DNA of 64,000 bases from Leptospira biflexa (GTDB taxonomy: Bacteria > Spirochaetota > UBA4802 > UB4802). Of this stretch, positions 1-64,000 are shown piece after piece. How positions within the stretch are numbered: position 1 is the first letter of the stretch; the number at the start of each line of letters is the position of its first letter. The position numbers and the translations under genes were made by a program. The notes beneath the pieces are model-generated. The model was not told the DNA's origin and did no database searches. It saw only the letters and a list, made by a program, of their open reading frames with translations. The stretch covers positions 11,314 through 75,313 of the forward strand of contig DYLU01000002.1 of assembly GCA_020721905.1 (NCBI GenBank). The letters are read 5' to 3'.

Positions 1-243
1 ATAAATTACTACTCTGTTATAGGAACTATAAAAAATGAATCATTTGAGCTGTATAAGCTTGCCCTGAAACTTAACAGTACCCTGGATTATGGCGCACTGG
101 CATTGCTCAATGACACGTTGATCTTAAGAAATACCCTTTTGCTCAAAGATTGTGATCCACAGCGATTTACGAAATCACTGTTTTATATTGCGGCGAAAGC
201 AGATGAACTAGAAGAGATGCTCATTACTAAAAATATTTATTAG
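1..243 (+). CDS. 3' end of an upstream gene (partial, 80 aa visible), hypothetical protein
   Basis: Open frame runs from the window edge to TAG at 241-243 with no start codon in the window. Helical sequence, no recognisable motif. Confidence 0.3.
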   Translation: MNYYSVIGTIKNESFELYKLALKLNSTLDYGALALLNDTLILRNTLLLKDCDPQRFTKSLFYIAAKADELEEMLITKNIY

Positions 244-761
244 TTTAGTCTTCCCTTCAGTTTATGGCCTAACTCCGCAATATATTTATAATTATCAACA
301 TTATCAGCAAAAAGCAATAGCGCAATATTGTCTTTTGTAATGAGAACTATCCTGTCTTTGTTAAATTGATAATAATCCTGAAGCTTTTTTATCTCAACTG
401 AAGCTACTTTGCTGTCCTTAAATAAAAGCAAGTAGTACACCAGATCATCCCCATATGGCCTTGATTCAGTAGCCATGATGGCAATATACATGCTTTTTAT
501 GTTTGCAGCATTGCCATCAGGATATAGTTTGGAAGCAAGAAATCGTATACCATCTGAATTCACAATACAGGGATTTCCATTAAACACCTTCTTTGCAAAA
601 TTAGGTACTTTCCCAAATATAAAACCCTGCGGCACATCTTCAGGAGCTATCGCTAATTTTAAAAAAAGAGAATTATCATCCGAATACACCATCCCCATAG
701 CCATTCCCAATGCCATAACGACACTTACATATATGACTAATGCTACATTATGTACTCTCAT
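240..761 (-). CDS. hypothetical protein with N-terminal signal/TM segment (173 aa)
   Basis: Track ORF. N-terminus MRVHNVALVIYVSVVMALGMAMG is hydrophobic. No conserved motif recognised. The 475..843 plus-strand ORF antisense to it is judged spurious. Confidence 0.4.
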   Translation of the reverse strand: MRVHNVALVIYVSVVMALGMAMGMVYSDDNSLFLKLAIAPEDVPQGFIFGKVPNFAKKVFNGNPCIVNSDGIRFLASKLYPDGNAANIKSMYIAIMATESRPYGDDLVYYLLLFKDSKVASVEIKKLQDYYQFNKDRIVLITKDNIALLLFADNVDNYKYIAELGHKLKGRLN

Positions 762-1036
762 AGCTTTACCTTTTATATTGTACTGTTTAACATCACTATA
801 CTATCGGAAAAATAATCAATTTTTAAAATTCATTTTTTCTTGACAAATAAATACCTACACAATTAAGCTAATATATGTATAGTAAATTATTTTTGTTATG
901 TCACATAAATGTTATTGACTTTTTTGTTTCAGTATGCCATTGTTTTATACAAATACCAAGTAGCAAACAATCCATAACCATTGCATGATATTTTTCTTCA
1001 TCATTCGTACTAATTCACCGTTTATGGAGTTTTTAT

Positions 1037-3112
1037 ATGGCAGATTCAAAAGATAGCCCCCAGTTTATCAGAAAACGGGATGGCAGGATAGTTCCTTTTA
1101 ATATTGAAAAGATTACAGAAGCAATATTCAAGGCTGCCCGTGCTGTTGGCGGCACTGACAGAAATACTGCAGCTCAAATTGCTAAATCAGTGGTTGATAT
1201 ATTGTCTTTATTATATAAAGGCGAGCATATTCCAACAGTTGAAAATGTTCAGGATTTAGTTGAAAAGATGCTCATAGAAAAAGGGCATGCAAAAGTTGCA
1301 AAAGCCTACATTCTGTACCGTGAACAGCACCGTAAAATACGTGAAGCGAAAAGCCTTTTCAGTGAAGGTATTCAGCTTATTGAAGATTACCTTGACAGAT
1401 CAGACTGGCGTGTAAACGAAAACAGCAATATGAGTTATTCTTTGCAGGGTTTAAACAATCATATTGCATCTGCAGTAACAGCTAAATACTGGCTTGAACG
1501 AATTTATCCTCCCGAAATCAGAGATGCACATGTTAATTGTGATCTTCATTTACATGATTTAGGATTGCTTTCTGCATACTGCGTTGGCTGGGATTTGCGC
1601 GACCTTTTGCTGAGCGGGTTTGGTGGTGTCCCCGGCAAAGTTGAAAGTAAACCTGCAAAACATTTCAGAAGTGCACTGGGACAGATAGTTAATTTTTTCT
1701 ATACCCTGCAGGGTGAATCGGCAGGTGCTCAAGCCTTTGCAAACTTTGATACGTATCTGGCTCCATTCATACGTTACGATAACTTAGATTATGCTGGCGT
1801 AAAACAGTGCCTGCAGGAATTTATTTTCAATATGAATATACCTACCCGTGTAGGATTCCAAACACCATTTACCAATATCACACTTGACCTTACTGTTCCC
1901 CGTTCTATAGCTGATGAACATGTTATCATTGGGGGACAATTCATGGTTGAGACATACGCACAGTTTCAAAAAGAAATGGATATCTTCAATACCGCCTTTG
2001 CTGAATGCATGCTTGAAGGTGATGCTCGCCACAGAATATTCACATTCCCCATACCCACATACAATATCACCAAAGATTTTGACTGGGAAAATCCTGCAAT
2101 AAACCTGCTATGGGAAATTACTGCTAAATATGGTATACCCTATTTTGCAAACTTTGTCAATTCTGACATGGATCCGGATGATGCACGTTCCATGTGCTGC
2201 CGTCTGCGACTTGATAACAGGGAACTACGCAAACGGGGTGGAGGTCTGTTTGGTGCAAATCCACTAACCGGAAGTATTGGTGTAGTAACCATTAATATGC
2301 CGCGTCTTGGATACCTTTCCAAAACAAAAGATGAATTTTTTGACAATCTTGCTCATTTAATGGATTTAGCTCGAAATTCATTGGAAATTAAACGTAAAGT
2401 TCTGGAAAACTTTACTGCTAATAATCTTTATCCTTATACTAGGGTTTATTTACGTGATGTATATCAACGATTCCAAAAATACTGGGTTAATCATTTCTCA
2501 ACTATTGGCCTTGTTGGGATGAACGAAGCCTGCCTTAATCTTTTAGGTCAGGACATAACAACTGAAGAAGGGAAAGAGTTCACTGCTCAGGTACTGGATT
2601 TTATGCGTGATAAAATTACCACCTATCAGCATGAAACGGGTAATTTATATAATCTGGAAGCAACACCTGCTGAGGGAGTAAGTTACCGCTTTGCGCGCCA
2701 TGATAAAAACAAATTCCCGGACATCATAACATCCGGTAAAAATGAGCCATATTATACCAACTCTATTCATCCACCGGTAGGATTTGCTCATGATATATTT
2801 GATTTGCTGGATCACCAGGATCAACTGCAGACAAAATTCACCGGGGGCACGGTAGTTCATTGCTTTTTAGGTGAAAAGATTGATGATCCGCAGATGGTTA
2901 AACTTCTGGTTAAAACCATTGCTTTTAACTACCATATACCATATTTTACCATTACGCCAACGTTCAGTATTTGTCCTGTTCATGGGTATATTCCGGGCAA
3001 TCATAAATTTTGTCCTTATGAGCATACAAAAGAAGAACTTGAGATGTTTGGCATAGATGTCGAAATTGAAGATAAAAAGCCATTGCAGATTGAAACACAG
3101 ATACAGCAGTAA
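1037..3112 (+). CDS. nrdD: anaerobic ribonucleoside-triphosphate reductase (class III RNR) large subunit, lacking the glycyl-radical tail
   Basis: N-terminal ATP-cone (FIRKRDGRIVPFNIEKITEAIFKA). Typical NrdD body motifs. C-terminal metal-site region ICPVHGYIPGNHKFCPYEH. Ends at TAA 3110-3112 before any RxxGY glycyl-radical motif. SD ggag upstream of ATG. Confidence 0.9.
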   Translation: MADSKDSPQFIRKRDGRIVPFNIEKITEAIFKAARAVGGTDRNTAAQIAKSVVDILSLLYKGEHIPTVENVQDLVEKMLIEKGHAKVAKAYILYREQHRKIREAKSLFSEGIQLIEDYLDRSDWRVNENSNMSYSLQGLNNHIASAVTAKYWLERIYPPEIRDAHVNCDLHLHDLGLLSAYCVGWDLRDLLLSGFGGVPGKVESKPAKHFRSALGQIVNFFYTLQGESAGAQAFANFDTYLAPFIRYDNLDYAGVKQCLQEFIFNMNIPTRVGFQTPFTNITLDLTVPRSIADEHVIIGGQFMVETYAQFQKEMDIFNTAFAECMLEGDARHRIFTFPIPTYNITKDFDWENPAINLLWEITAKYGIPYFANFVNSDMDPDDARSMCCRLRLDNRELRKRGGGLFGANPLTGSIGVVTINMPRLGYLSKTKDEFFDNLAHLMDLARNSLEIKRKVLENFTANNLYPYTRVYLRDVYQRFQKYWVNHFSTIGLVGMNEACLNLLGQDITTEEGKEFTAQVLDFMRDKITTYQHETGNLYNLEATPAEGVSYRFARHDKNKFPDIITSGKNEPYYTNSIHPPVGFAHDIFDLLDHQDQLQTKFTGGTVVHCFLGEKIDDPQMVKLLVKTIAFNYHIPYFTITPTFSICPVHGYIPGNHKFCPYEHTKEELEMFGIDVEIEDKKPLQIETQIQQ

Positions 3113-3154
3113 GAAATTTATAATTTTGTTACTATATTAAACGGGGGTTACATA

Positions 3155-3346
3155 ATGCAAAAGCACCACGAAAAAAAAATACCTGTTGAAGTATATTCAA
3201 GGGTTGTTGGGTATTTCAGACCAGTTAACCAATGGAATAAAGGAAAACAGGAAGAATTTCAAGAAAGAAAAGAGTTTATGAAAGATGAATTATTTAAGGT
3301 AGCCACACATGAATATTCGGGGTATTCAAAAAACCTCACTCATTGA
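3155..3346 (+). CDS. stand-alone glycyl-radical module of NrdD (63 aa), in-frame with nrdD after a TAA stop
   Basis: Translation VYSRVVGYFRPVNQWNKGKQEEFQERKEF matches the conserved NrdD C-terminal glycyl-radical motif (SRVxGY...NxGKQxE). Own SD gggggt 7 nt upstream of ATG 3155. Same reading frame as nrdD, with 14 codons including TAA between them. Overlaps the nrdG start by 38 nt. Confidence 0.6.
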   Translation: MQKHHEKKIPVEVYSRVVGYFRPVNQWNKGKQEEFQERKEFMKDELFKVATHEYSGYSKNLTH

Positions 3347-4004
3347 CTTTCCGCAGGTTATTAGCACTGTCCTTTTTACCGGTGGATGCAATTTACGCTG
3401 TCTTTACTGCCATAATGCATCATTGGCGTGCAATGACTGTAATTTGCAACAATATTCAAACCATGAGGTGCTGGAATTTTTACATAAACGAAAGCACCTT
3501 ATTGGTGGTGTTGTCATTACCGGTGGTGAACCAACACTTGCAAAGGGTATAATTCCCTTTTTAGAAAAGGTAAAAGAAACAGGATTAAAAGTAAAATTGG
3601 ACACTAATGGATTTCAGCCTCAGGTGTTAAAAAAAATACTGTCACAAAGGCTTGTTGACTACATAGCAATAGATATTAAAACATCACCAGAAAAATATCC
3701 AGTATTGACAAGAACAAAACTTTCATTTGATTTAATCATGAAATCTATTGCACTGCTCAAAGAACACCACGTAACATTTGAACTCAGGACAACCTGTGTA
3801 CCAGGGTTTGTAACCATTGAAGATTTTCAAGGTATAAAAGAGCGTGTGGGTAATGTTATGTATTATTATCTGCAGCAATTTGATAACCAGCACACACTGG
3901 ATGAATCGCTTCGCACAGTTAAACCTTACCCTAAAGATGTTTTATATTCATTCCAGCAGTTTGTAAAAACATTTGCTACCATTTGTGAAATTCGGGGATT
4001 ATAA
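3309..4004 (+). CDS. nrdG: anaerobic ribonucleotide reductase activating protein (radical SAM)
   Basis: CNLRCLYCHN radical-SAM cysteine motif near the N-terminus. GGEPTL SAM-binding motif. Immediately downstream of nrdD. Confidence 0.85.
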   Translation: MNIRGIQKTSLIDFPQVISTVLFTGGCNLRCLYCHNASLACNDCNLQQYSNHEVLEFLHKRKHLIGGVVITGGEPTLAKGIIPFLEKVKETGLKVKLDTNGFQPQVLKKILSQRLVDYIAIDIKTSPEKYPVLTRTKLSFDLIMKSIALLKEHHVTFELRTTCVPGFVTIEDFQGIKERVGNVMYYYLQQFDNQHTLDESLRTVKPYPKDVLYSFQQFVKTFATICEIRGL

Positions 4005-4075
4005 AAAATCTGTTGACATTACCTGATATCATTTTTTCTGTGTTATGTATTAATTTCAGGGAGGACAAATAATTT

Positions 4076-4171
4076 ATGAGCAAGCAGTATAGTCCACGCA
4101 TTAAGCGCAAACGTGCAAAACGAAGACTCAAAAGAAAGAAAAAAATGCTGGCAAAAAAGTTATCTAAATAG
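4076..4171 (+). CDS. 31-aa highly basic micro-protein (MSKQYSPRIKRKRAKRRLKRKKKMLAKKLSK)
   Basis: ATG at 4076 is preceded by a strong SD (gggagga) at 4059-4065. 17 of 31 residues are Arg/Lys. Stop TAG at 4169-4171. Below the 60-aa cutoff of the ORF track. Confidence 0.35.
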   Translation: MSKQYSPRIKRKRAKRRLKRKKKMLAKKLSK

Positions 4172-4173
4172 CA

Positions 4174-6855
4174 TTACTTATTTTTAGATTTCAGAATAAT
4201 CTCATCACCAACAACAAGCAGGATGTTATCAATATCAATTTTATCAGAAGAGGGATATGTAGCATTACAGGTAAGCCATATCCCTTTTTCATTACTAAGT
4301 GGTATATACAAGAGCACCGTATCAAAGTATAATCGATTATCCTTGTTCTTCTTGTCAATAAATCTGCTTGAATGGGAACAACCAAAGGCAATATATGACA
4401 TGATCCCATTTTTTGCAAGCATGTAGCGTAAATACAGTATTGCATCAAGCTGTGTGCCTTTCCCTGATCTAGAAAATTGCAAAAGCGATGTAGCTCTATA
4501 AGGGGTGGGATTTATGGTATATTGTTTCAGTTTCCCCATAAGCTCTGATATGATTTCTTCAAATGTCTTCCCGTTTAATTCAGTTTCAGTAAGAAAATAA
4601 TCTGCAATTTTAAAATGCAAACTTTCTTCATTAATCCATTCAATCAGGTTTTCAGATGTAAGCGCCATTATCATAAAATTCCTGTTATTATGTGCCGATA
4701 GTTCATAGGCATTAAATCTGATGTGCTGTATGCCATGCTCTTCTTTTGTAACATTGCCCTGCAATTCTGATACTATAACAGGCTCAACCTGTGAACCCAT
4801 AACAACAATATCCATATCAAATTGCGATAGATTATAATTCTGCTGGATGTGCACTACAGGAATTCCCTTGTTTATAATAAATGATAGTTCCACCAGGGCA
4901 TAGCTGTTCAGGTTTTTATCAAAACATGCCTTAATTCCCCTTTGCAGTGAATTGTTTAAATATTTTATTTTCTTTTTTTCAATCTTTCCGTTTTCACTAA
5001 CCAGGTATATTGTACATCCTGTTATTGTTACATCGCTACCAAAAGCATAATCATTTACCTGTGATGAACTGCCAGTATAATACAGGTCATAAATTGAACA
5101 ATATGCAGTATTATTAATAAATCGTAATGCATAACAAGAATACAGCAGGCCATTAGTTTTTCCTTGTATAGTTTCAAAGGCTAATCGTGAAAAAACATTT
5201 TGATACACATAATCATCAAAAGCATTCTTCAAATAATCACTATGCCATGGTATATCAGAAACTATCACCTCATGCTTCTTGCGGTACATGCTTCCATCAG
5301 ATTCTTCCAGATCAGCTATTGTTGCCAGCAATGCATATGCATGTGAATCAAATCCCCGGGCTATTCTTTTAAACAATACACTTTTTGCATCATTGTATCG
5401 CTTTAATGCCACGAGCGCATGTATATATTTATCAAAAAATCTACTTTCATTATTGTGCTCAACAACAGATACTATCGATCCAAACTGCTCATTCTGCTCA
5501 TAATATTGAATTAATAAAGCTGTAACTTTATCATCTGGGTCTGGTATTGATTCTAATATACTGATGGCTTTTTCAATGTCATGGTATGCTGTAATTTGAG
5601 CAACGATATAAGCAAGATCATTACTGTAAGGATACTCTTTTAACAAAGATTCAAGATTTGCTCTTTTATTAATCAGTACATCTTTTTCTCTATACAACAG
5701 ATAAATCAATAATGGTAGATAATGCCCTTGATTGGCATCAAAAGATTTCTTTAGATATATATAATCATAGTAGCTTTGCCATAATACTGATCTAAACTTT
5801 TCATTATTTTTTAGTAAACTTTGCATTACCAGCTCATATCCCAAAACCTTGTTTTCATATTTATATTTCATCAATAGAGATAAAAATCTGCAGGCTGCTA
5901 ACTCATTGTATGAGTGTAAAGCTTCTTTATAATATTTCAATGCTTCATAACTTTGCAGCGATTCATAAAAAAGCGCAAGTTTAAAAGCCGGATCATTGGA
6001 ACGCTGCTTATTATACTGTGTAAGCAATTGATTTTCATATTCATAATATGTTTCATACCATTGGACATCATGATAATATGAATTTTCTGTATCAGGTAAA
6101 TGTATACTCTGGTCAGTATCATCATAAAACTGTATTTTCAAAAACATGTCTTCTGCTAGTTTATAATATAGGGCAACTGTAAAGCCGCCTTCAGATTCTA
6201 TATGAAACATCCTGACCAGCTTTTTCTTATCCGTCAGAGCATTAACACATATTTTTTTCCCGTTAATATAACAAACATAATCCATATTTGAATAAATCCT
6301 GAGTGTAACGGGTACACTGGCTTTAAAAGACCCACTGCAAAGGCCAGTAGCGTTATACTCCTGAGTAAATTGCTTAACAGGGATAAAACCATTTTGATAT
6401 TGAAATACACGTACCTTGTTTTTACCTGATAAGAAATAAGGATTATTGGTGCATTGAAGAGCTGCAATGCTTTGCGGCATTTTTTCTTTGATATTATCGT
6501 ATATATCCCATCGATTGTTACCCTTAGTGGCGTCTTTTTGGTGTAACTCATCAATGAGAGTAACAATATCCTGAACATACAGCTTTTCAGCATCTGTATC
6601 AGCACTTCTGATTAATTCTTTAAGTAACAATACTGTCTTACTGACCCCTGCAACTTGTTGTATATGATGAATATCTGCCAGAATTAATGCAGGATCAGCT
6701 TTCCCTGATACTATTTCTTTTTCATACAGTTCTATTATATTGAGTGAATTGCCGTTACAGTATATTTGCTTACTGTCTTTACTGATAACAGGCAGAGCTT
6801 TTACAGGAACTATCGCCACCAGTACAATGGCCGTTACTATTAATAATTTATTCAT
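4174..6855 (-). CDS. large secreted protein (893 aa), TPR-like helical repeats, possible degenerate transglutaminase-like C-terminal region
   Basis: N-terminal signal peptide MNKLLIVTAIVLVAIVPVKA. Long Tyr/Leu-rich helical-repeat middle. C-terminal segment SGKGTQLDAILYLRYMLAKNGI resembles a transglutaminase-like core, but the catalytic Cys is replaced by Thr. Function unknown. Confidence 0.55.
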   Translation of the reverse strand: MNKLLIVTAIVLVAIVPVKALPVISKDSKQIYCNGNSLNIIELYEKEIVSGKADPALILADIHHIQQVAGVSKTVLLLKELIRSADTDAEKLYVQDIVTLIDELHQKDATKGNNRWDIYDNIKEKMPQSIAALQCTNNPYFLSGKNKVRVFQYQNGFIPVKQFTQEYNATGLCSGSFKASVPVTLRIYSNMDYVCYINGKKICVNALTDKKKLVRMFHIESEGGFTVALYYKLAEDMFLKIQFYDDTDQSIHLPDTENSYYHDVQWYETYYEYENQLLTQYNKQRSNDPAFKLALFYESLQSYEALKYYKEALHSYNELAACRFLSLLMKYKYENKVLGYELVMQSLLKNNEKFRSVLWQSYYDYIYLKKSFDANQGHYLPLLIYLLYREKDVLINKRANLESLLKEYPYSNDLAYIVAQITAYHDIEKAISILESIPDPDDKVTALLIQYYEQNEQFGSIVSVVEHNNESRFFDKYIHALVALKRYNDAKSVLFKRIARGFDSHAYALLATIADLEESDGSMYRKKHEVIVSDIPWHSDYLKNAFDDYVYQNVFSRLAFETIQGKTNGLLYSCYALRFINNTAYCSIYDLYYTGSSSQVNDYAFGSDVTITGCTIYLVSENGKIEKKKIKYLNNSLQRGIKACFDKNLNSYALVELSFIINKGIPVVHIQQNYNLSQFDMDIVVMGSQVEPVIVSELQGNVTKEEHGIQHIRFNAYELSAHNNRNFMIMALTSENLIEWINEESLHFKIADYFLTETELNGKTFEEIISELMGKLKQYTINPTPYRATSLLQFSRSGKGTQLDAILYLRYMLAKNGIMSYIAFGCSHSSRFIDKKNKDNRLYFDTVLLYIPLSNEKGIWLTCNATYPSSDKIDIDNILLVVGDEIILKSKNK

Positions 6856-6867
6856 AAAGTTTCAATA

Positions 6868-8235
6868 TCACTTGCCAATGCAAAAGCGTGAAAAAATAGA
6901 ATTCAGAACATCATCAACGGATATTTCACCAGTGACCGCTCCTATTGTATCAATAACATTTTGAAGTGCTGATGCAATAATTTCATGGGGGCTGCTTATG
7001 GCTATATGATGAAGCGCTTCCCGTGCATACTCAAGAGACTGCTCCAGTAATTGTATCATACGAATATCAGCAATAAAAGAATTTTTGTACTCAACATACT
7101 GTGACCTGATAAATTGATATACCGCATCCTCCAGTGCAGGGACACCATAGCCTGTTTTTGCAGAAAACACAATTCCTTTTTGTCCAATAGCATCCTGAAT
7201 TATTGCTATTGATTCTTGTGTTGCAATATCAGTTTTATTAATGACTGGTATAAACGGTTTATTGCTCATTAATTTCATGATATGCTCATCATCAGAAGTA
7301 AGACCCGTTACTGCATCAATGATAAAAATTATCAGTGATACCTCATCTATCAGTTTGTAGCTCCGCTGCACACCTAAAAGTTCAATCCCATCTGCATATT
7401 CATGTATTCCGGCAGTATCAAGCAGATTGCATTGCATACCCTTAATTGAAACCGATTCTTTTATCACATCCCGGGTTGTCCCCGGTGTATCCGATACAAT
7501 TGCCCGTTCATGATTGAGCATACAGTTTAGAAAGCTGGATTTACCTGCATTGGGTTTTCCTACAATTGCAATATCAATACCGTGAGAAAGATGCTGGCCA
7601 ATCCTACATCTGTTAAGTATTTCCTGTAGTTTATCAATGATAGCGAGCATTCTTTGATGTGCATTTTCAAACGATATAATCTCAATATCATCATCCACAA
7701 AGTCAATAGCACATTCAATATCTGCCTTCAATTCAATAATGTTATGTTTAATATCATTGATTGCATTTTTCAGTGACCCATGCTTTTGCTGTATTGCGGT
7801 TGCTATCTCCCATTCACTGCGTGCAGCAATAATATGGTTTATTGCTTCTGCTTCAGTCAGATCCATCTTGCCATGTAAAAATGCCCGTCTGGTAAACTCA
7901 CCCGGTTCAGCTATCCGTACATTCAGTGCAATAATACAATTCATTATTTTATTTACTATGATTGGATTGCCATGGCAGAATATTTCCACCATATCCTCAC
8001 CTGTATAACTTTGCGGGCGTTTATAATAAATGACAATACAATCATCAATTTCTTCATTGTTATCATGAATACTACCGTAATATGCATATCGGGGAATAAA
8101 TTCCCGGGTATGCCCTTGTAGCCTGAATATAGAAGAAGTGACCCGTAAAGAATCAGGGCCGCTTATCCGTATAATGGCTATTGGTGAATGTACTGGCGGG
8201 GTTGCCGGAGCACATATTGTATCATCCATCTGCAT
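6868..8235 (-). CDS. mnmE: tRNA modification GTPase MnmE (TrmE)
   Basis: G-domain motifs GKPNAGKSS and DTAG. C-terminal CIGK tetrapeptide typical of MnmE. Start ATG overlaps the jag stop (TAATG). Confidence 0.9.
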   Translation of the reverse strand: MQMDDTICAPATPPVHSPIAIIRISGPDSLRVTSSIFRLQGHTREFIPRYAYYGSIHDNNEEIDDCIVIYYKRPQSYTGEDMVEIFCHGNPIIVNKIMNCIIALNVRIAEPGEFTRRAFLHGKMDLTEAEAINHIIAARSEWEIATAIQQKHGSLKNAINDIKHNIIELKADIECAIDFVDDDIEIISFENAHQRMLAIIDKLQEILNRCRIGQHLSHGIDIAIVGKPNAGKSSFLNCMLNHERAIVSDTPGTTRDVIKESVSIKGMQCNLLDTAGIHEYADGIELLGVQRSYKLIDEVSLIIFIIDAVTGLTSDDEHIMKLMSNKPFIPVINKTDIATQESIAIIQDAIGQKGIVFSAKTGYGVPALEDAVYQFIRSQYVEYKNSFIADIRMIQLLEQSLEYAREALHHIAISSPHEIIASALQNVIDTIGAVTGEISVDDVLNSIFSRFCIGK

Positions 8236-8873
8236 TACCTTTTTTCTACAGGCATAATTCTTACCTTTCTATAAATGCCCTGTCCCTCACTCCTTGTGGT
8301 AACCTTTGAATCATTCTGCAATGTCAAATGTATAAGCCTGCGTTCAAATGGATTCATGGGCTCTAATGCCCAGGGCTTGCCGGTTCGGGCAACTTTCAAT
8401 GCAATTTCTTTGGATAATTTTCGCAAAGCTTTTTCTCTTTTTGCCCTGTATGATTCAATATCAAGAATTATCTTTTTTTCTGAATTGGTCATTTTATTAA
8501 CCAGAAGGTTAACCATAAACTGCAATGCCTCCAGGGTTTTCCCTTTTTTACCTATAATTAAACCTGAACTAAAGCTTTCCAGTTCAACATATACCTTATT
8601 TTCGCTTTCCTTATAATCTTTAACCCTGGCTTCAACTTCCATCAACATCAAAATCTTTTCAATAATTTCTTTTACCTGTTGGCCAATATCATCTGCCTGT
8701 TGGTAATATACTCGTATTTTAGCAGGGCGTGATATGCCAAAACCAAAGATACCGCTTTTCCCTTCATCCAGCACTTCAATATTGATTTTGTTCATATCAT
8801 TAATTTTTAATAACGATAAGGCTTTCTTTGTTGCTTCTTCAACGGTCTTCCCTTCAATATCTAACACCTTCAT
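8235..8873 (-). CDS. khpB: RNA-binding protein KhpB/Jag (Jag-N, KH and R3H domains)
   Basis: Conserved position between yidC and mnmE. KH/R3H-like sequence (ERRLIHLTLQNDSKVTTRSEG). Start corrected to ATG 8873 (MKVLDIEG) with SD aggagg 7 nt upstream. The track start at 8912 is a TTG. Confidence 0.8.
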   Translation of the reverse strand: MKVLDIEGKTVEEATKKALSLLKINDMNKINIEVLDEGKSGIFGFGISRPAKIRVYYQQADDIGQQVKEIIEKILMLMEVEARVKDYKESENKVYVELESFSSGLIIGKKGKTLEALQFMVNLLVNKMTNSEKKIILDIESYRAKREKALRKLSKEIALKVARTGKPWALEPMNPFERRLIHLTLQNDSKVTTRSEGQGIYRKVRIMPVEKR

Positions 8874-9122
8874 GTTCACGCCTCCTACGAAACTTTGATA
8901 ATAATAGTTCAATGTTTTGTATGGTGATGTTTCTTCCCTCCTTTAATTTTTAATTTTCAATATTTCTTCTTCATGCATTTATCTCAATTACCGTATGAAA
9001 TCGATTGTTTACATAACCTTCCCAATATATTAGCCAGTTTGCATGGTCGTAGTTACAGCCATGTATAACTCTTCTGAAGATAATGTACTTATAAAGTCCT
9101 CACATTTCACACAAAATTTGTA

Positions 9123-10745
9123 TTACTTTTTCCTGCTTAATGTATTAATAAACATCTGATGGCCTATCTGTAATACATTTTGCATAATCCAGTACAACAC
9201 CAGCCCTGAAGGCATATTCCAGAAGATAACAATAAATATTAGCGGCATGAGCATCAACATCTTCTGTTGCTGGGTGGCTTCACCTGAAGACATCTTCTGC
9301 TGCAGATATGTTGTACCTGTCATAATCAGAGGCAATATATTAATATTAAACCCTGCTATCCTGTAAATTGTATCAGGCAATGACAGATCCTTTATCCACA
9401 GAATAAAAGGTGCCTGCCATAAATCTACAGAGTTCACCAACGCACTATAGAGAGCAAAAAAGAAAGGCATCTGCAAAAGCAACGGTAAACACCCGCCCAT
9501 TGGATTCACTTTATTTTTTTTGTATACTTCCATAATCTTTTTATTTAAAACATCAGGCTTATCTTTATACTTTTCACGCAATTCCTGAATTACAGGATTC
9601 AATTCCTGCATTTTCTTCATGGATTCCGTGGAGCGTTGCGTCAGTGGTAAAAACATTATTTTTGTAATAACTGAAAAAATTACCAGTGACCACCCTAAAT
9701 TCCCTACCAGCCTGTTTATTTCAAGCAGGCACCACATCATAAAGTCCCTGATAGGTTCAATCCACTTGCTGACATCTGCAGCATCACCAATGTGCTTATC
9801 AACAGCCAGTAGTTTATCTTTATTCTTTGGACCAACATATACTTTAAAATCATGTGTGATCGTTTCACCGGGTTTCAGTGGTTTGATTGGTACCACAATA
9901 CCCGTCCTGAAGCCAGACTGTTCCCTGTTATCATACACCACACCTGAACCTGCAAAACCCTGTGGTATCATAATTAAAAGATAGTACCTGCTCATTATGC
10001 CAGCCCATTGTACCACACCGTTTTCACGTTTAAGGTCTTCCGGTGTAGAAAAGAATCCGCCACCCTTTCGTGCTTTTTCAAAACTGTCATCTATATAATA
10101 AATACTGTATAACTCATTATATGAATTATCAAAATCCATTGATGGCCCTAAAAAATCAGACGGGGAAAATATTACACCCCCTTCAGGAAATGTAAATTCG
10201 TTTTGCCCTTTATTTGTGATAGCATACGATACAACAAAATATTGTCCTGTTTCGTTATACGTAAATTTCTTTGAAATTTCCAGTCGATTTTTTTGTACGA
10301 TAGCAACTGTGGAAAAGTGCACTGCCGATCCATCTTTTTGCATTTTCCATAATACTGGCGGTATATCCTTTGCATGCAAAAATTCCCCCGTTGAAAAATG
10401 AACAGGGAAATCAAAAAATCCTTTTGCATCAAATTTTGATTGAGTTACAATTAATTCAATCTTTCTTACTTTATCAATAAACGATGTACATTGCCCATCT
10501 TCATTGGAAAGTACTGCTGTATAGTATTTTGCATCAATAGTAACATCTTCCTTTTTTGAAGATGCTTGCTGAAGTTTTGAAACGACAGAAATTTCAGGTT
10601 TTTGTATTTCTTCAGTTTGCACTGTTTCAGGTTCAGCACTTTTTTCCGGGATTGGGGCTGTTTTTTCCTGTGGTTGAAAGAAATAAAACCACAGTATCCA
10701 TATTCCCAGTGATAATAACACAGCAATCAAAGCCCTTTTTTCCAT
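9123..10745 (-). CDS. yidC: membrane protein insertase YidC (540 aa)
   Basis: N-terminal TM segment, large periplasmic domain, C-terminal 5-TM core with the GGCLPLLLQMPFFFALY motif. Confidence 0.9.
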   Translation of the reverse strand: MEKRALIAVLLSLGIWILWFYFFQPQEKTAPIPEKSAEPETVQTEEIQKPEISVVSKLQQASSKKEDVTIDAKYYTAVLSNEDGQCTSFIDKVRKIELIVTQSKFDAKGFFDFPVHFSTGEFLHAKDIPPVLWKMQKDGSAVHFSTVAIVQKNRLEISKKFTYNETGQYFVVSYAITNKGQNEFTFPEGGVIFSPSDFLGPSMDFDNSYNELYSIYYIDDSFEKARKGGGFFSTPEDLKRENGVVQWAGIMSRYYLLIMIPQGFAGSGVVYDNREQSGFRTGIVVPIKPLKPGETITHDFKVYVGPKNKDKLLAVDKHIGDAADVSKWIEPIRDFMMWCLLEINRLVGNLGWSLVIFSVITKIMFLPLTQRSTESMKKMQELNPVIQELREKYKDKPDVLNKKIMEVYKKNKVNPMGGCLPLLLQMPFFFALYSALVNSVDLWQAPFILWIKDLSLPDTIYRIAGFNINILPLIMTGTTYLQQKMSSGEATQQQKMLMLMPLIFIVIFWNMPSGLVLYWIMQNVLQIGHQMFINTLSRKK

Positions 10746-10860
10746 GACAACCTCTTGATAAATTTTTTACTCAAATACAACAATATCACATATGTATACT
10801 ATCATACCGTGGAAAGGAGATAACAGGAAGGGAATATTTTTCCGTACTTAAAAATGATCA

Positions 10861-11082
10861 TCAGGGGACAGGGTCATACCCACCATCACAAAATGGATGA
10901 CAGCGAAGAATCCTTTTAACAGATAAAAAACCACCTTTCAAAAGACCATGTTTTGTCAATGCCTCAATTGCATATTGAGAACACGTTGGATAAAATCTGC
11001 ATGCATTGGGTAATACTGGTGAAATCACAAGTTTATATAATTTTATTAAAACTACCGGTATGGTAACAATATTTATCTTCAC
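10861..11082 (-). CDS. yidD: membrane protein insertion efficiency factor YidD
   Basis: 73 aa. Conserved YidD Cys motifs ([15 protein letters not shown] ... [13 protein letters not shown]). Overlaps the rnpA stop by 4 nt. Confidence 0.85.
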
Positions 11083-11444
11083 TGTTTTAGTACTCCTGAT
11101 TTAAACAATACTTGTTTAACTGACACAACAAGATGATTATATCCCATAGCCTTACAGGTGGTATCCGGGAATATAATAACAGCAAAACCCTGCCGTATTT
11201 GGGGCATCAGAGCTAATAAAATAGAACGAATTTGCCTTTTAATTCTATTCCGTTCAACTGCATTCCCGTAGTTTTTGTTAACCACTATGGCAAAACAAGA
11301 TTGTAATGTGTTGCTCAAATACCCTCCTGCCTGTAATGGCTTCATATATACTATCATCTTCACTCCTTTGCCATATACCCTCTTACCGTTAACAATAGCT
11401 TCTTTAAATTTCTTCAGCCCCTTTAATGAATATCTCCTTTTCAC
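11079..11444 (-). CDS. rnpA: ribonuclease P protein component
   Basis: 121 aa basic protein in the canonical position between rpmH and yidD. RnpA-like RNR-type motif region ([13 protein letters not shown]). Confidence 0.85.
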
Positions 11445-11466
11445 GGAATAATGATATTAACAAGAA

Positions 11467-11625
11467 TTACTTAGAATTTCGCTTTTCGTCAGAAACAGTT
11501 AATTTGTATCTACCCTTTTGTCTTCTCCTGCGCAATACTTCCTGACCTGCTCTTGTACTCATTCGTGCCCTGAATCCGTGTGTCCGTAATCGTTTGATTA
11601 CTCCTGGTTGAAATGTTCTTTTCAT
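11467..11625 (-). CDS. rpmH: 50S ribosomal protein L34 (52 aa)
   Basis: Hand translation of the minus strand gives [52 protein letters not shown], the near-invariant L34 sequence. Not in the ORF track because it is under 60 aa. Stop TAA is at 11467-11469. Confidence 0.88.
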
Positions 11626-11797
11626 CATCCCACCTCATTATTAAGAATATTAGTTCAAAGTAGAAAAAATCGTATATAATTACAATAAAAGATATAAAAT
11701 GTTTAGCTATGTTACACGTATTTTTACAATAGCACAACTTTTTTTTAATACACAACAAAAATGCTATTTTAAACGTATTGTGTTTTGTGTCAAGAAT

Positions 11798-12607
11798 TTA
11801 TTGAGGCTTTTTTGATGCAATCACCAGTATAGTGTCAGAAAAACACAGTAAGTTAGCAAGAGTATTATATAATTTTTTATATTTTTGGGCGATAGTTCCA
11901 AAACGTTCAGGATGGTAACCTGAAGGAAAACATCTGATATTAGAAAATCCAATTTGCTGCAAAAGTTTTTTAATACTCCATGGTGCCACATCGATACGGT
12001 GATCCTGTGGATGAGACCTTACCCACTCTTTCCTGTGGCAATAAAATAATGGCCCAAAATACGACGGCAACGTACAGGCAAAAATGCCATAAACTTCAAG
12101 CATCTCATATATTTTGACAAACATAGCATACGGGTCACTAAAATGTTCAAGTACAAACCATGCGGTTATCACATCGTATTTCCTTACAGGAATAAAATCT
12201 TCAAATCCTGTACTATGAACCGGGATATTATATTTGTGTCTGCAATAGCTTGCAGCATATTCTGATATTTCCAGTCCTTCAACCTCGCCAAATCCTGTAT
12301 CTCTGGCAGCCTTGCAAAAAAAACCTAAAGCACATCCAATATCAAGAAGGCTTTTTGAAGAAAGGTTTTCCCTCAAATATTTTTTTATTATTGAAAGCCT
12401 GAAAAGGGATGCAGTATATATTGACTCAAAATCATCTTCATATGTCTTGCCATACTGTGCTTGATATTCCTGGCCAAAGTAATCAGTAGAGTATATTGCT
12501 GGCAAATGACTGGCATTATAAATAATGCGACACCTTGGGCATAGTAACAGATTCTCTGAAATTTTTCTATATTTTGATGATGTGCAGACAGGGCATTTAG
12601 ATGTCAT
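11798..12607 (-). CDS. class I SAM-dependent methyltransferase with N-terminal Cys4 zinc-ribbon
   Basis: N-terminal CPVC...CPRC motif. SAM motif I LDIGCALGFF. Methyltransf_11/23-like architecture. Confidence 0.7.
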   Translation of the reverse strand: MTSKCPVCTSSKYRKISENLLLCPRCRIIYNASHLPAIYSTDYFGQEYQAQYGKTYEDDFESIYTASLFRLSIIKKYLRENLSSKSLLDIGCALGFFCKAARDTGFGEVEGLEISEYAASYCRHKYNIPVHSTGFEDFIPVRKYDVITAWFVLEHFSDPYAMFVKIYEMLEVYGIFACTLPSYFGPLFYCHRKEWVRSHPQDHRIDVAPWSIKKLLQQIGFSNIRCFPSGYHPERFGTIAQKYKKLYNTLANLLCFSDTILVIASKKPQ

Positions 12608-13113
12608 TGTTTCTTTTTCTTTTTAGCTGGCTCTACAACAATAGGCACACCTTTTATCCGTGCTTTATCAAGTGACAATAACACCAGTTCTGCATATTGT
12701 TCCGGTATTTCGATAAATGAATATGTAGAATGTATATCAATCTTGCCAACGAGCTTCCCATCAATACCTGAACGTTTTGATATTTCCCTGATGAGGTCGC
12801 CGGGTGTTATCTTATGATTTTTACCAATGTTAATAAAAATTCTTGCCTTACCATCCTTAATATCTTCAAAGATAATAGTACCATCAGATGTTTTTGTAAA
12901 ATTTAATGCGGCAACCTCCGCCATATCAAGCTTTGAGATGTCCCCAATACATTCCTTCAGTAAGGCAGCAGTTATCCGTTTTGTTGATCCAAACCATGGT
13001 AAATGTTTTCTCATTGCTTTTACCAAAGCAAAATATGGTGTAAGATCTTCATGTAAGGCTGATTCCAGTATTTTTTCAATCTTTTTTAACTGATTCATGA
13101 CAGCTTCACTCAA
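12604..13113 (-). CDS. stand-alone DbpA-type RNA-binding domain protein (169 aa)
   Basis: C-terminal 75 aa (RIFINIGKNHKITPGDLIREISKRSGIDGKLVGKIDIHSTYSFIEIPEQ...IKGVPIVVE) align to the DbpA/YxiN C-terminal RNA-binding domain. No helicase core. Lys-rich tail. 4-nt ATGA overlap with the downstream methyltransferase. Confidence 0.6.
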   Translation of the reverse strand: MSEAVMNQLKKIEKILESALHEDLTPYFALVKAMRKHLPWFGSTKRITAALLKECIGDISKLDMAEVAALNFTKTSDGTIIFEDIKDGKARIFINIGKNHKITPGDLIREISKRSGIDGKLVGKIDIHSTYSFIEIPEQYAELVLLSLDKARIKGVPIVVEPAKKKKKQ

Positions 13114-13190
13114 TCCTTTCTACGTTATAAATAATAGATATTTTTCACATTAATTAGGGAATTTATATATTGGCAAGCATATTTCTACAA

Positions 13191-13838
13191 TTATTCTTTA
13201 CACTTATACCCAACATTTCGTATGGTTTCTATTATATTATTAAACTCATCCCCCAATTTAATTCTAAGCCTTCTTATATGAACGTCAACCGTACGAGTAC
13301 CCCCAATATACTCAACCCCCCATATTTGTGAAAGTAACTCCTGACGTGTAAAAACTATACCTTTATTTTCCATTAAAAATTTAAGTAATTCAAATTCTTT
13401 ATATGTTAGCAATATATTGTCATTGTTTACTGTTACCGAATACTTTTCAGGCTCTATGGTAATATTGCCAACTTTGATAACCGAATCCTTTAATTCAATT
13501 TCAGCACCTATCAGACGATCAATACGCGCTTTTAATTCACCTTTTCTGAAAGGGAACACAATAAAATCATCAAAAAACCAGTCCCTGTTTACTGATTCTA
13601 AATATCCAGCCCGTACAATAAGTATGACTGGCAATCGCTGAAAACGCTTTCGAAGCTTTGAAAGATAAAACTGTGTATCGCTGATATCAATTTGCTCAGT
13701 ATCAAATAATGCTATATCAAATCCTTCATCCTTTAGAGTATTAATAGTACCATGAACACTTACATCTAAAATCTGAAGCATTCTTACTTCAAGAACCAAT
13801 TCCTTATTTTGTGTAATGAGTGCCGTTTTAATTTTCAT
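13191..13838 (-). CDS. OmpR/PhoB-family response regulator (receiver plus winged-helix DNA-binding domain)
   Basis: C-terminal trans_reg_C signature (LTYKEFELLKFLMENKGIVFTRQELLSQIWGVEYIGGTRTVDVHIRRLRIKLGD). N-terminal receiver-like domain. No adjacent histidine kinase. Confidence 0.7.
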   Translation of the reverse strand: MKIKTALITQNKELVLEVRMLQILDVSVHGTINTLKDEGFDIALFDTEQIDISDTQFYLSKLRKRFQRLPVILIVRAGYLESVNRDWFFDDFIVFPFRKGELKARIDRLIGAEIELKDSVIKVGNITIEPEKYSVTVNNDNILLTYKEFELLKFLMENKGIVFTRQELLSQIWGVEYIGGTRTVDVHIRRLRIKLGDEFNNIIETIRNVGYKCKE

Positions 13839-15001
13839 TTTTTATTAACTAATGTTAAAAAAATATTCATATACCGTTCTGCTACATTTTCGGCATAAAA
13901 GGTTGTAATCTTTTTTTTATTATTTACAGAACAGTATTGATAGAGCTTTTTATCATTATAAAATTTCATAATACTTTCAGCACACTTTTCCACATCACCA
14001 ACATTAATGAGCATTGCATTTTCACCATGGATAAGAAAATCAACCTGCCCCCCATGGTTGGTAGCAACAATAGGCAATCCGCAATACATGGCTTCCATAA
14101 ACACAATGCCAAATCCTTCATGCATTGATGTAAGTACAAACAAATCAGATTGCGATAGATAGGCAAATTTTTTCTCGTCGGCAACAAATCCCATAAACTG
14201 CACTCTATCGTGTAATGACAATTCTTTCACAAGTGATTCTAAGTATTCCCTTTCAGGACCATCTCCCATAATGAGAAGTTTGATGGCAGGATTATCAAAA
14301 AGAGCTATCGCCCTTATAAGAATATCAATTGATTTACGCTTTATCAATCTTCCAATAGTTATACAGATAAAATCTTTTTCATGCAGCCCCAATTTTTTCC
14401 GTGATGTTTTTGGTATTACTGGCGGATGGAATGCTAACGGTATAATCTGAATTTCTTTTTTTGGTGCATAGTATTCTATTGCGTTATTGCGGGTATTTGA
14501 TGATTGTGCCACAATTACATCAGCTCTGTTAAGGAGAAAACGAACAACAGATTTAAAAAATCGACTTCGGTGAGGTGATATTTTTTTACTTGGATCATAA
14601 ATATCACCACCATGCAATGATAAAACATTTGGAATGCCAAATAACTTTGAAATTACATACCCTAGAGGGCCTGATGGAACAACAAAATGCGTATTGATAA
14701 CATCAAACTTATATTTTAAGGCAAGCGATAGTGCCCGTATAAGCCCTGCAGGCAGGTAGCTAAGCATTGAAATAAATGTTGCTGCATCCCTTGATTTTCT
14801 GAAAAAAATCTTTACCCTGTGCACATGAATCCCATTAATATTTTCATAGGAGGGTAACCCTTTAAATGACGAAGTGATGACATGCACATTTGCTGACTTC
14901 ACCCACTCCAATGCCAGGTCATATGTTGCAACACCCCCACCCCCCCCTAATGGAGGAAATTCATAATTTATAATTAATATATTAATCTTTTTTTCTTTCA
15001 T
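13835..15001 (-). CDS. GT4-family glycosyltransferase (388 aa)
   Basis: GT4 C-terminal motif EGFGIVFMEAMYCGLPIV. N-terminal FPPLGGGGGV Gly loop. Overlaps the response regulator gene by 4 nt. Confidence 0.8.
   Translation of the reverse strand: MKEKKINILIINYEFPPLGGGGGVATYDLALEWVKSANVHVITSSFKGLPSYENINGIHVHRVKIFFRKSRDAATFISMLSYLPAGLIRALSLALKYKFDVINTHFVVPSGPLGYVISKLFGIPNVLSLHGGDIYDPSKKISPHRSRFFKSVVRFLLNRADVIVAQSSNTRNNAIEYYAPKKEIQIIPLAFHPPVIPKTSRKKLGLHEKDFICITIGRLIKRKSIDILIRAIALFDNPAIKLLIMGDGPEREYLESLVKELSLHDRVQFMGFVADEKKFAYLSQSDLFVLTSMHEGFGIVFMEAMYCGLPIVATNHGGQVDFLIHGENAMLINVGDVEKCAESIMKFYNDKKLYQYCSVNNKKKITTFYAENVAERYMNIFLTLVNKK
14935..14947. repeat. homopolymeric tract C5-A-C8 (G-run on the coding strand) inside the GT4 glycosyltransferase
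   Basis: Sequence accccc a cccccccc taatgg read directly. Encodes the GGGGG loop of the GT4 N-terminus. Confidence 0.6.
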
Positions 15002-15312
15002 ACAAAATACTCCATCTTTAACAAAAAAGGTTAAGTTTTTCTCACACTAAAACATGCCTTTTATATTTCAAATACTATTTAATCGCGCATAGCTAAAACA
15101 ATCTTCCCCCTGAACAAACTATGCATGCTATAAAAATACATTCTGGAATAAATATCCGATATAAATTAAAAAATAATGTTTTGTTAAAAATAATATTTGC
15201 CAAAATACATTAGAAGAAGGTACTATACTATAAACGCTAATGGGGAAAAATTCTATTTTATTACTAAAGGAAAAGGTTTTATCTTAATACTATCAAAAAA
15301 AGGTGGTGAATT

Positions 15313-15933
15313 ATGAAATTCTTTCAATTTTTAGCTATTATTACCACACTATCTTCATTATTTGCCTGTTCAACTATCGATGTAGCTTCTACCAATAAAC
15401 AGGCAATACAAAAAAGAATGAAGCGGGTTGCAGTATTTCCCTTTGACATAAAAGGTGCCGGCTGGGGAGATGAATTTTCAGATGCTATCTCACATCAATT
15501 TTTTAAAAGCGGAAAAGTTACTACCATTGAACGTGAAGCCATACAAAAAATTCTGCAGGAACAGCAGCTTTCTGCCTCTGGTTTAATTGACGATAAACAG
15601 GCTGTAAAAATTGGTAAATTTTTAGGTGCAGATGTTATCATCATTGGCCGTGGCTCTGCTTTACAGGCATACAGAAACAATAAGTTTGAACCCAACTGTA
15701 TTGATACTTTTACATTAAAAGCCATTAATACTGAAAATGGCGAAATTTTGCTAACCGTTCGCAAAGAACCAGGAAGGGCATGGGACTGGCGTTACAGAGC
15801 AAAGTTTTGCTGTGGATTAACATTAATCTGGAATCTCAATGATATTTTAATAGAGAGTTCACAATATGATGACATTGCAAAACAGATAGTTAAGCAAATC
15901 CTTGGTATTTTACAAGAAGAAAATAAAAGATGA
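15313..15933 (+). CDS. CsgG/TolB-N-like periplasmic lipoprotein (206 aa) with C-terminal W/CC motif
   Basis: Signal peptide plus lipobox (LSSLFAC). Core resembles the CsgG/TolB-N/FlgO-like lipoprotein fold (KRVAVFPFD...KVTTIEREAIQKILQEQQLSASGLIDDKQAVKIGKFLGADVIIIG). C-terminal WDWRYRAKFCCGL. SD aaggtgg upstream. Confidence 0.6.
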   Translation: MKFFQFLAIITTLSSLFACSTIDVASTNKQAIQKRMKRVAVFPFDIKGAGWGDEFSDAISHQFFKSGKVTTIEREAIQKILQEQQLSASGLIDDKQAVKIGKFLGADVIIIGRGSALQAYRNNKFEPNCIDTFTLKAINTENGEILLTVRKEPGRAWDWRYRAKFCCGLTLIWNLNDILIESSQYDDIAKQIVKQILGILQEENKR

Positions 15934-16709
15934 TATTTAAATGTACAACATATACCAGCCTTTTAATCCTGGTTAGTATTGTTGCTTTTTTTTCTTCTGC
16001 CTATTCATCCGAATTTGATGAGCTGGACAAGCCTCCTGAAGGTATACACAAAGATCAGATAATACTTACAGGCTCAGTTTCTATTGGCATTCCTTACGGC
16101 GATCTTATTTCAGCCGAAGAAAAATTTACTAAAACTTCAACCTACACCTTTGAGAATGAAATAACTAAACTTATTTATCTATCACATTTAGCTTTTGGAT
16201 TAACAATGTCAGGAGAATATCTTCCTATCGATTATATTGGTATTCGCTCAAAACTAAGGCGCAGTGTTATAGTTCAGAATACAAATTTTGGCGCTGACTA
16301 TCAATCCTGGAAAAAAACACTGTACAGCGATTATTCTGTTTATTTTGGCCCATCTTTTCATGTTACTAATAGAAAGCCATGGGACATTAGTTTATCACCC
16401 ATGCTTGGCTATGTATTTGCTACTTATAAGCCAACTCCTATAGCCCGCGTACTTATTGATGGGTATATACCACCGCCAACACAACAGTTTTCAAGTATGA
16501 CCTATGGTGTTGATGTTATGCTCAGCATATTTTTCAGCGGGGGGCTTGTTTTCCAGATTGGTGGGGAATGGATACGTAACAATATACTATTTTCATCAAT
16601 ACCAGATGCCGTTAATCCACAAACAAACCAGATTTTTTATACAAAGAAAGATGCCACCATTGATTCCGTTCTTTTCTGTGTTTCAGCAGGTTACGCCTTC
16701 TATAATTAA
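15930..16709 (+). CDS. putative outer-membrane beta-barrel protein (259 aa)
   Basis: N-terminal hydrophobic signal. Alternating hydrophobic beta-strand pattern. Aromatic-rich C-terminus (AGYAFYN). 4-nt overlap (ATGA) with the upstream lipoprotein gene suggests translational coupling. Confidence 0.5.
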   Translation: MIFKCTTYTSLLILVSIVAFFSSAYSSEFDELDKPPEGIHKDQIILTGSVSIGIPYGDLISAEEKFTKTSTYTFENEITKLIYLSHLAFGLTMSGEYLPIDYIGIRSKLRRSVIVQNTNFGADYQSWKKTLYSDYSVYFGPSFHVTNRKPWDISLSPMLGYVFATYKPTPIARVLIDGYIPPPTQQFSSMTYGVDVMLSIFFSGGLVFQIGGEWIRNNILFSSIPDAVNPQTNQIFYTKKDATIDSVLFCVSAGYAFYN

Positions 16710-16831
16710 TATATTTCAATTGTAATCACACTATGCAAAGATACAAATTCAATTTTCTATACATTAGCTGGACTTTGTCATATAATGCATAGTATTTCTA
16801 TTGTTTGCATCTACAATTATTTACCCGCATC

Positions 16832-17821
16832 TTATTCTATTACAGCATTGCCTGTATTAACAAGCATTGAGACGACACGTGCTGTAGTTAATTTATCCTT
16901 AGTCTTCAACTTTACAGGTAACCGCAAAAACTGATGCATACATCCTCTTCGTCTGTGTTCTAATGGGAAACTTCCATCATCAAATTGCTTCTTTATACAC
17001 TGATTAAATAACCGTATCCTGAACGCTTCAGCTGTATCGTCTAAAAAAAGTGAAAACTGAATGGCATCGATGCTATCATAGTCTAAATAAAATGGGTATC
17101 CCAGCAATTCATGATTATATGCAACTCTGCACCTGCAACCAGCTTCTGTAAATATGGCATCATTGCGGAACATATAGGCGATAGCTCTTTGAAAACTATC
17201 ATTGCAATTCCTGGTATCTATTTTCATCAGGGCTTTTGCACACATGACAGTTGCAACCGCACAACTTGGAGCATCAGTATGCACTAATCCAAGTCCTTTT
17301 CCAGTACGTTTAAAAAGCAAATATTTCAGTGAATCACCAACTGAACCGATTGGGCAATACAGCCAGCCACCATCATCCCTCTGATGAGACAGAATCCATT
17401 CTATACCTTTCTCCACTTCCTTTCCCTGATATCCGCTTTCCAGCAGGTAATACACTAACTGTCCGGTAATACATGCCGTTGAACAGAAAGGTTTCCAGTT
17501 TAAAGTAAATCCGCCATCATCCTGCTGAAATTTTAGTATTTCTTTAAGAATTGAGTACACAATATTATCACTGACATTACATCCACTTTCAACAAATGAT
17601 GAAAAAAACCACATAATCCCAATACCCGGTGCATCAAAATAATCATAGGCTTTTTTATTGAGAGAATGCAAACTGATTGAATTTACTATTACTTTGCTGT
17701 CTTTTTGTACATTATTTTCTTTTAAGGCAGGAATACTTTTTAATAAAAAAAATAATGATACTGCATCATCTGCCAACCATTGGATTACATCACCATTTAA
17801 ATATTTTGATTGAATCTTCAC
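16832..17821 (-). CDS. prenyltransferase/squalene-oxidase repeat (alpha-alpha toroid) protein, 329 aa
   Basis: Three QxxDGG[FW] repeats (QQDDGGF, HQRDDGGW, KQFDDGSF), characteristic of terpene-cyclase/prenyltransferase beta repeats. No signal peptide. Confidence 0.6.
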   Translation of the reverse strand: MKIQSKYLNGDVIQWLADDAVSLFFLLKSIPALKENNVQKDSKVIVNSISLHSLNKKAYDYFDAPGIGIMWFFSSFVESGCNVSDNIVYSILKEILKFQQDDGGFTLNWKPFCSTACITGQLVYYLLESGYQGKEVEKGIEWILSHQRDDGGWLYCPIGSVGDSLKYLLFKRTGKGLGLVHTDAPSCAVATVMCAKALMKIDTRNCNDSFQRAIAYMFRNDAIFTEAGCRCRVAYNHELLGYPFYLDYDSIDAIQFSLFLDDTAEAFRIRLFNQCIKKQFDDGSFPLEHRRRGCMHQFLRLPVKLKTKDKLTTARVVSMLVNTGNAVIE

Positions 17822-17836
17822 CTATAGTATAGTTGC

Positions 17837-18565
17837 TTATTTTTTTAAACTGGCAATGCGATTATAATTCTCTACAATGACGGGGTTATCCGGGGCAAGC
17901 TTTCTTGCCTTTTCAATGATTTCAACAGCTTTTTTTACATCACCAGCCTGAACATAACTCATAGCAAGATTATTGCAAATATACGCTGAAGAAGGTGCCA
18001 GTGCATATGCAGCCGAATATGCAGTCTGTGCCTGGGTAATCCTGCCTAAAGCCATAAGCACATTGCCCAATTCATTATATGCATAGTACATCTCTGGATC
18101 AAGTGAAATAGCTTTTTCTAAATACTCTTTAGCCTGCCAGTACGAACCAATTCCTGAATAGGCCAATCCCAGAATATAATATGCAACAGGTTCCTGCTTG
18201 ATCTGCAACGCTTTACGGGCCCACGTCATTGCATCTGTATAGCGCTTATAATCTATATATATGAAAGCAATATCAATGAGAGGATTCACGCTATCTTTTT
18301 GAATTTCTGCACAACGCTTTAAATGTTTTAGAGCCGATTCATAATTACCCTTCCTGCCATGGATATGACCGGCTAAATAGCGAAGATTATAATTTGGTGA
18401 ATTTGTCTCAAAATCTCTTGAAACATCCAGAACCGATGCTACTTCGGCTAATGCATCATCATATTTTCCTTGCTCAAACAGTTTCAAGGCTTTATCATAA
18501 TCTGCATATAGCACCACGGGGATTGTTAGTATAAAAGCATAAAGAAAAAATAATTTAATTTTCAC
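17837..18565 (-). CDS. secreted TPR-repeat protein (242 aa)
   Basis: N-terminal signal peptide (MKIKLFFLYAFILTIPVVLYA). Multiple TPR-like W-LG-Y-A-F-A-P motifs (AYYILGLAYSGIGSYWQAKEYLEKAISLDP). Confidence 0.7.
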   Translation of the reverse strand: MKIKLFFLYAFILTIPVVLYADYDKALKLFEQGKYDDALAEVASVLDVSRDFETNSPNYNLRYLAGHIHGRKGNYESALKHLKRCAEIQKDSVNPLIDIAFIYIDYKRYTDAMTWARKALQIKQEPVAYYILGLAYSGIGSYWQAKEYLEKAISLDPEMYYAYNELGNVLMALGRITQAQTAYSAAYALAPSSAYICNNLAMSYVQAGDVKKAVEIIEKARKLAPDNPVIVENYNRIASLKK

Positions 18566-18589
18566 GTTTTATCCCCCATAAAATATAAT

Positions 18590-18649
18590 GTATTTACCTT
18601 ACCCTTAAGCCCATTATTGTATATAAAAACATGCTTAAGGGTAAGGGTG
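18590..18649. repeat. near-perfect 15/16-bp inverted repeat (ACCTTACCCTTAAGC ... GCTTAAGGGTAAGGGT) with ~22-nt AT-rich loop
   Basis: Read directly in the ppdK-to-TPR intergenic region. No T-tract follows on either strand, so it is not a canonical terminator. Confidence 0.45.
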
Positions 18650-18739
18650 TAAATATTTTCATCATGTTTAAAAGCTACTTTATGCCCATTTATAGTAAAT
18701 AGTGTCATTAGATCAAGAGATCATTGCACAACCATACTT

Positions 18740-21454
18740 TTACCTGGGAAACCGTATTTCTGCTTGCGCTGCAGCCAGTCGGGCAATTGGTACTCTAAAT
18801 GGTGAACAGCTTACATAATCAAGCCCCACTATATGACAAAACTCCACTGAACTTGGTTCGCCACCATGCTCACCGCAAATACCAAGTTTGAGCCTGGGAT
18901 TTACGGATCGCCCTTTTTCAAAAGCCATCTTTATAAGCTGCCCAACTCCATCACGATCAAGAATTCTGAATGGATCATTTGGTAAAATTTTCTTATCAAC
19001 ATACTCTTTTAAAAATTTTCCTGCATCGTCACGGCTAAAACCAAATGTCATCTGTGTGAGGTCATTTGTACCAAATGAAAAGAACTCAGCAACCCCTGCT
19101 ATCTCATCAGCTGTTACTGCAGCTCGTGGGACTTCAATCATTGTGCCAACCATATAATCAACTTTCACTCCCATTTCTTTCATGACAATTTCAGCAGTTT
19201 TTACAATAATGTTTTTCTGTAGTATAAGTTCTTTAACATGACCCACCAGCGGAACCATAACCTCAGGCTTAACATCCACACCTTCCTTTACCAGCTGACA
19301 TGCTGCTTCAAATATTGCACGAGCCTGCATCTCTGTAATTTCAGGATAGGTAATGCCCAACCGGCAACCCCTGTGCCCTAACATGGGGTTAAATTCATGG
19401 AGTTCTTCAACCTTAGCTTTCACATCTTCAACTGTTATTCCTAATTCTTTTGCCATCTCTTTCTGTGATTCCAGATCATGTGGCAAAAATTCATGTAATG
19501 GCGGATCAAGTAGCCTGATAGTTACTCCCAATCCTTCCATTGCCTTGAATATTCCATAAAAATCCTCTCTCTGCATGGGTAGCAATTTATCCAGTGCTTT
19601 CTTCCTTCCTTCATAGGAATCAGCAAGTATCATTTCCCTGACTGCCTTTATTCTGTCACCTTCAAAGAACATATGCTCAGTACGACACAGTCCTATGCCT
19701 TCAGCTCCAAAATTTCGAGCAACCTTTGCATCATGGGGAGTATCTGCATTGGTCCTTACTTTAAGCTTTCTGATTTCATCAGCCCACTGCATAATGGTCC
19801 CAAATTTACCTGTTACTTCCGGTTCAACAGTTGCAACCTTTCCAAGCATTACCTCGCCTGTTGAACCATCTATGGAGATATAATCTCCTTCTTTTAATAC
19901 AACATCTTCAACTTTCATCACCCGCTTTGCGTAATCTATCTCCAGCACACCACAACCTGATACACAGCATTTGCCCATTCCCCTGGCAACCACAGCAGCA
20001 TGAGATGTCATACCACCACGGGCAGTAAGTATACCTTCAGCCGCGTTCATGCCCTTTAAATCCTCGGGAGAGGTTTCAATTCTAACCAAAATTACCTTCT
20101 CACCACGTTCTTTCCATTCATGGGCATCATCAGCATTGAAAACAATTTTCCCTGTTGCAGCACCCGGTGAAGCAGGAAGACCTTTTGCAATAACCTTGCG
20201 TTGTGCTTTGGGATCAAAAGTTGGATGGAGTAACTGGTCAAGTGATTGCGGATCCACTCTTAAAACAGCATCCTCTTTTGATATCAGGCCTTCTTCGACC
20301 ATATCAACAGCAATATTTATAGCAGCCCGTGCAGTTCGTTTACCATTTCGCGTCTGGAGCATCCACAACTTTTTGTTTTGTATGGTAAACTCTATATCCT
20401 GCATGTCGCGATAATGTTTTTCAAGAGTCATGTACACATCCACTAACTGCTTATATGCTTCAGGCATATACTCTTCCAGTGACGGATATTTTTGTTTACG
20501 TTCTTCCTCTGATACGCCATTTTCCCTGGCCCACCGGCGAGAACCTTCAAGTGTTATCTGTTGTGGTGTTCTTATTCCTGCAACCACATCCTCACCCTGA
20601 GCATTAATCAGGTATTCACCAAAAAATTCCCTTGCACCTGTGGCAGGATCCCTTGTGAAGGCAACACCCGTGGCACAGTCATTGCCCATATTGCCAAATA
20701 CCATTGCCTGAACATTTACTGCAGTGCCCCAGCTATCATCAATGTTATTCATTTTTCTGTACAGGATAGCACGCTCATTATTCCATGATCTGAAAACTGC
20801 TCCTATTGCTCCCCATAACTGCTCATAGGGATCATCAGGGAATGATACATTGAGCCTATCTTTTATAATTTTCTTAAATCGCGCTACCAGCTCTTTTAAA
20901 TCATCCACAGTAAGACCAAGGTCATTTTTAACTTTCCTTTTATCCTTAATTTCATCCATGATCACTTCAAATGGATCATGCTCATCCTTGCTTTCGGGCT
21001 TCAATCCCAATACAACGTCACCATACATCTGGATAAAGCGGCGGTATGAATCCCATGCAAACCGCTCATTCCCGGTTTTTCTTGCAAGGCCTTTTACCAC
21101 ATCCTCATTTATTCCTAAATTAAGAATGGTATCCATCATTCCCGGCATTGATGCCCGTGCACCCGACCTCACTGACACAAGTAAAGGATTGGAAGGGTCA
21201 CCAAACTTAGTGCCCATAATTTCTTCTACCTTATGTAATGCAGTAACTACTTCCTCTTTTAGCCCATCAGGCATTTTCTGATTGTTTGTATAATATTCAT
21301 TGCATACTTCTGTTGTAATTGTAAAGCCCGCAGAAACAGGAATGCCAATACGTGCCATTTCTGCTAAATTAGCACCTTTTCCACCTAAAAGGTTCTTCAT
21401 ATCAGCAGTTCCCTCCGTAACGTTACCACCAAACAGATACACACGCTTTGCCAT
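18740..21454 (-). CDS. ppdK: pyruvate, phosphate dikinase (904 aa)
   Basis: N-terminus [40 protein letters not shown]. Phospho-His domain and PEP-utilising C-terminal domain. Length typical of PPDK. Confidence 0.92.
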
Positions 21455-21645
21455 TGTTATTCTCCCTTTTTTCTTAAATTTATTCTATCGTTACCATAAA
21501 AAATGATAACATATCTCATTTTCATCATACATACACAGCAGGCTATTTTTACCAGCATTACCTAACGGTTTAACATCCTTATATTACTGCATTTCTATTG
21601 TAAAGATTAATTTCTCATTATGATTATCATTTTAATAATTATATG

Positions 21646-22575
21646 CTATTGTTTTAGCAAATCATTTACAATTTTAACAAAACATGCATCTCTATCAATA
21701 CAATTTTCACAATTATCTGACTCAAAAATACTCATATTGCAATCTACTGTATTTGTTTCAACCATAATTTCTTTATACCGTATATACTGCACTTCATCAT
21801 CTGTTAACGCTTGCTCACCCTGTTTGTATAATTTTTGTACGATAGTTTTTTGTAATTCAATCTCCTTTTTGTCTACAACATGCTCAGCTGGAATGTTTGT
21901 CTTTTTCTTCTGCAAAGCCACAAACCCTCTTGTTTTATATCTGATAGCATGTTTACGGGTAATTATGAAATAGAGTATACCAGTGGCAAGCCCGCCCAGA
22001 TGTCCTATATGTGAGATGTTATCAAATCCACCTGAAAGCTCCAGAAACAGTTCCAGAGCACCATATATTATCACCAGTGTCCGTGCTTTTACTGGTATAA
22101 TAAAAAAAAGTAAAATTTCAACATCCGGGAATAATATGCCAAAGGCCAGAAGAAGCCCAAATACTGCTCCTGAGGCGCCAATAGTAGGTATATAATATCC
22201 CGTTTTACCTGACAATAAAGCTATGATAAAAATTGCCGTGCCTGCCCCAACACCACAGGTTAAATAGTATATAATGAATTTTTTACTCCCCCACAATCTT
22301 TCAACAGGCATACCAAAGATATAAAGAGCATACATATTAAATACAATGTGTGCAAAACCTGAAGTACTGTGTAGAAACATATACGAAAATAGCTGCCATA
22401 GATAAAATTTATCAACTACCAGATAAGGAATTAAGCCCAGGTAATATGTAACAATATCCAAAGGTAAAACATTATTAGCAACAGTATATGGGACAAGTGT
22501 ATTACTCAACAAAAGTTGAATGAGAAAAATTATACCATTTGCTATTATAAGGGTAACAGCCCAGTTCTTATACAT
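21646..22575 (-). CDS. rhomboid-family intramembrane serine protease with Cys-rich C-terminal tail
   Basis: GASGAVFGLL (catalytic Ser) and HLGGLATG (catalytic His) motifs. About 90-aa soluble C-terminal extension containing CNMSIFESDNCENCIDRDAC. Confidence 0.8.
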   Translation of the reverse strand: MYKNWAVTLIIANGIIFLIQLLLSNTLVPYTVANNVLPLDIVTYYLGLIPYLVVDKFYLWQLFSYMFLHSTSGFAHIVFNMYALYIFGMPVERLWGSKKFIIYYLTCGVGAGTAIFIIALLSGKTGYYIPTIGASGAVFGLLLAFGILFPDVEILLFFIIPVKARTLVIIYGALELFLELSGGFDNISHIGHLGGLATGILYFIITRKHAIRYKTRGFVALQKKKTNIPAEHVVDKKEIELQKTIVQKLYKQGEQALTDDEVQYIRYKEIMVETNTVDCNMSIFESDNCENCIDRDACFVKIVNDLLKQ

Positions 22576-22609
22576 AAACGAATCCTGCTATATCCATTAC
22601 ATAGTTTTA

Positions 22610-22927
22610 TTACTGATCCTCATATTGAGGACACATTCTTGAAACACCAGGCTCAAAATTTCTGCAAACTGCCGGCCGTGTATCATAAATGGTGCAGCTA
22701 TACAGCCCATCATCATTCATAATTAAAAAAGGACATCGTTGAATTGAATGCCCATTTCGTGATGATACAAGATGGTCCCCTGCCCATACACTGCTTTCAT
22801 TCTCAATTATATGTAAGATATCATCCCTTCCTTCAGTGTGCCAGCGTTTAAAATCTTCTTCAGTGGCATAGGCAATCATATCTACAAAACAACACGCCCC
22901 ACACCGTTTACACTCTTTCCCTGGCAT
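22610..22927 (-). CDS. YkgJ/UPF0153-family putative Zn/Fe-chelating protein (CxxCxxCC)
   Basis: N-terminal CKRCGACC motif plus downstream conserved Cys residues (CPFL, CTIYDTRPAVCR), typical of PF03692. Confidence 0.7.
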   Translation of the reverse strand: MPGKECKRCGACCFVDMIAYATEEDFKRWHTEGRDDILHIIENESSVWAGDHLVSSRNGHSIQRCPFLIMNDDGLYSCTIYDTRPAVCRNFEPGVSRMCPQYEDQ

Positions 22928-22950
22928 ACGTTATACTATTACAAAATTGA

Positions 22951-23580
22951 TTATGATAACCCTTTCAACGCAAACTGGAATATAAATTCAATTAAATCAT
23001 CTATGGTCATCCATTCTTCCGGAGAAAACCACAACCGTGTTCTAACAATCATTGAAGCAATAAGATTCAAAGTAATTTTCTCATCTACTTTTCTGAATAA
23101 TCCCTTTTCAATTCCACGCTTAAGTATAGTGTACCCTATACAATTATATTCATCACGCAGATCCAGAATAACTTTCCTCCTTTCAGGAGAAAGATTCCTG
23201 AGCTCTGTATCAAATAATAACTTTGAAGCTCTTTTTTCCCCCAAAGTAATTTTAACATGAGTTTCTATCAATAATCGTAATTGCTGCAGGGGATCTCCAT
23301 CTTCTTTTTCCAGATACCTGATAGGATTGACGATCTCTTCCATTTCCTCTTTTAAGATTGAGAACAGTATCTCTTCTTTACTTTCAAAAAAATTGTAAAT
23401 ATTGGCAGGCCTGAAACCACATTCATTTGCAATATCCTTCATACTGGTTTCAGCATACCCTTTTTCCCAAAAAAGTACCTGTGATTTTTGCATTATCAGT
23501 GTTCTCTGTTTACCATTTTCTTTTACTACAACATCAGGCATCGATATTATCTCCTTAAACTGATAATAAATTGCTTCCAC
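22951..23580 (-). CDS. TetR/AcrR-family transcriptional regulator
   Basis: N-terminal HTH (QRTLIMQKSQVLFWEKGYAETSMKDIANECGFRPANIYNFFESKEEIL). Confidence 0.8.
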   Translation of the reverse strand: MEAIYYQFKEIISMPDVVVKENGKQRTLIMQKSQVLFWEKGYAETSMKDIANECGFRPANIYNFFESKEEILFSILKEEMEEIVNPIRYLEKEDGDPLQQLRLLIETHVKITLGEKRASKLLFDTELRNLSPERRKVILDLRDEYNCIGYTILKRGIEKGLFRKVDEKITLNLIASMIVRTRLWFSPEEWMTIDDLIEFIFQFALKGLS

Positions 23581-23683
23581 TCTACTTTAATAGCAAAGCA
23601 TTACGAATGAAATCATTGCACCATATCACAATGCTATATTCTTTAAATTTACCACATTAAAATACCATTATCGTAAATACAAG

Positions 23684-23718
23684 AAAAAAAACCTCGTACC
23701 ATATATACGAGGTTTTTT
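23684..23718. terminator. bidirectional rho-independent terminator (A-run / CCTCGTA-loop-TACGAGG / T-run)
   Basis: Sequence aaaaaaaacctcgtaccatatatacgaggtttttt read directly. Terminates the minus-strand hydratase operon. Confidence 0.7.
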
Positions 23719-23751
23719 AAAAAAAACAGGAGGTTCCTTATAACTTTATTT

Positions 23752-24521
23752 TTATTCACCCTTAAATTCAGGTTTTCGCTTTTGTGCAAACGCCATCATG
23801 CCTTCCATACAATCTTTGGTAGGAAATAGTTTTGCCAGTTCTTCCCGTTCCATTTTTAAATGCATTTCAGGAGACATTGAAGGACTGGCTGACAATACCT
23901 TCAAGATTGCTTTGACAGATAGCGGTGGCCTTTGAGCTAATTCTTCTGCAAATTTCAATACTGCACCCATAAAATCCTGTTCTTCAAAAACTTTATTTAC
24001 CAGACCTATTGCAAGTGCTTCTTCTGCCTCAAGTTGTTTTCCAAAAAGCATTAATTCTAATGCCTTTGCTCTTCCAACCAACCGAGGCAAACGTAATGTA
24101 CCGCCATAACCTGGCATAATACCTAAATTTGTCTCAGTTAAACCTATTCGTGCACCCTTTTTCATGAGCCGTATATGACATGCCATTGCCAATTCACAAC
24201 CACCACCTAAGGCATGCCCATTTAATGCAGCTATAACTGGTTTAGGATAATCTTCTATTTTGTTCCATACATCCTGGCCACGTTTCAAAAAATCAACTGC
24301 ACTGAAATCCCCAAATCCCTGTGAAAGATCCGCACCGGCACAGAAAATCTTATCGCCCGAACCCGTTATAACCAGCACACGAATATTTTTATCAATTTCC
24401 AGTGTATCCAGATACTTTCGCATAGTTTCAAAAACATCATGGCTCAGCTGATTAGCTTTAGGTTTATTAATTGTTAAAACACCAATCATCCCTTTTTGTT
24501 CTAATAATACTGCATCTGACA
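23752..24521 (-). CDS. enoyl-CoA hydratase/isomerase (crotonase family)
   Basis: Crotonase fold motifs (ITGSGDKIFCAGADL, ALNGHALGGGCELAMACH). Start corrected to ATG 24521 (MSDAVLLEQ) with SD aggagg 7 nt upstream. The track ORF extends to 24561. Confidence 0.85.
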
Positions 24522-24532
24522 TATGACACCTC

Positions 24533-25696
24533 CTATCTCCCAATTGTTTTAAACGAACCATCTATAATTTCAGGTTCTGGTTTTAGAATGTCTAATTTAA
24601 AGCGCTGTGCCAGATAATTAAGGCAATCAGTTAATTGTTGTGGTTGGACTCCTGATGCCAGTGCAAATGGCCCAGCAAATGCATTCATCCCATATTTTAC
24701 ACCATCATCAATATCCTGAACACCAGCAGCAATACCTTCTTTATATACCTTTACTGCTTCATTAACCTGGACTGCCATAAGATGGAGCGGTGTTATTTCT
24801 TCAGTATCCGGCATCTCAGGAATAATAGCTTTACCATCCTTCCATTCATATATGCCTTTCCCGCTCTTCATCCCAAGATAGCCTTTTTCCAGGCATCCAA
24901 GCAAAAATTTTCCTGGTTTATACCGGGGCGATAGTGTCTGTGCATAATATTCCAGTGTATGGCAGAAAACATCCAGCCCAACAAAATCAGCTGTTTCAAA
25001 AGGAGCCATTTTAACACCCATTTTCTTCATTTTTCCATCTATTTGTGCGGGATGGATTTTTCCTTCATCTAAAATAGCACTAAGTAATGCCTGATTAGGT
25101 GCACTGATTCTGTTAACAATAAAACCCGGTCTATCTTTCAAAACTTTTACGGGGAATTTATCAATTTTCTTTGTTAATTCAAACAAAATATTAATCGTAT
25201 TCTCCGATGTCTTTGCGCCATAGATTAACTCAACCAGTTTCATCCTGGTTACAGGGTTGAAATAATGCATTCCAGCAAATCGCTCAGGATTTGTGACAGC
25301 GGTAGCTATTTCAGTAATGCTCATGGTAGAAGTGTTTGTTGCAAGTATTGCATCAGAAGCGCATGCGGATGAAGCTTTTGCAAATACATCCTTCTTCAAT
25401 TGCATATTTTCCGGTACAGCCTCAATGATTACATGAGCATCCGATACTCCTTTTTGTAAATCTGTTGTTATACTTATTTTTCCAAGAACTTCATCAACAG
25501 TTCCCTGCAATTTCCCTTTTGATGCAAGGAAATCTAAACTTTCCTTTACTTTTTTTATCGCATTATCAAGGAATTCCTGTTTAACATCTATCATAGTAAC
25601 CATGAACCCATTTTGAGCGCACACCTGTGCTATGCCATGACCCATTGCCCCCGAACCTATAACGGCAATTTTCTTTACATCATTAATATTTTTCAT
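24533..25696 (-). CDS. 3-hydroxyacyl-CoA dehydrogenase (NAD-binding, with C-terminal extension)
   Basis: Rossmann motif IAVIGSGAMGHGIA. 3HCDH N- and C-domains. Start corrected to ATG 25696 (MKNIND), with the SD ggaggt lying within track codons 2-3. Confidence 0.85.
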   Translation of the reverse strand: MKNINDVKKIAVIGSGAMGHGIAQVCAQNGFMVTMIDVKQEFLDNAIKKVKESLDFLASKGKLQGTVDEVLGKISITTDLQKGVSDAHVIIEAVPENMQLKKDVFAKASSACASDAILATNTSTMSITEIATAVTNPERFAGMHYFNPVTRMKLVELIYGAKTSENTINILFELTKKIDKFPVKVLKDRPGFIVNRISAPNQALLSAILDEGKIHPAQIDGKMKKMGVKMAPFETADFVGLDVFCHTLEYYAQTLSPRYKPGKFLLGCLEKGYLGMKSGKGIYEWKDGKAIIPEMPDTEEITPLHLMAVQVNEAVKVYKEGIAAGVQDIDDGVKYGMNAFAGPFALASGVQPQQLTDCLNYLAQRFKLDILKPEPEIIDGSFKTIGR

Positions 25697-25723
25697 AATT
25701 ACCTCCATTTATAAAAATAATAG

Positions 25724-26920
25724 CTATTTAAGCTCCTTACTTGACATTTCCAGTATGTTGCGAGCAATAATCAAATGCTGTATCTGTCCGGTACCTTCAA
25801 AAATATCCATAATCTTGCTATCCCTCATCCATTTTTCTGCTAAATAGTGAGTTGAATATCCCACCGGCCCAAGCAATTCACTGCATCGCTGGGTTATCAA
25901 GGTTGCATACCTGCCTGCTTTAGCTTTTGCCATTGATGCTTCTAAGTTATTAAACTGGTTATTATCAGCCATCCAGGCAGCACGCCAGGTTAAAAGTCTC
26001 ATAGCTTCAACATTAGCATCCATCAAATACCACTCACGCTCAACTGCAGAAACATTTGATAAATTCTTCTTATAATCAAAAGTATATCCTTTCTTTTCAT
26101 ATTGTTCCCGGGTAAATTCAACAGCTGCACGTGCAATACCTGTTGCCATTGAAGCAACCAATGGCCTGGTATTATCAAATGTTTTCATGACACCTTTGAA
26201 TCCCTCCGTGGACATTTTCACTTCAGGATCCCCCAATATGTTATTATAAGGAATTCTGCAATCGCTGAGCACAAAGGTACCAGTATCAGAACCCCTGATG
26301 CCTAATTTATGCTCTAAATGCTCCAGAGTAAAACCAGGAGTCCCTTTTTCCACAACAAATGATTTGATTCCAGATTTCCCGGCTTTTTTATCAACTGTCG
26401 CCCATACAACCACCACTTCACTTCTGTCTGCGCAGGTAACAAAAATCTTTTCTCCATTGAGTACCCAGTAATCGCCATCACGAGTAGCGGTTGTTGTAAT
26501 AGCTCCTGAATCAGAACCTGCGCCCGGTTCTGTAATTGCCATAGCAGCCCACTTATTACCAAAACGTTCCAGCTGTTCATCATTAGCAACTGCCAAAATG
26601 GCCGCGTTCCCTAAACCAGCATTTGGGAATGACAATAAAAGAGCTGCATCTCCCCAACACATTTCTTCAATGGTCACTACCATCCCCAGGTTTGCTCCGC
26701 GTTTTGGCTTCTTTACTTCACCCGAAGCAGAAGATTCACCCTCTTTCTTTTTCTTAGGGCGGGCCATTACCTTTATCCCTCTGAACATATCAAGTTCCTT
26801 AGGATATTCATGCTCGGCTTCATCATATTTCCTTGAGATTGGACGCAGAACACCTTCTGCCAGTTTATGCATGTTATCCTGTAATGTTTTTATATAATCC
26901 GGTGTTACTAATTGAATCAT
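25724..26920 (-). CDS. acyl-CoA dehydrogenase with Lys-rich insertion (398 aa)
   Basis: ACAD C-terminal motif DIFEGTGQIQHLIIARNI. Start corrected to ATG 26920 (MIQLVTPDY) with SD ggagga 5 nt upstream. The track extension to 27049 overlaps the upstream ACAD. Insert ARPKKKKEGESSASGEVKKPKRG lies near the N-terminal domain. Confidence 0.85.
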   Translation of the reverse strand: MIQLVTPDYIKTLQDNMHKLAEGVLRPISRKYDEAEHEYPKELDMFRGIKVMARPKKKKEGESSASGEVKKPKRGANLGMVVTIEEMCWGDAALLLSFPNAGLGNAAILAVANDEQLERFGNKWAAMAITEPGAGSDSGAITTTATRDGDYWVLNGEKIFVTCADRSEVVVVWATVDKKAGKSGIKSFVVEKGTPGFTLEHLEHKLGIRGSDTGTFVLSDCRIPYNNILGDPEVKMSTEGFKGVMKTFDNTRPLVASMATGIARAAVEFTREQYEKKGYTFDYKKNLSNVSAVEREWYLMDANVEAMRLLTWRAAWMADNNQFNNLEASMAKAKAGRYATLITQRCSELLGPVGYSTHYLAEKWMRDSKIMDIFEGTGQIQHLIIARNILEMSSKELK

Positions 26921-26939
26921 TGTTGTCCTCCTCACACTA

Positions 26940-28037
26940 TTAAATAATTGCCATGGCTTCACTAATTGCAATACTACGCCCATTACGATAATATCGCTCA
27001 ACAGGATGATCCCTGATATACCCATGGCCACCAAGAATCTGAACCCCATAATCAGTAAGTTTCATAGTCATTTCTCCAGCATAAATCTTTGCAAGGAATG
27101 ACTCACGTTTTGCATCCATGCCTAACTCAATAGCTGATGCAGCCTTCCATGTTAATAGCCTCATTGCATCAACTTCATAAGCCATTTCAGCTATCATAAA
27201 AGCTATGGATTGCCTGCTGGCTATGGGATCACCAAACTGCTGGCGTTCTTTTGCATATTTCCTTGCGTATTCATATGAAGCACGTGAAATGCCTGTTCCA
27301 ATAGCAGCCATTGCAGTTCTTGTTCTCTGGATTAGCCAATGAAATGCTGTTTCATCCCCTAATTTGTTTCTTTCATGAATTGTACAATTTTCAAACGTAA
27401 CTTCAAAAGTTGGCAGTGCCCACCAACCGCAATTTTTTTCTTTTTCTCCAACAGATAGTCCTTTTTCATCTTTATCTACTATAAACAGATGTGGATTGCC
27501 CTCATAATTTGCTATAACTATCATATGCAACGCTTCATCAGCAAGGGGAACAAAGCACTTTTTCCCATTTATAACATACGAGTTAGCCTTCTTTTCAGCT
27601 TTTGTTTCACAATTCCATACATCAAAACCCACACTAAGTTCGTTAATTGCCAGTGATGCCGGAACAAATGAATCACTGGAAAATTCCGGAAGATACTTTT
27701 CCTTTTGCTCTTTTGAGCCTAAATGAACCAGGGGGAGTACAAAGAGAGCAGGCAGCATTGCATAGACTGCAAAGCTCATATCTCCAAAAGCCAGTTCCTC
27801 AAGAACTAAAGAATGGAGAATTGGTGAACTCCCCATACCATATCCACCATATTCTTCAGGGATCATTGACTGAATTATACCTAGTTCCCAGAATTTTTGG
27901 ACTGCCTGTTTATCCAATTGCCTTTTTTCATCCCATTGGTGAATAGAATCTATCACTGTAGCCTGAACAAGCTGTCGGACAGTATCCTGCATCATCTGCT
28001 GTTCTTCAGATAATGCAAAACTTATTTCTTCTACCAT
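26940..28037 (-). CDS. acyl-CoA dehydrogenase family protein (365 aa, short)
   Basis: ACAD three-domain layout. C-terminus GGHGYIRDHPVERYYRNGRSIAISEAMAII has the canonical YEGT replaced by SEA. Adjacent to the second ACAD, so possibly a heteromeric partner. Confidence 0.8.
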   Translation of the reverse strand: MVEEISFALSEEQQMMQDTVRQLVQATVIDSIHQWDEKRQLDKQAVQKFWELGIIQSMIPEEYGGYGMGSSPILHSLVLEELAFGDMSFAVYAMLPALFVLPLVHLGSKEQKEKYLPEFSSDSFVPASLAINELSVGFDVWNCETKAEKKANSYVINGKKCFVPLADEALHMIVIANYEGNPHLFIVDKDEKGLSVGEKEKNCGWWALPTFEVTFENCTIHERNKLGDETAFHWLIQRTRTAMAAIGTGISRASYEYARKYAKERQQFGDPIASRQSIAFMIAEMAYEVDAMRLLTWKAASAIELGMDAKRESFLAKIYAGEMTMKLTDYGVQILGGHGYIRDHPVERYYRNGRSIAISEAMAII

Positions 28038-28053
28038 ATAATAACCTCCTTAA

Positions 28054-28091
28054 TAAAATAAGTACTGACATGTCAGTACTTATTTTATTAT
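28054..28091. promoter_or_regulatory. perfect 38-bp palindrome AATAAAATAAGTACTGACATGTCAGTACTTATTTTATT, candidate TetR operator of the beta-oxidation operon
   Basis: Read directly. Lies between the TetR stop (28105) and the ACAD SD/start (28044-28037). Shares the core TACTGACATGTCAGTA with the second site at 28838-28860. Confidence 0.6.
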
Positions 28092-28104
28092 TGAAATAAG
28101 TCAA

Positions 28105-28719
28105 CTATTTTTTATTAAAAATACCATGTGCAATAATGTTAGAGGCCTTATCAGATATTGCTTCTAAATCGCCAATTAGCATGTTGTCATCCATTGTTAT
28201 AGTCAAATAATAATGGGCTAACCGGAAGACTCCTCCAGCAATTAGATTGGCCATAAAATTTAGATCCATCTGTTTATCAATATTATTGAATTTCACTGCA
28301 ATATTAAGATCAGCAATAATCATATTAATTAATTTGTTTTCAAAATGCTGAATTTTTTGCTCAAAATGATCTGGCAAGCCTAAACCGGCACGTAAAATTA
28401 TATTTGCCCGGTCTCTATCTTCAAAGAAAAATCTGAATGCTTCATACAACCTTTTTTTAAGATACATATATGGAGAAATTGTTTCTAAATCTTCTTTAAC
28501 CGATAATTCATTGATATAGTTTTCCCATTCAATTAAAAATCTTTCCAGTAACGATATAAAAAGATGTTCCTTATTGGAAAAATATTGATAAACAGTTCCC
28601 CGACCAATTTTTGCCGATTCAATAATATCTGAAATTTGTGTTGCATAATAGCCCTTTCCCGAAAATAACCTTTTTGCATGAAGCAATATTTTATCTCTTG
28701 TATCATCTGCTCTGGTCAT
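28105..28719 (-). CDS. TetR/AcrR-family transcriptional regulator
   Basis: N-terminal HTH (RDKILLHAKRLFSGKGYYATQISDIIESAKIGRGTVYQYFSNKEHLF). Flanked on both sides by related palindromes. Confidence 0.8.
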   Translation of the reverse strand: MTRADDTRDKILLHAKRLFSGKGYYATQISDIIESAKIGRGTVYQYFSNKEHLFISLLERFLIEWENYINELSVKEDLETISPYMYLKKRLYEAFRFFFEDRDRANIILRAGLGLPDHFEQKIQHFENKLINMIIADLNIAVKFNNIDKQMDLNFMANLIAGGVFRLAHYYLTITMDDNMLIGDLEAISDKASNIIAHGIFNKK

Positions 28720-28837
28720 TATGCCTCCTTTGTTTTTTTCAACTCAATGACAATGAGTAGCAAAAAACAATTACATTCTTAAAAAGAAATTTAAAAAAAT
28801 TATTTTTTTTTAATAAATTATTCTTGACAAATCAAAA

Positions 28838-28860
28838 TAATACTGACATGTCAGTATTAC
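28838..28860. promoter_or_regulatory. second palindromic site AATACTGACATGTCAGTATT in the divergent TetR/SCP2 promoter region, just downstream of a TTGACA -35 hexamer
   Basis: Read directly. TTGACA at 28823-28828 precedes it. Same core as the 28054-28091 palindrome. Confidence 0.6.
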
Positions 28861-28921
28861 AAGCAAATTTTTTATATTTGCAAAATATTTTACATAATAT
28901 TATTTTTTAAGGAGGATCAAC

Positions 28922-29479
28922 ATGGTTATTGCACCAAATACTTCAATTGATCAATTTCTCACAGAAATTATGCCAAAAGCAGCAACGGAAATGCTTCAAA
29001 ATTCCAATGCACCCAAAGAACTTGGTGGCACTGAAATCACCATGGTTGTTGAAGTTAATGGTAAATCCTATGGATTCAAAGTTAAAGATGGCAAAAATAT
29101 TGAAACATGTGGTGATATCGCAAAACCTATGCTGAGATTAAAAATATCCGAAGCTGATTTAAAGAAAATGATTGAAACCAATAATCTCGATATGCTGTTA
29201 GGCATGCAGAAGGATCTGACAAGAGCCCGATATAATGCTCTATCTTCTTTGAAAGGTAGTTTTATTGCCAAATTAAAAAATGACGATGGTTCTGAATTTA
29301 CCATTGAAGCAATACTTAACGGTGCAACATCACCACAATCAATTTTCCGTATGACAACAAAAGACTCAGCTGCTTTGATGAAAAAGGAAACAAATCCTGT
29401 TAATCTTTTCATGTCAGGTGCAATGAAAATCGAAGGTGATATGAGTTTTGCAATGGCAACCCAACCCCTATTCACTTGA
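28922..29479 (+). CDS. SCP2 (sterol-carrier-protein-2-like) lipid-binding domain protein
   Basis: SCP2-like C-terminal pattern (LFMSGAMKIEGDMSFAMATQPLF). 185 aa. Strong SD aaggagga. First gene of the plus-strand ligase/thiolase operon. Confidence 0.65.
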   Translation: MVIAPNTSIDQFLTEIMPKAATEMLQNSNAPKELGGTEITMVVEVNGKSYGFKVKDGKNIETCGDIAKPMLRLKISEADLKKMIETNNLDMLLGMQKDLTRARYNALSSLKGSFIAKLKNDDGSEFTIEAILNGATSPQSIFRMTTKDSAALMKKETNPVNLFMSGAMKIEGDMSFAMATQPLFT

Positions 29480-29492
29480 TAGATATGCTTTA

Positions 29493-29532
29493 CATCTCAA
29501 CCACATTTTTCATGTGGTTGAGATGTTTTTTT
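29493..29532 (+). terminator. hairpin CATCTCAACCACAT-ttttc-ATGTGGTTGAGATG followed by T7 (possible attenuating terminator)
   Basis: Read directly. Perfect 14-bp stem, then ttttttt. Lies between the SCP2 gene and the ligase gene. Confidence 0.6.
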
Positions 29533-29554
29533 ATCGATCACATGGAGGACAACA

Positions 29555-31432
29555 ATGGAAACTTTACCCTGGTACAAAGAATATAAAGTTTTAGGTATAC
29601 CAAAAACATTTAAGCCTTATCCTGATAAACCTGTATATGATATTCTTGAAATAGCTGCAAAAAAATACAAAAATAATGGCCTTTTACAAAAGGATTATTT
29701 TATATCTTATCCGCAACTTCTTGAGTATGTAAACAGACTGGCTTCACGCCTACAGTCTTTTGGACTGATCAAAAATGATATTATTGCAACGATTTTACCA
29801 ACTTCTACAGAATTTATAATTGCTGATTACGCAATTTCAAAAGCAGGGCTCATCCATCTGCCATGCAGTTCACTTGAACCTGCTGAAGCTCTTGAACACA
29901 AATTTAAAGAAGGTAAGCCTAAAGCTATAATTTGTACCAGCAACGATATTAAAATTGTCACCCACTTAATAAAAAAGACCAGTGTCAGAGCTATCATCAT
30001 TGCAGACACACGTACCAGCAACTTTGTTCCAACTATCGATACCAATAAAATTAAAATACCAAGCTCCTCAATTTATGAGTTATACTCATTAATCCAGAAT
30101 TCTTCAGGAAACATTAATCCAGTTCCTATTAATGTAGAAACTGATATCGAAACATTAATTTTTACAGGTGGTACCACAGGTATTCCAAAAGGCTGTATGC
30201 TCACACATAGAAATATATATGCTAACTGTATACAGAATCTCCATGCATTAGGTGCCGGAGGATTGACATTCAAGGGGGCAATATCGGTTATATTGGGATT
30301 ACCATTTTTTCATACCTATGGGCATTGCCTTATGCATACAATGATGCTTTTTGGATTCAATATCATCATTATCAACGATCCACGTGATACTAAATCAATG
30401 GTTGAAAATATAAAGAAGCACTATCCGGTTATGCAGATAGGTGTACCAGCTCAATTCATGAAATTAGCTAAAGAAGATCTCAGCGGTATAGGCATAATTG
30501 GTCTTTCAGGATCGGCTCCTCTATCTGAATCGACACAGGAAGAATTTGAAAAACGTTCAAATAGCGGCATAATGGAAGGTTATGGTCTTTCAGAGATGTC
30601 CCCAGTGACACACCTTAATCCTTCAGTGATATACCGTATTTTAGGAGGGCGTTTTGGTGTCCGATTAGTATCTCTCTTATCATCAATTCCCGGAAATAGT
30701 TACTTAACCAATCAGCTCTTTCGTTTGATAGGGACAAGAAACTTTGGCTGGATTTTTACTAAAATTATTTCATATCGCATGAAAAAAACAAGTCAAAAGC
30801 CCGGAAAGAAATCTGTAGAAAAACGAAGAACAATTGGTGTTCCATTCCCCGACACTGAAGTACGTTTTCTTGATTTTGAAACTGGTAACATTCTGACAAT
30901 TGATGATATGCTGGCTGGAAAAAGAGCAGAGATGCTTTTAAAGGGACCACAGCGTATGTTAGGATACTGGCCAAAACCTGATAGTGGCTGTGATGCTGAA
31001 GGTTTCATTCATACCGGTGACATAGTACAGATAGACTCTAATGGTTATTTTTACATTGTTGATCGTTCCAAGGATATGATTAATGTCTCAGGTTTCAAAG
31101 TATATTCAAAAGAAATTGATGACATCGCTGGTGAACATCCACATGTTGAAGCAGCTGCAACTGTTGGAATACCTAATCCAGAAAAAGAAGGTAGCGAAGT
31201 AGTTGTTCTTTTTGTTCAGTTGTATCCACAATACAAAAACAAAACAAAAGAACAAGATATATTAAAATACCTTCAATCAAAAGTTGCAAAATATGCAGTA
31301 CCCAAATTTATACAACTGGTAGATGAACTTCCCCGAACAGCAGTTGAAAAAGTTGATAAAAAAATATTACGGCAAATGGCTATTGATCATTTTCTACTAT
31401 CAAAAAAGAAAGCAAAAATCAAAACAAAATAA
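29555..31432 (+). CDS. AMP-dependent acyl-CoA synthetase/ligase (625 aa) with ~60-aa insertion
   Basis: AMP-binding motifs (FTGGTTGIPKGCMLTH, GYGLSEMSPV). Basic insertion (RFGVRLVSLLSSIPGNSYLTNQLFRLIGTRNFGWIFTKIISYRMKKTSQKPGKK) before the C-terminal domain. SD ggagga plus ATG. Confidence 0.8.
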   Translation: METLPWYKEYKVLGIPKTFKPYPDKPVYDILEIAAKKYKNNGLLQKDYFISYPQLLEYVNRLASRLQSFGLIKNDIIATILPTSTEFIIADYAISKAGLIHLPCSSLEPAEALEHKFKEGKPKAIICTSNDIKIVTHLIKKTSVRAIIIADTRTSNFVPTIDTNKIKIPSSSIYELYSLIQNSSGNINPVPINVETDIETLIFTGGTTGIPKGCMLTHRNIYANCIQNLHALGAGGLTFKGAISVILGLPFFHTYGHCLMHTMMLFGFNIIIINDPRDTKSMVENIKKHYPVMQIGVPAQFMKLAKEDLSGIGIIGLSGSAPLSESTQEEFEKRSNSGIMEGYGLSEMSPVTHLNPSVIYRILGGRFGVRLVSLLSSIPGNSYLTNQLFRLIGTRNFGWIFTKIISYRMKKTSQKPGKKSVEKRRTIGVPFPDTEVRFLDFETGNILTIDDMLAGKRAEMLLKGPQRMLGYWPKPDSGCDAEGFIHTGDIVQIDSNGYFYIVDRSKDMINVSGFKVYSKEIDDIAGEHPHVEAAATVGIPNPEKEGSEVVVLFVQLYPQYKNKTKEQDILKYLQSKVAKYAVPKFIQLVDELPRTAVEKVDKKILRQMAIDHFLLSKKKAKIKTK

Positions 31433-31457
31433 TAATCAGAGAACAAGAGAGGTACCA

Positions 31458-32636
31458 ATGAGAGAATGTGTATTTATTGATGGTGTGAGAACACCCAACG
31501 GAAGAGCTCATCGTGAAAAAGGCTGGTTCAGAAACTTAAGGCCTGATGAGCTTTTAACACCAGTGTACAATGCACTATTTGAGCGAAACAGTAAAGTTGC
31601 CCCTGGTATGATTGATGCTGTTTTTGTTGGTTGTGCTAATCCATCAGGCATGCAGAACGATATCGGCAGGTTAGCATGGTTAGCATCTGGACTACCAGAT
31701 TCAGTCCCTACCAATACTTTGACCAATCAATGTCCATCCGGCATGTCTGCCACCATGCATGCCGCACGAGCAATTATGACCGGTGAAGCAGATATCATCA
31801 TAGCTGCTGGCATAGAGGATATGGAAAAAGTACCAATGGGTGCCAATATGGATTTCCCTCCACGCTTGTTGAAATACTATAATGGAGCGGATCTTTTAAT
31901 GGGAGCTACTGCCGAAAAAGTAGCTGAGAAATGGAATATATCTCGAGATGACATGGAAAATATGGCATACTGGTCAAATAAAAAGGCATGGGAAGCAACA
32001 CAAGCCGGCAAATTCAAAAAGGAGATAGTTCCAATAATGGGTCTTGATGATAATGGAAATGAATTCTTAGTAGATAGGGATCAATGGATTCGCGAAAAGG
32101 TAGATAGGGAAAAAATGAAAACCATGATGTCACCATTCAAGCCCAATGGCGTTGTAACAGCAGCAACATCATCACCGCTGACACAGGGTGCTTCAGCACT
32201 ACTTCTCATGAGTAGAGAAAAAGCTGATAAATTGGGACTCCCGTATACATATAAATACTCATATGGAGTATTAGCCGGATGTGATCCTACTGTAATGGGA
32301 ATTGGACCAATTCCTGCTATAAAGAAACTTGTTGCACGGACTGGTTTGAATCTAGACGAAGTGGGAGCAATTGAACTGAATGAAGCTTTTGCAAGTCAGT
32401 CATTAGCATGTATACGTGAACTTAAACTAGATAATGACAATGCTCCATTTAAGCGTGTGAATGTTTGGGGCGGTGCTATTGCTTTAGGTCATCCGTTAGG
32501 TGAATCAGGTGCACGTATTATTGTAACGTTGCTTAATGTGTTACAAACTGAATTCCCGAATGCGAAATATGGACTTGCTTCGCTATGTGGTGCTTTTGGC
32601 AATGCAGGAGCATTACTGGTTGAAAAAGTTAATTAA
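31458..32636 (+). CDS. thiolase (acetyl-CoA C-acyltransferase / 3-ketoacyl-CoA thiolase), 392 aa
   Basis: N-terminus MRECVFIDGVRTPNG. Active-site Cys context NQCPSG. C-terminal GHPLGESGARI and CGAFG motifs. Start corrected from track 31323 to ATG 31458 (SD gagagg). The upstream 45 codons overlap the ligase. Confidence 0.85.
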   Translation: MRECVFIDGVRTPNGRAHREKGWFRNLRPDELLTPVYNALFERNSKVAPGMIDAVFVGCANPSGMQNDIGRLAWLASGLPDSVPTNTLTNQCPSGMSATMHAARAIMTGEADIIIAAGIEDMEKVPMGANMDFPPRLLKYYNGADLLMGATAEKVAEKWNISRDDMENMAYWSNKKAWEATQAGKFKKEIVPIMGLDDNGNEFLVDRDQWIREKVDREKMKTMMSPFKPNGVVTAATSSPLTQGASALLLMSREKADKLGLPYTYKYSYGVLAGCDPTVMGIGPIPAIKKLVARTGLNLDEVGAIELNEAFASQSLACIRELKLDNDNAPFKRVNVWGGAIALGHPLGESGARIIVTLLNVLQTEFPNAKYGLASLCGAFGNAGALLVEKVN

Positions 32637-32662
32637 CCAAATTATTTTATACTGAGTGTACA

Positions 32663-32700
32663 TTTCCGCCGCCAGGTGCGGCGGAAATTAAATCTTAATT
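32663..32700 (+). terminator. GC-rich hairpin TTTCCGCCGC-caggt-GCGGCGGAAA followed by a weak T-rich tail
   Basis: Read directly downstream of the thiolase stop. Perfect 10-bp stem. T-tract interrupted (ttaaatcttaatttt). Confidence 0.5.
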
Positions 32701-32777
32701 TTAGTTCATAATTTATGTGCACATAAATAGTCATACCAAATAAATGTAACAATTTTAATTGCAAAAGGAGGTTTGTC

Positions 32778-33416
32778 GTGAAACGATTTTTAACTATCTT
32801 TTTAACAATTATTTTTGCAGGTATCTCAATCCTTGTTTTTTCACAACAATCAAACTGGAAATTAGTACATGAAAGTAAAGAAGATCAAGCTTTCTTACAA
32901 ATTTTCACTCGTGATATCCCCGGTTCGCCTTATAAAGAATTTAAGGGTGTAAGCTTTTCTGATATTCCTTTTGATATTGCTCTCAAAGTTATTCAGGACT
33001 ACAATAATTATCACAAATGGTATGGCATGTGTAAAGCATTGTATCCAATAAATGTGCGCAACCCAAAAGATCTTGATATGTATTTTATCCTTGACCTTCC
33101 TGTTGTTACAGATCGCGATGTTATTGTTAAAGTTGAATGCGGCTGGGATGAGAAAAAAGGGACCGCCTGGGTAAACATGACATCAGTAAATAATAGTACA
33201 TATAAAAATGACAGCGGTTTAGTGCGTATGACATCTTTAAAAGGAAGATGGGATATAATCAAAAAAGATGATAACCATGTAGAAGTTATTTATCAGGTAC
33301 ATGCTGAATTAGGAGGATCTCTGCCAGCCTGGGTGGTCAATATTGCAGCAAAAGATCAACCGTTAAAGACTTTAAAAGGTGTTTATAAATACAGTAAAAA
33401 GATACGCGATAAGTAA
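32778..33416 (+). CDS. secreted START/SRPBCC-like lipid-binding domain protein (212 aa)
   Basis: N-terminal signal/anchor (MKRFLTIFLTIIFAGISILVFS). START-domain-like features (W...ALYPINVRNPKDLDMYFILDLP...SLPAWVVN). SD aaggagg. Confidence 0.55.
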   Translation: MKRFLTIFLTIIFAGISILVFSQQSNWKLVHESKEDQAFLQIFTRDIPGSPYKEFKGVSFSDIPFDIALKVIQDYNNYHKWYGMCKALYPINVRNPKDLDMYFILDLPVVTDRDVIVKVECGWDEKKGTAWVNMTSVNNSTYKNDSGLVRMTSLKGRWDIIKKDDNHVEVIYQVHAELGGSLPAWVVNIAAKDQPLKTLKGVYKYSKKIRDK

Positions 33417-33443
33417 AAATAAGAATATACTTATTGATAAAAA

Positions 33444-33474
33444 AGGGGCATTTTGATATATGCCTCTTTTTTTA
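33444..33474 (+). terminator. rho-independent terminator (AGGGGCAT-loop-ATGCCTCT, then T8)
   Basis: Read directly after the START-domain gene. One G-U wobble in the stem. Confidence 0.55.
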
Positions 33475-33560
33475 TTATGAATAATCTTGACACATAATAC
33501 AATATAATTTTTTTAATGTAGAAATACTTATTTTAATTTTGCAACCAAACAGGATATCCT

Positions 33561-33950
33561 ATGGTAATGGTTTTTATACTGATAGTAGGCATTTATGTAA
33601 TCACCATTGGACTGTTAGAACTTGTAATACCTGCCCGCATGTTACAATTATGGATTAAAATTTCTTCAAGCAGGTTGTATTATCTTTATGGAATTCTATT
33701 AATAATAGCGGGATTCCCCCTAACTCAGGTACCATCATCCAACCCTTTATCTACCCCACTTTTCATTGTTGGATTAATAGTGGTCTTTTCTGGACCGTTC
33801 ATTCTAATTTATCCTGAAAAGATAAAAAACATTTTTTTTCAGGGACTTGAAGAACTTGGACAAAAAGGAAGCCGCTTTGCTTTGATTATTGATGCAATAG
33901 CTCGAATTGTCACAGGAATATTATGTATAGCTGCGTATTTGCTTAGTTAA
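33561..33950 (+). CDS. small integral membrane protein (129 aa, ~4 TM)
   Basis: Track ORF. Strongly hydrophobic helices. No motif recognised. Confidence 0.4.
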   Translation: MVMVFILIVGIYVITIGLLELVIPARMLQLWIKISSSRLYYLYGILLIIAGFPLTQVPSSNPLSTPLFIVGLIVVFSGPFILIYPEKIKNIFFQGLEELGQKGSRFALIIDAIARIVTGILCIAAYLLS

Positions 33951-33956
33951 GATAAT

Positions 33957-36422
33957 CTAAATGACAATATTAACCAATTTTCCAGGCACAACTATTACTT
34001 TTCTGACTGTTTTTCCAGCTATCATCTCTTTAATTCTGTCATCATCAAGTGCTACCTTTTCAATTTCCTCTTTTGTAATATCAGCAGGCACATTGCGTTT
34101 TGACCGTATCTTTCCATTTATCTGGAAAACAACTTCTATCTCATCCTTTGCAATAAGCTCTTCTTTGAAATCAGGCCACGGCTCATCCAGAATAAAATTC
34201 TTATGTCCCAGCACCTCCCATAATTCTTCAGCAAGATGTGGCACAAACGGCCCAAGCATTGGCAATAATTTATCAAATAATTCGGATACTACCATCTTTC
34301 CGGTATCTGTTCGTATTATTTCTTCATTTACCTGATACAATGCATTTACCAATTCCATCATACGGGCAATTGCCGTATTAAACTGCATTCTGTTTTCAAT
34401 ATCGTGTGTCACTGCTTTTACGGTTCTGTGGATTTCCCCTCTAAGATTTTTTAAAGCTTTATCCAATACAATAGTATCAAAATTATATTCAGTATAACAA
34501 TCACCATATTTGTGAACAATTCGCCAAACGCGGTTAACAAACCGATAGCAACCTTCAACCCCCTTATCCGACCAGTCCAGATCCTTTTCAGGAGGAGCAG
34601 CAAAAAGCATAAATAATCGTACAGTATCAGCACCATATTTGTCTATGATATCATCAGGATCCACAATATTGCCTTTGGATTTGCTCATTTTGCTGCCATC
34701 TTTTATTACCATTCCCTGTGTCAGCAAACGAGTAAAAGGCTCCCGATATTGGAAAATCCCCAGATCATTCAGGACCATGGTAAAAAAGCGTGCATACAGC
34801 AAATGCATACAGGCATGTTCTATTCCGCCTATATACTGGTCAACCGGAGTCCAGTAATTGACCTCATCAAAGTCAAAAATGTCCTTTGAATGGGGAGAAG
34901 TAAACTTTGCAAAATACCATGAAGAATCAACAAAGGTATCCATGGTATCCGTTTCACGCTTTGCTTTACCCCCACAGTGTGGGCATGTAGTTTCATAAAA
35001 TTCAGGCATCATGGTAAGTGGTGAACGAGAATCACCATGAAAATCAACATTCGTTGGCAATATTACCGGCAAGGCATCATACGGTACAGGCTGTGCGCCA
35101 CACTTTTCACAATACACGATTGGTATAGGACAGCCCCAGTAGCGTTGTCGTGATATTAACCAGTCTTTGAGGCGGTAATTTACTTTTTTGTAACCAATAC
35201 CTTCTTTTTCAGCATAGTCTGATATTGCTTCAATGGCCTTCTTATTAGCCATACCTGTGAAGGGACCAGAATTCACACATATACCATCCTCAACATATGC
35301 ATCTTTCATTGATGCAACATCAATAGGGGAAGAAGGATTATCAATAACCAGCTTTACAGGAATCCCATATTTTTTTGCAAAAGCGAAGTCACGTGTGTCA
35401 TGTGCCGGGACAGCCATGATAGCACCCGTTCCATATTCCATAAGAACAAAATTACCAACATACAGAGGCACAATATCACCATTAAACGGATTTATGATTT
35501 TTATTCCTGTATCTATGCCTTCTTTTTCCTTTTCTTCAGAAAGTCTGTCTACCAGGGACTGTTCTTTGATCCTTTTAATAAATGCCTTTACTTTTGAATC
35601 TTTTACCCGCTCCAGAAATGGATGTTCAGGAGCTATTACCATAAATGTTACACCATAAATGGTATCTGGACGCGTGGTAAAAATTGAGAAATCCTCACCT
35701 GTATCAGCAACCTTAAAATTTACAACCAGTCCTGTTGAGCGGCCAATCCAGTTTCTTTGCATCACAATAACACGCTCAGGCCAGCCATCTTTTAGCATAT
35801 CATGACCATTCAAAAGATCTTCTGCATAATCGGTTATTTTTAAAAACCATTGCTCCAATTCTCTCTGCGTTACCTGCGTTTCACATCGCCAGCATAAGCC
35901 ATTTTCAACCTGTTCATTAGCAAGTACTGTATTGCATGTTGGGCACCAATTAACCGGTGCTTTGCGCTTGTAGGCCAATCCTTTCTCATACATCTTTATA
36001 AAAATATATTGATTCCATTTATAATATTCTGGTATATAGGTGGCTATCTCCCTTTCCCAATCATAAGAGTATCCTAACATTTTAAATTGCTTTTTCATGT
36101 AAGCAATATTGTCATCAGTCCATTTTTTAGGAGGAATATTATGCTTGATGGCAGCATTTTCTGCTGGTAAGCCAAATGCATCCCACCCCATTGGATGAAA
36201 AACATTGAATCCCTGCATTCGTTTATAGCGAGCTACAACATCTCCAATTGAATAATTGCGCACATGACCCATGTGTATTCTACCCGAAGGATACGGAAAC
36301 ATTTCTAATATATAATACTTTTTCCTGTTTTTATCACGTTTTGATAAAAATACCTGTTCTTTATTCCAACGCTCCTGCCATTTTTTTTCAATTTGTCTGG
36401 GATTATATTCTTTCTCATGCAT
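33957..36422 (-). CDS. leuS: leucyl-tRNA synthetase (821 aa)
   Basis: HIGH-region PYPSGRIHMGHVRNY. KMSKS motif (KMSKSKGN). CP1 editing domain length typical of bacterial LeuRS. Confidence 0.92.
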   Translation of the reverse strand: MHEKEYNPRQIEKKWQERWNKEQVFLSKRDKNRKKYYILEMFPYPSGRIHMGHVRNYSIGDVVARYKRMQGFNVFHPMGWDAFGLPAENAAIKHNIPPKKWTDDNIAYMKKQFKMLGYSYDWEREIATYIPEYYKWNQYIFIKMYEKGLAYKRKAPVNWCPTCNTVLANEQVENGLCWRCETQVTQRELEQWFLKITDYAEDLLNGHDMLKDGWPERVIVMQRNWIGRSTGLVVNFKVADTGEDFSIFTTRPDTIYGVTFMVIAPEHPFLERVKDSKVKAFIKRIKEQSLVDRLSEEKEKEGIDTGIKIINPFNGDIVPLYVGNFVLMEYGTGAIMAVPAHDTRDFAFAKKYGIPVKLVIDNPSSPIDVASMKDAYVEDGICVNSGPFTGMANKKAIEAISDYAEKEGIGYKKVNYRLKDWLISRQRYWGCPIPIVYCEKCGAQPVPYDALPVILPTNVDFHGDSRSPLTMMPEFYETTCPHCGGKAKRETDTMDTFVDSSWYFAKFTSPHSKDIFDFDEVNYWTPVDQYIGGIEHACMHLLYARFFTMVLNDLGIFQYREPFTRLLTQGMVIKDGSKMSKSKGNIVDPDDIIDKYGADTVRLFMLFAAPPEKDLDWSDKGVEGCYRFVNRVWRIVHKYGDCYTEYNFDTIVLDKALKNLRGEIHRTVKAVTHDIENRMQFNTAIARMMELVNALYQVNEEIIRTDTGKMVVSELFDKLLPMLGPFVPHLAEELWEVLGHKNFILDEPWPDFKEELIAKDEIEVVFQINGKIRSKRNVPADITKEEIEKVALDDDRIKEMIAGKTVRKVIVVPGKLVNIVI

Positions 36423-36571
36423 ACATCATCCTCCAATAATACATTTACACACCAGATGCATCCAGTACATTAATAATATCTACCAATAGTTATTGATCAA
36501 ATACATATGCACATTATTCACACAGGTTTTATCGTCAAGTATTTTGTTACCAGACAGCTATCATACTTAAA

Positions 36572-38335
36572 TTATATGCCAAAATGTCCATACTGCTTTC
36601 CTTCAATCTGCACTATTATTTTATTGTACATACTGATGATATCCCTATACAGGACAATAGCTGTAACCTTATTTTCTTTTACTACAGGTAAAAAATCGAT
36701 TCCATATTCATCCATTCTTCGTAGAGCCTCTGCTGCAGAATAACTCTCAGTACAGGGATTAACATGTAACACTATATCCTGACAGATCAGCAATTCAACC
36801 ACATCACTGGAAAGCAGTGCCTGTCTTACTTCATTCAATGAAAGTATCCCTGTATACCCCCCTTTATCATCAACCACAACAAGCCTTTCAACTTCAATCA
36901 GTTTATCCATTGCAGATTTGAGTGGCGCTTTTGTAGTAATTGTCTGGAAATCCTTGCTCGCTATTGACCGGACATTAACCGATTCAAGAACATTAATTCG
37001 GCTTTTACGAACATCAATACCTTCTTCCAGCAACTCTAATTCATAAATGGTGCCTTTATTATAGTAGGTAACAGTCAGGTGCGATATAACCGAAGCAAGC
37101 ATAGAAGGAAGAATGATTCTATAATCATTGGTCAATTCAAATACCATCAATATGGCTGTAATTGGTATTGAGTTTAAGCCAGCAAGCATACCACCCATGC
37201 CTATAAGTGCATATGCAACAGGATCAAGTGTTACTCCAAAAAAAGAAAGCATTGAAGCAAACAAATAACCAACCAGTATGCCTATACATAACGATGGAGC
37301 AAATAAACCGCCATAAGCTCCTGTTTGAAAATACAGTGCTACAAATGTAATTTTTAATACAAACAGGATAAACAAAAAATTTACTGAAAATTCTTTTGCC
37401 AGAACTTTATTGATTAATTCATACCCTATACCATAAATATCTGTAAAAAACATAACCGCAATAGCAAATAAAAGCGATAATGGTAACACTATGGTTATCG
37501 TGTCATCCTTTATTACTTTTTTATAAAATTTTCTTATTATGTGCGATAGCTCCATAAATAAAAGCGCAATAATGCCACACACCATTGCCAGTAAAATAAA
37601 ATAAAACACTTCACCAGTATTAACCTGAAATTTTGGGATCTGTAACAATGCAACATTACCTAAATAAGCTTTTGAGACCATATCTGCAGATACAGACGCT
37701 ATTACCAGAGCACTCAATGACTCATTTTTTAAATCATTGAGTAATATTACCTCTATCCCAAAAAAGACCCCTGCAATAGGGGCATTGAATATAGCAGAAA
37801 TTGCAGCACCAGCTCCTGCAACTGTATAGGTAGTCATTTTACGGATATTCAAACGAAAAAGTGATGAAATATATGAACCAAGCCCGCCGCCAATTTTAGC
37901 AGAAGGCCCTTCAGGCCCCAGCGGTGCACCAGTACCCAATGTCACAGCAGAAGCTATCAGATGAAACAATGTTGTAAAAAATGGTATGGGGATTTTTTGC
38001 AACAGGACAGATTTTATAACATTTGTAACTCCTCGTTCGGACGCCTGCTGCGGGAATAATCGCGTTAAGCCTATAATCATCAACGCACCTATAACAGGAA
38101 CTATCGACATAACAAATGAAGGGATTTCAAGGTAGCCTGAAAAGTGAGAAGGATTAATTGCAAAGCGCATCCACTCAATAAGGGTATGAAAAACCATGGC
38201 ACCCAGGCCTGCAGCAGTTCCAATTACAAGGGAAATGCCAATCTGTAATATGTATTCTTTCAGGTCATATCTGGTAGTGAAAAATTTTTTTATACTATCA
38301 TAATAGTGCTGAATAATATGTAGTATATTGTCCAT
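36572..38335 (-). CDS. ClC-family voltage-gated chloride channel / H+-Cl- antiporter with C-terminal CBS pair
   Basis: ClC selectivity motifs GPEGP and GxFxP-like (GVFFGIE). About 10 TM helices. C-terminal CBS-domain region. Confidence 0.85.
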   Translation of the reverse strand: MDNILHIIQHYYDSIKKFFTTRYDLKEYILQIGISLVIGTAAGLGAMVFHTLIEWMRFAINPSHFSGYLEIPSFVMSIVPVIGALMIIGLTRLFPQQASERGVTNVIKSVLLQKIPIPFFTTLFHLIASAVTLGTGAPLGPEGPSAKIGGGLGSYISSLFRLNIRKMTTYTVAGAGAAISAIFNAPIAGVFFGIEVILLNDLKNESLSALVIASVSADMVSKAYLGNVALLQIPKFQVNTGEVFYFILLAMVCGIIALLFMELSHIIRKFYKKVIKDDTITIVLPLSLLFAIAVMFFTDIYGIGYELINKVLAKEFSVNFLFILFVLKITFVALYFQTGAYGGLFAPSLCIGILVGYLFASMLSFFGVTLDPVAYALIGMGGMLAGLNSIPITAILMVFELTNDYRIILPSMLASVISHLTVTYYNKGTIYELELLEEGIDVRKSRINVLESVNVRSIASKDFQTITTKAPLKSAMDKLIEVERLVVVDDKGGYTGILSLNEVRQALLSSDVVELLICQDIVLHVNPCTESYSAAEALRRMDEYGIDFLPVVKENKVTAIVLYRDIISMYNKIIVQIEGKQYGHFGI

Positions 38336-38346
38336 GAGGAAAAAAA

Positions 38347-38805
38347 TTACTTGGCATTACGAAGTATTTCAATAATATCTTTAGTGTTCTTGACCTGAAT
38401 CATTTCATTGCGTATTGTATCGTTTTTAAGAATCGACATTATTTTAGACAATAGTTTTAAATATTCTTTATGTTGACGTTCACCCGCAGCAACCAGTACC
38501 ACCAGATGTACCGGCATTCCGTCAATGGAATTAAAATCAATGCCGTTTTTAGAAATACCTATAGCAAATGAAATTTTATGTATTGATTCCAGTTTAGCAT
38601 GCGGAACAGCAATCCCAAAACCAATACCTGTTGTCATGATTTCTTCACGTTCCTTCAATGCAGTGATGAATGCTTTAATATCGGAACATACATCGGTGCC
38701 TTTGAATACATCCGCAAGCTCTTCTATAGCCTTATATTTGTTCTTTGATTTTAAAAACTTAATAAATTTGGTATCAGTAAACTCCAGTAATGAACTCACA
38801 ACCAT
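38347..38805 (-). CDS. PTS EIIA type-2 domain protein (PtsN / EIIA-Ntr-like regulator), 152 aa
   Basis: Active-site region GIAVPHAK with the phosphorylatable His context of EIIA(Fru/Ntr). 11 nt upstream of the ClC gene on the same strand. Confidence 0.7.
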   Translation of the reverse strand: MVVSSLLEFTDTKFIKFLKSKNKYKAIEELADVFKGTDVCSDIKAFITALKEREEIMTTGIGFGIAVPHAKLESIHKISFAIGISKNGIDFNSIDGMPVHLVVLVAAGERQHKEYLKLLSKIMSILKNDTIRNEMIQVKNTKDIIEILRNAK

Positions 38806-39222
38806 CTCCTGATGTTATATTGTAAAGTATTCAATTCATGACATCAAAAACATACTATATTTCATATACACTTGATTATCGAATACATAACCCATCATGA
38901 TAATCAATTTTCAATACTATCCGGCACAATATGCTTTTGTTTTTACTGACTTTTAGATATATTTTTAAAATATTTCATGTCAATGATTTAATTGGAAAAC
39001 TCAATTAATTTCTTAACTTAAATTTGTAAACAAAATAATAAAACTTGTACACTACTACCTCATGCAGTTGAGGCTTACAAACACATATCAGCAAAAATTA
39101 TTAATAATAAAGAGCAATTTTAGAAAAATTTTTTATTGACTTTAAAAAAATATTTATATGTTAAAATCTTAATGAACAATCAATAACAAATCCATATACA
39201 ATATTACATAGAGGGGGTTATT

Positions 39223-41037
39223 ATGGGTTACACACATCTATCTCAGGTGTTCTGGGATCAGGTTAAAAAGTATGGTGATAATAAGGTAGCTCTTCGATAC
39301 AAGCCAAAAGATGAGTGGATCGAGTATACCTGGAAGCAATTTGGTGATATGGTACATAATACCAGCAAAGCATTAATTGAATGCGGTATTGGCGAACAGG
39401 AAACAGTGGGAATATTTTCACAAAATATGCCCCAATGGTCAATAGCAGACATTGGTTCATTATGTATACGGGCAATCCCTGTCCCTATTTATGCAACCAA
39501 CACTGCAAAACAGGCCGAATACATCATCAACCATGCAGAAATAAAAGTGATATTTGTTGGAGATGCCGAACAATACTCCAAAGTCATGCAGATACTCCCT
39601 GAAAATACATTTTTGCAGAAGGTTATTGTATTCAAAGAGACTGTCCCAATACAAAAATCAGATAAAATAATGTATTTAAGCGATTTTTTGAAAATTGGGC
39701 AGCAGTCAACTAAAGATAATGAAGTCAAAGAAAGGATGAGCAGAGGGAAATTAGATGATCTTTTAACTTTAATTTATACATCTGGCACCACTGGTGAACC
39801 CAAGGGTGTAATGCTAACTCACTCAAATGCCCTTTTTCAAAGAGAACAGCATGATTTACGACTGATTGATCCAAATGAAAATGATATATCACTGGCATTT
39901 TTGCCATTAAGCCATGTATTTGAACGCATATGGACATACTATGTGTTTGCAAAAGGTATGACCAATAATTACCTGGAGGACCCGGCAAAGATTGTTGAAT
40001 TTATTCAGGAAGTCAAACCTACCATCATGTGTGCTGTTCCACGCTTCTATGAAAAGATTTATGCAACAGTATTTAACAGATTAGAAAGCGCTCCTCCTGC
40101 AAAGCAAAAACTTTTCAAATGGGCAGTTAAAGTAGGTTCTCAGCATAATAACAAAAAGAAAGATCAGCTTTTTATATCACCAATGTTGCGCCTGAAATAT
40201 AAAATAGCTGACGAACTTGTACTCAAAAAAATACGGGATGTTGTGGGCGGAAGAATAAAATTCTTCCCCTGTGCGGGAGCTCCCCTTTCACAGGAAATTG
40301 AGGAATTCTTCTATGCCTGTGGCATATTTATTTGTTATGGTTATGGATTAACGGAGACCACAGCAACCGTTACCTGCCATGAACAGTATAATTTTAAATT
40401 TGGTGCAGTAGGCAAACCGCTTCCCAATGTCGAGGTCAGGATTGATCCCAACAATGGCGAGATTTTAGTCCGTGGTGGCAATGTAATGAAAGGCTATTAC
40501 AAAAAGCCAGAGGCAACTGCTGAAGTGCTTTCATCTGATGGATGGTTCAGAACCGGTGATGCCGGATTCTTTGAAGAAAATGGTGAACTCAGAATTACTG
40601 AGCGAATCAAAGACCTCATGAAAACATCAGGCGGGAAATACATCGCTCCTCAGATGATAGAAAGTACCATTGGCGCCGACCACTATATTGAACAGATTGC
40701 TGTTATTGGTGATCAGCGTAAATATGTTACTGCACTGGTGGTACCTTCATTCCTGGCTCTGGAAGAATATGCAAAAGCCCATAATATATCATATACAAGT
40801 AAAGAAGACCTTATCTCAAAACCCGAGATTATTGAATTTTACCGGCAGCGTATAGAGGAAATGCAGAAGGAATTTGCACGCTTTGAAAAGATAAAAAAAT
40901 TTACCCTTCTCCCTCAGGAATTTACCGTTGAATCAGGTGAGATAACTCCAACATTAAAACTTAAACGCAAAGTTATTGCAGAAAAGTATAATGATATCAT
41001 TGATGAAATGTATAAGGATGATAAGGGTGAAAAATAA
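39223..41037 (+). CDS. long-chain-fatty-acid--CoA ligase (AMP-forming, 604 aa)
   Basis: Motifs YTSGTTGEPKGVMLTH, GYGLTETT and TGDAGFFEENGELRITERIKDLMKTSGGKYIAPQ. Sigma-70-like promoter TTGACT-17-TGtTAAAAT at about 39137-39170. Confidence 0.85.
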   Translation: MGYTHLSQVFWDQVKKYGDNKVALRYKPKDEWIEYTWKQFGDMVHNTSKALIECGIGEQETVGIFSQNMPQWSIADIGSLCIRAIPVPIYATNTAKQAEYIINHAEIKVIFVGDAEQYSKVMQILPENTFLQKVIVFKETVPIQKSDKIMYLSDFLKIGQQSTKDNEVKERMSRGKLDDLLTLIYTSGTTGEPKGVMLTHSNALFQREQHDLRLIDPNENDISLAFLPLSHVFERIWTYYVFAKGMTNNYLEDPAKIVEFIQEVKPTIMCAVPRFYEKIYATVFNRLESAPPAKQKLFKWAVKVGSQHNNKKKDQLFISPMLRLKYKIADELVLKKIRDVVGGRIKFFPCAGAPLSQEIEEFFYACGIFICYGYGLTETTATVTCHEQYNFKFGAVGKPLPNVEVRIDPNNGEILVRGGNVMKGYYKKPEATAEVLSSDGWFRTGDAGFFEENGELRITERIKDLMKTSGGKYIAPQMIESTIGADHYIEQIAVIGDQRKYVTALVVPSFLALEEYAKAHNISYTSKEDLISKPEIIEFYRQRIEEMQKEFARFEKIKKFTLLPQEFTVESGEITPTLKLKRKVIAEKYNDIIDEMYKDDKGEK

Positions 41038-41071
41038 AAAAAACGGCGCTTTAAAAAGCGCCGTTTTTTTT
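41033..41071. terminator. bidirectional rho-independent terminator (A-run / ACGGCGCTTT-aa-AAAGCGCCGT / T8)
   Basis: Sequence aaaaaaaacggcgctttaaaaagcgccgtttttttt read directly between the convergent ligase and fadH-like genes. Confidence 0.85.
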
Positions 41072-41081
41072 ATATCTTATG

Positions 41082-43100
41082 TTACACCTTTACCGCTTGT
41101 TGCAGATTAGCTATGGCTAAAAATGCTTCATGAATAGCATCATTTATTTTTCCTATCTTTTTACAATCGCCAATGACCGTATGCGAAATACCAGCTTTGT
41201 GCAATTCATTCCCCAGTGGATTAACTGATCTAGAGCCCACTGCAATAACCACATTATCAAATTCATGTGTTACAAAATCGTTATCCTTTGAAAAAACTAC
41301 TGCTTTATCAGTAATCTCAGTGACCCTTGCAGAAGTAATCACATTAACTCCAAATTTTTCCAATTCCAATTTCATTATCCATTTTGTTGATCTGCCAACA
41401 TCCTTCCCAATAGCAGGAAGCATCTCAATTATGGTAACATTACTTGTGCCTTGTGTCATAAATCCCTTCAATCGTTCTACAGGTTCTGCATCAAACAACA
41501 TCAAAAAATGCAGTGCTTCAGGAGACAATGTACCCTTATTTGCAATAAACAGTGCTGTTTCTATACCTACAGCACCTCCGCCTATCACCGCAACATTACG
41601 TCCTAATTTTGGATTATCACGCAAAATGTCCCAGGCTGAATATACATGATGCTGATGTATGCCCTTAATTGGTGGCATTATTGGCTCTGCACCTGTTGCC
41701 ACTATAACATGGTCAGGCTTGCTATTGCGTATTAAATCCATTGTTACCGTTGTATTTAGATGCACGGGGATATCATATTCCTCAATCATTGCTTTATAAT
41801 AACGGATAATTTCAAGAAGCTCATGTTTATGTGGAGGTGCAGCTGCGATTTCAAGCTGACCGCCAATTTCATGTTCTTTTTCATAAATTTCTACTTCATA
41901 CCCTGCCTCTTTTGCCCGTACTGCTGCTTCAAGCCCGGCAGGTCCAGCACCCACAACCATAATCTTCAATGGATGTGAAGTTTTTGCAATAGAACGTTCA
42001 AACTCATACCCTGCACGCGCGTTCAAAATACATCCTACCGGCATGCCACTGAACAATGTATCAGTACAACCCTGATTACAACCCACGCAAGGCCGTATCA
42101 ATTTTACTTTGCCCTGCATAGCTTTCCTGGGCCAGTATGGATCAGCAATCAGTACTCTTCCCAGGTTTACCATGTCTGCCATGCTGTCGCGCAGTATTTT
42201 TTCAGCTTCATCAGGTGAGCTTATTCTGTTGGACGCCATAACCGGCACGCTCACTGCTTTTTTAATAGTAGCAGCTAAATATGCATATCCTGCCCGTGGT
42301 AATTCCATAGGAAGCTGAGGAACCTTGGCTTCATGCCATCCACCAGTAACATTAATGATATCCACACCTGCTTCTTCATATACCCTGGCAAACAAAGGTG
42401 TTTCTTTGCTTGTGTTGCTTCCCGGAACAAAATCATTGCCCGCCATCCGTATGCTGATTGGAAAATCCTTCCCCACTGCCTGGCGCACCTTTTCAATCAC
42501 CTCTCTGGGGAAGCGTGTCCTGTTTTCAAATGATCCGCCGTATTTGTCTGTTCGTTTATTTGTTATGGGCGATAGAAACTGTGTAATGAGATATCCTGCC
42601 GATGCAATAATCTCAACGCCATCAAAGCCAGCTTCCTTTACACGCAGCGCAGCATCAACGAAAGCTTTCTGGACCATCTCAATATCTTCTAACGACATTT
42701 CCCTGGGTGTCTGTTTTGAGTAATTTGAATACACCGCTGAAGGGGCAATAGGCTGTACACCATCTGTCATCATTGAATAAGAATAAGCCCCTGCATGGAA
42801 CAATTGTACAAATGTTCGGGCACCTTCATTTTTTATTATCTGTGCTAATTTTGCAAAATCAGGAATCCTGTCATCTGATGCCAGCGATAAGGCAATCCTG
42901 CCTGAACCTACAATATCTATCCCTACCGGCCCCACAGTAACAAGGCCAGCGCCACCTTTTGCTTTTTCTTTGAAATATTCATAGTACCTATCATTCAAAG
43001 TACCATCGTATGAATACAATAATCCTAAAGAAGGATAAGCAATCCTGTTTTTGATTTCCAATGTATTGATGGTTATTGGTGTGAAAAGTAGTTGATACAT
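41082..43100 (-). CDS. fadH: 2,4-dienoyl-CoA reductase-like NADH:flavin oxidoreductase (OYE TIM-barrel plus FAD/NAD(P) domain, 672 aa)
   Basis: OYE-like N-terminus. 4Fe-4S Cys motif RPCVGCNQGC. Rossmann GxGxxG motifs (VVGAGPAGLEAA). Same length and architecture as E. coli FadH. Confidence 0.8.
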   Translation of the reverse strand: MYQLLFTPITINTLEIKNRIAYPSLGLLYSYDGTLNDRYYEYFKEKAKGGAGLVTVGPVGIDIVGSGRIALSLASDDRIPDFAKLAQIIKNEGARTFVQLFHAGAYSYSMMTDGVQPIAPSAVYSNYSKQTPREMSLEDIEMVQKAFVDAALRVKEAGFDGVEIIASAGYLITQFLSPITNKRTDKYGGSFENRTRFPREVIEKVRQAVGKDFPISIRMAGNDFVPGSNTSKETPLFARVYEEAGVDIINVTGGWHEAKVPQLPMELPRAGYAYLAATIKKAVSVPVMASNRISSPDEAEKILRDSMADMVNLGRVLIADPYWPRKAMQGKVKLIRPCVGCNQGCTDTLFSGMPVGCILNARAGYEFERSIAKTSHPLKIMVVGAGPAGLEAAVRAKEAGYEVEIYEKEHEIGGQLEIAAAPPHKHELLEIIRYYKAMIEEYDIPVHLNTTVTMDLIRNSKPDHVIVATGAEPIMPPIKGIHQHHVYSAWDILRDNPKLGRNVAVIGGGAVGIETALFIANKGTLSPEALHFLMLFDAEPVERLKGFMTQGTSNVTIIEMLPAIGKDVGRSTKWIMKLELEKFGVNVITSARVTEITDKAVVFSKDNDFVTHEFDNVVIAVGSRSVNPLGNELHKAGISHTVIGDCKKIGKINDAIHEAFLAIANLQQAVKV

Positions 43101-43111
43101 AGGGCCTCCTT

Positions 43112-43130
43112 AACATAACACTGTTATGTT
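43112..43130. promoter_or_regulatory. 19-bp palindrome AACATAACA-c-TGTTATGTT immediately 5' of the fadH-like SD
   Basis: Read directly. 9-bp perfect arms with 1-nt spacer. It begins directly adjacent to ggcctcc (SD on the minus strand, 43105-43111). Confidence 0.45.
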
Positions 43131-43328
43131 TAAATTTTATCACATCATCACTATATATTACAACTTTTTTTGCAGAATTAATAATAAAAAATTTTTACTA
43201 TCATTTACCAACATATCTGCCATTATGTGCTACTATATATTTTAATAGATTTTTATAATCATATATGTAAATTTTAATTTTTATTTTTGTAAATCAGTAT
43301 ACTATACGTCAATATTGGAATTCATAAA

Positions 43329-44189
43329 ATGATTACACCTCATACAAAAGGCATTCTGTATGTACTTCTTTCCGCAGTTACTTTTTCTTTATCAACGGTG
43401 TTTGCAAAATACATTACCAGTACATCCCCCATTCATGGTATTGAGGTATCTTTTGTAAGATTCCTCATTGGGTTCATTATCTCTTCAGGTTATATTGTAA
43501 TCCACAAAATGAGCATTTGCCCTAATAATGTACCTCTGGTGCTTACCCGTGCTGTATCAAACACCGTGGCTGTAATACTTTTTTTTGTCGGAGTTCAATA
43601 TACAACAGTTACCAATGCTAATATGCTCAATATGACATATCCTGTTTTTGTATTTGTGCTTGCTCCTTTATTTAATAAGGAACGCATTATAAAAATTAAT
43701 ATTTTGTATCTCATGATAACTCTGGCCGGCACCTATCTGGTGATACTGCCTCATTACAGTACCATCAATATTGGTGATGTATATTCATTTCTTTCGGCAA
43801 TCATTTCTGCTATTGCTGTGGTAGCTCTGCGTGAATCACGAAAATATGATAGCACATCAATAATTTTATTTCATCTTATGACTATTGGGCTTGTTATAAA
43901 TGGCATTGCCATGATCCCGGTATTTACAATTCCTGATAGTGTCACATTTGTTTATATGCTTTTTTCAGGTTTAAGTGCATATTTAGGACAGGCTTTTTTT
44001 ACTGCTGGATTTAAATTCATTGATGCAACAAGTGGTTCAATACTATCTTCAAGCAGGATATTTATTGCAGCAAGCATGGGAATATATTTTTTCAATGACT
44101 CATTTGCCACTAACATCATTATTGGCGGGTTATTAATCACGGTGGCTCTGATAGGTGTAAGTCTGGAGGAACACAAAGATATACATTAA
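43329..44189 (+). CDS. EamA/DMT-family transporter (10 TM, 286 aa)
   Basis: Two EamA-like halves. Hydrophobic profile. Typical length. Confidence 0.75.
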   Translation: MITPHTKGILYVLLSAVTFSLSTVFAKYITSTSPIHGIEVSFVRFLIGFIISSGYIVIHKMSICPNNVPLVLTRAVSNTVAVILFFVGVQYTTVTNANMLNMTYPVFVFVLAPLFNKERIIKINILYLMITLAGTYLVILPHYSTINIGDVYSFLSAIISAIAVVALRESRKYDSTSIILFHLMTIGLVINGIAMIPVFTIPDSVTFVYMLFSGLSAYLGQAFFTAGFKFIDATSGSILSSSRIFIAASMGIYFFNDSFATNIIIGGLLITVALIGVSLEEHKDIH

Positions 44190-45136
44190 TCTTCTATAAA
44201 TCCCCGCATCACCATATCCACACTACCTGCCAGCGCTTCCAGGTCATAGCCACCCTCAAGGAACGCTATCATCCTGCCACCACTGAACTCATTTGCAACC
44301 TGTTTTAACAGGACTGTAAATTTATAGTATGATTCTGAAGCAAGCCCTATGTACGATAAGGGATCGGCATTGTGGGCATCAAAACCAGCCGAAATGAGGA
44401 TAATATCAGGTTCAAATTTTGTTAATGCAGGAACTATCTGATTTTTAAATACATCCAGATACTCAGGCTCACCACTACCTGCCGGCATTGGGAAATTCAG
44501 TGTGTATCCTTCACCCTCACCTTTACCCCGTTCACTGCGGGCACCGGTTCCAGGATAATGAGGATACTGATGTGTGCTGATATACAGTACAGTTTTATCA
44601 CGTTCAAAGGTATGCTGCGTTCCATTACCATGATGTACATCCCAATCAACTATCGCAACTTTCTTCAACCCATGCTCCACCTGCAAATATTTGGCTGCAA
44701 TTGCAATATTATTGAATATACAAAAACCTGCAGCATAATCATACTCAGCATGATGACCGGGCGGTCGCACTGCACAAAAGCCGCGTATTGCTTCACCTGA
44801 CATTATTGTATCACACATGTTGAGGCTGCCACCCACCGCAAATAGCGCCACCTCATATGAACGCTTACACACTGCCGTATCCATTGAATCTAAATAATGT
44901 ATGCCGGATTCTATCTCCTGCTTTACGCGTTCAATGTATTCCGGAGAATGCACAAGTTCTATATACCGTTTTGCTCCAATTTTAGGTTCAACTTTAATCA
45001 GGGATTTATAATATGTCTGCTGACGTAATCGCTGATCTATAGCTGCCAGCCGTTCAGGCCTTTCTGGATGACCCCATCCTGTATCATGATCCATATATAC
45101 AGGATCAAAAAGGTATGCAGTAGGTACCATATACAC
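44186..45136 (-). CDS. histone deacetylase-family protein (AcuC/HDAC-like deacetylase)
   Basis: HDAC motifs (VDWDVHHGNGTQ, GFCIFNNIAIAA, ISAGFDAHNADPL, YEGGY). Confidence 0.8.
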   Translation of the reverse strand: MYMVPTAYLFDPVYMDHDTGWGHPERPERLAAIDQRLRQQTYYKSLIKVEPKIGAKRYIELVHSPEYIERVKQEIESGIHYLDSMDTAVCKRSYEVALFAVGGSLNMCDTIMSGEAIRGFCAVRPPGHHAEYDYAAGFCIFNNIAIAAKYLQVEHGLKKVAIVDWDVHHGNGTQHTFERDKTVLYISTHQYPHYPGTGARSERGKGEGEGYTLNFPMPAGSGEPEYLDVFKNQIVPALTKFEPDIILISAGFDAHNADPLSYIGLASESYYKFTVLLKQVANEFSGGRMIAFLEGGYDLEALAGSVDMVMRGFIED

Positions 45137-45217
45137 CCCGCATATTCAATAATGGTTTTCCAAAACCAAATAAAATGTTTTATAAAAAGTCAAGTACTTT
45201 AAAATTGGGCAGGTAGT

Positions 45218-45853
45218 TTACAGAGGATACCTAACCCCTAACCGTATTACCAGCCCTGACATATCCAGCTCTAAATCGCCGCTTTTAAGAGGTAAACTGC
45301 GATATCCAGCTTCAGCATAAAAATCAACCTTTGAATCAGCAGCTGGTTTTAACGAAGCACCAAAAAACAATTCCCACGAAAGTCCGCTAAAAAGTTTGGT
45401 AATGGAATCTGCAGTATATGACTTGCCTGTATTTGAGTCAGTAAAATCGGGCTGTGAATAATGTAATATCATGAATGAATAGCCCAGGCCAATGGTTATA
45501 AAAGGTGTTACATACAGTTTATCCTTTAAGTTTGGCAAGCGCACCTGTGCGTTGAACATCATGGGGACAATATAAGCATTGGTATCAGCCTTAACATCAA
45601 CAAATACAGTACCTTCCTGCTTAACACCTATTTTCCTGTCCCATCGTACCCATACAAATCCCGACTCAATCCCTGTCACAAAATAAGGATCAAGGAGCCA
45701 ACTATAGCGCAACGAAAGATCAAATCCATATTTGGATGGATCACTTGCGTATGATGTTCCTAACGCGCCATTTAATTCAGTGTTTGCACTAAAACCATTT
45801 ACAGTAGTTCCTATTACTATAAGTGTAAAAAATATAATAATTATTCTTTTCAT
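45218..45853 (-). CDS. putative outer-membrane beta-barrel protein (211 aa)
   Basis: Signal peptide (MKRIIIIFFTLIVIGTTVNGFSA). Alternating amphipathic strands. C-terminal LGVRYPL. Divergent from the paralogous lipoprotein gene. Confidence 0.5.
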   Translation of the reverse strand: MKRIIIIFFTLIVIGTTVNGFSANTELNGALGTSYASDPSKYGFDLSLRYSWLLDPYFVTGIESGFVWVRWDRKIGVKQEGTVFVDVKADTNAYIVPMMFNAQVRLPNLKDKLYVTPFITIGLGYSFMILHYSQPDFTDSNTGKSYTADSITKLFSGLSWELFFGASLKPAADSKVDFYAEAGYRSLPLKSGDLELDMSGLVIRLGVRYPL

Positions 45854-46075
45854 AAAAAACCTCTCTTGCCAATGTTTTTATATATTGTATATATTGTATG
45901 GCCCTGTGTCAACATCAATATGTGTTGCTCCACTTCAAACTTGAACTTGCAATTTTTATTTATTATCAATACATAAAAATTGTTGATTATTTACTTGATT
46001 TAAATAAAGCTTGTTACATCATCTATTCAATAACCAAAAATGTCGTAATATATTATTTATTCAAGGAATATCATT

Positions 46076-46699
46076 ATGAAAAATTTAACACTGCTTTCAA
46101 TATTTCTTTTTATGCTTTCATGTACATCCGTAGACAAATCAGTGTACATAAAAGATAAACAGGCATTGCAAAAGCCAATACGCATTGCAGTTTTAACCTT
46201 TGTTGACGCACCCAAATACCCTGGATCGGGAATAAGTATTGCTGATGCATTGACCAATGAACTGGTTCAGATATCAAATTGGGATCTGGTGGAACGTTCA
46301 CAGATAGAGAAGATTTTAAAAGAAAAATCATTTGATATGACTGGATTAACCGATTCTCAGATTACCGATATTGGCAAATTAGCAAAAACTGACTATATCA
46401 TAGTGGGTAGTGTTTCAGATTATTATTATGACAGGCAATTTTATATTGTACCAAAAACAAAGATAGCATTCAATGCCCGCATTATCAATACACAAACAGG
46501 CAGCATTGTAGGCACTTTACGCTATAACCGTGAAACCAATAAGAATGCATGGTGCGGATGCTGTCTTTTAGGATGGTATTATCTGCCAGTGCTGTTGTTG
46601 ACTGATCAGAATATTAATACGGATGTAAGCAAAGCTGCTCGTGATGTGGTAAGAACTATCAATAAGGATGTGAGTGGCAAAAGGAGCTGTTGCATATAA
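46076..46699 (+). CDS. CsgG/TolB-N-like periplasmic lipoprotein paralog (207 aa) with C-terminal WCGCC motif
   Basis: Lipobox MLSC. Core IRIAVLTFVDAPKYPGSGISIADALTNELVQISNWDLVERSQIEKILKEKSFDMTGLTDSQITDIGKLAKTDYIIVG parallels the 15313..15933 protein. C-terminal AWCGCCLLGWYYLPVLLL ... KRSCCI. Confidence 0.6.
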   Translation: MKNLTLLSIFLFMLSCTSVDKSVYIKDKQALQKPIRIAVLTFVDAPKYPGSGISIADALTNELVQISNWDLVERSQIEKILKEKSFDMTGLTDSQITDIGKLAKTDYIIVGSVSDYYYDRQFYIVPKTKIAFNARIINTQTGSIVGTLRYNRETNKNAWCGCCLLGWYYLPVLLLTDQNINTDVSKAARDVVRTINKDVSGKRSCCI

Positions 46700-46710
46700 A
46701 TCAAATCCTT

Positions 46711-46881
46711 TTACTGATAGCTATCTATCATAGTTCCCAGGCCTTCAACACTGACATGTGAAATTACATTTGCTTCTACCAGTTTCTCGCTTAATCCGGT
46801 ACGTACTGCTGCCAGTCCCTTAAGCAAATTGTTGAGCTGTTCTATACTCTGCTCTATTGCTGTTAGGTGTTGTGCCATCAT
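46711..46881 (-). CDS. small hypothetical helical protein (56 aa)
   Basis: ATG at 46881 preceded by a strong SD aaggaggg. Sequence MMAQHLTAIEQSIEQLNNLLKGLAAVRTGLSEKLVEANV... The track start at 46902 is a TTG. Confidence 0.4.
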   Translation of the reverse strand: MMAQHLTAIEQSIEQLNNLLKGLAAVRTGLSEKLVEANVISHVSVEGLGTMIDSYQ

Positions 46882-47254
46882 GACACCCTCCTTTGTGTCC
46901 AACAGTAATTTCTATTTGCAATATCGACTAAACCTGCTATATTCTTAATATAATATTTTTGAAGAAATTTTTTGTATTTTTTAAATTATCTTCCCATCCT
47001 ATTCATTACCATAATGCCATAGTAAAACACAATACATTGACCATTTGTTGTCAATTGCTGAAAAGTAAACACAAACTGGCAAAATTTTTGCAACTTAACA
47101 CTCAATCCTTTCCCTTATATAGGGAAAGTCAAAAGGATCTATCCTTTTATTAAGGAAATGTTTGATGCGTTATCTAAAAACAGTTGCTATATTCCATAAT
47201 AAGGGGATAAGGGTTACATGAATACATTCCATTTTTTGAAGGAGACCATGCATT

Positions 47255-49075
47255 ATGAAAATTAGCAAATTCCTTTTTGCAACGTATATCTTCATTATAT
47301 TCATGATTTTTCCCACATTTTATGGATTCGCTGATACTACCATTGCAATCCATCTTGATCAGGAAATATTAAATGTAAAACCAAATACAAAAGCCTGTGC
47401 TATTGTACACATAGATTTGCCCACAAAAGGCTATATCTATGCCAACCCCAAAGGTGAGGGAACCGGAAAAGCAACAACCGCTAATGCAAAAGCAACCCAA
47501 CATATAGTACCAGGAAAAACGCGCTATCTTCCCGGAACCTTTTATATTTCACCTCTTGATAGCAAACCGGTGTATATTTATAAAAAGCACACCTCGCTCT
47601 GTATTCCATTCACAATAAATACAGCACAAGAAGGCTCATATTCTTTATCATTCATAATTGAGGCTTTATATTGCAATGATGTATCCTGCACCCCCGTACT
47701 GCAAACTGTTACCCAGATAATTAACGTTGATAAATCAGCACCTGATTTTGATACATCATTATGCACCACATATAAAGAGCCTGACGATATAATTCACACA
47801 GTAAATAAAGAAGACACGTCCGGTCATTTTAATATAATAGATGCAGGTGGTAGCTCAACACTGAGTTTGTTTCATGCAATCATTTTTGGAATTCTTGCAG
47901 GCTTTTTACTCAACTTTATGCCCTGTGTACTTCCTGTAATAAGCCTTAAAATTTTAAGTTTTATATCATATGGCAACAACAAACCAGGGAAGGTAAGGAT
48001 AATGGGATTGCTGTTTACCGCAGGGATATTAACATCTTTCTTGGCACTGGCTTCGCTTGCAGCATTTGCCGGTTATAACTGGGGTGAGCTTTTTCAACAT
48101 AAAATTTTTATTATTATCATGGCAGCCATAATTTTTGCACTGGCTTTATCGTTTTTTGGTGTGTATACATTCAATATTCCACAGCTCTCACTATTGCAAA
48201 GTGCCAATGTCTATTTAGATTCATATTTCAAAGGAATAGTTGCCACACTTCTTGCTACCCCCTGCAGTGGTCCTTTTTTGGGGGCTACACTGGCATGGTC
48301 ATTAACGCAGCATCCTGTAATAATTTTTATAATTTTTATTAACATTGGTCTTGGCATGTCACTTCCATACCTGCTTTTATCATTTTATCCGTCACTTATC
48401 AGATTCATCCCCAAATCCGGAGACTGGATGATAACATTTGAGCAGTTTATGGGATTTTTAATGGTTGCCACCACCATCTACCTTATATCATTACTTGATG
48501 CAGGTACATTGACAACAACTATCTGGTTTTTGTTACTTGTATCCATTGGATTATGGCAATGGGGGCGGTTTGGGAATATAACAAAACCATCAATACAGCG
48601 AATAATTTCATTTGTTGTGCTTGTGCTACTTGTTGTTTCTGCTAGCATGATATTTTCCAGCAAAAAAACATCAAAAGCTGAAATAACCTACAAGCCTTTT
48701 GACTGGGAGGAGATAGTTCATAACAATACATCACAGGTTTCAATGGTCATTTTTACTGCTGAGTGGTGCCCCAACTGCAAATTCGTTGAGGCTACAGCAT
48801 TATCATCTTCCAGTATTATTGAATTCATATATAAAAATAATATCTCTGTCTACAAAGCCGATATCACCACAAAGAATCCGCCAGCAGAGAGCATATTACT
48901 ACAACTTGGTTCACGATCGATACCGTTTGTGGCTATCTTCCCTTCAGGAGGTAATTTTTCACAGCCTGTTATACTGCGTGATATTTATACAGCAAAAGAT
49001 TTATTGAAGGCTTTGCAAAAAGCCCTGGAATTGAGTAAACAATCAGAGATCCCTCAACTGATGACTATCCCTTAA
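47255..49075 (+). CDS. dsbD: thiol:disulfide interchange protein DsbD-like (N-terminal periplasmic domain, CcdA-type TM core, C-terminal thioredoxin)
   Basis: TM-core Cys pair (MPCVLPV ... PCSGPF). C-terminal thioredoxin WCPNCK. N-terminal signal peptide. Confidence 0.8.
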   Translation: MKISKFLFATYIFIIFMIFPTFYGFADTTIAIHLDQEILNVKPNTKACAIVHIDLPTKGYIYANPKGEGTGKATTANAKATQHIVPGKTRYLPGTFYISPLDSKPVYIYKKHTSLCIPFTINTAQEGSYSLSFIIEALYCNDVSCTPVLQTVTQIINVDKSAPDFDTSLCTTYKEPDDIIHTVNKEDTSGHFNIIDAGGSSTLSLFHAIIFGILAGFLLNFMPCVLPVISLKILSFISYGNNKPGKVRIMGLLFTAGILTSFLALASLAAFAGYNWGELFQHKIFIIIMAAIIFALALSFFGVYTFNIPQLSLLQSANVYLDSYFKGIVATLLATPCSGPFLGATLAWSLTQHPVIIFIIFINIGLGMSLPYLLLSFYPSLIRFIPKSGDWMITFEQFMGFLMVATTIYLISLLDAGTLTTTIWFLLLVSIGLWQWGRFGNITKPSIQRIISFVVLVLLVVSASMIFSSKKTSKAEITYKPFDWEEIVHNNTSQVSMVIFTAEWCPNCKFVEATALSSSSIIEFIYKNNISVYKADITTKNPPAESILLQLGSRSIPFVAIFPSGGNFSQPVILRDIYTAKDLLKALQKALELSKQSEIPQLMTIP

Positions 49076-49085
49076 AGGTATACCA

Positions 49086-49610
49086 ATGCAATCACTCAAA
49101 TATTACCATGAACTAATACAAAAAGTTGATGCATTTACAGACTCTGTCGTTTCAAAGTACGGCTACCAATTGCATTGCAGAGAGGGCTGCAGCAGTTGTT
49201 GTATACTGGAAAGTGTAATGCCCGTTGAACTTGTATCAATAGCACAATGGTTTGCAAAACAACCTGAATCAATACGATCTATAATTAAACAGGGAGATAC
49301 ACATTTCTGTATGTTTTTGCATAACAATAGATGCATTATCTATCCCATAAGACCTGTAATTTGCAGAACCCATGGCTACCCGGTCTTCATCCATAACAGT
49401 GTTGATATCTGCCCATTAAATAATAATATAAGCTTTGAACCAGAGTATATTCTTAATTTAGAGAACTGTAATACAATGCTTGCAGCTATTAATATTTTAT
49501 TCATTAAGGAAGTACAGATTCCTGCATTACAGACAGAACGCATTAATCTACGGGCGTTTTTTCAAAGCTCTGAAACCGATATCCTTTCTATAGTGCATAC
49601 CCTCAAATGA
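49086..49610 (+). CDS. YkgJ/UPF0153-family CxxCxxCC protein (second copy, 174 aa)
   Basis: CREGCSSCC motif and downstream Cys residues (CMFLHNNRCIIYPIRPVICRTHG). 3' end overlaps the convergent purD by 63 nt. Confidence 0.65.
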   Translation: MQSLKYYHELIQKVDAFTDSVVSKYGYQLHCREGCSSCCILESVMPVELVSIAQWFAKQPESIRSIIKQGDTHFCMFLHNNRCIIYPIRPVICRTHGYPVFIHNSVDICPLNNNISFEPEYILNLENCNTMLAAINILFIKEVQIPALQTERINLRAFFQSSETDILSIVHTLK

Positions 49611-50798
49611 TACTCTCGGTATAGCATTATATACTTTCTGGTAGGCTTCTTCTAAACTGTCAGCTATTGCCGTAATATTCAGCACTCTTCCGCCACTGGT
49701 AAGTAACTGTCCATCCCGTTTGGTACCTGCATGAAAAACAAGAATATCCTCCGGCAGCAGATCCAATCCTGTAATAGGCAAACCTGTTGTATATGAACCG
49801 GGATAGCCGCCTGAGGCAAGTACCACAGTAATAGCATGTTTATTCCTGAATGTAAGATTTATACCGGAAAGTTTCCCATCAATAGATGCCGTTATGTAAT
49901 CACCCAATTTACCGCTTAAAAGAGGTAACAGAACCTGTGTTTCAGGATCACCAAAGCGAACATTGAATTCCAGTACTTTAATATCATTGCCTTTAATAAT
50001 GAGGCCGGCATACAGTATCCCAACAAAAGGTATGCCCTCGTTTTTCATACCCAGAATCACCGGTTGAAGAATTTCCCTGTGCACCCTTTCCAGTATTCTG
50101 CTGGTAACTACCGGAGCCGGTGCATATGCACCCATACCGCCAGTGTTTGGTCCTTCATCATTATCATATACCCGCTTATGGTCCTGGGCAGCAATAAACG
50201 GCAACACTGTTGTACCGTCACTGATCCCCAGTACAGATGCTTCTTCACCATCACAAAAATCCTCAACAAAAACTTTTGCGTTATCTTTGACCATCTCATG
50301 AATAAACTGCAGTGCAGTCTCCCTTTCCCTGCACACCCCTACGCCCTTACCTGCAGCAAGTCCATCTAACTTTATGACAACCGGGAATACCGCTGAAGAT
50401 TCAATATAGCCTATCAGTGATTCTTTGCCTTTAAATTCCCTGAAATGAGCAGTGGGTACATTATATTTTTGCATGATATATTTTGCAAAAAGCTTGCTTC
50501 CTTCAAGCTGTGCAGCCTGAGTTGTTGGACCAAATACTGTAATGCCTCTATTCTGTAAAAAATCAACCACCCCATCAACAAGAGGGGCTTCAGGTCCAAT
50601 TATGACAATATCAATATTTTTTTGTTTACATATAGTATACAATGATTCAAAATCATTCACCGCAATCTGAATTCTGAACCTTTCATCAATACCACCATTA
50701 CCGGGTGCAACATATACCTCACTGGCACTGCCATCATGAAGTAACCTCCATGCAATGGCATGTTCACGCCCGCCAGATCCTACTACTAAATATCTCAT
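49548..50798 (-). CDS. purD: phosphoribosylamine--glycine ligase
   Basis: ATP-grasp architecture. N-terminus MRYLVVGSGGREHAIAW. Conserved PurD motifs. Confidence 0.9.
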   Translation of the reverse strand: MRYLVVGSGGREHAIAWRLLHDGSASEVYVAPGNGGIDERFRIQIAVNDFESLYTICKQKNIDIVIIGPEAPLVDGVVDFLQNRGITVFGPTTQAAQLEGSKLFAKYIMQKYNVPTAHFREFKGKESLIGYIESSAVFPVVIKLDGLAAGKGVGVCRERETALQFIHEMVKDNAKVFVEDFCDGEEASVLGISDGTTVLPFIAAQDHKRVYDNDEGPNTGGMGAYAPAPVVTSRILERVHREILQPVILGMKNEGIPFVGILYAGLIIKGNDIKVLEFNVRFGDPETQVLLPLLSGKLGDYITASIDGKLSGINLTFRNKHAITVVLASGGYPGSYTTGLPITGLDLLPEDILVFHAGTKRDGQLLTSGGRVLNITAIADSLEEAYQKVYNAIPRVSFEGMHYRKDIGFRALKKRP

Positions 50799-50973
50799 TG
50801 ATTCCTCCTGTAATATGCTGGTCTTGTTGTAAACAAGAGATATAATTTTTCAATCATTTTATGCATACACCTTTCGTGCGTACAATATTTTTTATTTACT
50901 ATAAGAATAATTCTTGAACTTACACTATGTACAGTATATGAGATAACAACACTCTTGTATAAGGAGGTTTGCT

Positions 50974-51849
50974 ATGCGCCTTAGTAATGAAGCAAAAGTT
51001 GGGCTTCTGGTTATGACAAGCTTTACGCTTTTTATTGTACTGGTTGGACTGTTAACAAAATTTAACATTTCACAAAAAGGGTACCGGTTACATGTATATT
51101 TTGGATTTTTAAACGACCTTCGTGTTGGAGCTCCTGTCAAAATTGGTGGTGGCATTAAGATTGGATATGTTGACGAGATACGCCAGACAGGTGAAAAAAC
51201 TGATGTTATACTATGGATAGATAAGGGATACCGGTTATCAAAAGCAGCAACATTTTCAATCTTTACATCGGGCATGATTGGGGAAAAATATATTAATGTT
51301 GTCATTCCTCCAATCAGTGATGATGTTGGTTTTCTCAACGACGGGGATATGAAGTATGGTATTGATCCTGCAAGCTTTGACCAGATGATGCAGACCTTCC
51401 AGAGCTTTATGCAGGATAAAAGCGGTGCCCAGATCCTTGCAGAGATATTCCAGAATTCCAATAAATTTGTAGCAAACTTAAATAAAATGGTTGATGAAAA
51501 CCGCTATGATGTTCGACAGTCAGTTGGTACTGCACGTGCAGCTATTGTAACTTTTTCCCAGCAATTGCAGCAATTTATGAATCAGATGAACGTTATTTCC
51601 AAAAATATGGCATATATCTCTGAAAAAAACCGCGAAGATATTACCATTACATTGCAAAATCTTTCCGAACTTACATCAAGCATGAATAAAATTGCATACC
51701 GACTTGAAAAGGGCCGTGGAACAATGGGTAAGCTTTTATATGACGAAGAAATTTATACTAACATACGTGATGCATCTATTTCAGCAAAAGAACTTTTTTC
51801 AAGGCTTGAAAAAGATCCATCATTACTACTCTTTAAGCAGAAAAAATAA
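50974..51849 (+). CDS. MlaD/Mce-domain protein (291 aa)
   Basis: N-terminal TM. MCE domain (YRLHVYFGFLNDLRVGAPVKIGGGIKIGYVDEI). C-terminal coiled region. SD aaggagg. Confidence 0.75.
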   Translation: MRLSNEAKVGLLVMTSFTLFIVLVGLLTKFNISQKGYRLHVYFGFLNDLRVGAPVKIGGGIKIGYVDEIRQTGEKTDVILWIDKGYRLSKAATFSIFTSGMIGEKYINVVIPPISDDVGFLNDGDMKYGIDPASFDQMMQTFQSFMQDKSGAQILAEIFQNSNKFVANLNKMVDENRYDVRQSVGTARAAIVTFSQQLQQFMNQMNVISKNMAYISEKNREDITITLQNLSELTSSMNKIAYRLEKGRGTMGKLLYDEEIYTNIRDASISAKELFSRLEKDPSLLLFKQKK

Positions 51850-51851
51850 CA

Positions 51852-53201
51852 ATGCCTAAAAAACAAAAAACAATATATGTTTGCAATGAATGCGGGGCAA
51901 CATTCCAAAAATGGTTAGGTAAATGCCCGGAATGCAGTGCCTGGAATACCATCGTTGAAGAAATACAGGATACTCCTGTTTCAAAAAGTGAAAAGCCTTT
52001 TGAAAATTCCATTCATCCCCTTTCACAGATGCTGTCAGAAACTATTCAGCGTATTCCAACCTGTATTGGCGAATTTGATCTGGTATGCGGCGGAGGAGTG
52101 GTCCCCGGTTCCATCATCCTGCTGGGTGGTGAACCAGGTATAGGTAAATCCACGCTGGCCTTACAGGTAGCTCAACACTGCAACACCCTGTACTGCTCCG
52201 GCGAAGAAACCCTGCAACAGATACACTTACGCTCACGCCGCCTCAATATCAAGCCTGATTCAATACATCTATCTTCAGTTACCGATATTGACCATATTGA
52301 AGCACTCATACGAACCAACATCCCTCAGCTTGTCATTATCGACTCTATCCAGACTCTGTATTCTAAAGATATAACGTCACCCGTTGGTTCCGTAAGCCAG
52401 ATTCGCTATACCGCCTCACGGCTTGCTGATATTGCAAGGCAAACGCAAACCTGCATACTGTTAATCGGGCATATCACCAAGGATGGCTCCATTGCTGGTC
52501 CAAAAATACTGGAGCATATGGTTGATACAGTACTCTACTTTGAAGGTGACTTTACTCGTGACTATCGCATATTACGTGCCTTTAAAAACCGTTTTGGCTC
52601 AATTAATGAGATTGCATTATTTACCATGACCGCCACTGGATTAACTGAAGTAAAGGACAAGAACAAACTATTTGTTCAATCACACGATGCAAGCTTCCCG
52701 GGAAGTGCTATCAGTGCCACCATAGAGGGAACGCGAACCATACTCTTTGAAGCGCAATCGCTTGTTACCGCAACAAGCTTTTCTAACCCTCGCAGGATGG
52801 CAGATGGTTTTGATGTTAACAGGCTTAATCTGCTTGTTGCAGTCATTGAAAAGCATGCAAAGATTTCATTAAGCTCCTTTGACATATTTATTAATGTTGC
52901 AGGCGGATTTACGATCGATGATACATCATGCGACCTTGCAATAGCAGCCGCCATTATATCAAGCTTAAAAAATATTGTCATTCCGCATTCAACCGGCATC
53001 ATTGGCGAATTATCGCTTTCCGGACAGGTCCGCTCTGCAAGCCACTCGGTACGCAGGCTATCTGAATTTTTAAACTCCGGGATAACTACCATCATTTTAC
53101 CCCGCAATAATGTAACTGAGGTTTCAAATACTGGCTTTGCAGGAACATTAATACCTTTAACCACTATCGCGGAGCTTACACAAATTTTACAGCATCTTTG
53201 A
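51852..53201 (+). CDS. radA: DNA repair protein RadA/Sms
   Basis: N-terminal zinc finger (CNECG...CPEC). Walker A GGEPGIGKST. KNRFG motif. Lon-like C-terminal domain. Confidence 0.9.
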   Translation: MPKKQKTIYVCNECGATFQKWLGKCPECSAWNTIVEEIQDTPVSKSEKPFENSIHPLSQMLSETIQRIPTCIGEFDLVCGGGVVPGSIILLGGEPGIGKSTLALQVAQHCNTLYCSGEETLQQIHLRSRRLNIKPDSIHLSSVTDIDHIEALIRTNIPQLVIIDSIQTLYSKDITSPVGSVSQIRYTASRLADIARQTQTCILLIGHITKDGSIAGPKILEHMVDTVLYFEGDFTRDYRILRAFKNRFGSINEIALFTMTATGLTEVKDKNKLFVQSHDASFPGSAISATIEGTRTILFEAQSLVTATSFSNPRRMADGFDVNRLNLLVAVIEKHAKISLSSFDIFINVAGGFTIDDTSCDLAIAAAIISSLKNIVIPHSTGIIGELSLSGQVRSASHSVRRLSEFLNSGITTIILPRNNVTEVSNTGFAGTLIPLTTIAELTQILQHL

Positions 53202-53335
53202 TTTTTAGGTTGATTATTGCAACATTGTACGTAATACTTATGCAAATAATTGAAATATAGTATGCTCCATGCTATATCTTATATAACACCACAGCACTAT
53301 AGAAAATATCATTCATTGACTCATAGAGGTAACAC

Positions 53336-54832
53336 ATGAAACCAAAAGACGGCTATTCAGCTGAAGAGCTTTTCAACTCCACACAGGGGCTATCATATAA
53401 CGATTTTATTATCTTACCCGGTTATATTGACTTTAACCCTGACGATGTTGATTTAGAAACACAATTAACCCGCAATATTAAACTCAAACGGCCTCTGGTA
53501 TCCAGCCCTATGGACACTGTGACTGAATCTAAGATGGCTATCAGTTTGGCATTATTAGGTGGTATTGGGATTATTCATTACAACAATACCATTGAGGAAC
53601 AGGTAGCTCAGGTACAAAAAGTTAAACGATTTGAAAATGGATTTATTACAGACCCGGTTGTTTTATCTCCTGAACATACTATTAGCCATATTGATGAAAT
53701 TAAGGAAAAATTTGGCTTTTCAGGCATACCCATCACTGTTGATGGCAAATTAGGTTCAAAACTGGTAGGCATTGTTACCAACAGGGATATCGATTTTGAA
53801 ACCGACAGGTCAAAAAAAATTAAAGATGTGATGACCACCGACCTGGTCACTGCAAAGATTGGTATTGTACTGGCACAGGCAAATGAGATACTTAAAAAAT
53901 CAAAAAAGGGCAAATTGCCGATAGTTGATAATGAAGGAAGACTTGTTGCTCTGATGAGCCGTAATGACCTTGTTACCAACAGAGAATATCCATTTGCATC
54001 AAAAGATGGCAATAAGCAGCTTATGGTTGGAGCAGCCATTTCCACCAAGGATGAATCAAAAGAGCGATTGCAGGAACTTGTTGAAGCTGGCGTCAATGTT
54101 GTGATCATAGATGCAGCACAGGGAAACTCCATCTACCAGATAGAGATGATTAAATATATTAAAAAGAAATACCCTGAACTTGATGTCATTGCAGGTAATG
54201 TTGTAACCATTGAGCAATGTGAAAACCTTATTAAGGCAGGAGCAGATGCATTGCGCATCGGCATGGGTCCAGGCTCAATCTGTACTACACAGGTTTCCAT
54301 GGCTGTTGGCCGTGCACAATCAACTGCGGTATACCGCTGCAGCAAGTTTGCAAAACAACATAATATACCAACAATTGCAGACGGCGGCATTGCCACAATG
54401 GGGCATATAGCCAAGGCACTAGCAATTGGTGCATCAACTGCAATGATGGGCTCCATGTTTGCCGGTACCGAAGAAGCCCCCGGGGAATATTTTTATGAAA
54501 ATGGTGTGCGCCTCAAACGCTATCGCGGCATGGCTTCACTGGAAGCAATGGAAAAAGGCGGTTCAAAGCGATATTTTGCTGAAGATTCCAAGATACTCGT
54601 TGCACAGGGAGTTTCCGGCGCTGTAGTTGATAAAGGGTCAATGTTTGATTATGTGCCATATCTGGTGCAGGGTTTGAAACACGCATTTCAGGATATGGGT
54701 GTGCGTACTATTAAAGAGCTTCACGAAAAGCTCTATAAACAAGACCTTCGCTTTGAATTGCGTTCTCTGTCAGCTCAAATCGAAGGTGGTGTGCACAACA
54801 TTTATTCATATAAAGAACCAAAGTATCTGTAG
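53336..54832 (+). CDS. guaB: inosine-5'-monophosphate dehydrogenase
   Basis: CBS pair. Catalytic loop GPGSICTTQ. 498 aa. Confidence 0.92.
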
Positions 54833-54835
54833 CTA

Positions 54836-55501
54836 TTACATCACTGATGTAATAATTCGTATGATGTCACCGGGTGCGTGGGCTATTGCATTGGGATGAT
54901 GCTGCAAAAGTAACGTCACAGGTCTGTAACCCCAGCTTACGCCTATACTGTACATACCGCATGTATGAGCCATTTCAATATCCGTAACCGAATCACCAAT
55001 CATGGCAATGTGCGATGGTTCTATGCCCATGGTGCGTGCAATGAGCAGTCCACCATACGGATCAGGTTTACGGGGTATGGAATCCTGCAATCCTAAAATT
55101 ACGCTGAATGCAGTATCTGGAAAATAGTGTTCAGCCATCGCTACAGTAAACTCATGTGATTTATTGGAAAAAACGGCAATTGAAATTTTCTTGTTCGATA
55201 GTTCCTTTAAAAGGTCATGCACGCCCGGATACGGTTTTGTTTCCCTGTTCCAGTTTTTTGCATACTCATCCTTTAATTCAGCAACAAGTTTTGTAATTTC
55301 GTCTTCTGTACCGTTTGCCCCAGCCGCACGCTGGATGAGCATTGTCATTCCATCACCAATAAACTGCTTATATGCCTCTACCGGGTGTGTGCGATACCCA
55401 TAGTGTGTCAGGACAGTGTTTACACTGTATGCCAGATCAGCTATAGTATCCAGAAGTGTCCCATCCAGATCAAATATGATACCTTTAATTCCCATGTGCA
55501 A
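54836..55501 (-). CDS. HAD-superfamily hydrolase (phosphoglycolate-phosphatase-like)
   Basis: Motif I IIFDLDGTLLDT. HAD-IA layout. Confidence 0.75.
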   Translation of the reverse strand: MHMGIKGIIFDLDGTLLDTIADLAYSVNTVLTHYGYRTHPVEAYKQFIGDGMTMLIQRAAGANGTEDEITKLVAELKDEYAKNWNRETKPYPGVHDLLKELSNKKISIAVFSNKSHEFTVAMAEHYFPDTAFSVILGLQDSIPRKPDPYGGLLIARTMGIEPSHIAMIGDSVTDIEMAHTCGMYSIGVSWGYRPVTLLLQHHPNAIAHAPGDIIRIITSVM

Positions 55502-56275
55502 TTATTTTTGCCCCGATGATTCAAGCCAGTTTTTAAATTTATACTGCTGGGCTTTGGCATAACACCACAGGGAAAACGGAAGAATCCTGTTTATAATCAT
55601 CATACATCTGAATATTTTTGAAGGGAACACATACCGTTTATTTTTCAGTATTCCTTTGACAACTTCTTGTGCAACCTTTTGTGGTGTTTGTGTGGGGAAA
55701 GGTACTGGTGTTCTTTCGCCTGCTGTTTTAAAAAATTCAGTTCTGGTTGCTATTGGATAAACCACTAAAAGGTGAATGTTTCTATCCTTTTCAAAATTAA
55801 ATGAATAAGCAAACCCGTCAAGAGCAGCCTTGGTAGCTGAATATAATGCATACCCCGGCAACGGTAGTTTTGCCATTGCAGAGGCAGTAAATACAATACA
55901 TGCTTCTTTCCCTTTACTTATCTCCATCAACTTCTCAAGAAAATAAATTGGGGCAATATAATTTACCGAAACTATTTTGTGGATATGATTGTAATCGGCT
56001 TTTTGTAATTTTTCAAAGTAGGCAAAACCAGCATTTGCAATACAAATATCTATCTTTCCCATAACGGCAAGTGCTTTCTTAAACAACATGTCTATATCTT
56101 TATGCTTGCTTACATCACAGCGCACCGCTTTTATATTTTTATTTTGTGCGATAGCTCCCGGATTAAGATCTCCAACCACAATTTTTGTATTGTATTTTGT
56201 TAACTCTTCCAGCAAAGCTTTCCCTATCCCGGATGAAGCACCTGTCAATACTATGCATTTATTGTTAAGATCCAT
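55502..56275 (-). CDS. SDR-family short-chain dehydrogenase/reductase
   Basis: TGASSGIGKA cofactor motif. Catalytic YSATK. Confidence 0.8.
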   Translation of the reverse strand: MDLNNKCIVLTGASSGIGKALLEELTKYNTKIVVGDLNPGAIAQNKNIKAVRCDVSKHKDIDMLFKKALAVMGKIDICIANAGFAYFEKLQKADYNHIHKIVSVNYIAPIYFLEKLMEISKGKEACIVFTASAMAKLPLPGYALYSATKAALDGFAYSFNFEKDRNIHLLVVYPIATRTEFFKTAGERTPVPFPTQTPQKVAQEVVKGILKNKRYVFPSKIFRCMMIINRILPFSLWCYAKAQQYKFKNWLESSGQK

Positions 56276-56433
56276 CCTGCACCTCTCTGTAAGATTTTTT
56301 AATTTTGGCTTAAACTATAGCAGAACTTAAATATTGCAAGAAGAATTCATTGGCTCATGAAACCCATTACATTTTGATACTTGACAATTTTCATACAGCC
56401 ATTACAATTTTTGAAGAATATGTATGAAAAGCC

Positions 56434-57039
56434 ATGGTTAAGCCACTGAAAACTATTGAAAAACTTAAAAATGGCCAGGCTGTCACCATAGTTGCTCTGG
56501 GCGATTCATTAACCTATGGGTGGATGGTTGATAAAGGTTATATTGATTATTTCCATGATTTTCTAACATCGCATTACCCAACAGCATCAATTACCATAAT
56601 CAATAAAGGCATACCGGGCGACACAGCCGATGGTGGATTACACCGTGTTTCGTATGATGTCATTTCATACAAACCTGATTGCGTGCTTATACAGTTTGCA
56701 TTGAATGATTACGCATGCGGGTATTCACCCCGTGTATTTGGGAACTACATACGGGCAATAATCAATGCTATACAGGCACAATTGCCATCTGATATTGTAC
56801 TGATAACTTCCGTTTGGTTTGGGGATTTTCCTGAAGCAAAAAATGCATATACATTATATGATACAATACTATCCATTGCTGATGAGTTTAAGCTTCCTGT
56901 ATCAAAAACACATGAATACTGGAAAAACGCTGTTACCAGGGGCACACCATTACAGGAACTTGTACAGTTTGATGGCGTACACCCAACCCAGGAAGGGTAC
57001 TATATAATGTCACAGGCATTACAGGATTTATTCAGTTGA
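56434..57039 (+). CDS. SGNH/GDSL-family hydrolase
   Basis: Block I VALGDSLTYG. Block V DGVHP. Confidence 0.75.
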   Translation: MVKPLKTIEKLKNGQAVTIVALGDSLTYGWMVDKGYIDYFHDFLTSHYPTASITIINKGIPGDTADGGLHRVSYDVISYKPDCVLIQFALNDYACGYSPRVFGNYIRAIINAIQAQLPSDIVLITSVWFGDFPEAKNAYTLYDTILSIADEFKLPVSKTHEYWKNAVTRGTPLQELVQFDGVHPTQEGYYIMSQALQDLFS

Positions 57040-58306
57040 AGGGATATACTATTTCACCATTGCAGATAGTATATTCAACCTTACCAAAAAGCTCTCTTCC
57101 CATAAATGGCGTATTCTTACATCGCGAAATAATAAAATCTTCACTCACTGTAATCTTTTTATCAGGATTAATAACTGTAATATCAGCAACCGCACCTTCT
57201 TTTATATAGCCTCTATCAATACCAAGAATCTTGCAGGGATTTGTGGTCACCTTTTCAAATGCCTGTATAAAGCTAAAACCGTTCTCTTTAACAAGCACGG
57301 TAATAATTAATGGCACAGCAGTTTCAAGCCCTATAATGCCAAACGGTGCAAATGCTATCTCCTGCATCTTTTCATTGTGGAGATGAGGTGCATGGTCTGT
57401 AGCAATGACTTCTATAACGCCATTGCGCAACCCTTCAATAATTGCTTTTCTGTCCTCTTCCGTCCGTAATGGTGGGTTCATTTTTGCCATGGAAAGGTGT
57501 TCCGCTATGGCATCATCGGTCAGTGAAAAATAATGCGGTGCTGTCTCACAGGTTACCTGTATAGTATCCCTTTTAGCCATAGCAATAATCTCCAGTGAAC
57601 CTTTGGATGAAACATGTGCTACGTGCAATCTTCCTTTTGTTAGCCGTGTAAGCAATACATCGCGCGCAATCATAATCTCTTCAGCTTCACGGGGAATACC
57701 TTTTAAACCCAAAAAGATTGAATTGTTCCCTTCATTCATTATCCCATCACCAGATAATGTGATATCCTCTGCATGCGTTATGATTGGGACATTAAACATC
57801 CGGGAATACTCTAATGCGCGCCTCATAGTGGTTGAGTTCATAACGGGTTTACCATCATCGCTGAATGCAATTGCACCACCTTCAATCAGCTCACCCATCT
57901 CAGTAAGTTCCTGGCCCAGTGAACCTTTTGTTATAGCTGCAACAGGATAAACATTAATTGGTCCGGATTCAGCCTGCTTTTTTATGTATCGTACAAGCGC
58001 CTGATTATCAATCACGGGATTTGTATTTGGCATGGTACATACACTGGTGTACCCTGATTTAGCTGCAACCTTACAGCCCCCTGTGATAGTTTCAATATCC
58101 TCACGGCCGGGTTCTCTAAAATGTACGTGCATATCCACCAGCCCGGGAACCACAATGCAATCTTTTGCATTAATGAGCTGTGCATCATCCTTTGTAATAT
58201 TCTTATCTATCCTCATTACTTTGCCGTCTGCAATAAGAATATCAAATTCTTCATCAGTTTTAGAAGCAGGGTCAATTAATCTGCCATATTTAATTAACAA
58301 TTTCAT
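57032..58306 (-). CDS. pyrC: dihydroorotase
   Basis: Metal-binding HVHFREPG motif. 424 aa. Immediately downstream of pyrB. Confidence 0.88.
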   Translation of the reverse strand: MKLLIKYGRLIDPASKTDEEFDILIADGKVMRIDKNITKDDAQLINAKDCIVVPGLVDMHVHFREPGREDIETITGGCKVAAKSGYTSVCTMPNTNPVIDNQALVRYIKKQAESGPINVYPVAAITKGSLGQELTEMGELIEGGAIAFSDDGKPVMNSTTMRRALEYSRMFNVPIITHAEDITLSGDGIMNEGNNSIFLGLKGIPREAEEIMIARDVLLTRLTKGRLHVAHVSSKGSLEIIAMAKRDTIQVTCETAPHYFSLTDDAIAEHLSMAKMNPPLRTEEDRKAIIEGLRNGVIEVIATDHAPHLHNEKMQEIAFAPFGIIGLETAVPLIITVLVKENGFSFIQAFEKVTTNPCKILGIDRGYIKEGAVADITVINPDKKITVSEDFIISRCKNTPFMGRELFGKVEYTICNGEIVYPFN

Positions 58307-59253
58307 TACTCAACCTCTTTCTCATCCAGTGGAGCTCCGCCTGCCAGAAGATAAAAAATAGCCATTCTCACTGCTACCCCATTGGTGACCTGCTCATTTA
58401 TTATTGAATGGGAACTGTCGGCCACTTCACCATCTATTTCAATCCCACGGTTAATTGGTCCAGGATGCATCACAATAACATCTTTCTTACATCGTTTAAG
58501 GCGTTCATTGGTTAATGCAAAACGCTTATGATATTCCCGTATTGAAGGGAAAAATGATCCCTGCTGACGTTCACGTTGTATTCGCAACATATTAATGACA
58601 TTGAGCTTTGGAAGTATTTCATCAAATTCATAATAAATATCAACACCATACATCCTGAATTCATCAGGAACCAGCGTTGGAGGCCCAATCAGGCTGATCT
58701 TTGCTCCCAATCGCTTAAAAATCTCAATATCTGAACGAGCAACACGTGAATGAAGAATATCACCCACTATACCAATGTGCAATCCTTTGATATTGCCCAC
58801 TATATCCATCAGTGAATATGCATCAAGCAGAGCCTGGGTTGGATGGGCATGATTGCCATCCCCTGCATTAATAACAGATGATTTTATATTACGGGATAAA
58901 AAATGCGGCGCTAATGACGCCGCATGACGCATAACAATAAAATCTGCTTTATACGCCTCCAGCGTATGGACAGTATCAATCAGAGATTCTCCTTTGACTA
59001 CGCTTGATGTTTGTACCGCAATATTAATTAAATCTGCTGACAGGCGTTTTGCTGCCAGCTCAAAACTTATGCGCGTGCGCGTTGAGGGCTCATAGAATAA
59101 AAGGCAAACAGTCTTACCCCGTAAAACCGGCACTGTTTTAATTGATCGTGTAAAAAGGGCTTTGAAATATTTTGCAGAATTACATATTAATAAAATTTCT
59201 TCGGTAGTTAATGATTGTATATCCAGTAAGTCTTTTCTTTGTAAACCACTCAT
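58306..59253 (-). CDS. pyrB: aspartate carbamoyltransferase catalytic subunit
   Basis: STRTR motif (YEPSTRTRISFE) and HPxQ motif (HAHPTQALLD). Confidence 0.9.
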   Translation of the reverse strand: MSGLQRKDLLDIQSLTTEEILLICNSAKYFKALFTRSIKTVPVLRGKTVCLLFYEPSTRTRISFELAAKRLSADLINIAVQTSSVVKGESLIDTVHTLEAYKADFIVMRHAASLAPHFLSRNIKSSVINAGDGNHAHPTQALLDAYSLMDIVGNIKGLHIGIVGDILHSRVARSDIEIFKRLGAKISLIGPPTLVPDEFRMYGVDIYYEFDEILPKLNVINMLRIQRERQQGSFFPSIREYHKRFALTNERLKRCKKDVIVMHPGPINRGIEIDGEVADSSHSIINEQVTNGVAVRMAIFYLLAGGAPLDEKEVE

Positions 59254-59398
59254 ATCCTGTTTTACCTTTTATTAGTTACATATAATCCCAAATAGTTTAA
59301 ATATTTTCAATAATTTTTTTTAATATATTTTTGATTGAACTATTATGTATGTACTGTAGTTTTGTAATCTGAGTTTACATTGTAAAAAAGGAGAACAT

Positions 59399-60052
59399 AT
59401 GAACGACTATACTGCCTTTTATGACCTTGATCATACCATACTTGCATCAAGTTCAGGTACACTCATTGTCAGGGATCTTTACAAAAGGGGTATGATATCA
59501 CTATTACCTCTTATCAATGGCATGTTACTTTCACTGTTATATAAATCAGGTATTATCAATACACAATCACTGATAACAAATTGGGTTAGAAGATTAAAAG
59601 GTATAGAAGCGAAAACCATGGAACAGTTTTCTGAAATTTTTTTTGAAGAGACAGTTAAACATTACATTTATCCTCAGGCTCTTGAATCAATGTATATGCA
59701 TAAAGCTAAAGGAGCATCCATTGTTTTACTTTCTGCATCACTGGATTTCATATGTAAACCTATAGTAAAGCATCTTCACCTTGATGATCTTCTATGTACT
59801 GAAATGGAAGTAAACAATGGTTACTATACCGGTTCAATAAAAGGCAAGTACTGTTGCGGGATAGAAAAACTTAACCGGGCCATACAGTTTTGCACAGCTC
59901 ATAACATCGATATCAAATCTGCATATTACTATGCTGATTCTGTTGCCGATATACCTGTTCTTGAAGCGGTTGGATTCCCTCAATGTGTCAATCCTGATTC
60001 TGCTTTACGGAAAATAGCCCATATAAAAGGCTGGCCTGTGCACAGGTGGTGA
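59399..60052 (+). CDS. HAD-IB family hydrolase (phosphoserine-phosphatase-like)
   Basis: Motif I FYDLDHTIL. HAD-IB cap architecture. Confidence 0.7.
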   Translation: MNDYTAFYDLDHTILASSSGTLIVRDLYKRGMISLLPLINGMLLSLLYKSGIINTQSLITNWVRRLKGIEAKTMEQFSEIFFEETVKHYIYPQALESMYMHKAKGASIVLLSASLDFICKPIVKHLHLDDLLCTEMEVNNGYYTGSIKGKYCCGIEKLNRAIQFCTAHNIDIKSAYYYADSVADIPVLEAVGFPQCVNPDSALRKIAHIKGWPVHRW

Positions 60053-60053
60053 T

Positions 60054-61700
60054 TTAATGCTTGAACCTCTGAACAATGGGTATACGCCTTCCAACACCAA
60101 AAGCCTTGGTAGTTACTTTCAATCCAACTGGTGCCTGTTTTCGTTTGTATTCATTTCTGTCGATAGTTCGCAAAACAGAATATACTATGTCAGGATCAAA
60201 TCCATCGTCAATAATCTGTTCTGCACTCATTTTCAATTCAACATACCGTTCAATAATCTGGTCTAATATCTCATATGGGGGAAGTGAGTCCTGATCTTTC
60301 TGATTTTCACGTAATTCTGCAGAGGGAGCCTTTTCAAGTATTGATCCGGGTATTATCTCTTTATCTCTGTTAATATAATAGGATAATGCATACACAAGGG
60401 TCTTAGGCATATCAGAAAGCACCGCCAGGCCCCCAGCCATGTCACCATATAAGGTACAGTAGCCCATTGATAATTCCGATTTATTCCCTGTTGTAAGTAA
60501 CAGCATACCAAATTTGTTGCTGAATGCCATCAATATATTCCCACGTATTCGTGCCTGTATATTCTCTTCTGCAATATCAAACGGCAAGTCTTTAAAGTAG
60601 GGGACTAATTCATGTATATAAGTGTTAAAAAGATTCTTTATTGGAATAGTATGGATTTCTATTCCTAAATTATGTGCCAATTCCACCGAATCATCAACAC
60701 TTCCCCTAGAAGAAAATATAGATGGCATGGTAATCCCCAACACATTCTGGGGACCTAAAGCTTTAACAGCCAGGCATGCTGTCAGTGCCGAATCAATTCC
60801 GCCACTTAACCCTAATACAACTTTTTTAAATCCTGATTTATATACATAATCCCGTATGCCTAAAATGAGTGCTTTTTCAATATCAGCAATGAAGTCCTCT
60901 TCACAGCTTATGTGCATATATTCTTTTTCTGTATCAAACACTATGCAATCTTCTTGAAAATCTTTAGCTTTGAGTATAAAATTCCCTGTTTTATCTATAA
61001 CAAAACTGTTTCCATCAAATATAAGACTATCATTGCCTCCAACCTGATTGACATAGATTACAGGCACCTTATATTTTTTTGCCACATGCTGGATTTTAGT
61101 CCATTTTATGGAATTTTTCCCCTTTACATACGGGGATGCTGAAATATTAACCAGTATATCAGCACCTTTTTTAATACAGTTTTCAATAGGGTCAACAGCA
61201 TAGTGCCTGAACTCCATAAACATATCCTCGCTTTGGCTCATGTCATTCCATATATCTTCACATATGGTAACACCAATATTAGTGCCTTTATAGGTAATGA
61301 TTTCCTGAGATGGTGCAGGTGAAAAGTACCGTAATTCATCAAATACATCATAGGTGGGGAGTAAGGTCTTATAATGCTTTGACTGTAATTTTCCACCATA
61401 CATAAAGGCTGCAGCATTATACAGCATAGGAGGATTGTCATAATTATAATCCACATATCCGCAAATGATACCGCAATCACTGCTCAGAGGAGCTATCGCA
61501 TCCAACGCTCTAAGATTATCATCAATGAGTTTTTTATGCTCCAATAAATCCATAGGAGGGTACCCAATTGTTGCCATCTCAGGGAAAATAACTAAATCTG
61601 CACCCTTTTTTTTTGCAAGAGTAACAAACTGAGAAATCTTATTACAATTTCCCTCAATATCTGCAATGATTGGATTCACCTGAGCTATCGCAATCTTCAT
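60054..61700 (-). CDS. nadE: glutamine-dependent NAD+ synthetase (CN-hydrolase plus NAD synthase domains)
   Basis: N-terminal nitrilase-like domain. C-terminal PP-loop GLSGGIDSA. 548 aa. Confidence 0.88.
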   Translation of the reverse strand: MKIAIAQVNPIIADIEGNCNKISQFVTLAKKKGADLVIFPEMATIGYPPMDLLEHKKLIDDNLRALDAIAPLSSDCGIICGYVDYNYDNPPMLYNAAAFMYGGKLQSKHYKTLLPTYDVFDELRYFSPAPSQEIITYKGTNIGVTICEDIWNDMSQSEDMFMEFRHYAVDPIENCIKKGADILVNISASPYVKGKNSIKWTKIQHVAKKYKVPVIYVNQVGGNDSLIFDGNSFVIDKTGNFILKAKDFQEDCIVFDTEKEYMHISCEEDFIADIEKALILGIRDYVYKSGFKKVVLGLSGGIDSALTACLAVKALGPQNVLGITMPSIFSSRGSVDDSVELAHNLGIEIHTIPIKNLFNTYIHELVPYFKDLPFDIAEENIQARIRGNILMAFSNKFGMLLLTTGNKSELSMGYCTLYGDMAGGLAVLSDMPKTLVYALSYYINRDKEIIPGSILEKAPSAELRENQKDQDSLPPYEILDQIIERYVELKMSAEQIIDDGFDPDIVYSVLRTIDRNEYKRKQAPVGLKVTTKAFGVGRRIPIVQRFKH

Positions 61701-61741
61701 AATAATTACCCTTTTATTGTGACCCTTTATAAATATCCATC

Positions 61742-63019
61742 CTAATATTGTCGTATGTTTTTTGTAATGATATGCTGTATAGCGCTGCTTAACATCATTT
61801 TCAAAACCATATCCTGCTCCTTTGTATAAATAACAAACAATTTTTGTAATGAACCTGCATCACATATTCTTTTTAATGAGAAAACAATTGCTGTTTTGAC
61901 ATACAGTTCCTTTTCTTTTGGGTAGTGCTCGAGTAACGGAATCACTACATTTTTACCTTTAAATTGTGATAAGGCCGCTGCTGCTTCAGCGCGCATTCTC
62001 AAATCTTCATCATCTAATGACCCTACAATCAGCGGTACTGTGCGCTCATCACGAATTACTCCCAGGGCATATACTGCATAAATGCGCAGGCTCCTGTTTT
62101 CTTCATTGTTCACAATATGCTGTAATCCACGGATATCACCTGCATTTTTAGCATTTATAAGCGCTTTTATTATCTTACGTTTTATATAGACTTCTCGTTC
62201 AGTTAACAACTGTCGTGATAAATACATGGTACTTTCTTTAGTTAGTAATGCTGACAGAGCATCTACTGCAGCATCCCTCACAAGATCAGAGTAATCTGAT
62301 AATGCACGGACAAAAATATAATACGCTGCCCTATCATGCAATGCTGATAAAACATTTATTGCCTTTACCCGTACTTCCTCATTTTCATCACCCGAGGCAA
62401 TCGAGCGCACATATGGCAAAGCAGCGCTGATATCATTATGAACAACACAATCAAGGGCAAAATACCGTACCGATTTATTGGTATCCTGAAGCAGCCCGAC
62501 AATAATTTCATAAAACCTGTTATCATAGAGATGGTAGAGTGATTCCAATGCATATATTCTGTAGATTACTTCATCACTTCTGGCTAAACGTATAATAAAC
62601 GGGTACATTCTATCATCACCATTCTTTTTTAGAGCCAGTATGACTGATTCCCTTACTGCAAAAAATGGTGACGATAAAAACTCAATTATCACCGGCAATA
62701 CTTTTTTATCATGCATATCAGCAAGTATCTCAATAACCATTTTCTGTACTGTTATTGAATGTACTGAATGCAATATATCCTTAAAAAATTCTATATTGGT
62801 TCTCATTTTACTTTTTTTCAGTATCTGTAATGCCTGTATCTTTTGGTCGTTATCTTTACCTTTAACAATTAACTCTTTTAATTTCAGGATGCATTCATCA
62901 GAAAGGTCAATATGACTAACATCAACATTATGAGCAAATGCATTTATACATTCATTATTTGCAAAACTAAGTGTATAAGCAATAAACACAAAAGTCAGTA
63001 TAATACCTATTTTTTTCAT
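61742..63019 (-). CDS. secreted HEAT/ARM-repeat protein (425 aa)
   Basis: Signal peptide (MKKIGIILTFVFIAYTLSFA). Repeated ...VR..A..AL... HEAT-like units (PBS-lyase type). Confidence 0.65.
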   Translation of the reverse strand: MKKIGIILTFVFIAYTLSFANNECINAFAHNVDVSHIDLSDECILKLKELIVKGKDNDQKIQALQILKKSKMRTNIEFFKDILHSVHSITVQKMVIEILADMHDKKVLPVIIEFLSSPFFAVRESVILALKKNGDDRMYPFIIRLARSDEVIYRIYALESLYHLYDNRFYEIIVGLLQDTNKSVRYFALDCVVHNDISAALPYVRSIASGDENEEVRVKAINVLSALHDRAAYYIFVRALSDYSDLVRDAAVDALSALLTKESTMYLSRQLLTEREVYIKRKIIKALINAKNAGDIRGLQHIVNNEENRSLRIYAVYALGVIRDERTVPLIVGSLDDEDLRMRAEAAAALSQFKGKNVVIPLLEHYPKEKELYVKTAIVFSLKRICDAGSLQKLFVIYTKEQDMVLKMMLSSAIQHIITKNIRQY

Positions 63020-63080
63020 GAAAATGACACCACCTGTGTATAGTCAGGTTACAGTAAAATAGTTCAGAATTATAATCAAT

Positions 63081-63106
63081 AAAAAAACCCGACCCCCAGG
63101 GCCGGG
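63081..63106 (-). terminator. rho-independent terminator after the TetR gene (minus strand: hairpin CCCGGCCC..GGGTCGGG-like, then T7)
   Basis: Sequence aaaaaaacccgacccccagggccggg on plus. On the minus strand this is a GC hairpin followed by ttttttt. Confidence 0.6.
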
Positions 63107-63134
63107 ATTTAAAGGACATACTATATCAAAAGCA

Positions 63135-63743
63135 CTATTTCAATACACCACTGAAATAATGGGTTACCAGTGAATTAATAACCTCTTTGTCAGTGACATT
63201 CTTTTTCTCCTTATCAAACTGGTATACCAAAAACATTACCGAGCCAATAAGCATAATTGCAGTAATTTCTGCATTCAGCGTTTTTTTGTATAGGCCTTTT
63301 TTCTTTATCTCTTCTATATCCCGTGCAACAATATTAATCAAATGTTTTAAAAACTGGTCAACACGTTCAACTACCTCTTCATCTATGCCCACAATATCTT
63401 TAAATATGAGCTTTATTACTATTGGCTCACTTAGAATAGCTTTGATACATTCAGTTATTCTATCAGTATTGAATTTAATTATATCTTTCTGTGACGGGTT
63501 TTCTTTTAAAAGATCCCTGAGATCATCAGGGTCAAGAATATCATCAATACTTTCTTCAATAGATTCAAGAATTGCATAAAGGATTTCTCTTTTATTACCA
63601 AAATACTGATATACTGTGCCCCGGGCAATATTCAATTCTTCACAGACCTGCCCTATATGGGTGCTCTGGAAACCTTTGTCTATAAACATCTTTTTAGCGA
63701 TATCTACAATTTGTTGTCGCCGTTTTTGTCCTTTTGCTGGCAT
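63135..63743 (-). CDS. TetR/AcrR-family transcriptional regulator
   Basis: N-terminal HTH (RRQQIVDIAKKMFIDKGFQSTHIGQVCEELNIARGTVYQYFGNKREIL). Confidence 0.8.
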   Translation of the reverse strand: MPAKGQKRRQQIVDIAKKMFIDKGFQSTHIGQVCEELNIARGTVYQYFGNKREILYAILESIEESIDDILDPDDLRDLLKENPSQKDIIKFNTDRITECIKAILSEPIVIKLIFKDIVGIDEEVVERVDQFLKHLINIVARDIEEIKKKGLYKKTLNAEITAIMLIGSVMFLVYQFDKEKKNVTDKEVINSLVTHYFSGVLK

Positions 63744-63766
63744 TTGTATACCCCTTTAAATAAATT

Positions 63767-63874
63767 CTATTTTATTTCACCTTTTGCACGAAGCAACTCT
63801 TCTTTGATTGGTTGCAAAGCTTCCTGAAGTTCCTTAATCATTCTTTCAGCTTTTTCCTGCAATTCTTTACTCAT
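63767..63874 (-). CDS. 35-aa helical micro-protein (MSKELQEKAERMIKELQEALQPIKEELLRAKGEIK)
   Basis: ATG with upstream aaaggaa SD-like sequence. Coiled-coil-like. Directly upstream of the TetR gene on the same strand. Below the ORF-track cutoff. Confidence 0.3.
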   Translation of the reverse strand: MSKELQEKAERMIKELQEALQPIKEELLRAKGEIK

Positions 63875-64000
63875 ATACCATATATTCCTTTATTTTCAAT
63901 AATCATATATGCTTACTATACATATCGTTAACATTTTCATTATTTTATATAAAAAAAGATTTTTTGTTATAAACGTTATACATAGCATACTTTTTTGCGT

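Follow-up and report, generated by a model that had tools for sequence, protein, structure and literature searches.

In the known alpha2beta2 acyl-CoA dehydrogenases (ACADs), binding of the FAD isoalloxazine, the catalytic Glu and substrate binding fall to the alpha subunit, and binding of the ADP-ribose to the beta subunit, with one FAD per heterodimer (PMC11153573; PMC8399759). The steroid enzymes of this type that we compared comprise ChsE4-ChsE5/FadE26-27, ChsE1-ChsE2/FadE28-29 and IpdE1-IpdE2 of M. tuberculosis and, outside the mycobacteria, Tcur3481-3483 of T. curvata and Scd1AB of Pseudomonas. A heterotetramer is suspected for PimC/PimD and related dicarboxylate ACAD pairs. Like the locus described here, the PimC/PimD pimeloyl-CoA dehydrogenase of Rhodopseudomonas palustris combines a large and a small ACAD gene in a beta-oxidation operon with its own ligase, in the context of anaerobic growth. 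The homotetrameric SCAD, MCAD and butyryl-CoA dehydrogenase enzymes (1jqi, 1ukw, 5ol2, 4m9a) are nearest, in sequence and fold, to both ACADs of this study, ACAD-A and ACAD-B, with which they have the three-domain ACAD fold and the catalytic Glu position in common; however, they carry both sets of FAD motifs on each subunit, whereas in ACAD-A and ACAD-B the sets are divided over two polypeptides.

Layout and recurrence of the locus

Within the 64-kb stretch of DNA analysed here (the window), positions 22951-33472 hold two divergent operons, tetR-ACAD_A-ACAD_B-HADH-ECH on the minus strand and SCP2-ligase-thiolase-START on the plus strand. All genes named in a preliminary description of the locus—ECH, HADH, two adjoining ACADs, TetR, SCP2, AMP-ligase, thiolase and START—are indeed present, and its view that the locus exceeds a plain beta-oxidation set was borne out.

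The minus-strand operon begins with the cluster's own putative TetR repressor, TetR2 (28105..28719; Pfam TetR_N 8e-15), and continues with ACAD-A (26940..28037; 365 aa), ACAD-B (25724..26920; 398 aa), a 3-hydroxyacyl-CoA dehydrogenase (HADH; 24533..25708; 391 aa) and a crotonase-type enoyl-CoA hydratase (ECH; 23752..24561; Pfam ECH_1 2e-64) that may alternatively start at the internal Met at 24522. HADH (Pfam 3HCDH_N plus 3HCDH matched twice) represents the entire C-terminal half of FadB/FadJ, or "split FadB" (NCBIfam FadB 307-622 and FadJ 307-685 align). An intrinsic-terminator-like hairpin with a perfect 13-14 bp stem and a T-run (23686..23718, minus strand) closes this operon. Beyond it lies TetR1 (22951..23580, minus strand; Pfam TetR_N and TetR_C_24), a FadR-like regulator with a weak NCBIfam match to Bacillus FadR (2e-18), whose position is conserved in close relatives only (loci L001, L002, L004 and L005); that of TetR2 is conserved in Spirochaetota loci. 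The plus-strand operon ends at a further terminator-like hairpin (33439..33472), and a strong hairpin with a 15-bp stem and T-run in its SCP2/ligase gap (29492..29526, plus strand) is possibly a partial terminator or attenuator.

The same cluster was found again in dozens of genomes, which argues that the arrangement is not due to chance. Loci bearing the ACAD pair came from Spirochaetota, Smithella, Desulfobacterales and Desulfosudis oleivorans Hxd3. HADH follows ACAD-B in 32 of 34 Spirochaetota loci and in Hxd3, and ECH follows HADH in 30 of 33 Spirochaetota loci. Since Smithella and many Desulfobacterota loci carry the pair alone, with or without SCP2 but without ligase or thiolase, only Spirochaetota show the full pathway context.

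Complementary loss of FAD contacts in two adjoining ACADs

ACAD-B most likely starts at 26920 (MIQLVTPD) rather than at 27049 as read earlier, because this start agrees with the N-termini of its homologues. Its sequence retains ITEPGAGSD, IFVTCA and IFEGTGQIQ, that is, all same-subunit FAD contacts and the catalytic Glu, and lacks ERxxFGxPI and QxxGGxGY, the motifs for the FAD of the neighbouring subunit. Among 74 orthologues, T130, S136, E375, T377 and Q379 are invariant and T162 is kept in 73, with one Ser; at the neighbour-subunit positions the Gln has become Glu or Asp, the second Gly an invariant Pro, and a different sequence stands in for the ERxxFG segment.

ACAD-A shows the opposite pattern. 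Its motifs for same-subunit FAD binding have degenerated (NEL..GFD, CFVPLA), with Asn, Phe and Pro occupying these positions in 70, 73 and 81 of 81 orthologues, and ERQQFGDPI and VQILGGHGY, the motifs for the neighbouring subunit's FAD, do not vary, with R265, G269, Q333, G336 and G337 kept in 81/81. The preliminary description had noted SEA in place of YEGT near the C-terminus (ISEAMAII). The region is altered as stated, the Tyr/Gly/Thr context and the entire last helix being lost and the chain stopping five residues past the Glu position; the Glu itself, however, still aligns with the catalytic Glu and is retained in 79/81 sequences.

This reciprocal pattern is near-invariant across the 81 ACAD-A and 74 ACAD-B orthologues from two phyla, and in the alignment both ACADs lack a complete FAD site of their own. 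Moreover, ACAD-B lies directly after ACAD-A in 75 of 76 testable loci (median gap from stop to start, 26 nt). ACAD-A and ACAD-B thus have the appearance of an obligate alpha2beta2-type heteromer, as the preliminary description had proposed, with ACAD-B as the putative catalytic, flavin-binding (alpha-like) subunit and ACAD-A as the putative non-flavin (beta-like) partner. The two share only 26% identity (88 bits), and each scores about 188-198 bits against ordinary SCAD, MCAD or Bcd, pointing to an old, fixed division of labour.

The similarities to the steroid heteromers are an adjacent gene pair, isoalloxazine motifs, catalytic Glu and pocket in one subunit, a second subunit in which only the contacts to the ADP-ribose of its partner's FAD remain, and a Pro where helix E of the catalytic subunit begins. 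In ACAD-B this Pro99 is invariant, as is GLGNAA, and an AlphaFold2 model of moderate overall confidence (pLDDT 73) shows the helix broken at residues 96-102 (pLDDT 69-75 in that region); compare Pro132 of LCAD and Pro89 of ChsE4 (PMC11153573). Close descent, in contrast, is not apparent: the best steroid-type match of ACAD-A, Tcur3481, reaches 102 bits and rank 52 among solved structures, and both ACADs are nearer to the ordinary enzymes than to any steroid-type subunit; the ChsE analogy drawn earlier finds no support at the level of descent. Unlike the described steroid beta subunits, which lack the Glu, ACAD-A is C-terminally truncated and retains a Glu aligned with the catalytic one; further differences are that the pair sits, in anaerobes, among genes for a FadA/FadB-type cycle for straight chains together with SCP2, and that ACAD-B carries a Lys-rich loop.

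This loop (26687..26788, minus strand; residues ~45-78 from alignments) stands in place of the canonical IPEEYGG loop. Described previously as a Lys-rich insertion, it is recomposed and exceeds its counterpart by about 10 residues. PKKKK is almost invariant within it, and the loop is predicted to be disordered (AlphaFold2 pLDDT < 50 at residues 56-72).

Membership of the pair in the ChsE/steroid or PimCD families was considered and rejected, all NCBIfam steroid and PimCD models scoring far under their cutoffs (IpdE2, 42 vs 450; pimD_small, 83 bits vs 653; pimC_large, 49 bits vs 624).

Ligase, lipid-binding proteins and thiolase

The acyl-CoA synthetase (29555..31432, plus strand; 625 aa; Pfam AMP-binding and AMP-binding_C) belongs to a family of ~611-662 aa with an internal insertion, and its best NCBIfam matches are long-chain-fatty-acid--CoA ligase models, under their cutoffs. 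The basic insertion of ~60 aa reported earlier is real and spans 68 aa (30623..30826, plus strand; residues ~357-424) between the GYGLSE motif and the TIGVPFPDTE strand; it is kept in 28/28 cluster-linked orthologues and absent from solved ligases. With 14 K/R against 1 D/E (net charge about +13), it is predicted to form four helices followed by a polybasic linker (pLDDT 86-95 at residues 361-410).

Upstream of the ligase, a cytoplasmic SCP2-fold protein (28922..29479, plus strand; 185 aa; Pfam SCP2 51 bits vs cutoff 21) matches solved SCP2 structures only weakly. Orthologues of this 185-aa protein accompany the ACAD pair across phyla: SCP2 adjoins the pair in 29/31 Spirochaetota and 9/9 Smithella loci, and the SCP2 protein near the Hxd3 pair is 42% identical over its full length. 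As in peroxisomal systems with eukaryotic SCP2/SCPx and MFE-2, the fold is genetically linked to beta-oxidation enzymes; unlike SCPx and MFE-2, the protein is free-standing, has an extra N-terminal half and is unfused to a thiolase or dehydrogenase. The thiolase beside it (31458..32636, plus strand), most likely starting at 31458 (MRECVFIDG), is FadA-type by TIGR01930 (378.5 bits vs cutoff 240.55), in contrast to the SCPx system, and scores 361 bits against the FadA model PRK08947, under its cutoff of 519. An SCP2/SCPx-type assignment of this thiolase was rejected on the same TIGR01930 match.

The last gene encodes a START-domain lipid-binding protein (32778..33416, plus strand; Pfam START 36.6 bits vs cutoff 22) that matches the bacterial START protein 3qsz (2e-16). 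By inspection only, its N-terminus MKRFLTIFLTIIFAGISILVFSQ resembles a signal peptide, and the protein is probably periplasmic. START is a facultative neighbour, found in 13/29 Spirochaetota loci, and a START-domain protein is also encoded near the Hxd3 pair.

A conserved candidate operator

A palindrome, ACTGAC-NN-GTCAGT, occurs twice in the window against 0.05 copies expected. Candidate operator O1 (28838..28859), in the divergent tetR2/SCP2 intergenic region, is a perfect 22-bp palindrome (TAATACTGACA followed by TGTCAGTATTA), and candidate O2 (28062..28079; GTACTGACATGTCAGTAC) precedes the start codon of ACAD-A by 25 nt. We counted 90 copies in 1.14 Mb of loci, and in 41 of 80 loci from two phyla, including Desulfobacterota, the palindrome is found 22-132 bp upstream of ACAD-A. 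Promoter-like sites of the locus were not more frequent than chance.

Discussion

Several readings of the pair compete with a fatty-acid enzyme. We consider it unlikely that the heteromer serves other substrates (PimCD-like dicarboxylyl-CoA, alicyclic or aryl-alkanoyl-CoA) or runs backwards, reducing enoyl-CoA together with a bifurcating ETF. The weak best NCBIfam matches are acryloyl-CoA reductase AcrC and cyclohexanecarbonyl-CoA dehydrogenase (218-221 vs cutoff 640), ACAD-A prefers pimD_small and ACAD-B pimC_large, among solved structures ACAD-B matches the bifurcating Bcd of C. difficile (5ol2) best, and a Liv-type ABC transporter at Smithella loci and a DctP-type receptor at Hxd3 are both of types that import organic acids. 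All these family scores, however, fall far under the cutoffs; FadA-type and FadB-half partners are usual in fatty-acid cycles; SCP2, START and the linked long-chain-type ligase indicate hydrophobic monocarboxylates, not dicarboxylates; and ETF genes are not adjacent.

That the pair is a ChsE-like enzyme acting on the side chain of a sterol or hopanoid, or on a methyl-branched one, is quite unlikely. Apart from suspected cases for dicarboxylates, heteromeric ACADs have elsewhere been described only from the breakdown of steroid side chains and rings; the invariant helix-E Pro resembles that of LCAD and ChsE4, acceptors of bulky substrates; and SCP2 and START, which would be the sterol-type carriers, are folds that bind sterols in eukaryotes. 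Yet the window contains no steroid-specific genes, that is, no MaoC-type hydratase, Ltp2/SCPx thiolase or ring-degradation genes; thiolase and hydratase are of FadA and crotonase type; and, besides the low IpdE2 score and the distant rank of Tcur3481, the thiolase reaches only 233 of the 515 bits set by the NCBIfam steroid thiolase model. Some host taxa degrade alkanes via methyl-branched acyl-CoA intermediates, which would suit a methyl-branched substrate, but no racemase for 2-methyl-branched chains was seen.

ACAD-A might instead be a pseudoenzyme without catalytic activity that, rather than completing the flavin site of ACAD-B, binds acyl-CoA, acts as a scaffold or has a regulatory function. 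Its FAD site is gone, the Glu and much of the fold are kept, and it could still bind acyl-CoA; this is nonetheless very improbable, as it leaves unexplained why its absolutely conserved residues are the neighbour-subunit FAD contacts and why ACAD-B has lost precisely those. That the ACADs are ordinary independent homotetramers of differing chain-length preference, merely co-transcribed, is highly improbable: several ACAD paralogues are common in beta-oxidation loci, both proteins match three Pfam ACAD domains (the N-terminal one weakly in ACAD-B) and ACAD-A retains the Glu, but ACAD-A is without any same-subunit FAD contact or C-terminal helix, ACAD-B is without the neighbour-subunit contacts that a homodimer requires, and the losses are complementary, near-invariant across two phyla and borne by genes that adjoin at short distance.

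We therefore favour a heteromer acting on long-chain fatty acyl-CoA, which was one of the substrates considered in the preliminary description; its sterol- or hopanoid-like option did not hold, given that nothing at the locus is steroid-specific (FadA-type thiolase, crotonase, split-FadB HADH). Long chains are suggested because a full cycle is encoded, because genes for a FadH-like dienoyl-CoA reductase and for another long acyl-CoA ligase are found 6-10 kb away, and because the hosts are fatty-acid and alkane oxidisers (Smithella, Desulfosudis oleivorans Hxd3, Desulfatibacillaceae). Homology does not by itself imply this specificity, the nearest solved relatives of ACAD-B being short-chain enzymes (SCAD, Bcd). 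Also against the favoured reading are the Glu that ACAD-A retains, the restriction of the full pathway context to Spirochaetota, and the absence of ETF and ETF-quinone oxidoreductase genes from the window.

In the proposed mechanism, the fatty acid would be activated by the ligase, whose helical polybasic insertion plausibly anchors the enzyme to the membrane or gates the acyl tunnel; the SCP2 protein, a putative fatty-acyl(-CoA) carrier, would carry the poorly soluble acyl chain to a first oxidation by the heteromer; and crotonase, stand-alone FadB-type HADH and FadA-type thiolase would finish the cycle, while the START protein may aid lipid capture in the periplasm. ACAD-A and ACAD-B would form an AB dimer, probably (AB)2, in which ACAD-B binds the isoalloxazine and contributes Glu375 and an acyl pocket, with Pro99 interrupting helix E as in enlarged-pocket enzymes. 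ACAD-A, having lost its own flavin site and C-terminal helix, would clamp the ADP part of ACAD-B's FAD through Arg/Phe/Gly and Gln/Gly/Gly; a site split in this way implies one FAD and one active site per AB dimer. TetR2 would bind both copies of the palindrome, the one at the divergent promoters and the one shortly before ACAD-A, and would presumably be released by acyl-CoA.

We found no description of the pair in the searchable literature, and this two-protein acyl-CoA dehydrogenase appears to be undescribed. Taken together, the locus is probably a self-contained, TetR-controlled beta-oxidation module of an anaerobic spirochaete, built around a heteromeric ACAD and with long-chain fatty acids, including unsaturated ones, as its likeliest substrates.

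Two divergent operons encode the β-oxidation genes

Gene calling combined with Pfam and NCBIfam domain searches resolved the flagged stretch into two divergent operons. The minus-strand operon comprises a TetR repressor gene (TetR2; 28105–28719), two adjacent acyl-CoA dehydrogenase (ACAD) genes—ACAD-A (365 aa; 26940–28037) and ACAD-B (398 aa; 25724–26920, with the start most likely at MIQLVTPD)—a 391-aa 3-hydroxyacyl-CoA dehydrogenase (HADH; 24533–25708) and a crotonase (ECH_1; 23752–24561). A terminator hairpin on the same strand (23686–23718) and a second TetR gene (22951–23580, minus strand) lie beyond the crotonase. On the plus strand, the genes for a 185-aa SCP2-fold protein (28922–29479), a 625-aa AMP-forming ligase (29555–31432), a thiolase (31458–32636) and a START protein with a signal-peptide-like N-terminus (32778–33416) are followed by a plus-strand terminator (33439–33472). 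The gene inventory of the preliminary description was correct overall, with the exception of two start codons and the thiolase: instead of being of the SCP2/SCPx type, the latter is FadA-like (TIGR01930; 378.5 bits vs. a cutoff of 240.55) and, judged from these profile models, a degradative thiolase I that is not a strict FadA equivalog (361 vs. a cutoff of 519 for PRK08947).

A hairpin with a 15-bp stem and a T-run (29492–29526, plus strand) separates the SCP2 stop codon from the start of the ligase gene; it may act within the operon as an attenuator or a partial terminator, and might keep SCP2 expression above that of the downstream genes. Downstream of the START gene lies a 129-aa hydrophobic ORF without a Pfam match (33561–33950, plus strand), whose position is conserved only in the five closest relatives (loci L001–L005).

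Elsewhere in the window, genes for NrdD, an anaerobic ribonucleotide reductase, and for NrdG, its radical-SAM activase (1037–4004, plus strand), indicate an anaerobic or facultative host, and YidC, Jag and MnmE (6868–10745) suggest that the replication origin is close by. Three large ORFs had no Pfam match (4174–6855, minus strand, 893 aa; 15930–16709, plus strand, 259 aa; 16832–17821, minus strand, 329 aa). There are also two dispersed paralogue pairs, one of CxxCxxCC (YkgJ-type) proteins (22610–22927, minus strand; 49086–49610, plus strand) and one of CsgG/LpoB-like proteins (15313–15933 and 46076–46699, both plus strand).

Reciprocal motif loss in two adjacent acyl-CoA dehydrogenases

Aligned to solved ACADs (rat SCAD, 1jqi; C. 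difficile Bcd, 5ol2; T. thermophilus, 1ukw), ACAD-A and ACAD-B—26% identical to each other, at 88 bits—display complementary losses. ACAD-B retains the motifs for its own flavin and for the chemistry, namely ITEPGAGSD, which we take to hold the equivalents of Thr136 and Ser142 (MCAD numbering), IFVTCA, presumably with that of Thr168, and IFEGTGQIQ, presumably with Glu376, Thr378 and Gln380. In ACADs, the ERxxFGxP and QxxGGxG segments normally extend across the dimer to hold the ADP moiety of the FAD in the adjoining subunit; in ACAD-B, the first of these, ERxxFGxP(I/L), has become KKGYTFDYKKNL, and the second ELLGPVG. Conversely, ACAD-A has both neighbour-subunit motifs intact (ERQQFGDPI and VQILGGHGY), its own-flavin motifs are degenerate (NEL..GFD, CFVPLA), and the protein terminates in ISEAMAII, five residues past the Glu position, with the last helix absent.

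This pattern is nearly invariant among the orthologues (81 ACAD-A and 74 ACAD-B sequences, from 80 genome loci). All 81 ACAD-A sequences keep R265, G269, Q333, G336 and G337, and at the flavin-contact positions they carry N (70/81), F (73/81) and P (81/81). ACAD-B is invariant at T130, S136, E375, T377 and Q379, with T162 present in 73 of the 74 sequences, and its neighbour-subunit Gly is replaced by Pro in every one of them. Neither protein fits the canonical homotetrameric ACAD of the SCAD/MCAD type, in which each polypeptide would carry TEPxxGSD, W/F-I-T/S, ERxxFGxP, QxxGGxG and YEGT(S/N)EIQ, as the motifs are divided between the two in complementary subsets.

Gene order is conserved as well. 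The two genes are separated by 19 nt in the window, and ACAD-B is the gene immediately after ACAD-A in 75 of the 76 loci whose sequence extends far enough for the comparison, at a median stop-to-start gap of 26 nt (35/35 in Spirochaetota, 9/9 in Smithella and 31/32 in other Desulfobacterota). Since an A–A or B–B dimer alone would have an incomplete flavin site, we infer from the sequences that ACAD-A and ACAD-B form a heteromer with one FAD per AB dimer, the complex and its stoichiometry both being predictions. Neither ACAD has a full, independent FAD site, and the heteromeric pair posited in the preliminary description stands up well on both reciprocal motif loss and synteny.

A known architecture outside the known families

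For comparison, we used the α2β2 architecture as defined for ChsE, IpdE and Scd (definition from PMC11153573 and PMC8399759, which summarise the original work). In the characterized enzymes, the α subunit provides isoalloxazine binding, the catalytic Glu and the substrate site, the β subunit contacts the ADP-ribose of FAD, and each heterodimer has one FAD and one active site (PMC11153573; PMC8399759). ACAD-B matches the α role and ACAD-A the β role; the subunit genes are likewise adjacent and presumably co-transcribed, and there is—at the level of sequence only—one FAD site per heterodimer. The pair differs in that the catalytic Glu is not confined to one subunit: the Glu position is kept in both, in 79 of 81 ACAD-A sequences, where it lacks a flavin site, and in all 74 of ACAD-B (E375).

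The preliminary description had likened both ACADs to the ChsE type, a placement that NCBIfam and PDB searches did not bear out. The closest solved matches—4m9a for ACAD-A (1.6e-54), 5ol2 and 1jqi for ACAD-B (2.5e-57)—are ordinary homotetrameric enzymes. Of the steroid-type subunits in the PDB, Tcur3481 (6wy8) came highest, at rank 52 for ACAD-A (2.7e-28), and none appeared among the top 60 PDB matches of ACAD-B or the top 50 Foldseek matches of its AlphaFold2 model. Descent from the steroid ACAD families (ChsE, IpdE, FadE26-29) was rejected on these ordinary solved relatives and on an IpdE2 score of 42 bits against a cutoff of 450. Scores for the PimCD pimeloyl-CoA dehydrogenases (TIGR03203/TIGR03204) also fell far short, at 83 bits (cutoff 653) and 49 bits (cutoff 624), and membership was rejected. 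ACAD-A and ACAD-B look like a lineage separate from ChsE that has the same architecture.

A conserved operator and a module shared between phyla

The tetR2/SCP2 intergenic region contains a perfect 22-bp palindrome, composed of TAATACTGACA and TGTCAGTATTA, at 28838–28859, and a second operator copy occupies 28062–28079, with 25 nt between it and ACAD-A downstream; two matches in the window compare with 0.05 expected. Its core, ACTGAC-NN-GTCAGT, was counted 90 times across the 1.14 Mb that the related loci span (<0.1 expected), and it is found 22–132 bp upstream of ACAD-A in 41 of 80 loci, including those of Desulfococcus, Desulfosudaceae and Desulfosudis oleivorans Hxd3. Because these copies are conserved upstream of ACAD-A across related loci, calling the locus a regulon, as had been done from the sequence at first reading, is fair. 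TetR2 would bind the palindrome, and acyl-CoA would free the repressor from it. In one orthologous locus (L009; 12621–12634, 15156–15169 and 15342–15355), the palindrome is also present upstream of a ~630-aa ACAD and beside a START gene, and the TetR regulon may extend past the core cluster in some genomes. A scan for promoter consensus sites in the AT-rich window DNA remained at chance (37 sites vs. 39 expected).

The ACAD-A family (361–369 aa; 71% mean column identity) was detected at 203 loci in a scan of representative genomes from 185,579 species, with hosts among uncultured Spirochaetota, Leptospirales-like MAGs, Smithella, Desulfobacterales, Desulfosudaceae and other Thermodesulfobacteriota. 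Spirochaetota loci frequently encode the ligase (25/29), thiolase (27/29), HADH (32/34) and crotonase (30/33). As for the SCP2 and START proteins, whose homologues the preliminary description had expected in orthologous loci, SCP2 is retained (29/31) and START only in part (13/29). Some spirochaetes possess two ACAD-A/ACAD-B copies: loci L025 and L039 belong to the same MAG (CALOBT01), each pair lying inside a complete cluster, and L010 and L033 share a contig (CAVSFD010000002.1).

In Smithella, the unit consists of a Liv-type ABC transporter, TetR, SCP2, ACAD-A and ACAD-B, and in the cultured D. oleivorans Hxd3, which oxidises alkanes and fatty acids (L081; CP000859.1, 3709058–3730251, with the ACAD pair at roughly 3.719–3.721 Mb), the order is TetR, SCP2, a 156-aa ORF, START, DctP, ACAD-A, ACAD-B and HADH. 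A RACo-like corrinoid-activation gene comes after HADH at the Hxd3 locus. Given that ACAD-B is 72% and SCP2 42% identical (the latter over its full length) between Hxd3 and the window, and that this Desulfobacterota isolate shares the same operator with the spirochaete, sequence comparison suggests that the module moved horizontally between phyla.

Ligase insertion and putative lipid-binding proteins

The ligase satisfies the general AMP-binding Pfam domains and carries a 68-aa insertion (residues 357–424), conserved in 28/28 cluster-linked orthologues and also across a ~611–662-aa family in the same taxa. The insertion has 14 Lys/Arg vs. 1 Asp/Glu and three amphipathic segments; AlphaFold2 predicts four helices (pLDDT 86–95) followed by a disordered basic linker. 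It is absent from solved adenylate-forming enzymes, searches with the insertion alone gave chance-level matches, and no solved ligase of similar length turned up with Foldseek. Mtb FadD8 (8ivi) was considered as a counterpart and discarded, as it aligned with the whole ligase as one stretch and left the insertion segment unmatched. Assignment to the FadD-type long-chain ligase subfamily was rejected as well, the best model (PRK06187) scoring 298 bits vs. a cutoff of 476 with the alignment split by the insertion. A role of this segment in membrane association or acyl-tunnel gating is plausible.

The SCP2 protein, which is cytoplasmic, matches PF02036 over residues 106–184 (51.1 bits vs. 21.3) and has weak matches to solved SCP2 structures; it could shuttle acyl chains from the ligase to the dehydrogenase. 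The START protein (PF01852; 36.6 bits vs. 22) matches a bacterial START structure (3qsz; 2e-16) and is probably periplasmic.

A long-chain acyl-CoA as the likely substrate

A sterol- or hopanoid-like side chain had been raised as a possible substrate. We found no MaoC-type hydratase, no Ltp2/SCPx-type thiolase/aldolase and no steroid ring genes in the 64-kb window; the hydratase is instead a crotonase (ECH_1) and the thiolase is of the TIGR01930 type. With no steroid-specific gene in the cluster or the rest of the window, we rejected a steroid side-chain degradation locus. A bulky or branched substrate for the ACAD pair is possible, though less likely.

We consider it reasonably probable that the substrate is a long-chain acyl-CoA, our best guess from the FadA/FadB-type cycle, a nearby dienoyl-CoA reductase and second ligase, the host taxa and a proline in ACAD-B. 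HADH aligns to the whole C-terminal half of FadB/FadJ (NCBIfam). The window further encodes a FadH-like 2,4-dienoyl-CoA reductase (Oxidored_FMN and Pyr_redox_2; 41082–43100, minus strand) and a second, 604-aa acyl-CoA ligase (AMP-binding_C_3; 39223–41037, plus strand), both 6–10 kb off the cluster with no operator palindrome near either and likely auxiliary enzymes for unsaturated fatty acids. The taxa hosting ACAD-A oxidise fatty acids and alkanes anaerobically. Where helix E of ACAD-B begins, Pro99 is invariant and precedes GLGNAA; the AlphaFold2 model of the protein—of moderate confidence here—shows this helix broken at residues 96–102, a suggestive feature. This would be the same device as in LCAD (Pro132) and ChsE4 (Pro89), where a proline at the start of helix E enlarges the pocket (PMC11153573). 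Genes for ETF and ETF-oxidoreductase were not found across the whole window.

Implications

We found no description of the ACAD-A/ACAD-B pair in the searchable full-text literature, where heteromeric ACADs come up solely in connection with steroid catabolism and, as a suspected case, among PimCD-like dicarboxylate enzymes; a proteome paper on D. multivorans contains nothing on paired ACADs or SCP2. Tentatively, and with slightly more doubt than confidence, we propose that the pair constitutes an unrecognised, separately evolved lineage of obligate heteromeric ACADs with one flavin per AB dimer, that it may serve as a principal long-chain acyl-CoA dehydrogenase in anaerobes that oxidise fatty acids and alkanes (Smithella, Desulfosudis, other Desulfobacterales and uncultured Leptospirales-like spirochaetes), and that it would have moved from phylum to phylum as one unit that includes its own TetR operator and an SCP2 acyl carrier dedicated to it.

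If so, a second, sequence-distinct family with a split flavin site would mean that this architecture extends beyond steroid catabolism and either evolved repeatedly or is much more ancient than assumed. The ACAD-A family sits in ordinary fatty-acid β-oxidation operons of strict anaerobes. The conserved SCP2 protein and ligase insertion suggest a way in which anaerobes cope with acyl chains of low solubility, and the conserved operator makes a convenient marker of the regulon. For syntrophs and sulfate reducers, in which the route of electrons between acyl-CoA and the quinone pool is still under study, the pair would be a concrete candidate for the enzyme starting long-chain fatty-acid oxidation—one open to direct testing, as the cultured host D. 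oleivorans Hxd3 carries the module.

Follow-up and report, generated by a model that had tools for sequence, protein, structure and literature searches.

TetR-type repressors that control beta-oxidation in response to acyl-CoA are well known from Bacillus, Thermus, Sulfolobus and some Proteobacteria. The Bacillus regulator FadR, or YsiA (structures 1vi0, 3whb and 3whc, and for B. halodurans 5gp9, 5gpa and 5gpc), represses the genes of fatty-acid degradation together with its own gene; the operators it uses are palindromes of about 21 bp, and on the B. halodurans operator the protein sits as a pair of offset dimers (PMC5397183). FadR of Sulfolobus acidocaldarius is a local TetR repressor that acts on a handful of semi-palindromic operators inside the beta-oxidation cluster; it is released by acyl-CoA and binds with two stoichiometries depending on the operator (PMC6449355). 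For Leptospira or Desulfatibacillum, nothing specific was found in the literature on a TetR-type regulator of beta-oxidation, and the control of fatty-acid catabolism is, as far as found, undescribed in Leptospirales-related spirochaetes and in alkane- and fatty-acid-oxidising Desulfobacterales. The locus described here carries a 14-bp core, ACTGACATGTCAGT, that is likely the operator of such a repressor, TetR1, with two operators serving three transcription units. It lies in the window, that is, the whole 64-kb stretch of DNA that was analysed, among the following genes.

22951–23580, minus strand: TetR2, a second TetR gene, with a YsiA-like C-terminal domain, beyond the terminator of the ACAD operon
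23683–23718, minus strand: canonical intrinsic terminator ending the ACAD operon (−16.7 kcal/mol)
23752–24561, minus strand: enoyl-CoA hydratase, last gene of the ACAD operon (Pfam ECH_1)
24533–25708, minus strand: 3-hydroxyacyl-CoA dehydrogenase (Pfam 3HCDH_N and 3HCDH)
25724–26920, minus strand: ACAD2, second acyl-CoA dehydrogenase (likely start ATG at 26920, not 27049)
26940–28037, minus strand: ACAD1, acyl-CoA dehydrogenase (Pfam Acyl-CoA_dh_N, Acyl-CoA_dh_M and Acyl-CoA_dh_1; conserved synteny)
28105–28719, minus strand: tetR1, a 204-aa TetR-family regulator, distantly FadR/YsiA-like and proposed to bind the core
28922–29479, plus strand: SCP2-domain protein, first gene of the divergent operon (Pfam SCP2; conserved synteny)
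29555–31432, plus strand: long-chain acyl-CoA synthetase (Pfam AMP-binding)
31323–32636, plus strand: thiolase, or acetyl-CoA C-acyltransferase (Pfam Thiolase_N and Thiolase_C)

According to Pfam and NCBIfam, the genes behind the two sites form a complete beta-oxidation set plus an activating ligase, in agreement with an earlier note, made from the letters of the window alone, that had called the cluster a beta-oxidation regulon. The acyl-CoA synthetase matches the NCBIfam long-chain-fatty-acid–CoA ligase families with scores below their cut-offs, and the thiolase, whose true start probably lies about 130 nt inside the listed ORF, scores 378 bits with TIGR01930, above the cut-off. The terminator at 23683–23718 consists of an A-tract, a G+C-containing stem and a run of eight U. 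The TetR2 gene behind it was absent from the earlier note; a palindrome at 32711–32728 was considered as a TetR2 operator and rejected, as it is not conserved in relatives.

The proposed regulatory elements lie on both sides of tetR1.

28045–28051, minus strand: Shine-Dalgarno sequence of ACAD1, AAGGAGG, from reading of the sequence
28051–28090, no strand: site 1, perfect palindrome of 40 bp, flanked by the stop codon of tetR1 and the ribosome-binding site of ACAD1
28064–28077, no strand: 14-bp proposed operator core of site 1, an exact match to the core given above
28099–28104, minus strand: TTGACT, candidate −35 of an internal ACAD1 promoter, directly at the tetR1 stop codon and separated by 21 nt from the core downstream
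28824–28829, plus strand: TTGACA on the SCP2 strand, invariant in the clade, 12 nt from the site-2 core
28838–28859, no strand: site 2, TAATACTGACATGTCAGTATTA, a 22-bp perfect palindrome in the divergent tetR1/SCP2 intergenic region
28856–28883, minus strand: candidate tetR1 promoter (−35 TTGCAA at 28883–28878, 16-nt spacer, −10 TGTAAT at 28861–28856)

The tetR1 stop codon (TAG, 28107–28105) and the ACAD1 gene (ATG at 28037), both on the minus strand, are separated by a spacer of 67 bp that contains site 1; ACAD1 is the first gene downstream of this site. The palindrome had been reported as perfect and 38 bp long, and the 38-bp sequence AATAAAATAAGTACTGACATGTCAGTACTTATTTTATT is indeed found at 28052–28089; its perfection stands, but it extends by one base on each side, so that site 1 spans 40 bp with two 20-nt arms, no spacer and 100% complementarity. 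The Shine-Dalgarno sequence of ACAD1, read from 28051 to 28045, begins directly after the 38-bp version and shares the last base of the 40-bp palindrome. Site 1 and site 2 are the two longest perfect palindromes without spacer in the window, and 200 first-order Markov simulations gave no arm longer than 12 nt, against the 20 nt observed. The 16-mer TACTGACATGTCAGTA has exactly two exact copies in the window, at 28063–28078 and 28841–28856, the second confirming the recurrence upstream of the TetR gene that had been claimed for a 16-bp core. With up to three mismatches, this 16-mer finds one further match, at 59797 within the ORF 59399–60052; 0.32 matches are expected by chance at this stringency, and three were reached in none of 100 shuffles. 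The 14-mer with up to two mismatches matches only sites 1 and 2 in the 64 kb. A scan of 27800–29100 against Rfam gave sub-threshold noise only. Just upstream of the tetR1 ribosome-binding site, a 20-bp imperfect hairpin (28730–28770) was considered as a parallel "hairpin before ribosome-binding site" design, an idea that was dropped because the hairpin is not conserved even in relatives of 93–94% identity.

TetR1 homologues were found from 94% down to 37% identity, and an alignment of 18 of these served to fetch 80 genomic loci in which conservation was examined. Spirochaetota and Leptospirales MAGs are represented in this set, as are Desulfobacterales, among them Desulfatibacillum alkenivorans DSM 16219. 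With at most one mismatch, 61 of the 80 loci contain the 14-mer, in most cases as two or three copies, while the identity of the TetR1 protein in these loci falls from 94% to about 33%; by our own estimate, about 0.002 occurrences are expected by chance per 12.6-kb locus. The site is absent from the remaining 19. About 40 loci share a recurrent layout, Thiol<-ACS<-SCP2<-[site(s)] tetR1->[site] ACAD1->ACAD2->HCDH->ECH, with one to three copies of the site per orthologous locus at fixed positions. The core therefore stands before three units, i.e. the SCP2-acyl-CoA synthetase-thiolase operon, tetR itself, and the ACAD1-ACAD2-hydroxyacyl-CoA dehydrogenase-enoyl-CoA hydratase operon, and the comparison with relatives that the earlier note had proposed thus finds the motif upstream of orthologous operons in two phyla. 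In rearranged loci, the site has moved with the 5′ ends of ACAD1 and SCP2 and not with the 3′ end of tetR1: three loci (L021, L023 and L059) have the order tetR1, SCP2 on the other strand, two sites and ACAD1, and in three others (L045, L050 and L060) ACAD1 has the site in front of it but no tetR gene upstream. These rearranged loci disfavour a role merely tied to the 3′ end of tetR1, although such a role keeps a small probability, because some paralogues have a site just past their stop codon and no fad gene of the same direction close by.

Two operators, as had been proposed, are thus found in the window, and site 2 does lie between divergent genes. Site 1 does not, since it sits between the co-directional tetR1 and ACAD1, and control would extend to three transcription units (the SCP2 operon, tetR1 and the ACAD operon) instead of the two envisaged before. 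Autoregulation of tetR1 is plausible because site 2 falls within its own promoter region.

The position of the core relative to promoter elements is consistent with an operator. A TTGAC box occurs in the 45 nt that precede the site in 36 of the 39 ACAD1-proximal cases and in 43 of the 44 SCP2-proximal ones; the gap between TTGAC and core is mostly 18–28 nt, and for the ACAD1-proximal sites mostly 19–28 nt with a mode of 21. In many loci, three flanking bases together with the ACT of the core can be read as a −10 box, e.g., TAGACT. With a conserved −35 TTGAC at a conserved distance upstream, the core would cover the −10/+1 region, and in the window it would accordingly overlap the −10 and start of an internal ACAD promoter. 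This promoter is placed by analogy with the relatives because no convincing −10 hexamer is present in the window: at the expected distance from TTGACT no good sigma-70 −10 hexamer is found (AGTACT, TAAGTA and ATAAGT are all weak), and a consensus promoter scan returned nothing between tetR1 and ACAD1. Site 1, with TTGACT abutting the tetR1 stop codon, is thus a candidate operator of an internal promoter and could also block read-through.

Site 2 holds the same 14-bp core, at 28842–28855, and is kept at the orthologous position in relatives. Its perfect arms are short in the clade (8–12 nt), and its flanks are constrained on both sides, by a conserved hexamer of the TGTAAT type and by TTGACAAA. 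The −10 of the candidate tetR1 promoter directly precedes the core, a layout shared by the high-G+C homologues described below; this assignment, at 28856–28883, is probable from the hexamers, and an alternative reading of the region exists. One feature does not fit the operator reading well: the invariant TTGACA on the SCP2 side lies only 12 nt from the site-2 core, whereas the corresponding −35 of other clades lies 18–24 nt away.

TetR1 is very probably the protein that binds the core, an assignment made from the co-occurrence of gene and site in the 61 loci; the operator that had been proposed from the window alone is therefore upheld at this strength, as a conserved element of about 14–22 bp. 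Pfam gives TetR1 the TetR_N domain alone (PF00440; 54.8 bits against a cut-off of 24, residues 11–56), with no YsiA-type C-terminal domain. A profile of 18 TetR1 homologues matches the FadR structures 1vi0, 3whb, 5gp9 and 5gpa over the full length. The AlphaFold2 model (pLDDT 86.4) has ten helices and shows the all-helical two-domain fold of TetR proteins, in which about 9–10 helices are usual; its best Foldseek matches are 1vi0, 3whb and 3whc (TM 0.78–0.85), and the matches listed are TetR-family proteins. The NCBIfam equivalog model for FadR, NF053878, has a cut-off of 200 bits, under which both TetR1 (43 bits) and TetR2 (66.8 bits) fall; with such a score TetR1 is not a member of that equivalog, although it would work like a FadR. 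The recognition helix I(G/A)RGT(V/I/L)YQYF is retained in every locus carrying the site. In a test for co-variation between protein and DNA, a variant operator was sought beside TetR paralogues with the helix ARGTFYRYF, and no shared palindrome was found; the genes of these paralogues are located after gatB, in a different context.

In the proposed mechanism, TetR1 bound at site 1 would exclude RNA polymerase from the internal ACAD promoter and would also obstruct polymerases reading through from tetR1. It may bind as one dimer or, like B. halodurans FadR, as two offset dimers. Long-chain acyl-CoA produced by the co-regulated synthetase would release TetR1, and this release would induce beta-oxidation and tetR1 itself. 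The effector is suggested by analogy with FadR and by the similarity in fold to 3whc, the complex of FadR with stearoyl-CoA.

The length of site 1 has to be considered apart from its core. The length had been called unusual, but it is not a property of the operator: only the closest clade has the 40-bp extension, and perfect arms of 7–10 nt are the rule among the other relatives at the ACAD1-proximal position. Within the clade the long arms are at the ACAD1-proximal site, and the flank sequences differ between those loci. The perfect arms found are as follows.

Window and L001: 20 nt
L002 and L005: 19 nt
L148: 18 nt
L004: 17 nt
L006: 15 nt
L162: 14 nt
L003: 10 nt
L093: 9 nt

Pairs were counted on an alignment of ten distinct variants of site 1. 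Both sides change in 8 of the 22 arm pairs among these ten, and the covariation score of 0.283 exceeds the 0.159 of shuffles, none of 500 reaching it; every slid control falls below it. The outer 13 bp on either arm are thus separate from the conserved operator, and their complementarity has been held through paired changes. These changes, together with the covariation above shuffles, argue that the symmetry of the outer arms is actively maintained. Candidate causes are an RNA hairpin, template switching and extended protein contacts, the last of which is unlikely because the outer sequence varies between close relatives.

The explanation by template switching assigns no function to the outer 13 bp of each arm: the operator palindrome would seed a hairpin in single-stranded DNA at replication, and repeated copying of one flank onto the other would extend or re-perfect the palindrome wherever the flanks are weakly constrained. 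Template switching is known from E. coli, and compensatory changes in stems have been traced to it (PMC7202029; PMC8794818). The lineage-specific occurrence of long arms, 14–20 nt in one set of loci against 9–10 nt in L003 and L093, agrees with this explanation, as do mirrored indels and a double change from A:T to G:C in L148, such as a single switch would yield. Long palindromes on the same core also appear sporadically in unrelated lineages (L007, L061, L067 and L073), and site 2, whose flanks are constrained, stays short. Nevertheless, such a pattern would be indistinguishable from that left by selection on a hairpin, and the left arm overlaps the promoter spacer and the −10 region, so that this arm is not obviously free to drift. 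Template switching is accordingly a serious contender for the outer arms, though rather less likely than not.

According to a second explanation, the palindrome acts mainly as an RNA hairpin of 18–20 bp in read-through transcripts of tetR1, where it would act by termination, by attenuation or by making the message more stable and would shield the ACAD operon and tetR1 from each other, and the operator-like core would be secondary; in a weaker form, the element serves both purposes and its extension to 40 bp was selected for the RNA role. As RNA, site 1 forms an 18-bp stem with a CAUG loop. The 40-mer folds with −19 kcal/mol (z = −7.3), and with −26.8 kcal/mol in its context (z = −5.3), while the compensatory changes keep the outer stem in the clade. 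The A-rich 5′ arm, the mixed upper stem and the U-rich 3′ arm (UUAUUUUAUUA) resemble the terminator after the hydratase gene, and there is no separate terminator between tetR1 and ACAD1 in the window, in L007 or in L025, the last two having been inspected for the idea that the palindrome also serves as a terminator only in compact spacers. In an intrinsic terminator, however, the stem-loop is followed directly by a run of U, whereas the full hairpin of site 1 is followed by AAGGAGG, and the terminator scan was silent here; a shorter stem of 8 bp (−8.5 kcal/mol) followed by UAUUUUAUUA is terminator-like only. An RNA role also leaves unexplained why the core is conserved as sequence, beyond pairing, over two phyla, why copies of it also lie where there is no gene end upstream (site 2, L045, L050 and L060), and why the arms of most relatives at the same position are so short. 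Furthermore, the pairs of the long arms are all strictly Watson-Crick, and ACAD transcripts from the start predicted by the −35 would begin inside the palindrome and could not form the hairpin. A mainly RNA-based function is therefore possible but doubtful.

A joint reading combines the two levels: the 40-bp palindrome would be a DNA operator/promoter core of the ACAD operon whose clade-specific extended stem is selected as an RNA hairpin in read-through transcripts from tetR1, acting as terminator, roadblock or stability element. Beyond the window, fatty-acid degradation in Leptospirales-like spirochaetes and Desulfobacterales would have as its main, as yet unnamed switch the TetR subfamily with its invariant 14-mer. 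If so, the hairpin would set the leak of tetR1 transcription into the beta-oxidation operon, and the compensatory changes of the outer arms would reflect selection on RNA. Taken as a whole, this combination appears unlikely.

The reading of the core as the TetR1 operator is also to be weighed against binding by another protein, either TetR2 (22951–23580) or an unlinked factor, with tetR1 as a mere neighbour. TetR2 comes closer to the Bacillus FadR model than TetR1 does (66.8 vs 43 bits), has the YsiA-like C-terminal domain and is encoded at the end of the same cluster. On the other hand, its gene is found only in the closest relatives (five of L001–L006), while more than 50 loci that lack TetR2 but encode tetR1 keep the site. 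The TetR2 helix, FRPANIYNFF, differs from the IGRGTVYQYF of TetR1, and the site is unlike the Bacillus FadR box GATGAATGAATACTCATTCAT (PMC5397183). Another binder is thus very improbable.

Beyond the orthologous loci, a scan of metagenomes for the exact 16-mer found at least 120 contigs. Among the matches listed, a TetR1-family ORF lies within 400 bp of the site in 24, i.e. in 11 fad loci of the same clade and 13 high-G+C contigs, and the other 96 are without one. The high-G+C TetR has about 25% identity to TetR1 and the helix IGRGTFYLYF, and its gene is preceded by TTGACN-17-TAYGGT and then directly by ACTGACATGTCAGTACC, with the −10 immediately before ACTGAC; this group therefore carries the identical GGTACTGACATGTCAGTACC right behind the −10 box of its own promoter. 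The genes beside it gave no informative Pfam matches. A chemoreceptor gene in L092 is the single possible extra target among the metagenome matches listed. That the palindrome is a copy of a dispersed REP- or MITE-like element without a specific regulatory role, for which the many contigs lacking a TetR1-like gene near the site might speak, is scarcely credible, as only two copies occur in the 64 kb, both at orthologous promoter positions, relatives carry one to three per orthologous locus at fixed positions, and most other metagenome matches listed share the 16-mer alone, with arms of exactly 8 nt. Since nothing is shared beyond the 16-mer, these unrelated matches look like the chance occurrences to be expected when a collection is very large. 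Dispersal as a repeat, one of the outcomes by which the earlier note would have had its operator abandoned, is thus not what the motif shows.

The TetR1 subfamily and its 14-bp site appear to be undescribed and are conserved across two phyla. Neither the 14-mer nor its gapped form has a match in the searchable full-text literature, and among the 20 matches listed for a 12-mer and a 10-mer none is a comparable bacterial operator, most looking like primers or chance strings. The kind of switch proposed is an ordinary one and brings in no new principle. It does provide a concrete, testable pair of regulator and operator for Leptospirales-related spirochaetes and for the alkane- and fatty-acid-oxidising Desulfobacterales, with a 14-mer invariant enough for direct prediction of the regulon in any genome of these groups. 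The high-G+C TetR group, with its distant protein and identical site, offers a data set on the co-conservation of recognition helix and operator, and the clade-specific 40-bp form, kept by compensatory changes, is a small and clean example on which to ask whether perfect long operator palindromes are selected or arise as by-products of template switching. The interest thus lies mainly in the breadth and invariance of the site and in the compensatorily maintained 40-bp palindrome.

Among the known systems, intrinsic terminators resemble site 1 in having a perfect hairpin that is A-rich on its 5′ side and U-rich on its 3′ side, as at 23683–23718, but site 1 differs from them by its core conserved across phyla, by the recurrence of this core in promoter regions and by the lack of a U-run after the stem. 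QacR is a TetR protein whose 28-bp palindromic operator, IR1, is bound cooperatively by two dimers, and is therefore a precedent for an operator that exceeds the footprint of a single dimer. However, QacR regulates multidrug efflux, the conserved element here is only about 14–22 bp, and the outer extent varies between close relatives, which disfavours sequence-specific contacts across the full 40 bp. The S. acidocaldarius FadR matches the TetR1 fold more weakly than the Bacillus proteins do (6en8, rank 44). By both profile and fold, Bacillus FadR is the closest system to TetR1, although the two share only about 20–22% identity and occur in different hosts, Bacillota in the one case and Spirochaetota and Desulfobacterales in the other. 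Their operators are unrelated in sequence (PMC5397183), and the ATGAATGA...TCATTCAT pattern of the FadR box is not found at the site. The likeness of TetR1 to Bacillus FadR extends, nevertheless, to the genomic context, as its sites precede beta-oxidation operons.

The octamer TTGACAAA (window 28824-28831, plus strand) lies just 12 nt from the core of site 2, the second of the two palindromes that are candidate operators of the regulator gene tetR1, and is invariant within the clade. In other clades the distance from the -35 element to the core is 18-24 nt, against these 12 nt in the window, and TTGACAAA may belong to a promoter, in uncertain register, or else be an auxiliary half-site, for which CTGACA, a half-site within the core, offers a comparison. 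Four further features of the window concern regulators, palindromes or hairpins:

22951-23580, minus strand: TetR2, a second TetR regulator with a YsiA/FadR-like C-terminal domain
23683-23718, minus strand: intrinsic terminator of textbook form 3′ of the enoyl-CoA hydratase gene (AAAAAACCUCGUA...UACGAGGUUUUUUUU; -16.7 kcal/mol)
28730-28770, minus strand: 20-bp imperfect hairpin directly 5′ of the tetR1 ribosome-binding site
32711-32728: 18-bp perfect palindrome ATTTATGTGCACATAAAT, after the thiolase gene and before the one that follows

The hairpin is probably fortuitous, because it is not conserved even among the relatives of 93-94%. The palindrome ATTTATGTGCACATAAAT, the third longest in the window, showed no conservation in relatives either. 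The terminator provides an internal reference for the appearance of terminators in this genome. Two listed gene starts overlap upstream genes: the ACAD2 ORF overlaps ACAD1 by 110 nt (start region 26918-27049, minus strand) and probably begins in truth at the ATG of 26920, which has GAGGAGG in front of it, and the thiolase ORF overlaps the synthetase gene, its true start probably lying about 130 nt later.

TetR2 outscores tetR1 on the Bacillus FadR model and has a recognition helix unlike that of tetR1; the gene is confined to the closest relatives, being present in five of the loci L001-L006.

TetR paralogues with the helix context DIQxAAGVARGTIYQYF (L066, L073, L075, L078, L080) each carry one site, about 30 bp past their own stop codon (at ~6620-6685 in the first four loci and 3397-3410 in L080), and in none of the five does a close downstream co-directional fad gene follow it. 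No site accompanies the TetR paralogues of L013, L038, L048, L049, L051, L054, L055 and L057, whose recognition helix is ARGTFYRYF (Q to R); most of them share one conserved coding sequence in the upstream flank, which we take to be gatB-like, and no shared palindrome was found upstream in these eight loci. In L092, a window-type site with a TTGACA box (TTGACAaataagTACTGACATGTCAGTACtt, 569-602) stands about 185 nt upstream of a gene for a 7TMR-DISM methyl-accepting chemotaxis protein, which, from this single instance, may be an extra member of the regulon.

A TetR group with the helix IGRGTFYLYF and about 25% identity was found on at least 13 metagenome contigs of G+C 0.55-0.74 (L094, L106, L112, L127, L129, L131, L137, L138, L143, L156, L160, L169, L189). 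Pfam searches of the neighbouring genes gave no informative matches. Upstream of these TetR genes, TTGACN-17-TAYGGT is followed at once by ACTGACATGTCAGTACC; judged by sequence, the candidate operator is identical to that of the window, whereas the lineage is very different.

Follow-up and report, generated by a model that had tools for sequence, protein, structure and literature searches.

A PelC-like lipoprotein of the CsgG/LpoB/PelC superfamily in Spirochaetota and its lineage-restricted adjacency to an unrelated outer-membrane barrel

The lipoprotein encoded at the second of two lipoprotein/barrel loci (lipo2) in a 64,000-nucleotide stretch of spirochaetal DNA, the whole of which is called the window here, is an ordinary outer-membrane lipoprotein of the CsgG/PelC/LpoB (TolB-N-like alpha/beta) superfamily, and within this group it is best regarded as PelC-like and not pore-forming. 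The small barrel encoded beside it (barrel2) is an unrelated neighbour, probably of the OMP_b-brl type, and the two genes are adjacent through an accident of synteny restricted to their lineage; they do not make up a conserved two-gene system. In this window the real pairing of a lipoprotein with a barrel is the conserved operon at 15313..16709 (locus 1), which encodes a lipoprotein (lipo1) paralogous to lipo2 and an eight-stranded barrel (barrel1) (Table 1). Our confidence in the family, fold and gene context of lipo2 is high. The explanation favoured here, which we hold to be moderately probable as a whole, is that lipo2 is a superfamily lipoprotein, probably arranged as a ring facing the periplasm, and that barrel2 is incidental to it; the ring and the loop insertion proposed below are drawn by analogy with known systems and are put forward with moderate to low confidence.

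Table 1. Features of the two loci, in window coordinates
Feature	Position	Strand	Length	Remarks
lipo1 (paralogous lipoprotein)	15313..15933	+	206 aa	
barrel1 (eight-stranded outer-membrane barrel)	15930..16709	+	259 aa	
barrel2 (small outer-membrane beta-barrel)	45218..45853	-	211 aa	type-I signal peptide
Promoter-like site of barrel2	45884..45912	-		TTGACA, 17 nt, TACAAT; 11/12 matches, consensus match only
lipo2 (locus-2 lipoprotein, CsgG/PelC/LpoB-fold superfamily)	46076..46699	+	207 aa	
Cys16 codon of lipo2	46121..46123	+		predicted lipidated lipobox Cys (FMLS-C-TSV)
Alpha/beta core of lipo2, residues 35-153	46178..46534	+		pLDDT ~83-92 over most; elements E35-39 to E144-153
Hydrophobic aromatic segment of lipo2, W159-CGCCLLGWYYLPVLLL-176	46550..46603	+	18 residues	conserved Cys-Cys pair
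C-terminal helix of lipo2, residues 180-200	46613..46675	+		
C-terminal tail of lipo2, S-C-C-I	46685..46696	+		pLDDT <50
ORF immediately downstream of lipo2, convergent	46711..46902	-	63 aa	without Pfam match

The G+C content of the window is about 37% and its proteins are identical or near-identical to those of uncultured Spirochaetota MAGs, the phylum to which all named close relatives of lipo2 belong. The lipo2 ORF is preceded by an AAGGA ribosome-binding site and, as had been described originally, lies divergent from the barrel2 ORF, the spacer between them being 222 nt; no RNA elements (Rfam) were found in the region 44000..48000. The product is a member of a clade of roughly 200–215-residue proteins. 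Both lipo2 and lipo1 have a lipobox of the spirochaete type in which the cysteine (Cys16 and Cys19, respectively) is invariant among homologs and follows a hydrophobic leader, so that the lipoprotein signal expected of the CsgG/HfaB family is predicted for both; in the alignment of 13 lipo2 sequences, T17 and S18 are also nearly invariant. The 63-aa ORF downstream of lipo2 was considered as a conserved small neighbour and rejected: it is 86–92% conserved in close relatives and kept in these only, it is absent at the distant lipo2 ortholog loci, and the small genes located downstream in L001, L004 and L009 are unrelated to it.

The two lipoproteins had been proposed to be paralogous, and pairwise alignment bears this out, with 30% identity over 186 residues (BLASTP, E 9e-19) and with the shared motifs listed in the original prediction falling inside the aligned region. 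The lipo2 gene is an old paralog of lipo1. In Pfam, lipo1 matches CsgG (E 3.8e-10) and also LpoB (E 2.9e-7, above the Pfam LpoB cut-off), and in NCBI MAGs it bears the name 'CsgG/HfaB family protein' or 'curli assembly protein CsgG', the same two names that public records give to these lipoproteins in general. In the literature on CsgG-like lipoproteins in spirochaetes we found only an in-silico survey of Brachyspira with a generic CsgG annotation.

The monomer of lipo2 was modelled with AlphaFold2 from 13 input sequences. The model has a mean pLDDT of 77.8, the alpha/beta core and the last helix being well defined and the values falling below 50 at residues 163–173 and in the last five residues. 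When the model was compared with the PDB by Foldseek, PelC was the top match (E 1.7e-10), followed by GNA1162, FlgT, LpoB, CT253, the CsgG pre-pore and PqiC, and the part of lipo2 that matches the structures of PelC, LpoB, CsgG and TolB-N is the core. The modelled fold is that of PelC, which is the closest structural relative of lipo2, although the sequence identity to the PelC structures is just 10–14% and does not amount to a significant sequence match: the profiles of both families found nothing significant among PDB sequences, the best result for lipo2 being PelC 5t0z at E 0.13. The wider superfamily is very large. An exhaustive profile search returned 17,544 cluster representatives at E <=0.001, and 16 at E <=1e-30. 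Many large proteins of 400–1500 aa (P0138, P0140, P0153, P0165, P0170 and others) contain 2–5 tandem core domains of the lipo2 type, which indicates that this fold also serves as a repeated module.

Both lipoproteins score above the cut-off of 20.8 bits for the Pfam CsgG profile PF03783 (45.3 bits for lipo2 and 39.9 bits for lipo1). The match, the N-terminal lipobox and the alpha/beta core make up the likeness of lipo2 to CsgG/HfaB, the secretion channel lipoprotein of curli, and these features and the public names could be read to mean that lipo2 is a true CsgG-type channel whose hydrophobic segments build a membrane-spanning pore for an amyloid or some other substrate. The hydrophobic excursion between the core and the last helix might even be located roughly where CsgG has its transmembrane hairpin. 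We consider this reading very improbable. Only positions 10–101 of the 210 in the profile are covered by lipo2, and 36–97 by lipo1, so the C-terminal half of the profile is unmatched by either protein, and lipo2 with its 207 residues is shorter than the CsgG of E. coli, which has about 277. The CsgG channel is a 36-stranded pore to which each subunit contributes two transmembrane beta-hairpins, but none are seen in the lipo2 monomer model, and the 18-residue segment is uniformly hydrophobic, lacks an alternating pattern and is too short for two transmembrane strands. CsgG was placed lower than PelC, FlgT and LpoB in both fold searches, and csgA, B, E or F-like genes were found neither in the window nor around the lipo2 orthologs of the five further contexts.

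The position of LpoB, the outer-membrane lipoprotein activator of PBP1b, among the structural matches raises the question of whether lipo2 may be a regulator of this kind, which would extend from the outer membrane into the periplasm and activate or inhibit an enzyme there, for instance a peptidoglycan synthase, without forming any ring. This is quite unlikely in our opinion. The NCBIfam LpoB model TIGR02722 gives 13.4 bits for lipo2 and 30.5 bits for lipo1 against an equivalog cut-off of 110.55; a long flexible, disordered linker is absent from lipo2, the core of which begins about 18 residues past Cys16; and linkage to a PBP occurs in one context only. The hydrophobic Cys-Cys segment is an additional difference, as we know of no such segment in LpoB.

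PelC-, CsgG-, LptE- and PqiC-like proteins are outer-membrane lipoproteins built on one common alpha/beta core, of which PelC, CsgG and PqiC form rings and LptE plugs the LptD barrel, while the PelC ring docks on the PelB porin (PMC13631591). PelC itself is the dodecameric lipoprotein ring, with an electronegative funnel, of the Pel exopolysaccharide exporter in the outer membrane (PDB 5t0z, 5t10, 9h80). In the PelBC structure its acyl chains and the conserved Trp149 sit within the membrane, and the complex needs them for its stability (PMC12141448). By analogy with PelC, CsgG, PqiC and TraT, lipo2 would probably form a ring of identical subunits at the periplasmic side of the outer membrane. 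The predicted order along the chain is the lipidated Cys16, the alpha/beta core, the 18-residue Cys-Cys segment, the C-terminal helix and the short Cys tail, and the N-terminal acyl chains together with the loop rich in Trp and Tyr may dip into the inner leaflet, as the lipid anchors and Trp149 do in PelC. The Cys-Cys pair and the C-terminal cysteines would most likely be joined in disulfides, which either make the loop stiffer or tie adjacent subunits to each other. The resemblance to PelC has its limits: no pel-like genes, including the one for the TPR-porin PelB, flank lipo2 in any of the six contexts, and PelC, by the cited descriptions, has neither the Cys-Cys segment nor the Cys tail of lipo2.

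The segment W159-176 is second only to the signal peptide in hydrophobicity (Kyte-Doolittle mean 1.74 over 15 residues), and we propose that it inserts into the membrane leaflet or makes a subunit interface. The cysteine cluster that had been noticed behind a Trp near the C-terminus is real and conserved. In lipo2 orthologs (51–93% identity) the segment reads AW.GCC.LGWYY.P..LL, G161 and C162 being at least 90% conserved, and 15 of the 18 distinct full-length sequences among the locus-1 orthologs have [FY]CC[GS]L.LIW at the homologous position. Since the locus-1 orthologs have the Cys-Cys pair too, it is an old feature common to both clades. The terminal SCCI fared less uniformly: it is part of a [KR][GS]C(C)[IL] tail that is present in most of the locus-2 orthologs and missing in some, such as P0015 and P0132, as well as in the whole locus-1 clade. 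We infer that the cysteines of lipo2 are probably clade-level additions that form disulfides. More distant full-length relatives of about 200 aa keep the hydrophobic aromatic segment, often without cysteines, and for this reason the lipo2 cysteines may simply be small hydrophobic residues. In L009 (L009:4489-4614), the lipo2 ortholog switches reading frame precisely at the GCC motif. The called protein (P0018, 185 aa) is cut short and the C-terminal 43 residues sit in another frame, the cause being a frameshift or else an error of sequencing.

Three of the six lipo2-ortholog contexts have thiol-redox or cytochrome-c neighbours on the same strand. In the window they are DsbD and a CxxCxxCC protein (47255..49610), in L023 rhodanese and MauE/DoxX (L023:2813-3809) and in L004 a cytochrome c' lipoprotein (L004:5727-6122). 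They may be a hint that the cysteines of the lipo2 clade need redox care, or they may be there by chance. On a bolder interpretation, the cysteine cluster itself (CGCC and the terminal CC) would be redox-active or bind a metal, and lipo2 would be an envelope sensor or store of thiols or metal. The five cysteines within the last 48 residues, the conservation of the Cys-Cys pair across the paralogs and the neighbours just named would fit such a role, but the neighbours differ each time and are absent from the remaining three contexts, the cysteines belong to a hydrophobic segment and not to a soluble loop, and the more distant relatives have the segment without cysteines. We therefore regard a redox or metal site as rather improbable.

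Each of the two lipoprotein genes adjoins a gene for a signal-peptide beta-barrel, in agreement with the original prediction. The AlphaFold2 model of barrel1 (pLDDT 91.2) has 8 long strands and matches OprG, OmpA, Ail, NspA and OmpW in Foldseek; no Pfam match was obtained for its sequence. For barrel2 the score with the Pfam family OMP_b-brl (PF13505) is 23.6 bits, below the gathering cut-off of 28.7, while a precomputed PF13505 match exists for most of the 55 homologs of barrel2 and several are named 'outer membrane beta-barrel protein', so that barrel2, too, looks like an 8-stranded barrel from the family-level Pfam matches. The further claim that the two loci are copies of the same pair is not borne out. 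No homology of barrel1 and barrel2 was detected by BLASTP (E 0.057), and in the profile-profile comparison by hhalign the signal peptides alone align, with a probability of 23%; moreover, the arrangement is same-strand and overlapping at locus 1 and divergent at locus 2. With the barrels unrelated and the locus-2 linkage not found elsewhere, half of what the original prediction had named as its refutation has come out; the similarity between the lipoproteins is significant.

The adjacency of lipo2 and barrel2 is present in the window and in L007/L008/L021, L019, L020 and L022, where the identity of the lipoprotein is at least 86%. The relative of which the gene table was read, L007/L008, has the same flanks as the window: Oxidored_FMN, EamA, histone-deacetylase-like, barrel, lipoprotein, small ORF, DsbD, CxxCxxCC and GARS. 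As the close relatives keep the entire neighbourhood, their lipo2/barrel2 adjacency carries no independent weight. Within 4–5 kb of the lipo2 orthologs of the five distant lineages (52–61% identity), no barrel2 homolog was found, and the genes that flank these orthologs are of other kinds. Upstream there is ilvC in L001-3 (57% identity), where an unknown gene of 93 aa and one for an ABC ATPase follow downstream; a hydrolase in L004-6 and L024 (54% identity), with the cytochrome c' lipoprotein downstream; MaoC dehydratases in L009 (61% identity); rhodanese and MauE in L023 (52% identity), followed downstream by panB; and an acyl-CoA synthetase in L025 (53% identity), followed by an AraC-type regulator. 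The barrel2 orthologs (43–57% identity) are flanked by an unknown gene of 121 aa on one side and a beta-lactamase-family gene on the other, or lie beside dnaA, and no CsgG-like gene lies near them in the three lineages examined. In ERZ25039527, orthologs of lipo2 and barrel2 are on separate contigs, possibly from different organisms, this being a metagenome. The sampling of lipo2 orthologs has a gap at about 57–84% identity, and this gap probably spans the point at which the adjacency was gained or lost.

These data bear directly on the possibility that lipo2 and barrel2 constitute a real two-component outer-membrane complex, assembled recently in the genus as a counterpart of the locus-1 operon, in which a lipoprotein ring or plug would be docked on barrel2 as in PelC-PelB or LptE-LptD. 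Such a complex would be in line with the location of the paralog lipo1 in a conserved operon with a small barrel and with the recurrence of lipoprotein/barrel partnerships across the superfamily; the adjacency is kept in five of the five close lineages sampled (window, L007, L019, L020, L022), and promoter-like sites on opposite strands of the divergent spacer overlap at 45866..45912. The scan gave 15 promoter-like sites in all, which is not clearly above the 10.1 +/- 3.6 found in shuffled sequences, and only the site of barrel2 is both strong and conserved, its TGTCAACA core being invariant across 4–5 related sequences. Against the complex stand the absence of the adjacency from all five distant lipoprotein lineages and the three barrel lineages, the lack of homology between the barrels, the retention of the whole neighbourhood by the very relatives that keep the pair, and the likely architecture of barrel2, as an 8-stranded barrel is without a lumen of export size. 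To our knowledge this holds for the whole class of OmpA, OmpX and OmpW. We believe that the existence of a lipo2/barrel2 complex has little probability, even though the recent adjacency could be functional all the same.

The original prediction had taken two pairs within 30 kb to mean that the pairing is functional. At locus 2 the argument fails, as only syntenic relatives of at least 86% identity have the pair; the pairing at locus 1, on the other hand, is a conserved same-strand unit. The genes lipo1 and barrel1 overlap by 4 nt, the start of barrel1 lying over the lipo1 stop codon, and the proteins have consecutive accession numbers in NCBI MAG records. A metagenome scan with a 6-sequence alignment as the query yielded 26 lipo1 orthologs with 41–95% identity. 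Wherever the downstream DNA suffices, a barrel1 homolog follows on the same strand (22 full-length matches and 2 cut by the contig end), and intact lipo1-ortholog ORFs overlap the barrel gene by 1–4 nt or are separated from it by a gap of 7–51 nt. The block is largely syntenic (DbpA, response regulator, GT4 glycosyltransferase, lipoprotein, barrel, 329-aa ORF, TPR protein, PPDK), so the conservation of the pair is partly confounded by that of its surroundings; the genes upstream of the pair vary between loci.

The dependence of the two genes is one-sided, the pairing being conserved from the lipoprotein's side. In L016, L017 and L033 there is a barrel1 homolog but no lipoprotein, the upstream context being a different one, and in L018 (L018:3750-4000) the synteny is that of the window, with 251 nt between the glycosyltransferase and the barrel and no lipo1 gene. 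In L032 (L032:3231-4001) a remnant of lipo1 corresponding to residues 133–204 only precedes an intact barrel, and in L058/L059 (L058:527-968) the lipo1 ORF is broken and the barrel again intact. It appears that lipo1 is decaying or lost in these lineages while barrel1 stays intact, an assembly error being possible for L032 and L058/L059.

Just past the signal peptide, residues 29–38 of barrel1 form a F-x-E-L-D-K-P-P-E-G stretch that is invariant in all 22 aligned homologs and is also present in the homologs from loci without the lipoprotein; it looks like a putative docking peptide for a periplasmic partner. The 329-aa ORF at 16832..17821 (-), for which only a weak squalene-hopene-cyclase-like Pfam match was obtained, lies convergent beside barrel1 homologs even in L016, L017 and L033 (29–31% identity), where there is no lipoprotein, and its linkage to barrel1 thereby spans more contexts than that of lipo1. 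The pair is flanked by a GT4 glycosyltransferase, 13835..15001 (-), and a signal-peptide TPR protein, 17837..18565 (-), and this assemblage loosely recalls the Pel components PelF, PelB (TPR region) and PelC. A split Pel-like system at locus 1 was nevertheless rejected, as the glycosyltransferase is missing from several loci that have the pair and a barrel of 8 strands is not large enough to export a polysaccharide.

The locus-1 operon resembles LptE-LptD and PelC-PelB in that it tightly links, on the same strand, a lipoprotein of the PelC-type fold and an outer-membrane barrel. It differs from them in the partner, which is an 8-stranded OmpW/OmpA-like barrel and not a 16- or 26-stranded channel, and in the occurrence of barrel1 without the lipoprotein; the linkage at locus 2 is not conserved at all. 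A more daring scheme would unite the two loci in one so far undescribed outer-membrane module of Spirochaetota, in which a PelC-fold ring, anchored in the inner leaflet through a disulfide-stapled aromatic Cys-Cys loop, caps or corrals a small 8-stranded barrel; the locus-1 operon would be its core form and lipo2 a free-standing or trans-acting version that in this genus now lies next to a second, unrelated barrel and works with it. We consider this scheme unlikely and continue to prefer the reading of lipo2 as a superfamily lipoprotein to which barrel2 is incidental.

With respect to lipo2 itself, the analysis refines the generic "CsgG/HfaB family" label and does away with the mistaken inference that a two-gene system had been duplicated, and as found this matters little. 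The more useful by-product and lead is the conserved operon of lipo1 and an 8-stranded barrel in uncultured Spirochaetota, which joins the few lipoprotein/barrel partnerships of the superfamily, such as LptE-LptD and PelC-PelB, as a further candidate. Because the outer-membrane proteins of spirochaetes are poorly understood, a defined and testable lipo1/barrel1 complex would be of some value.
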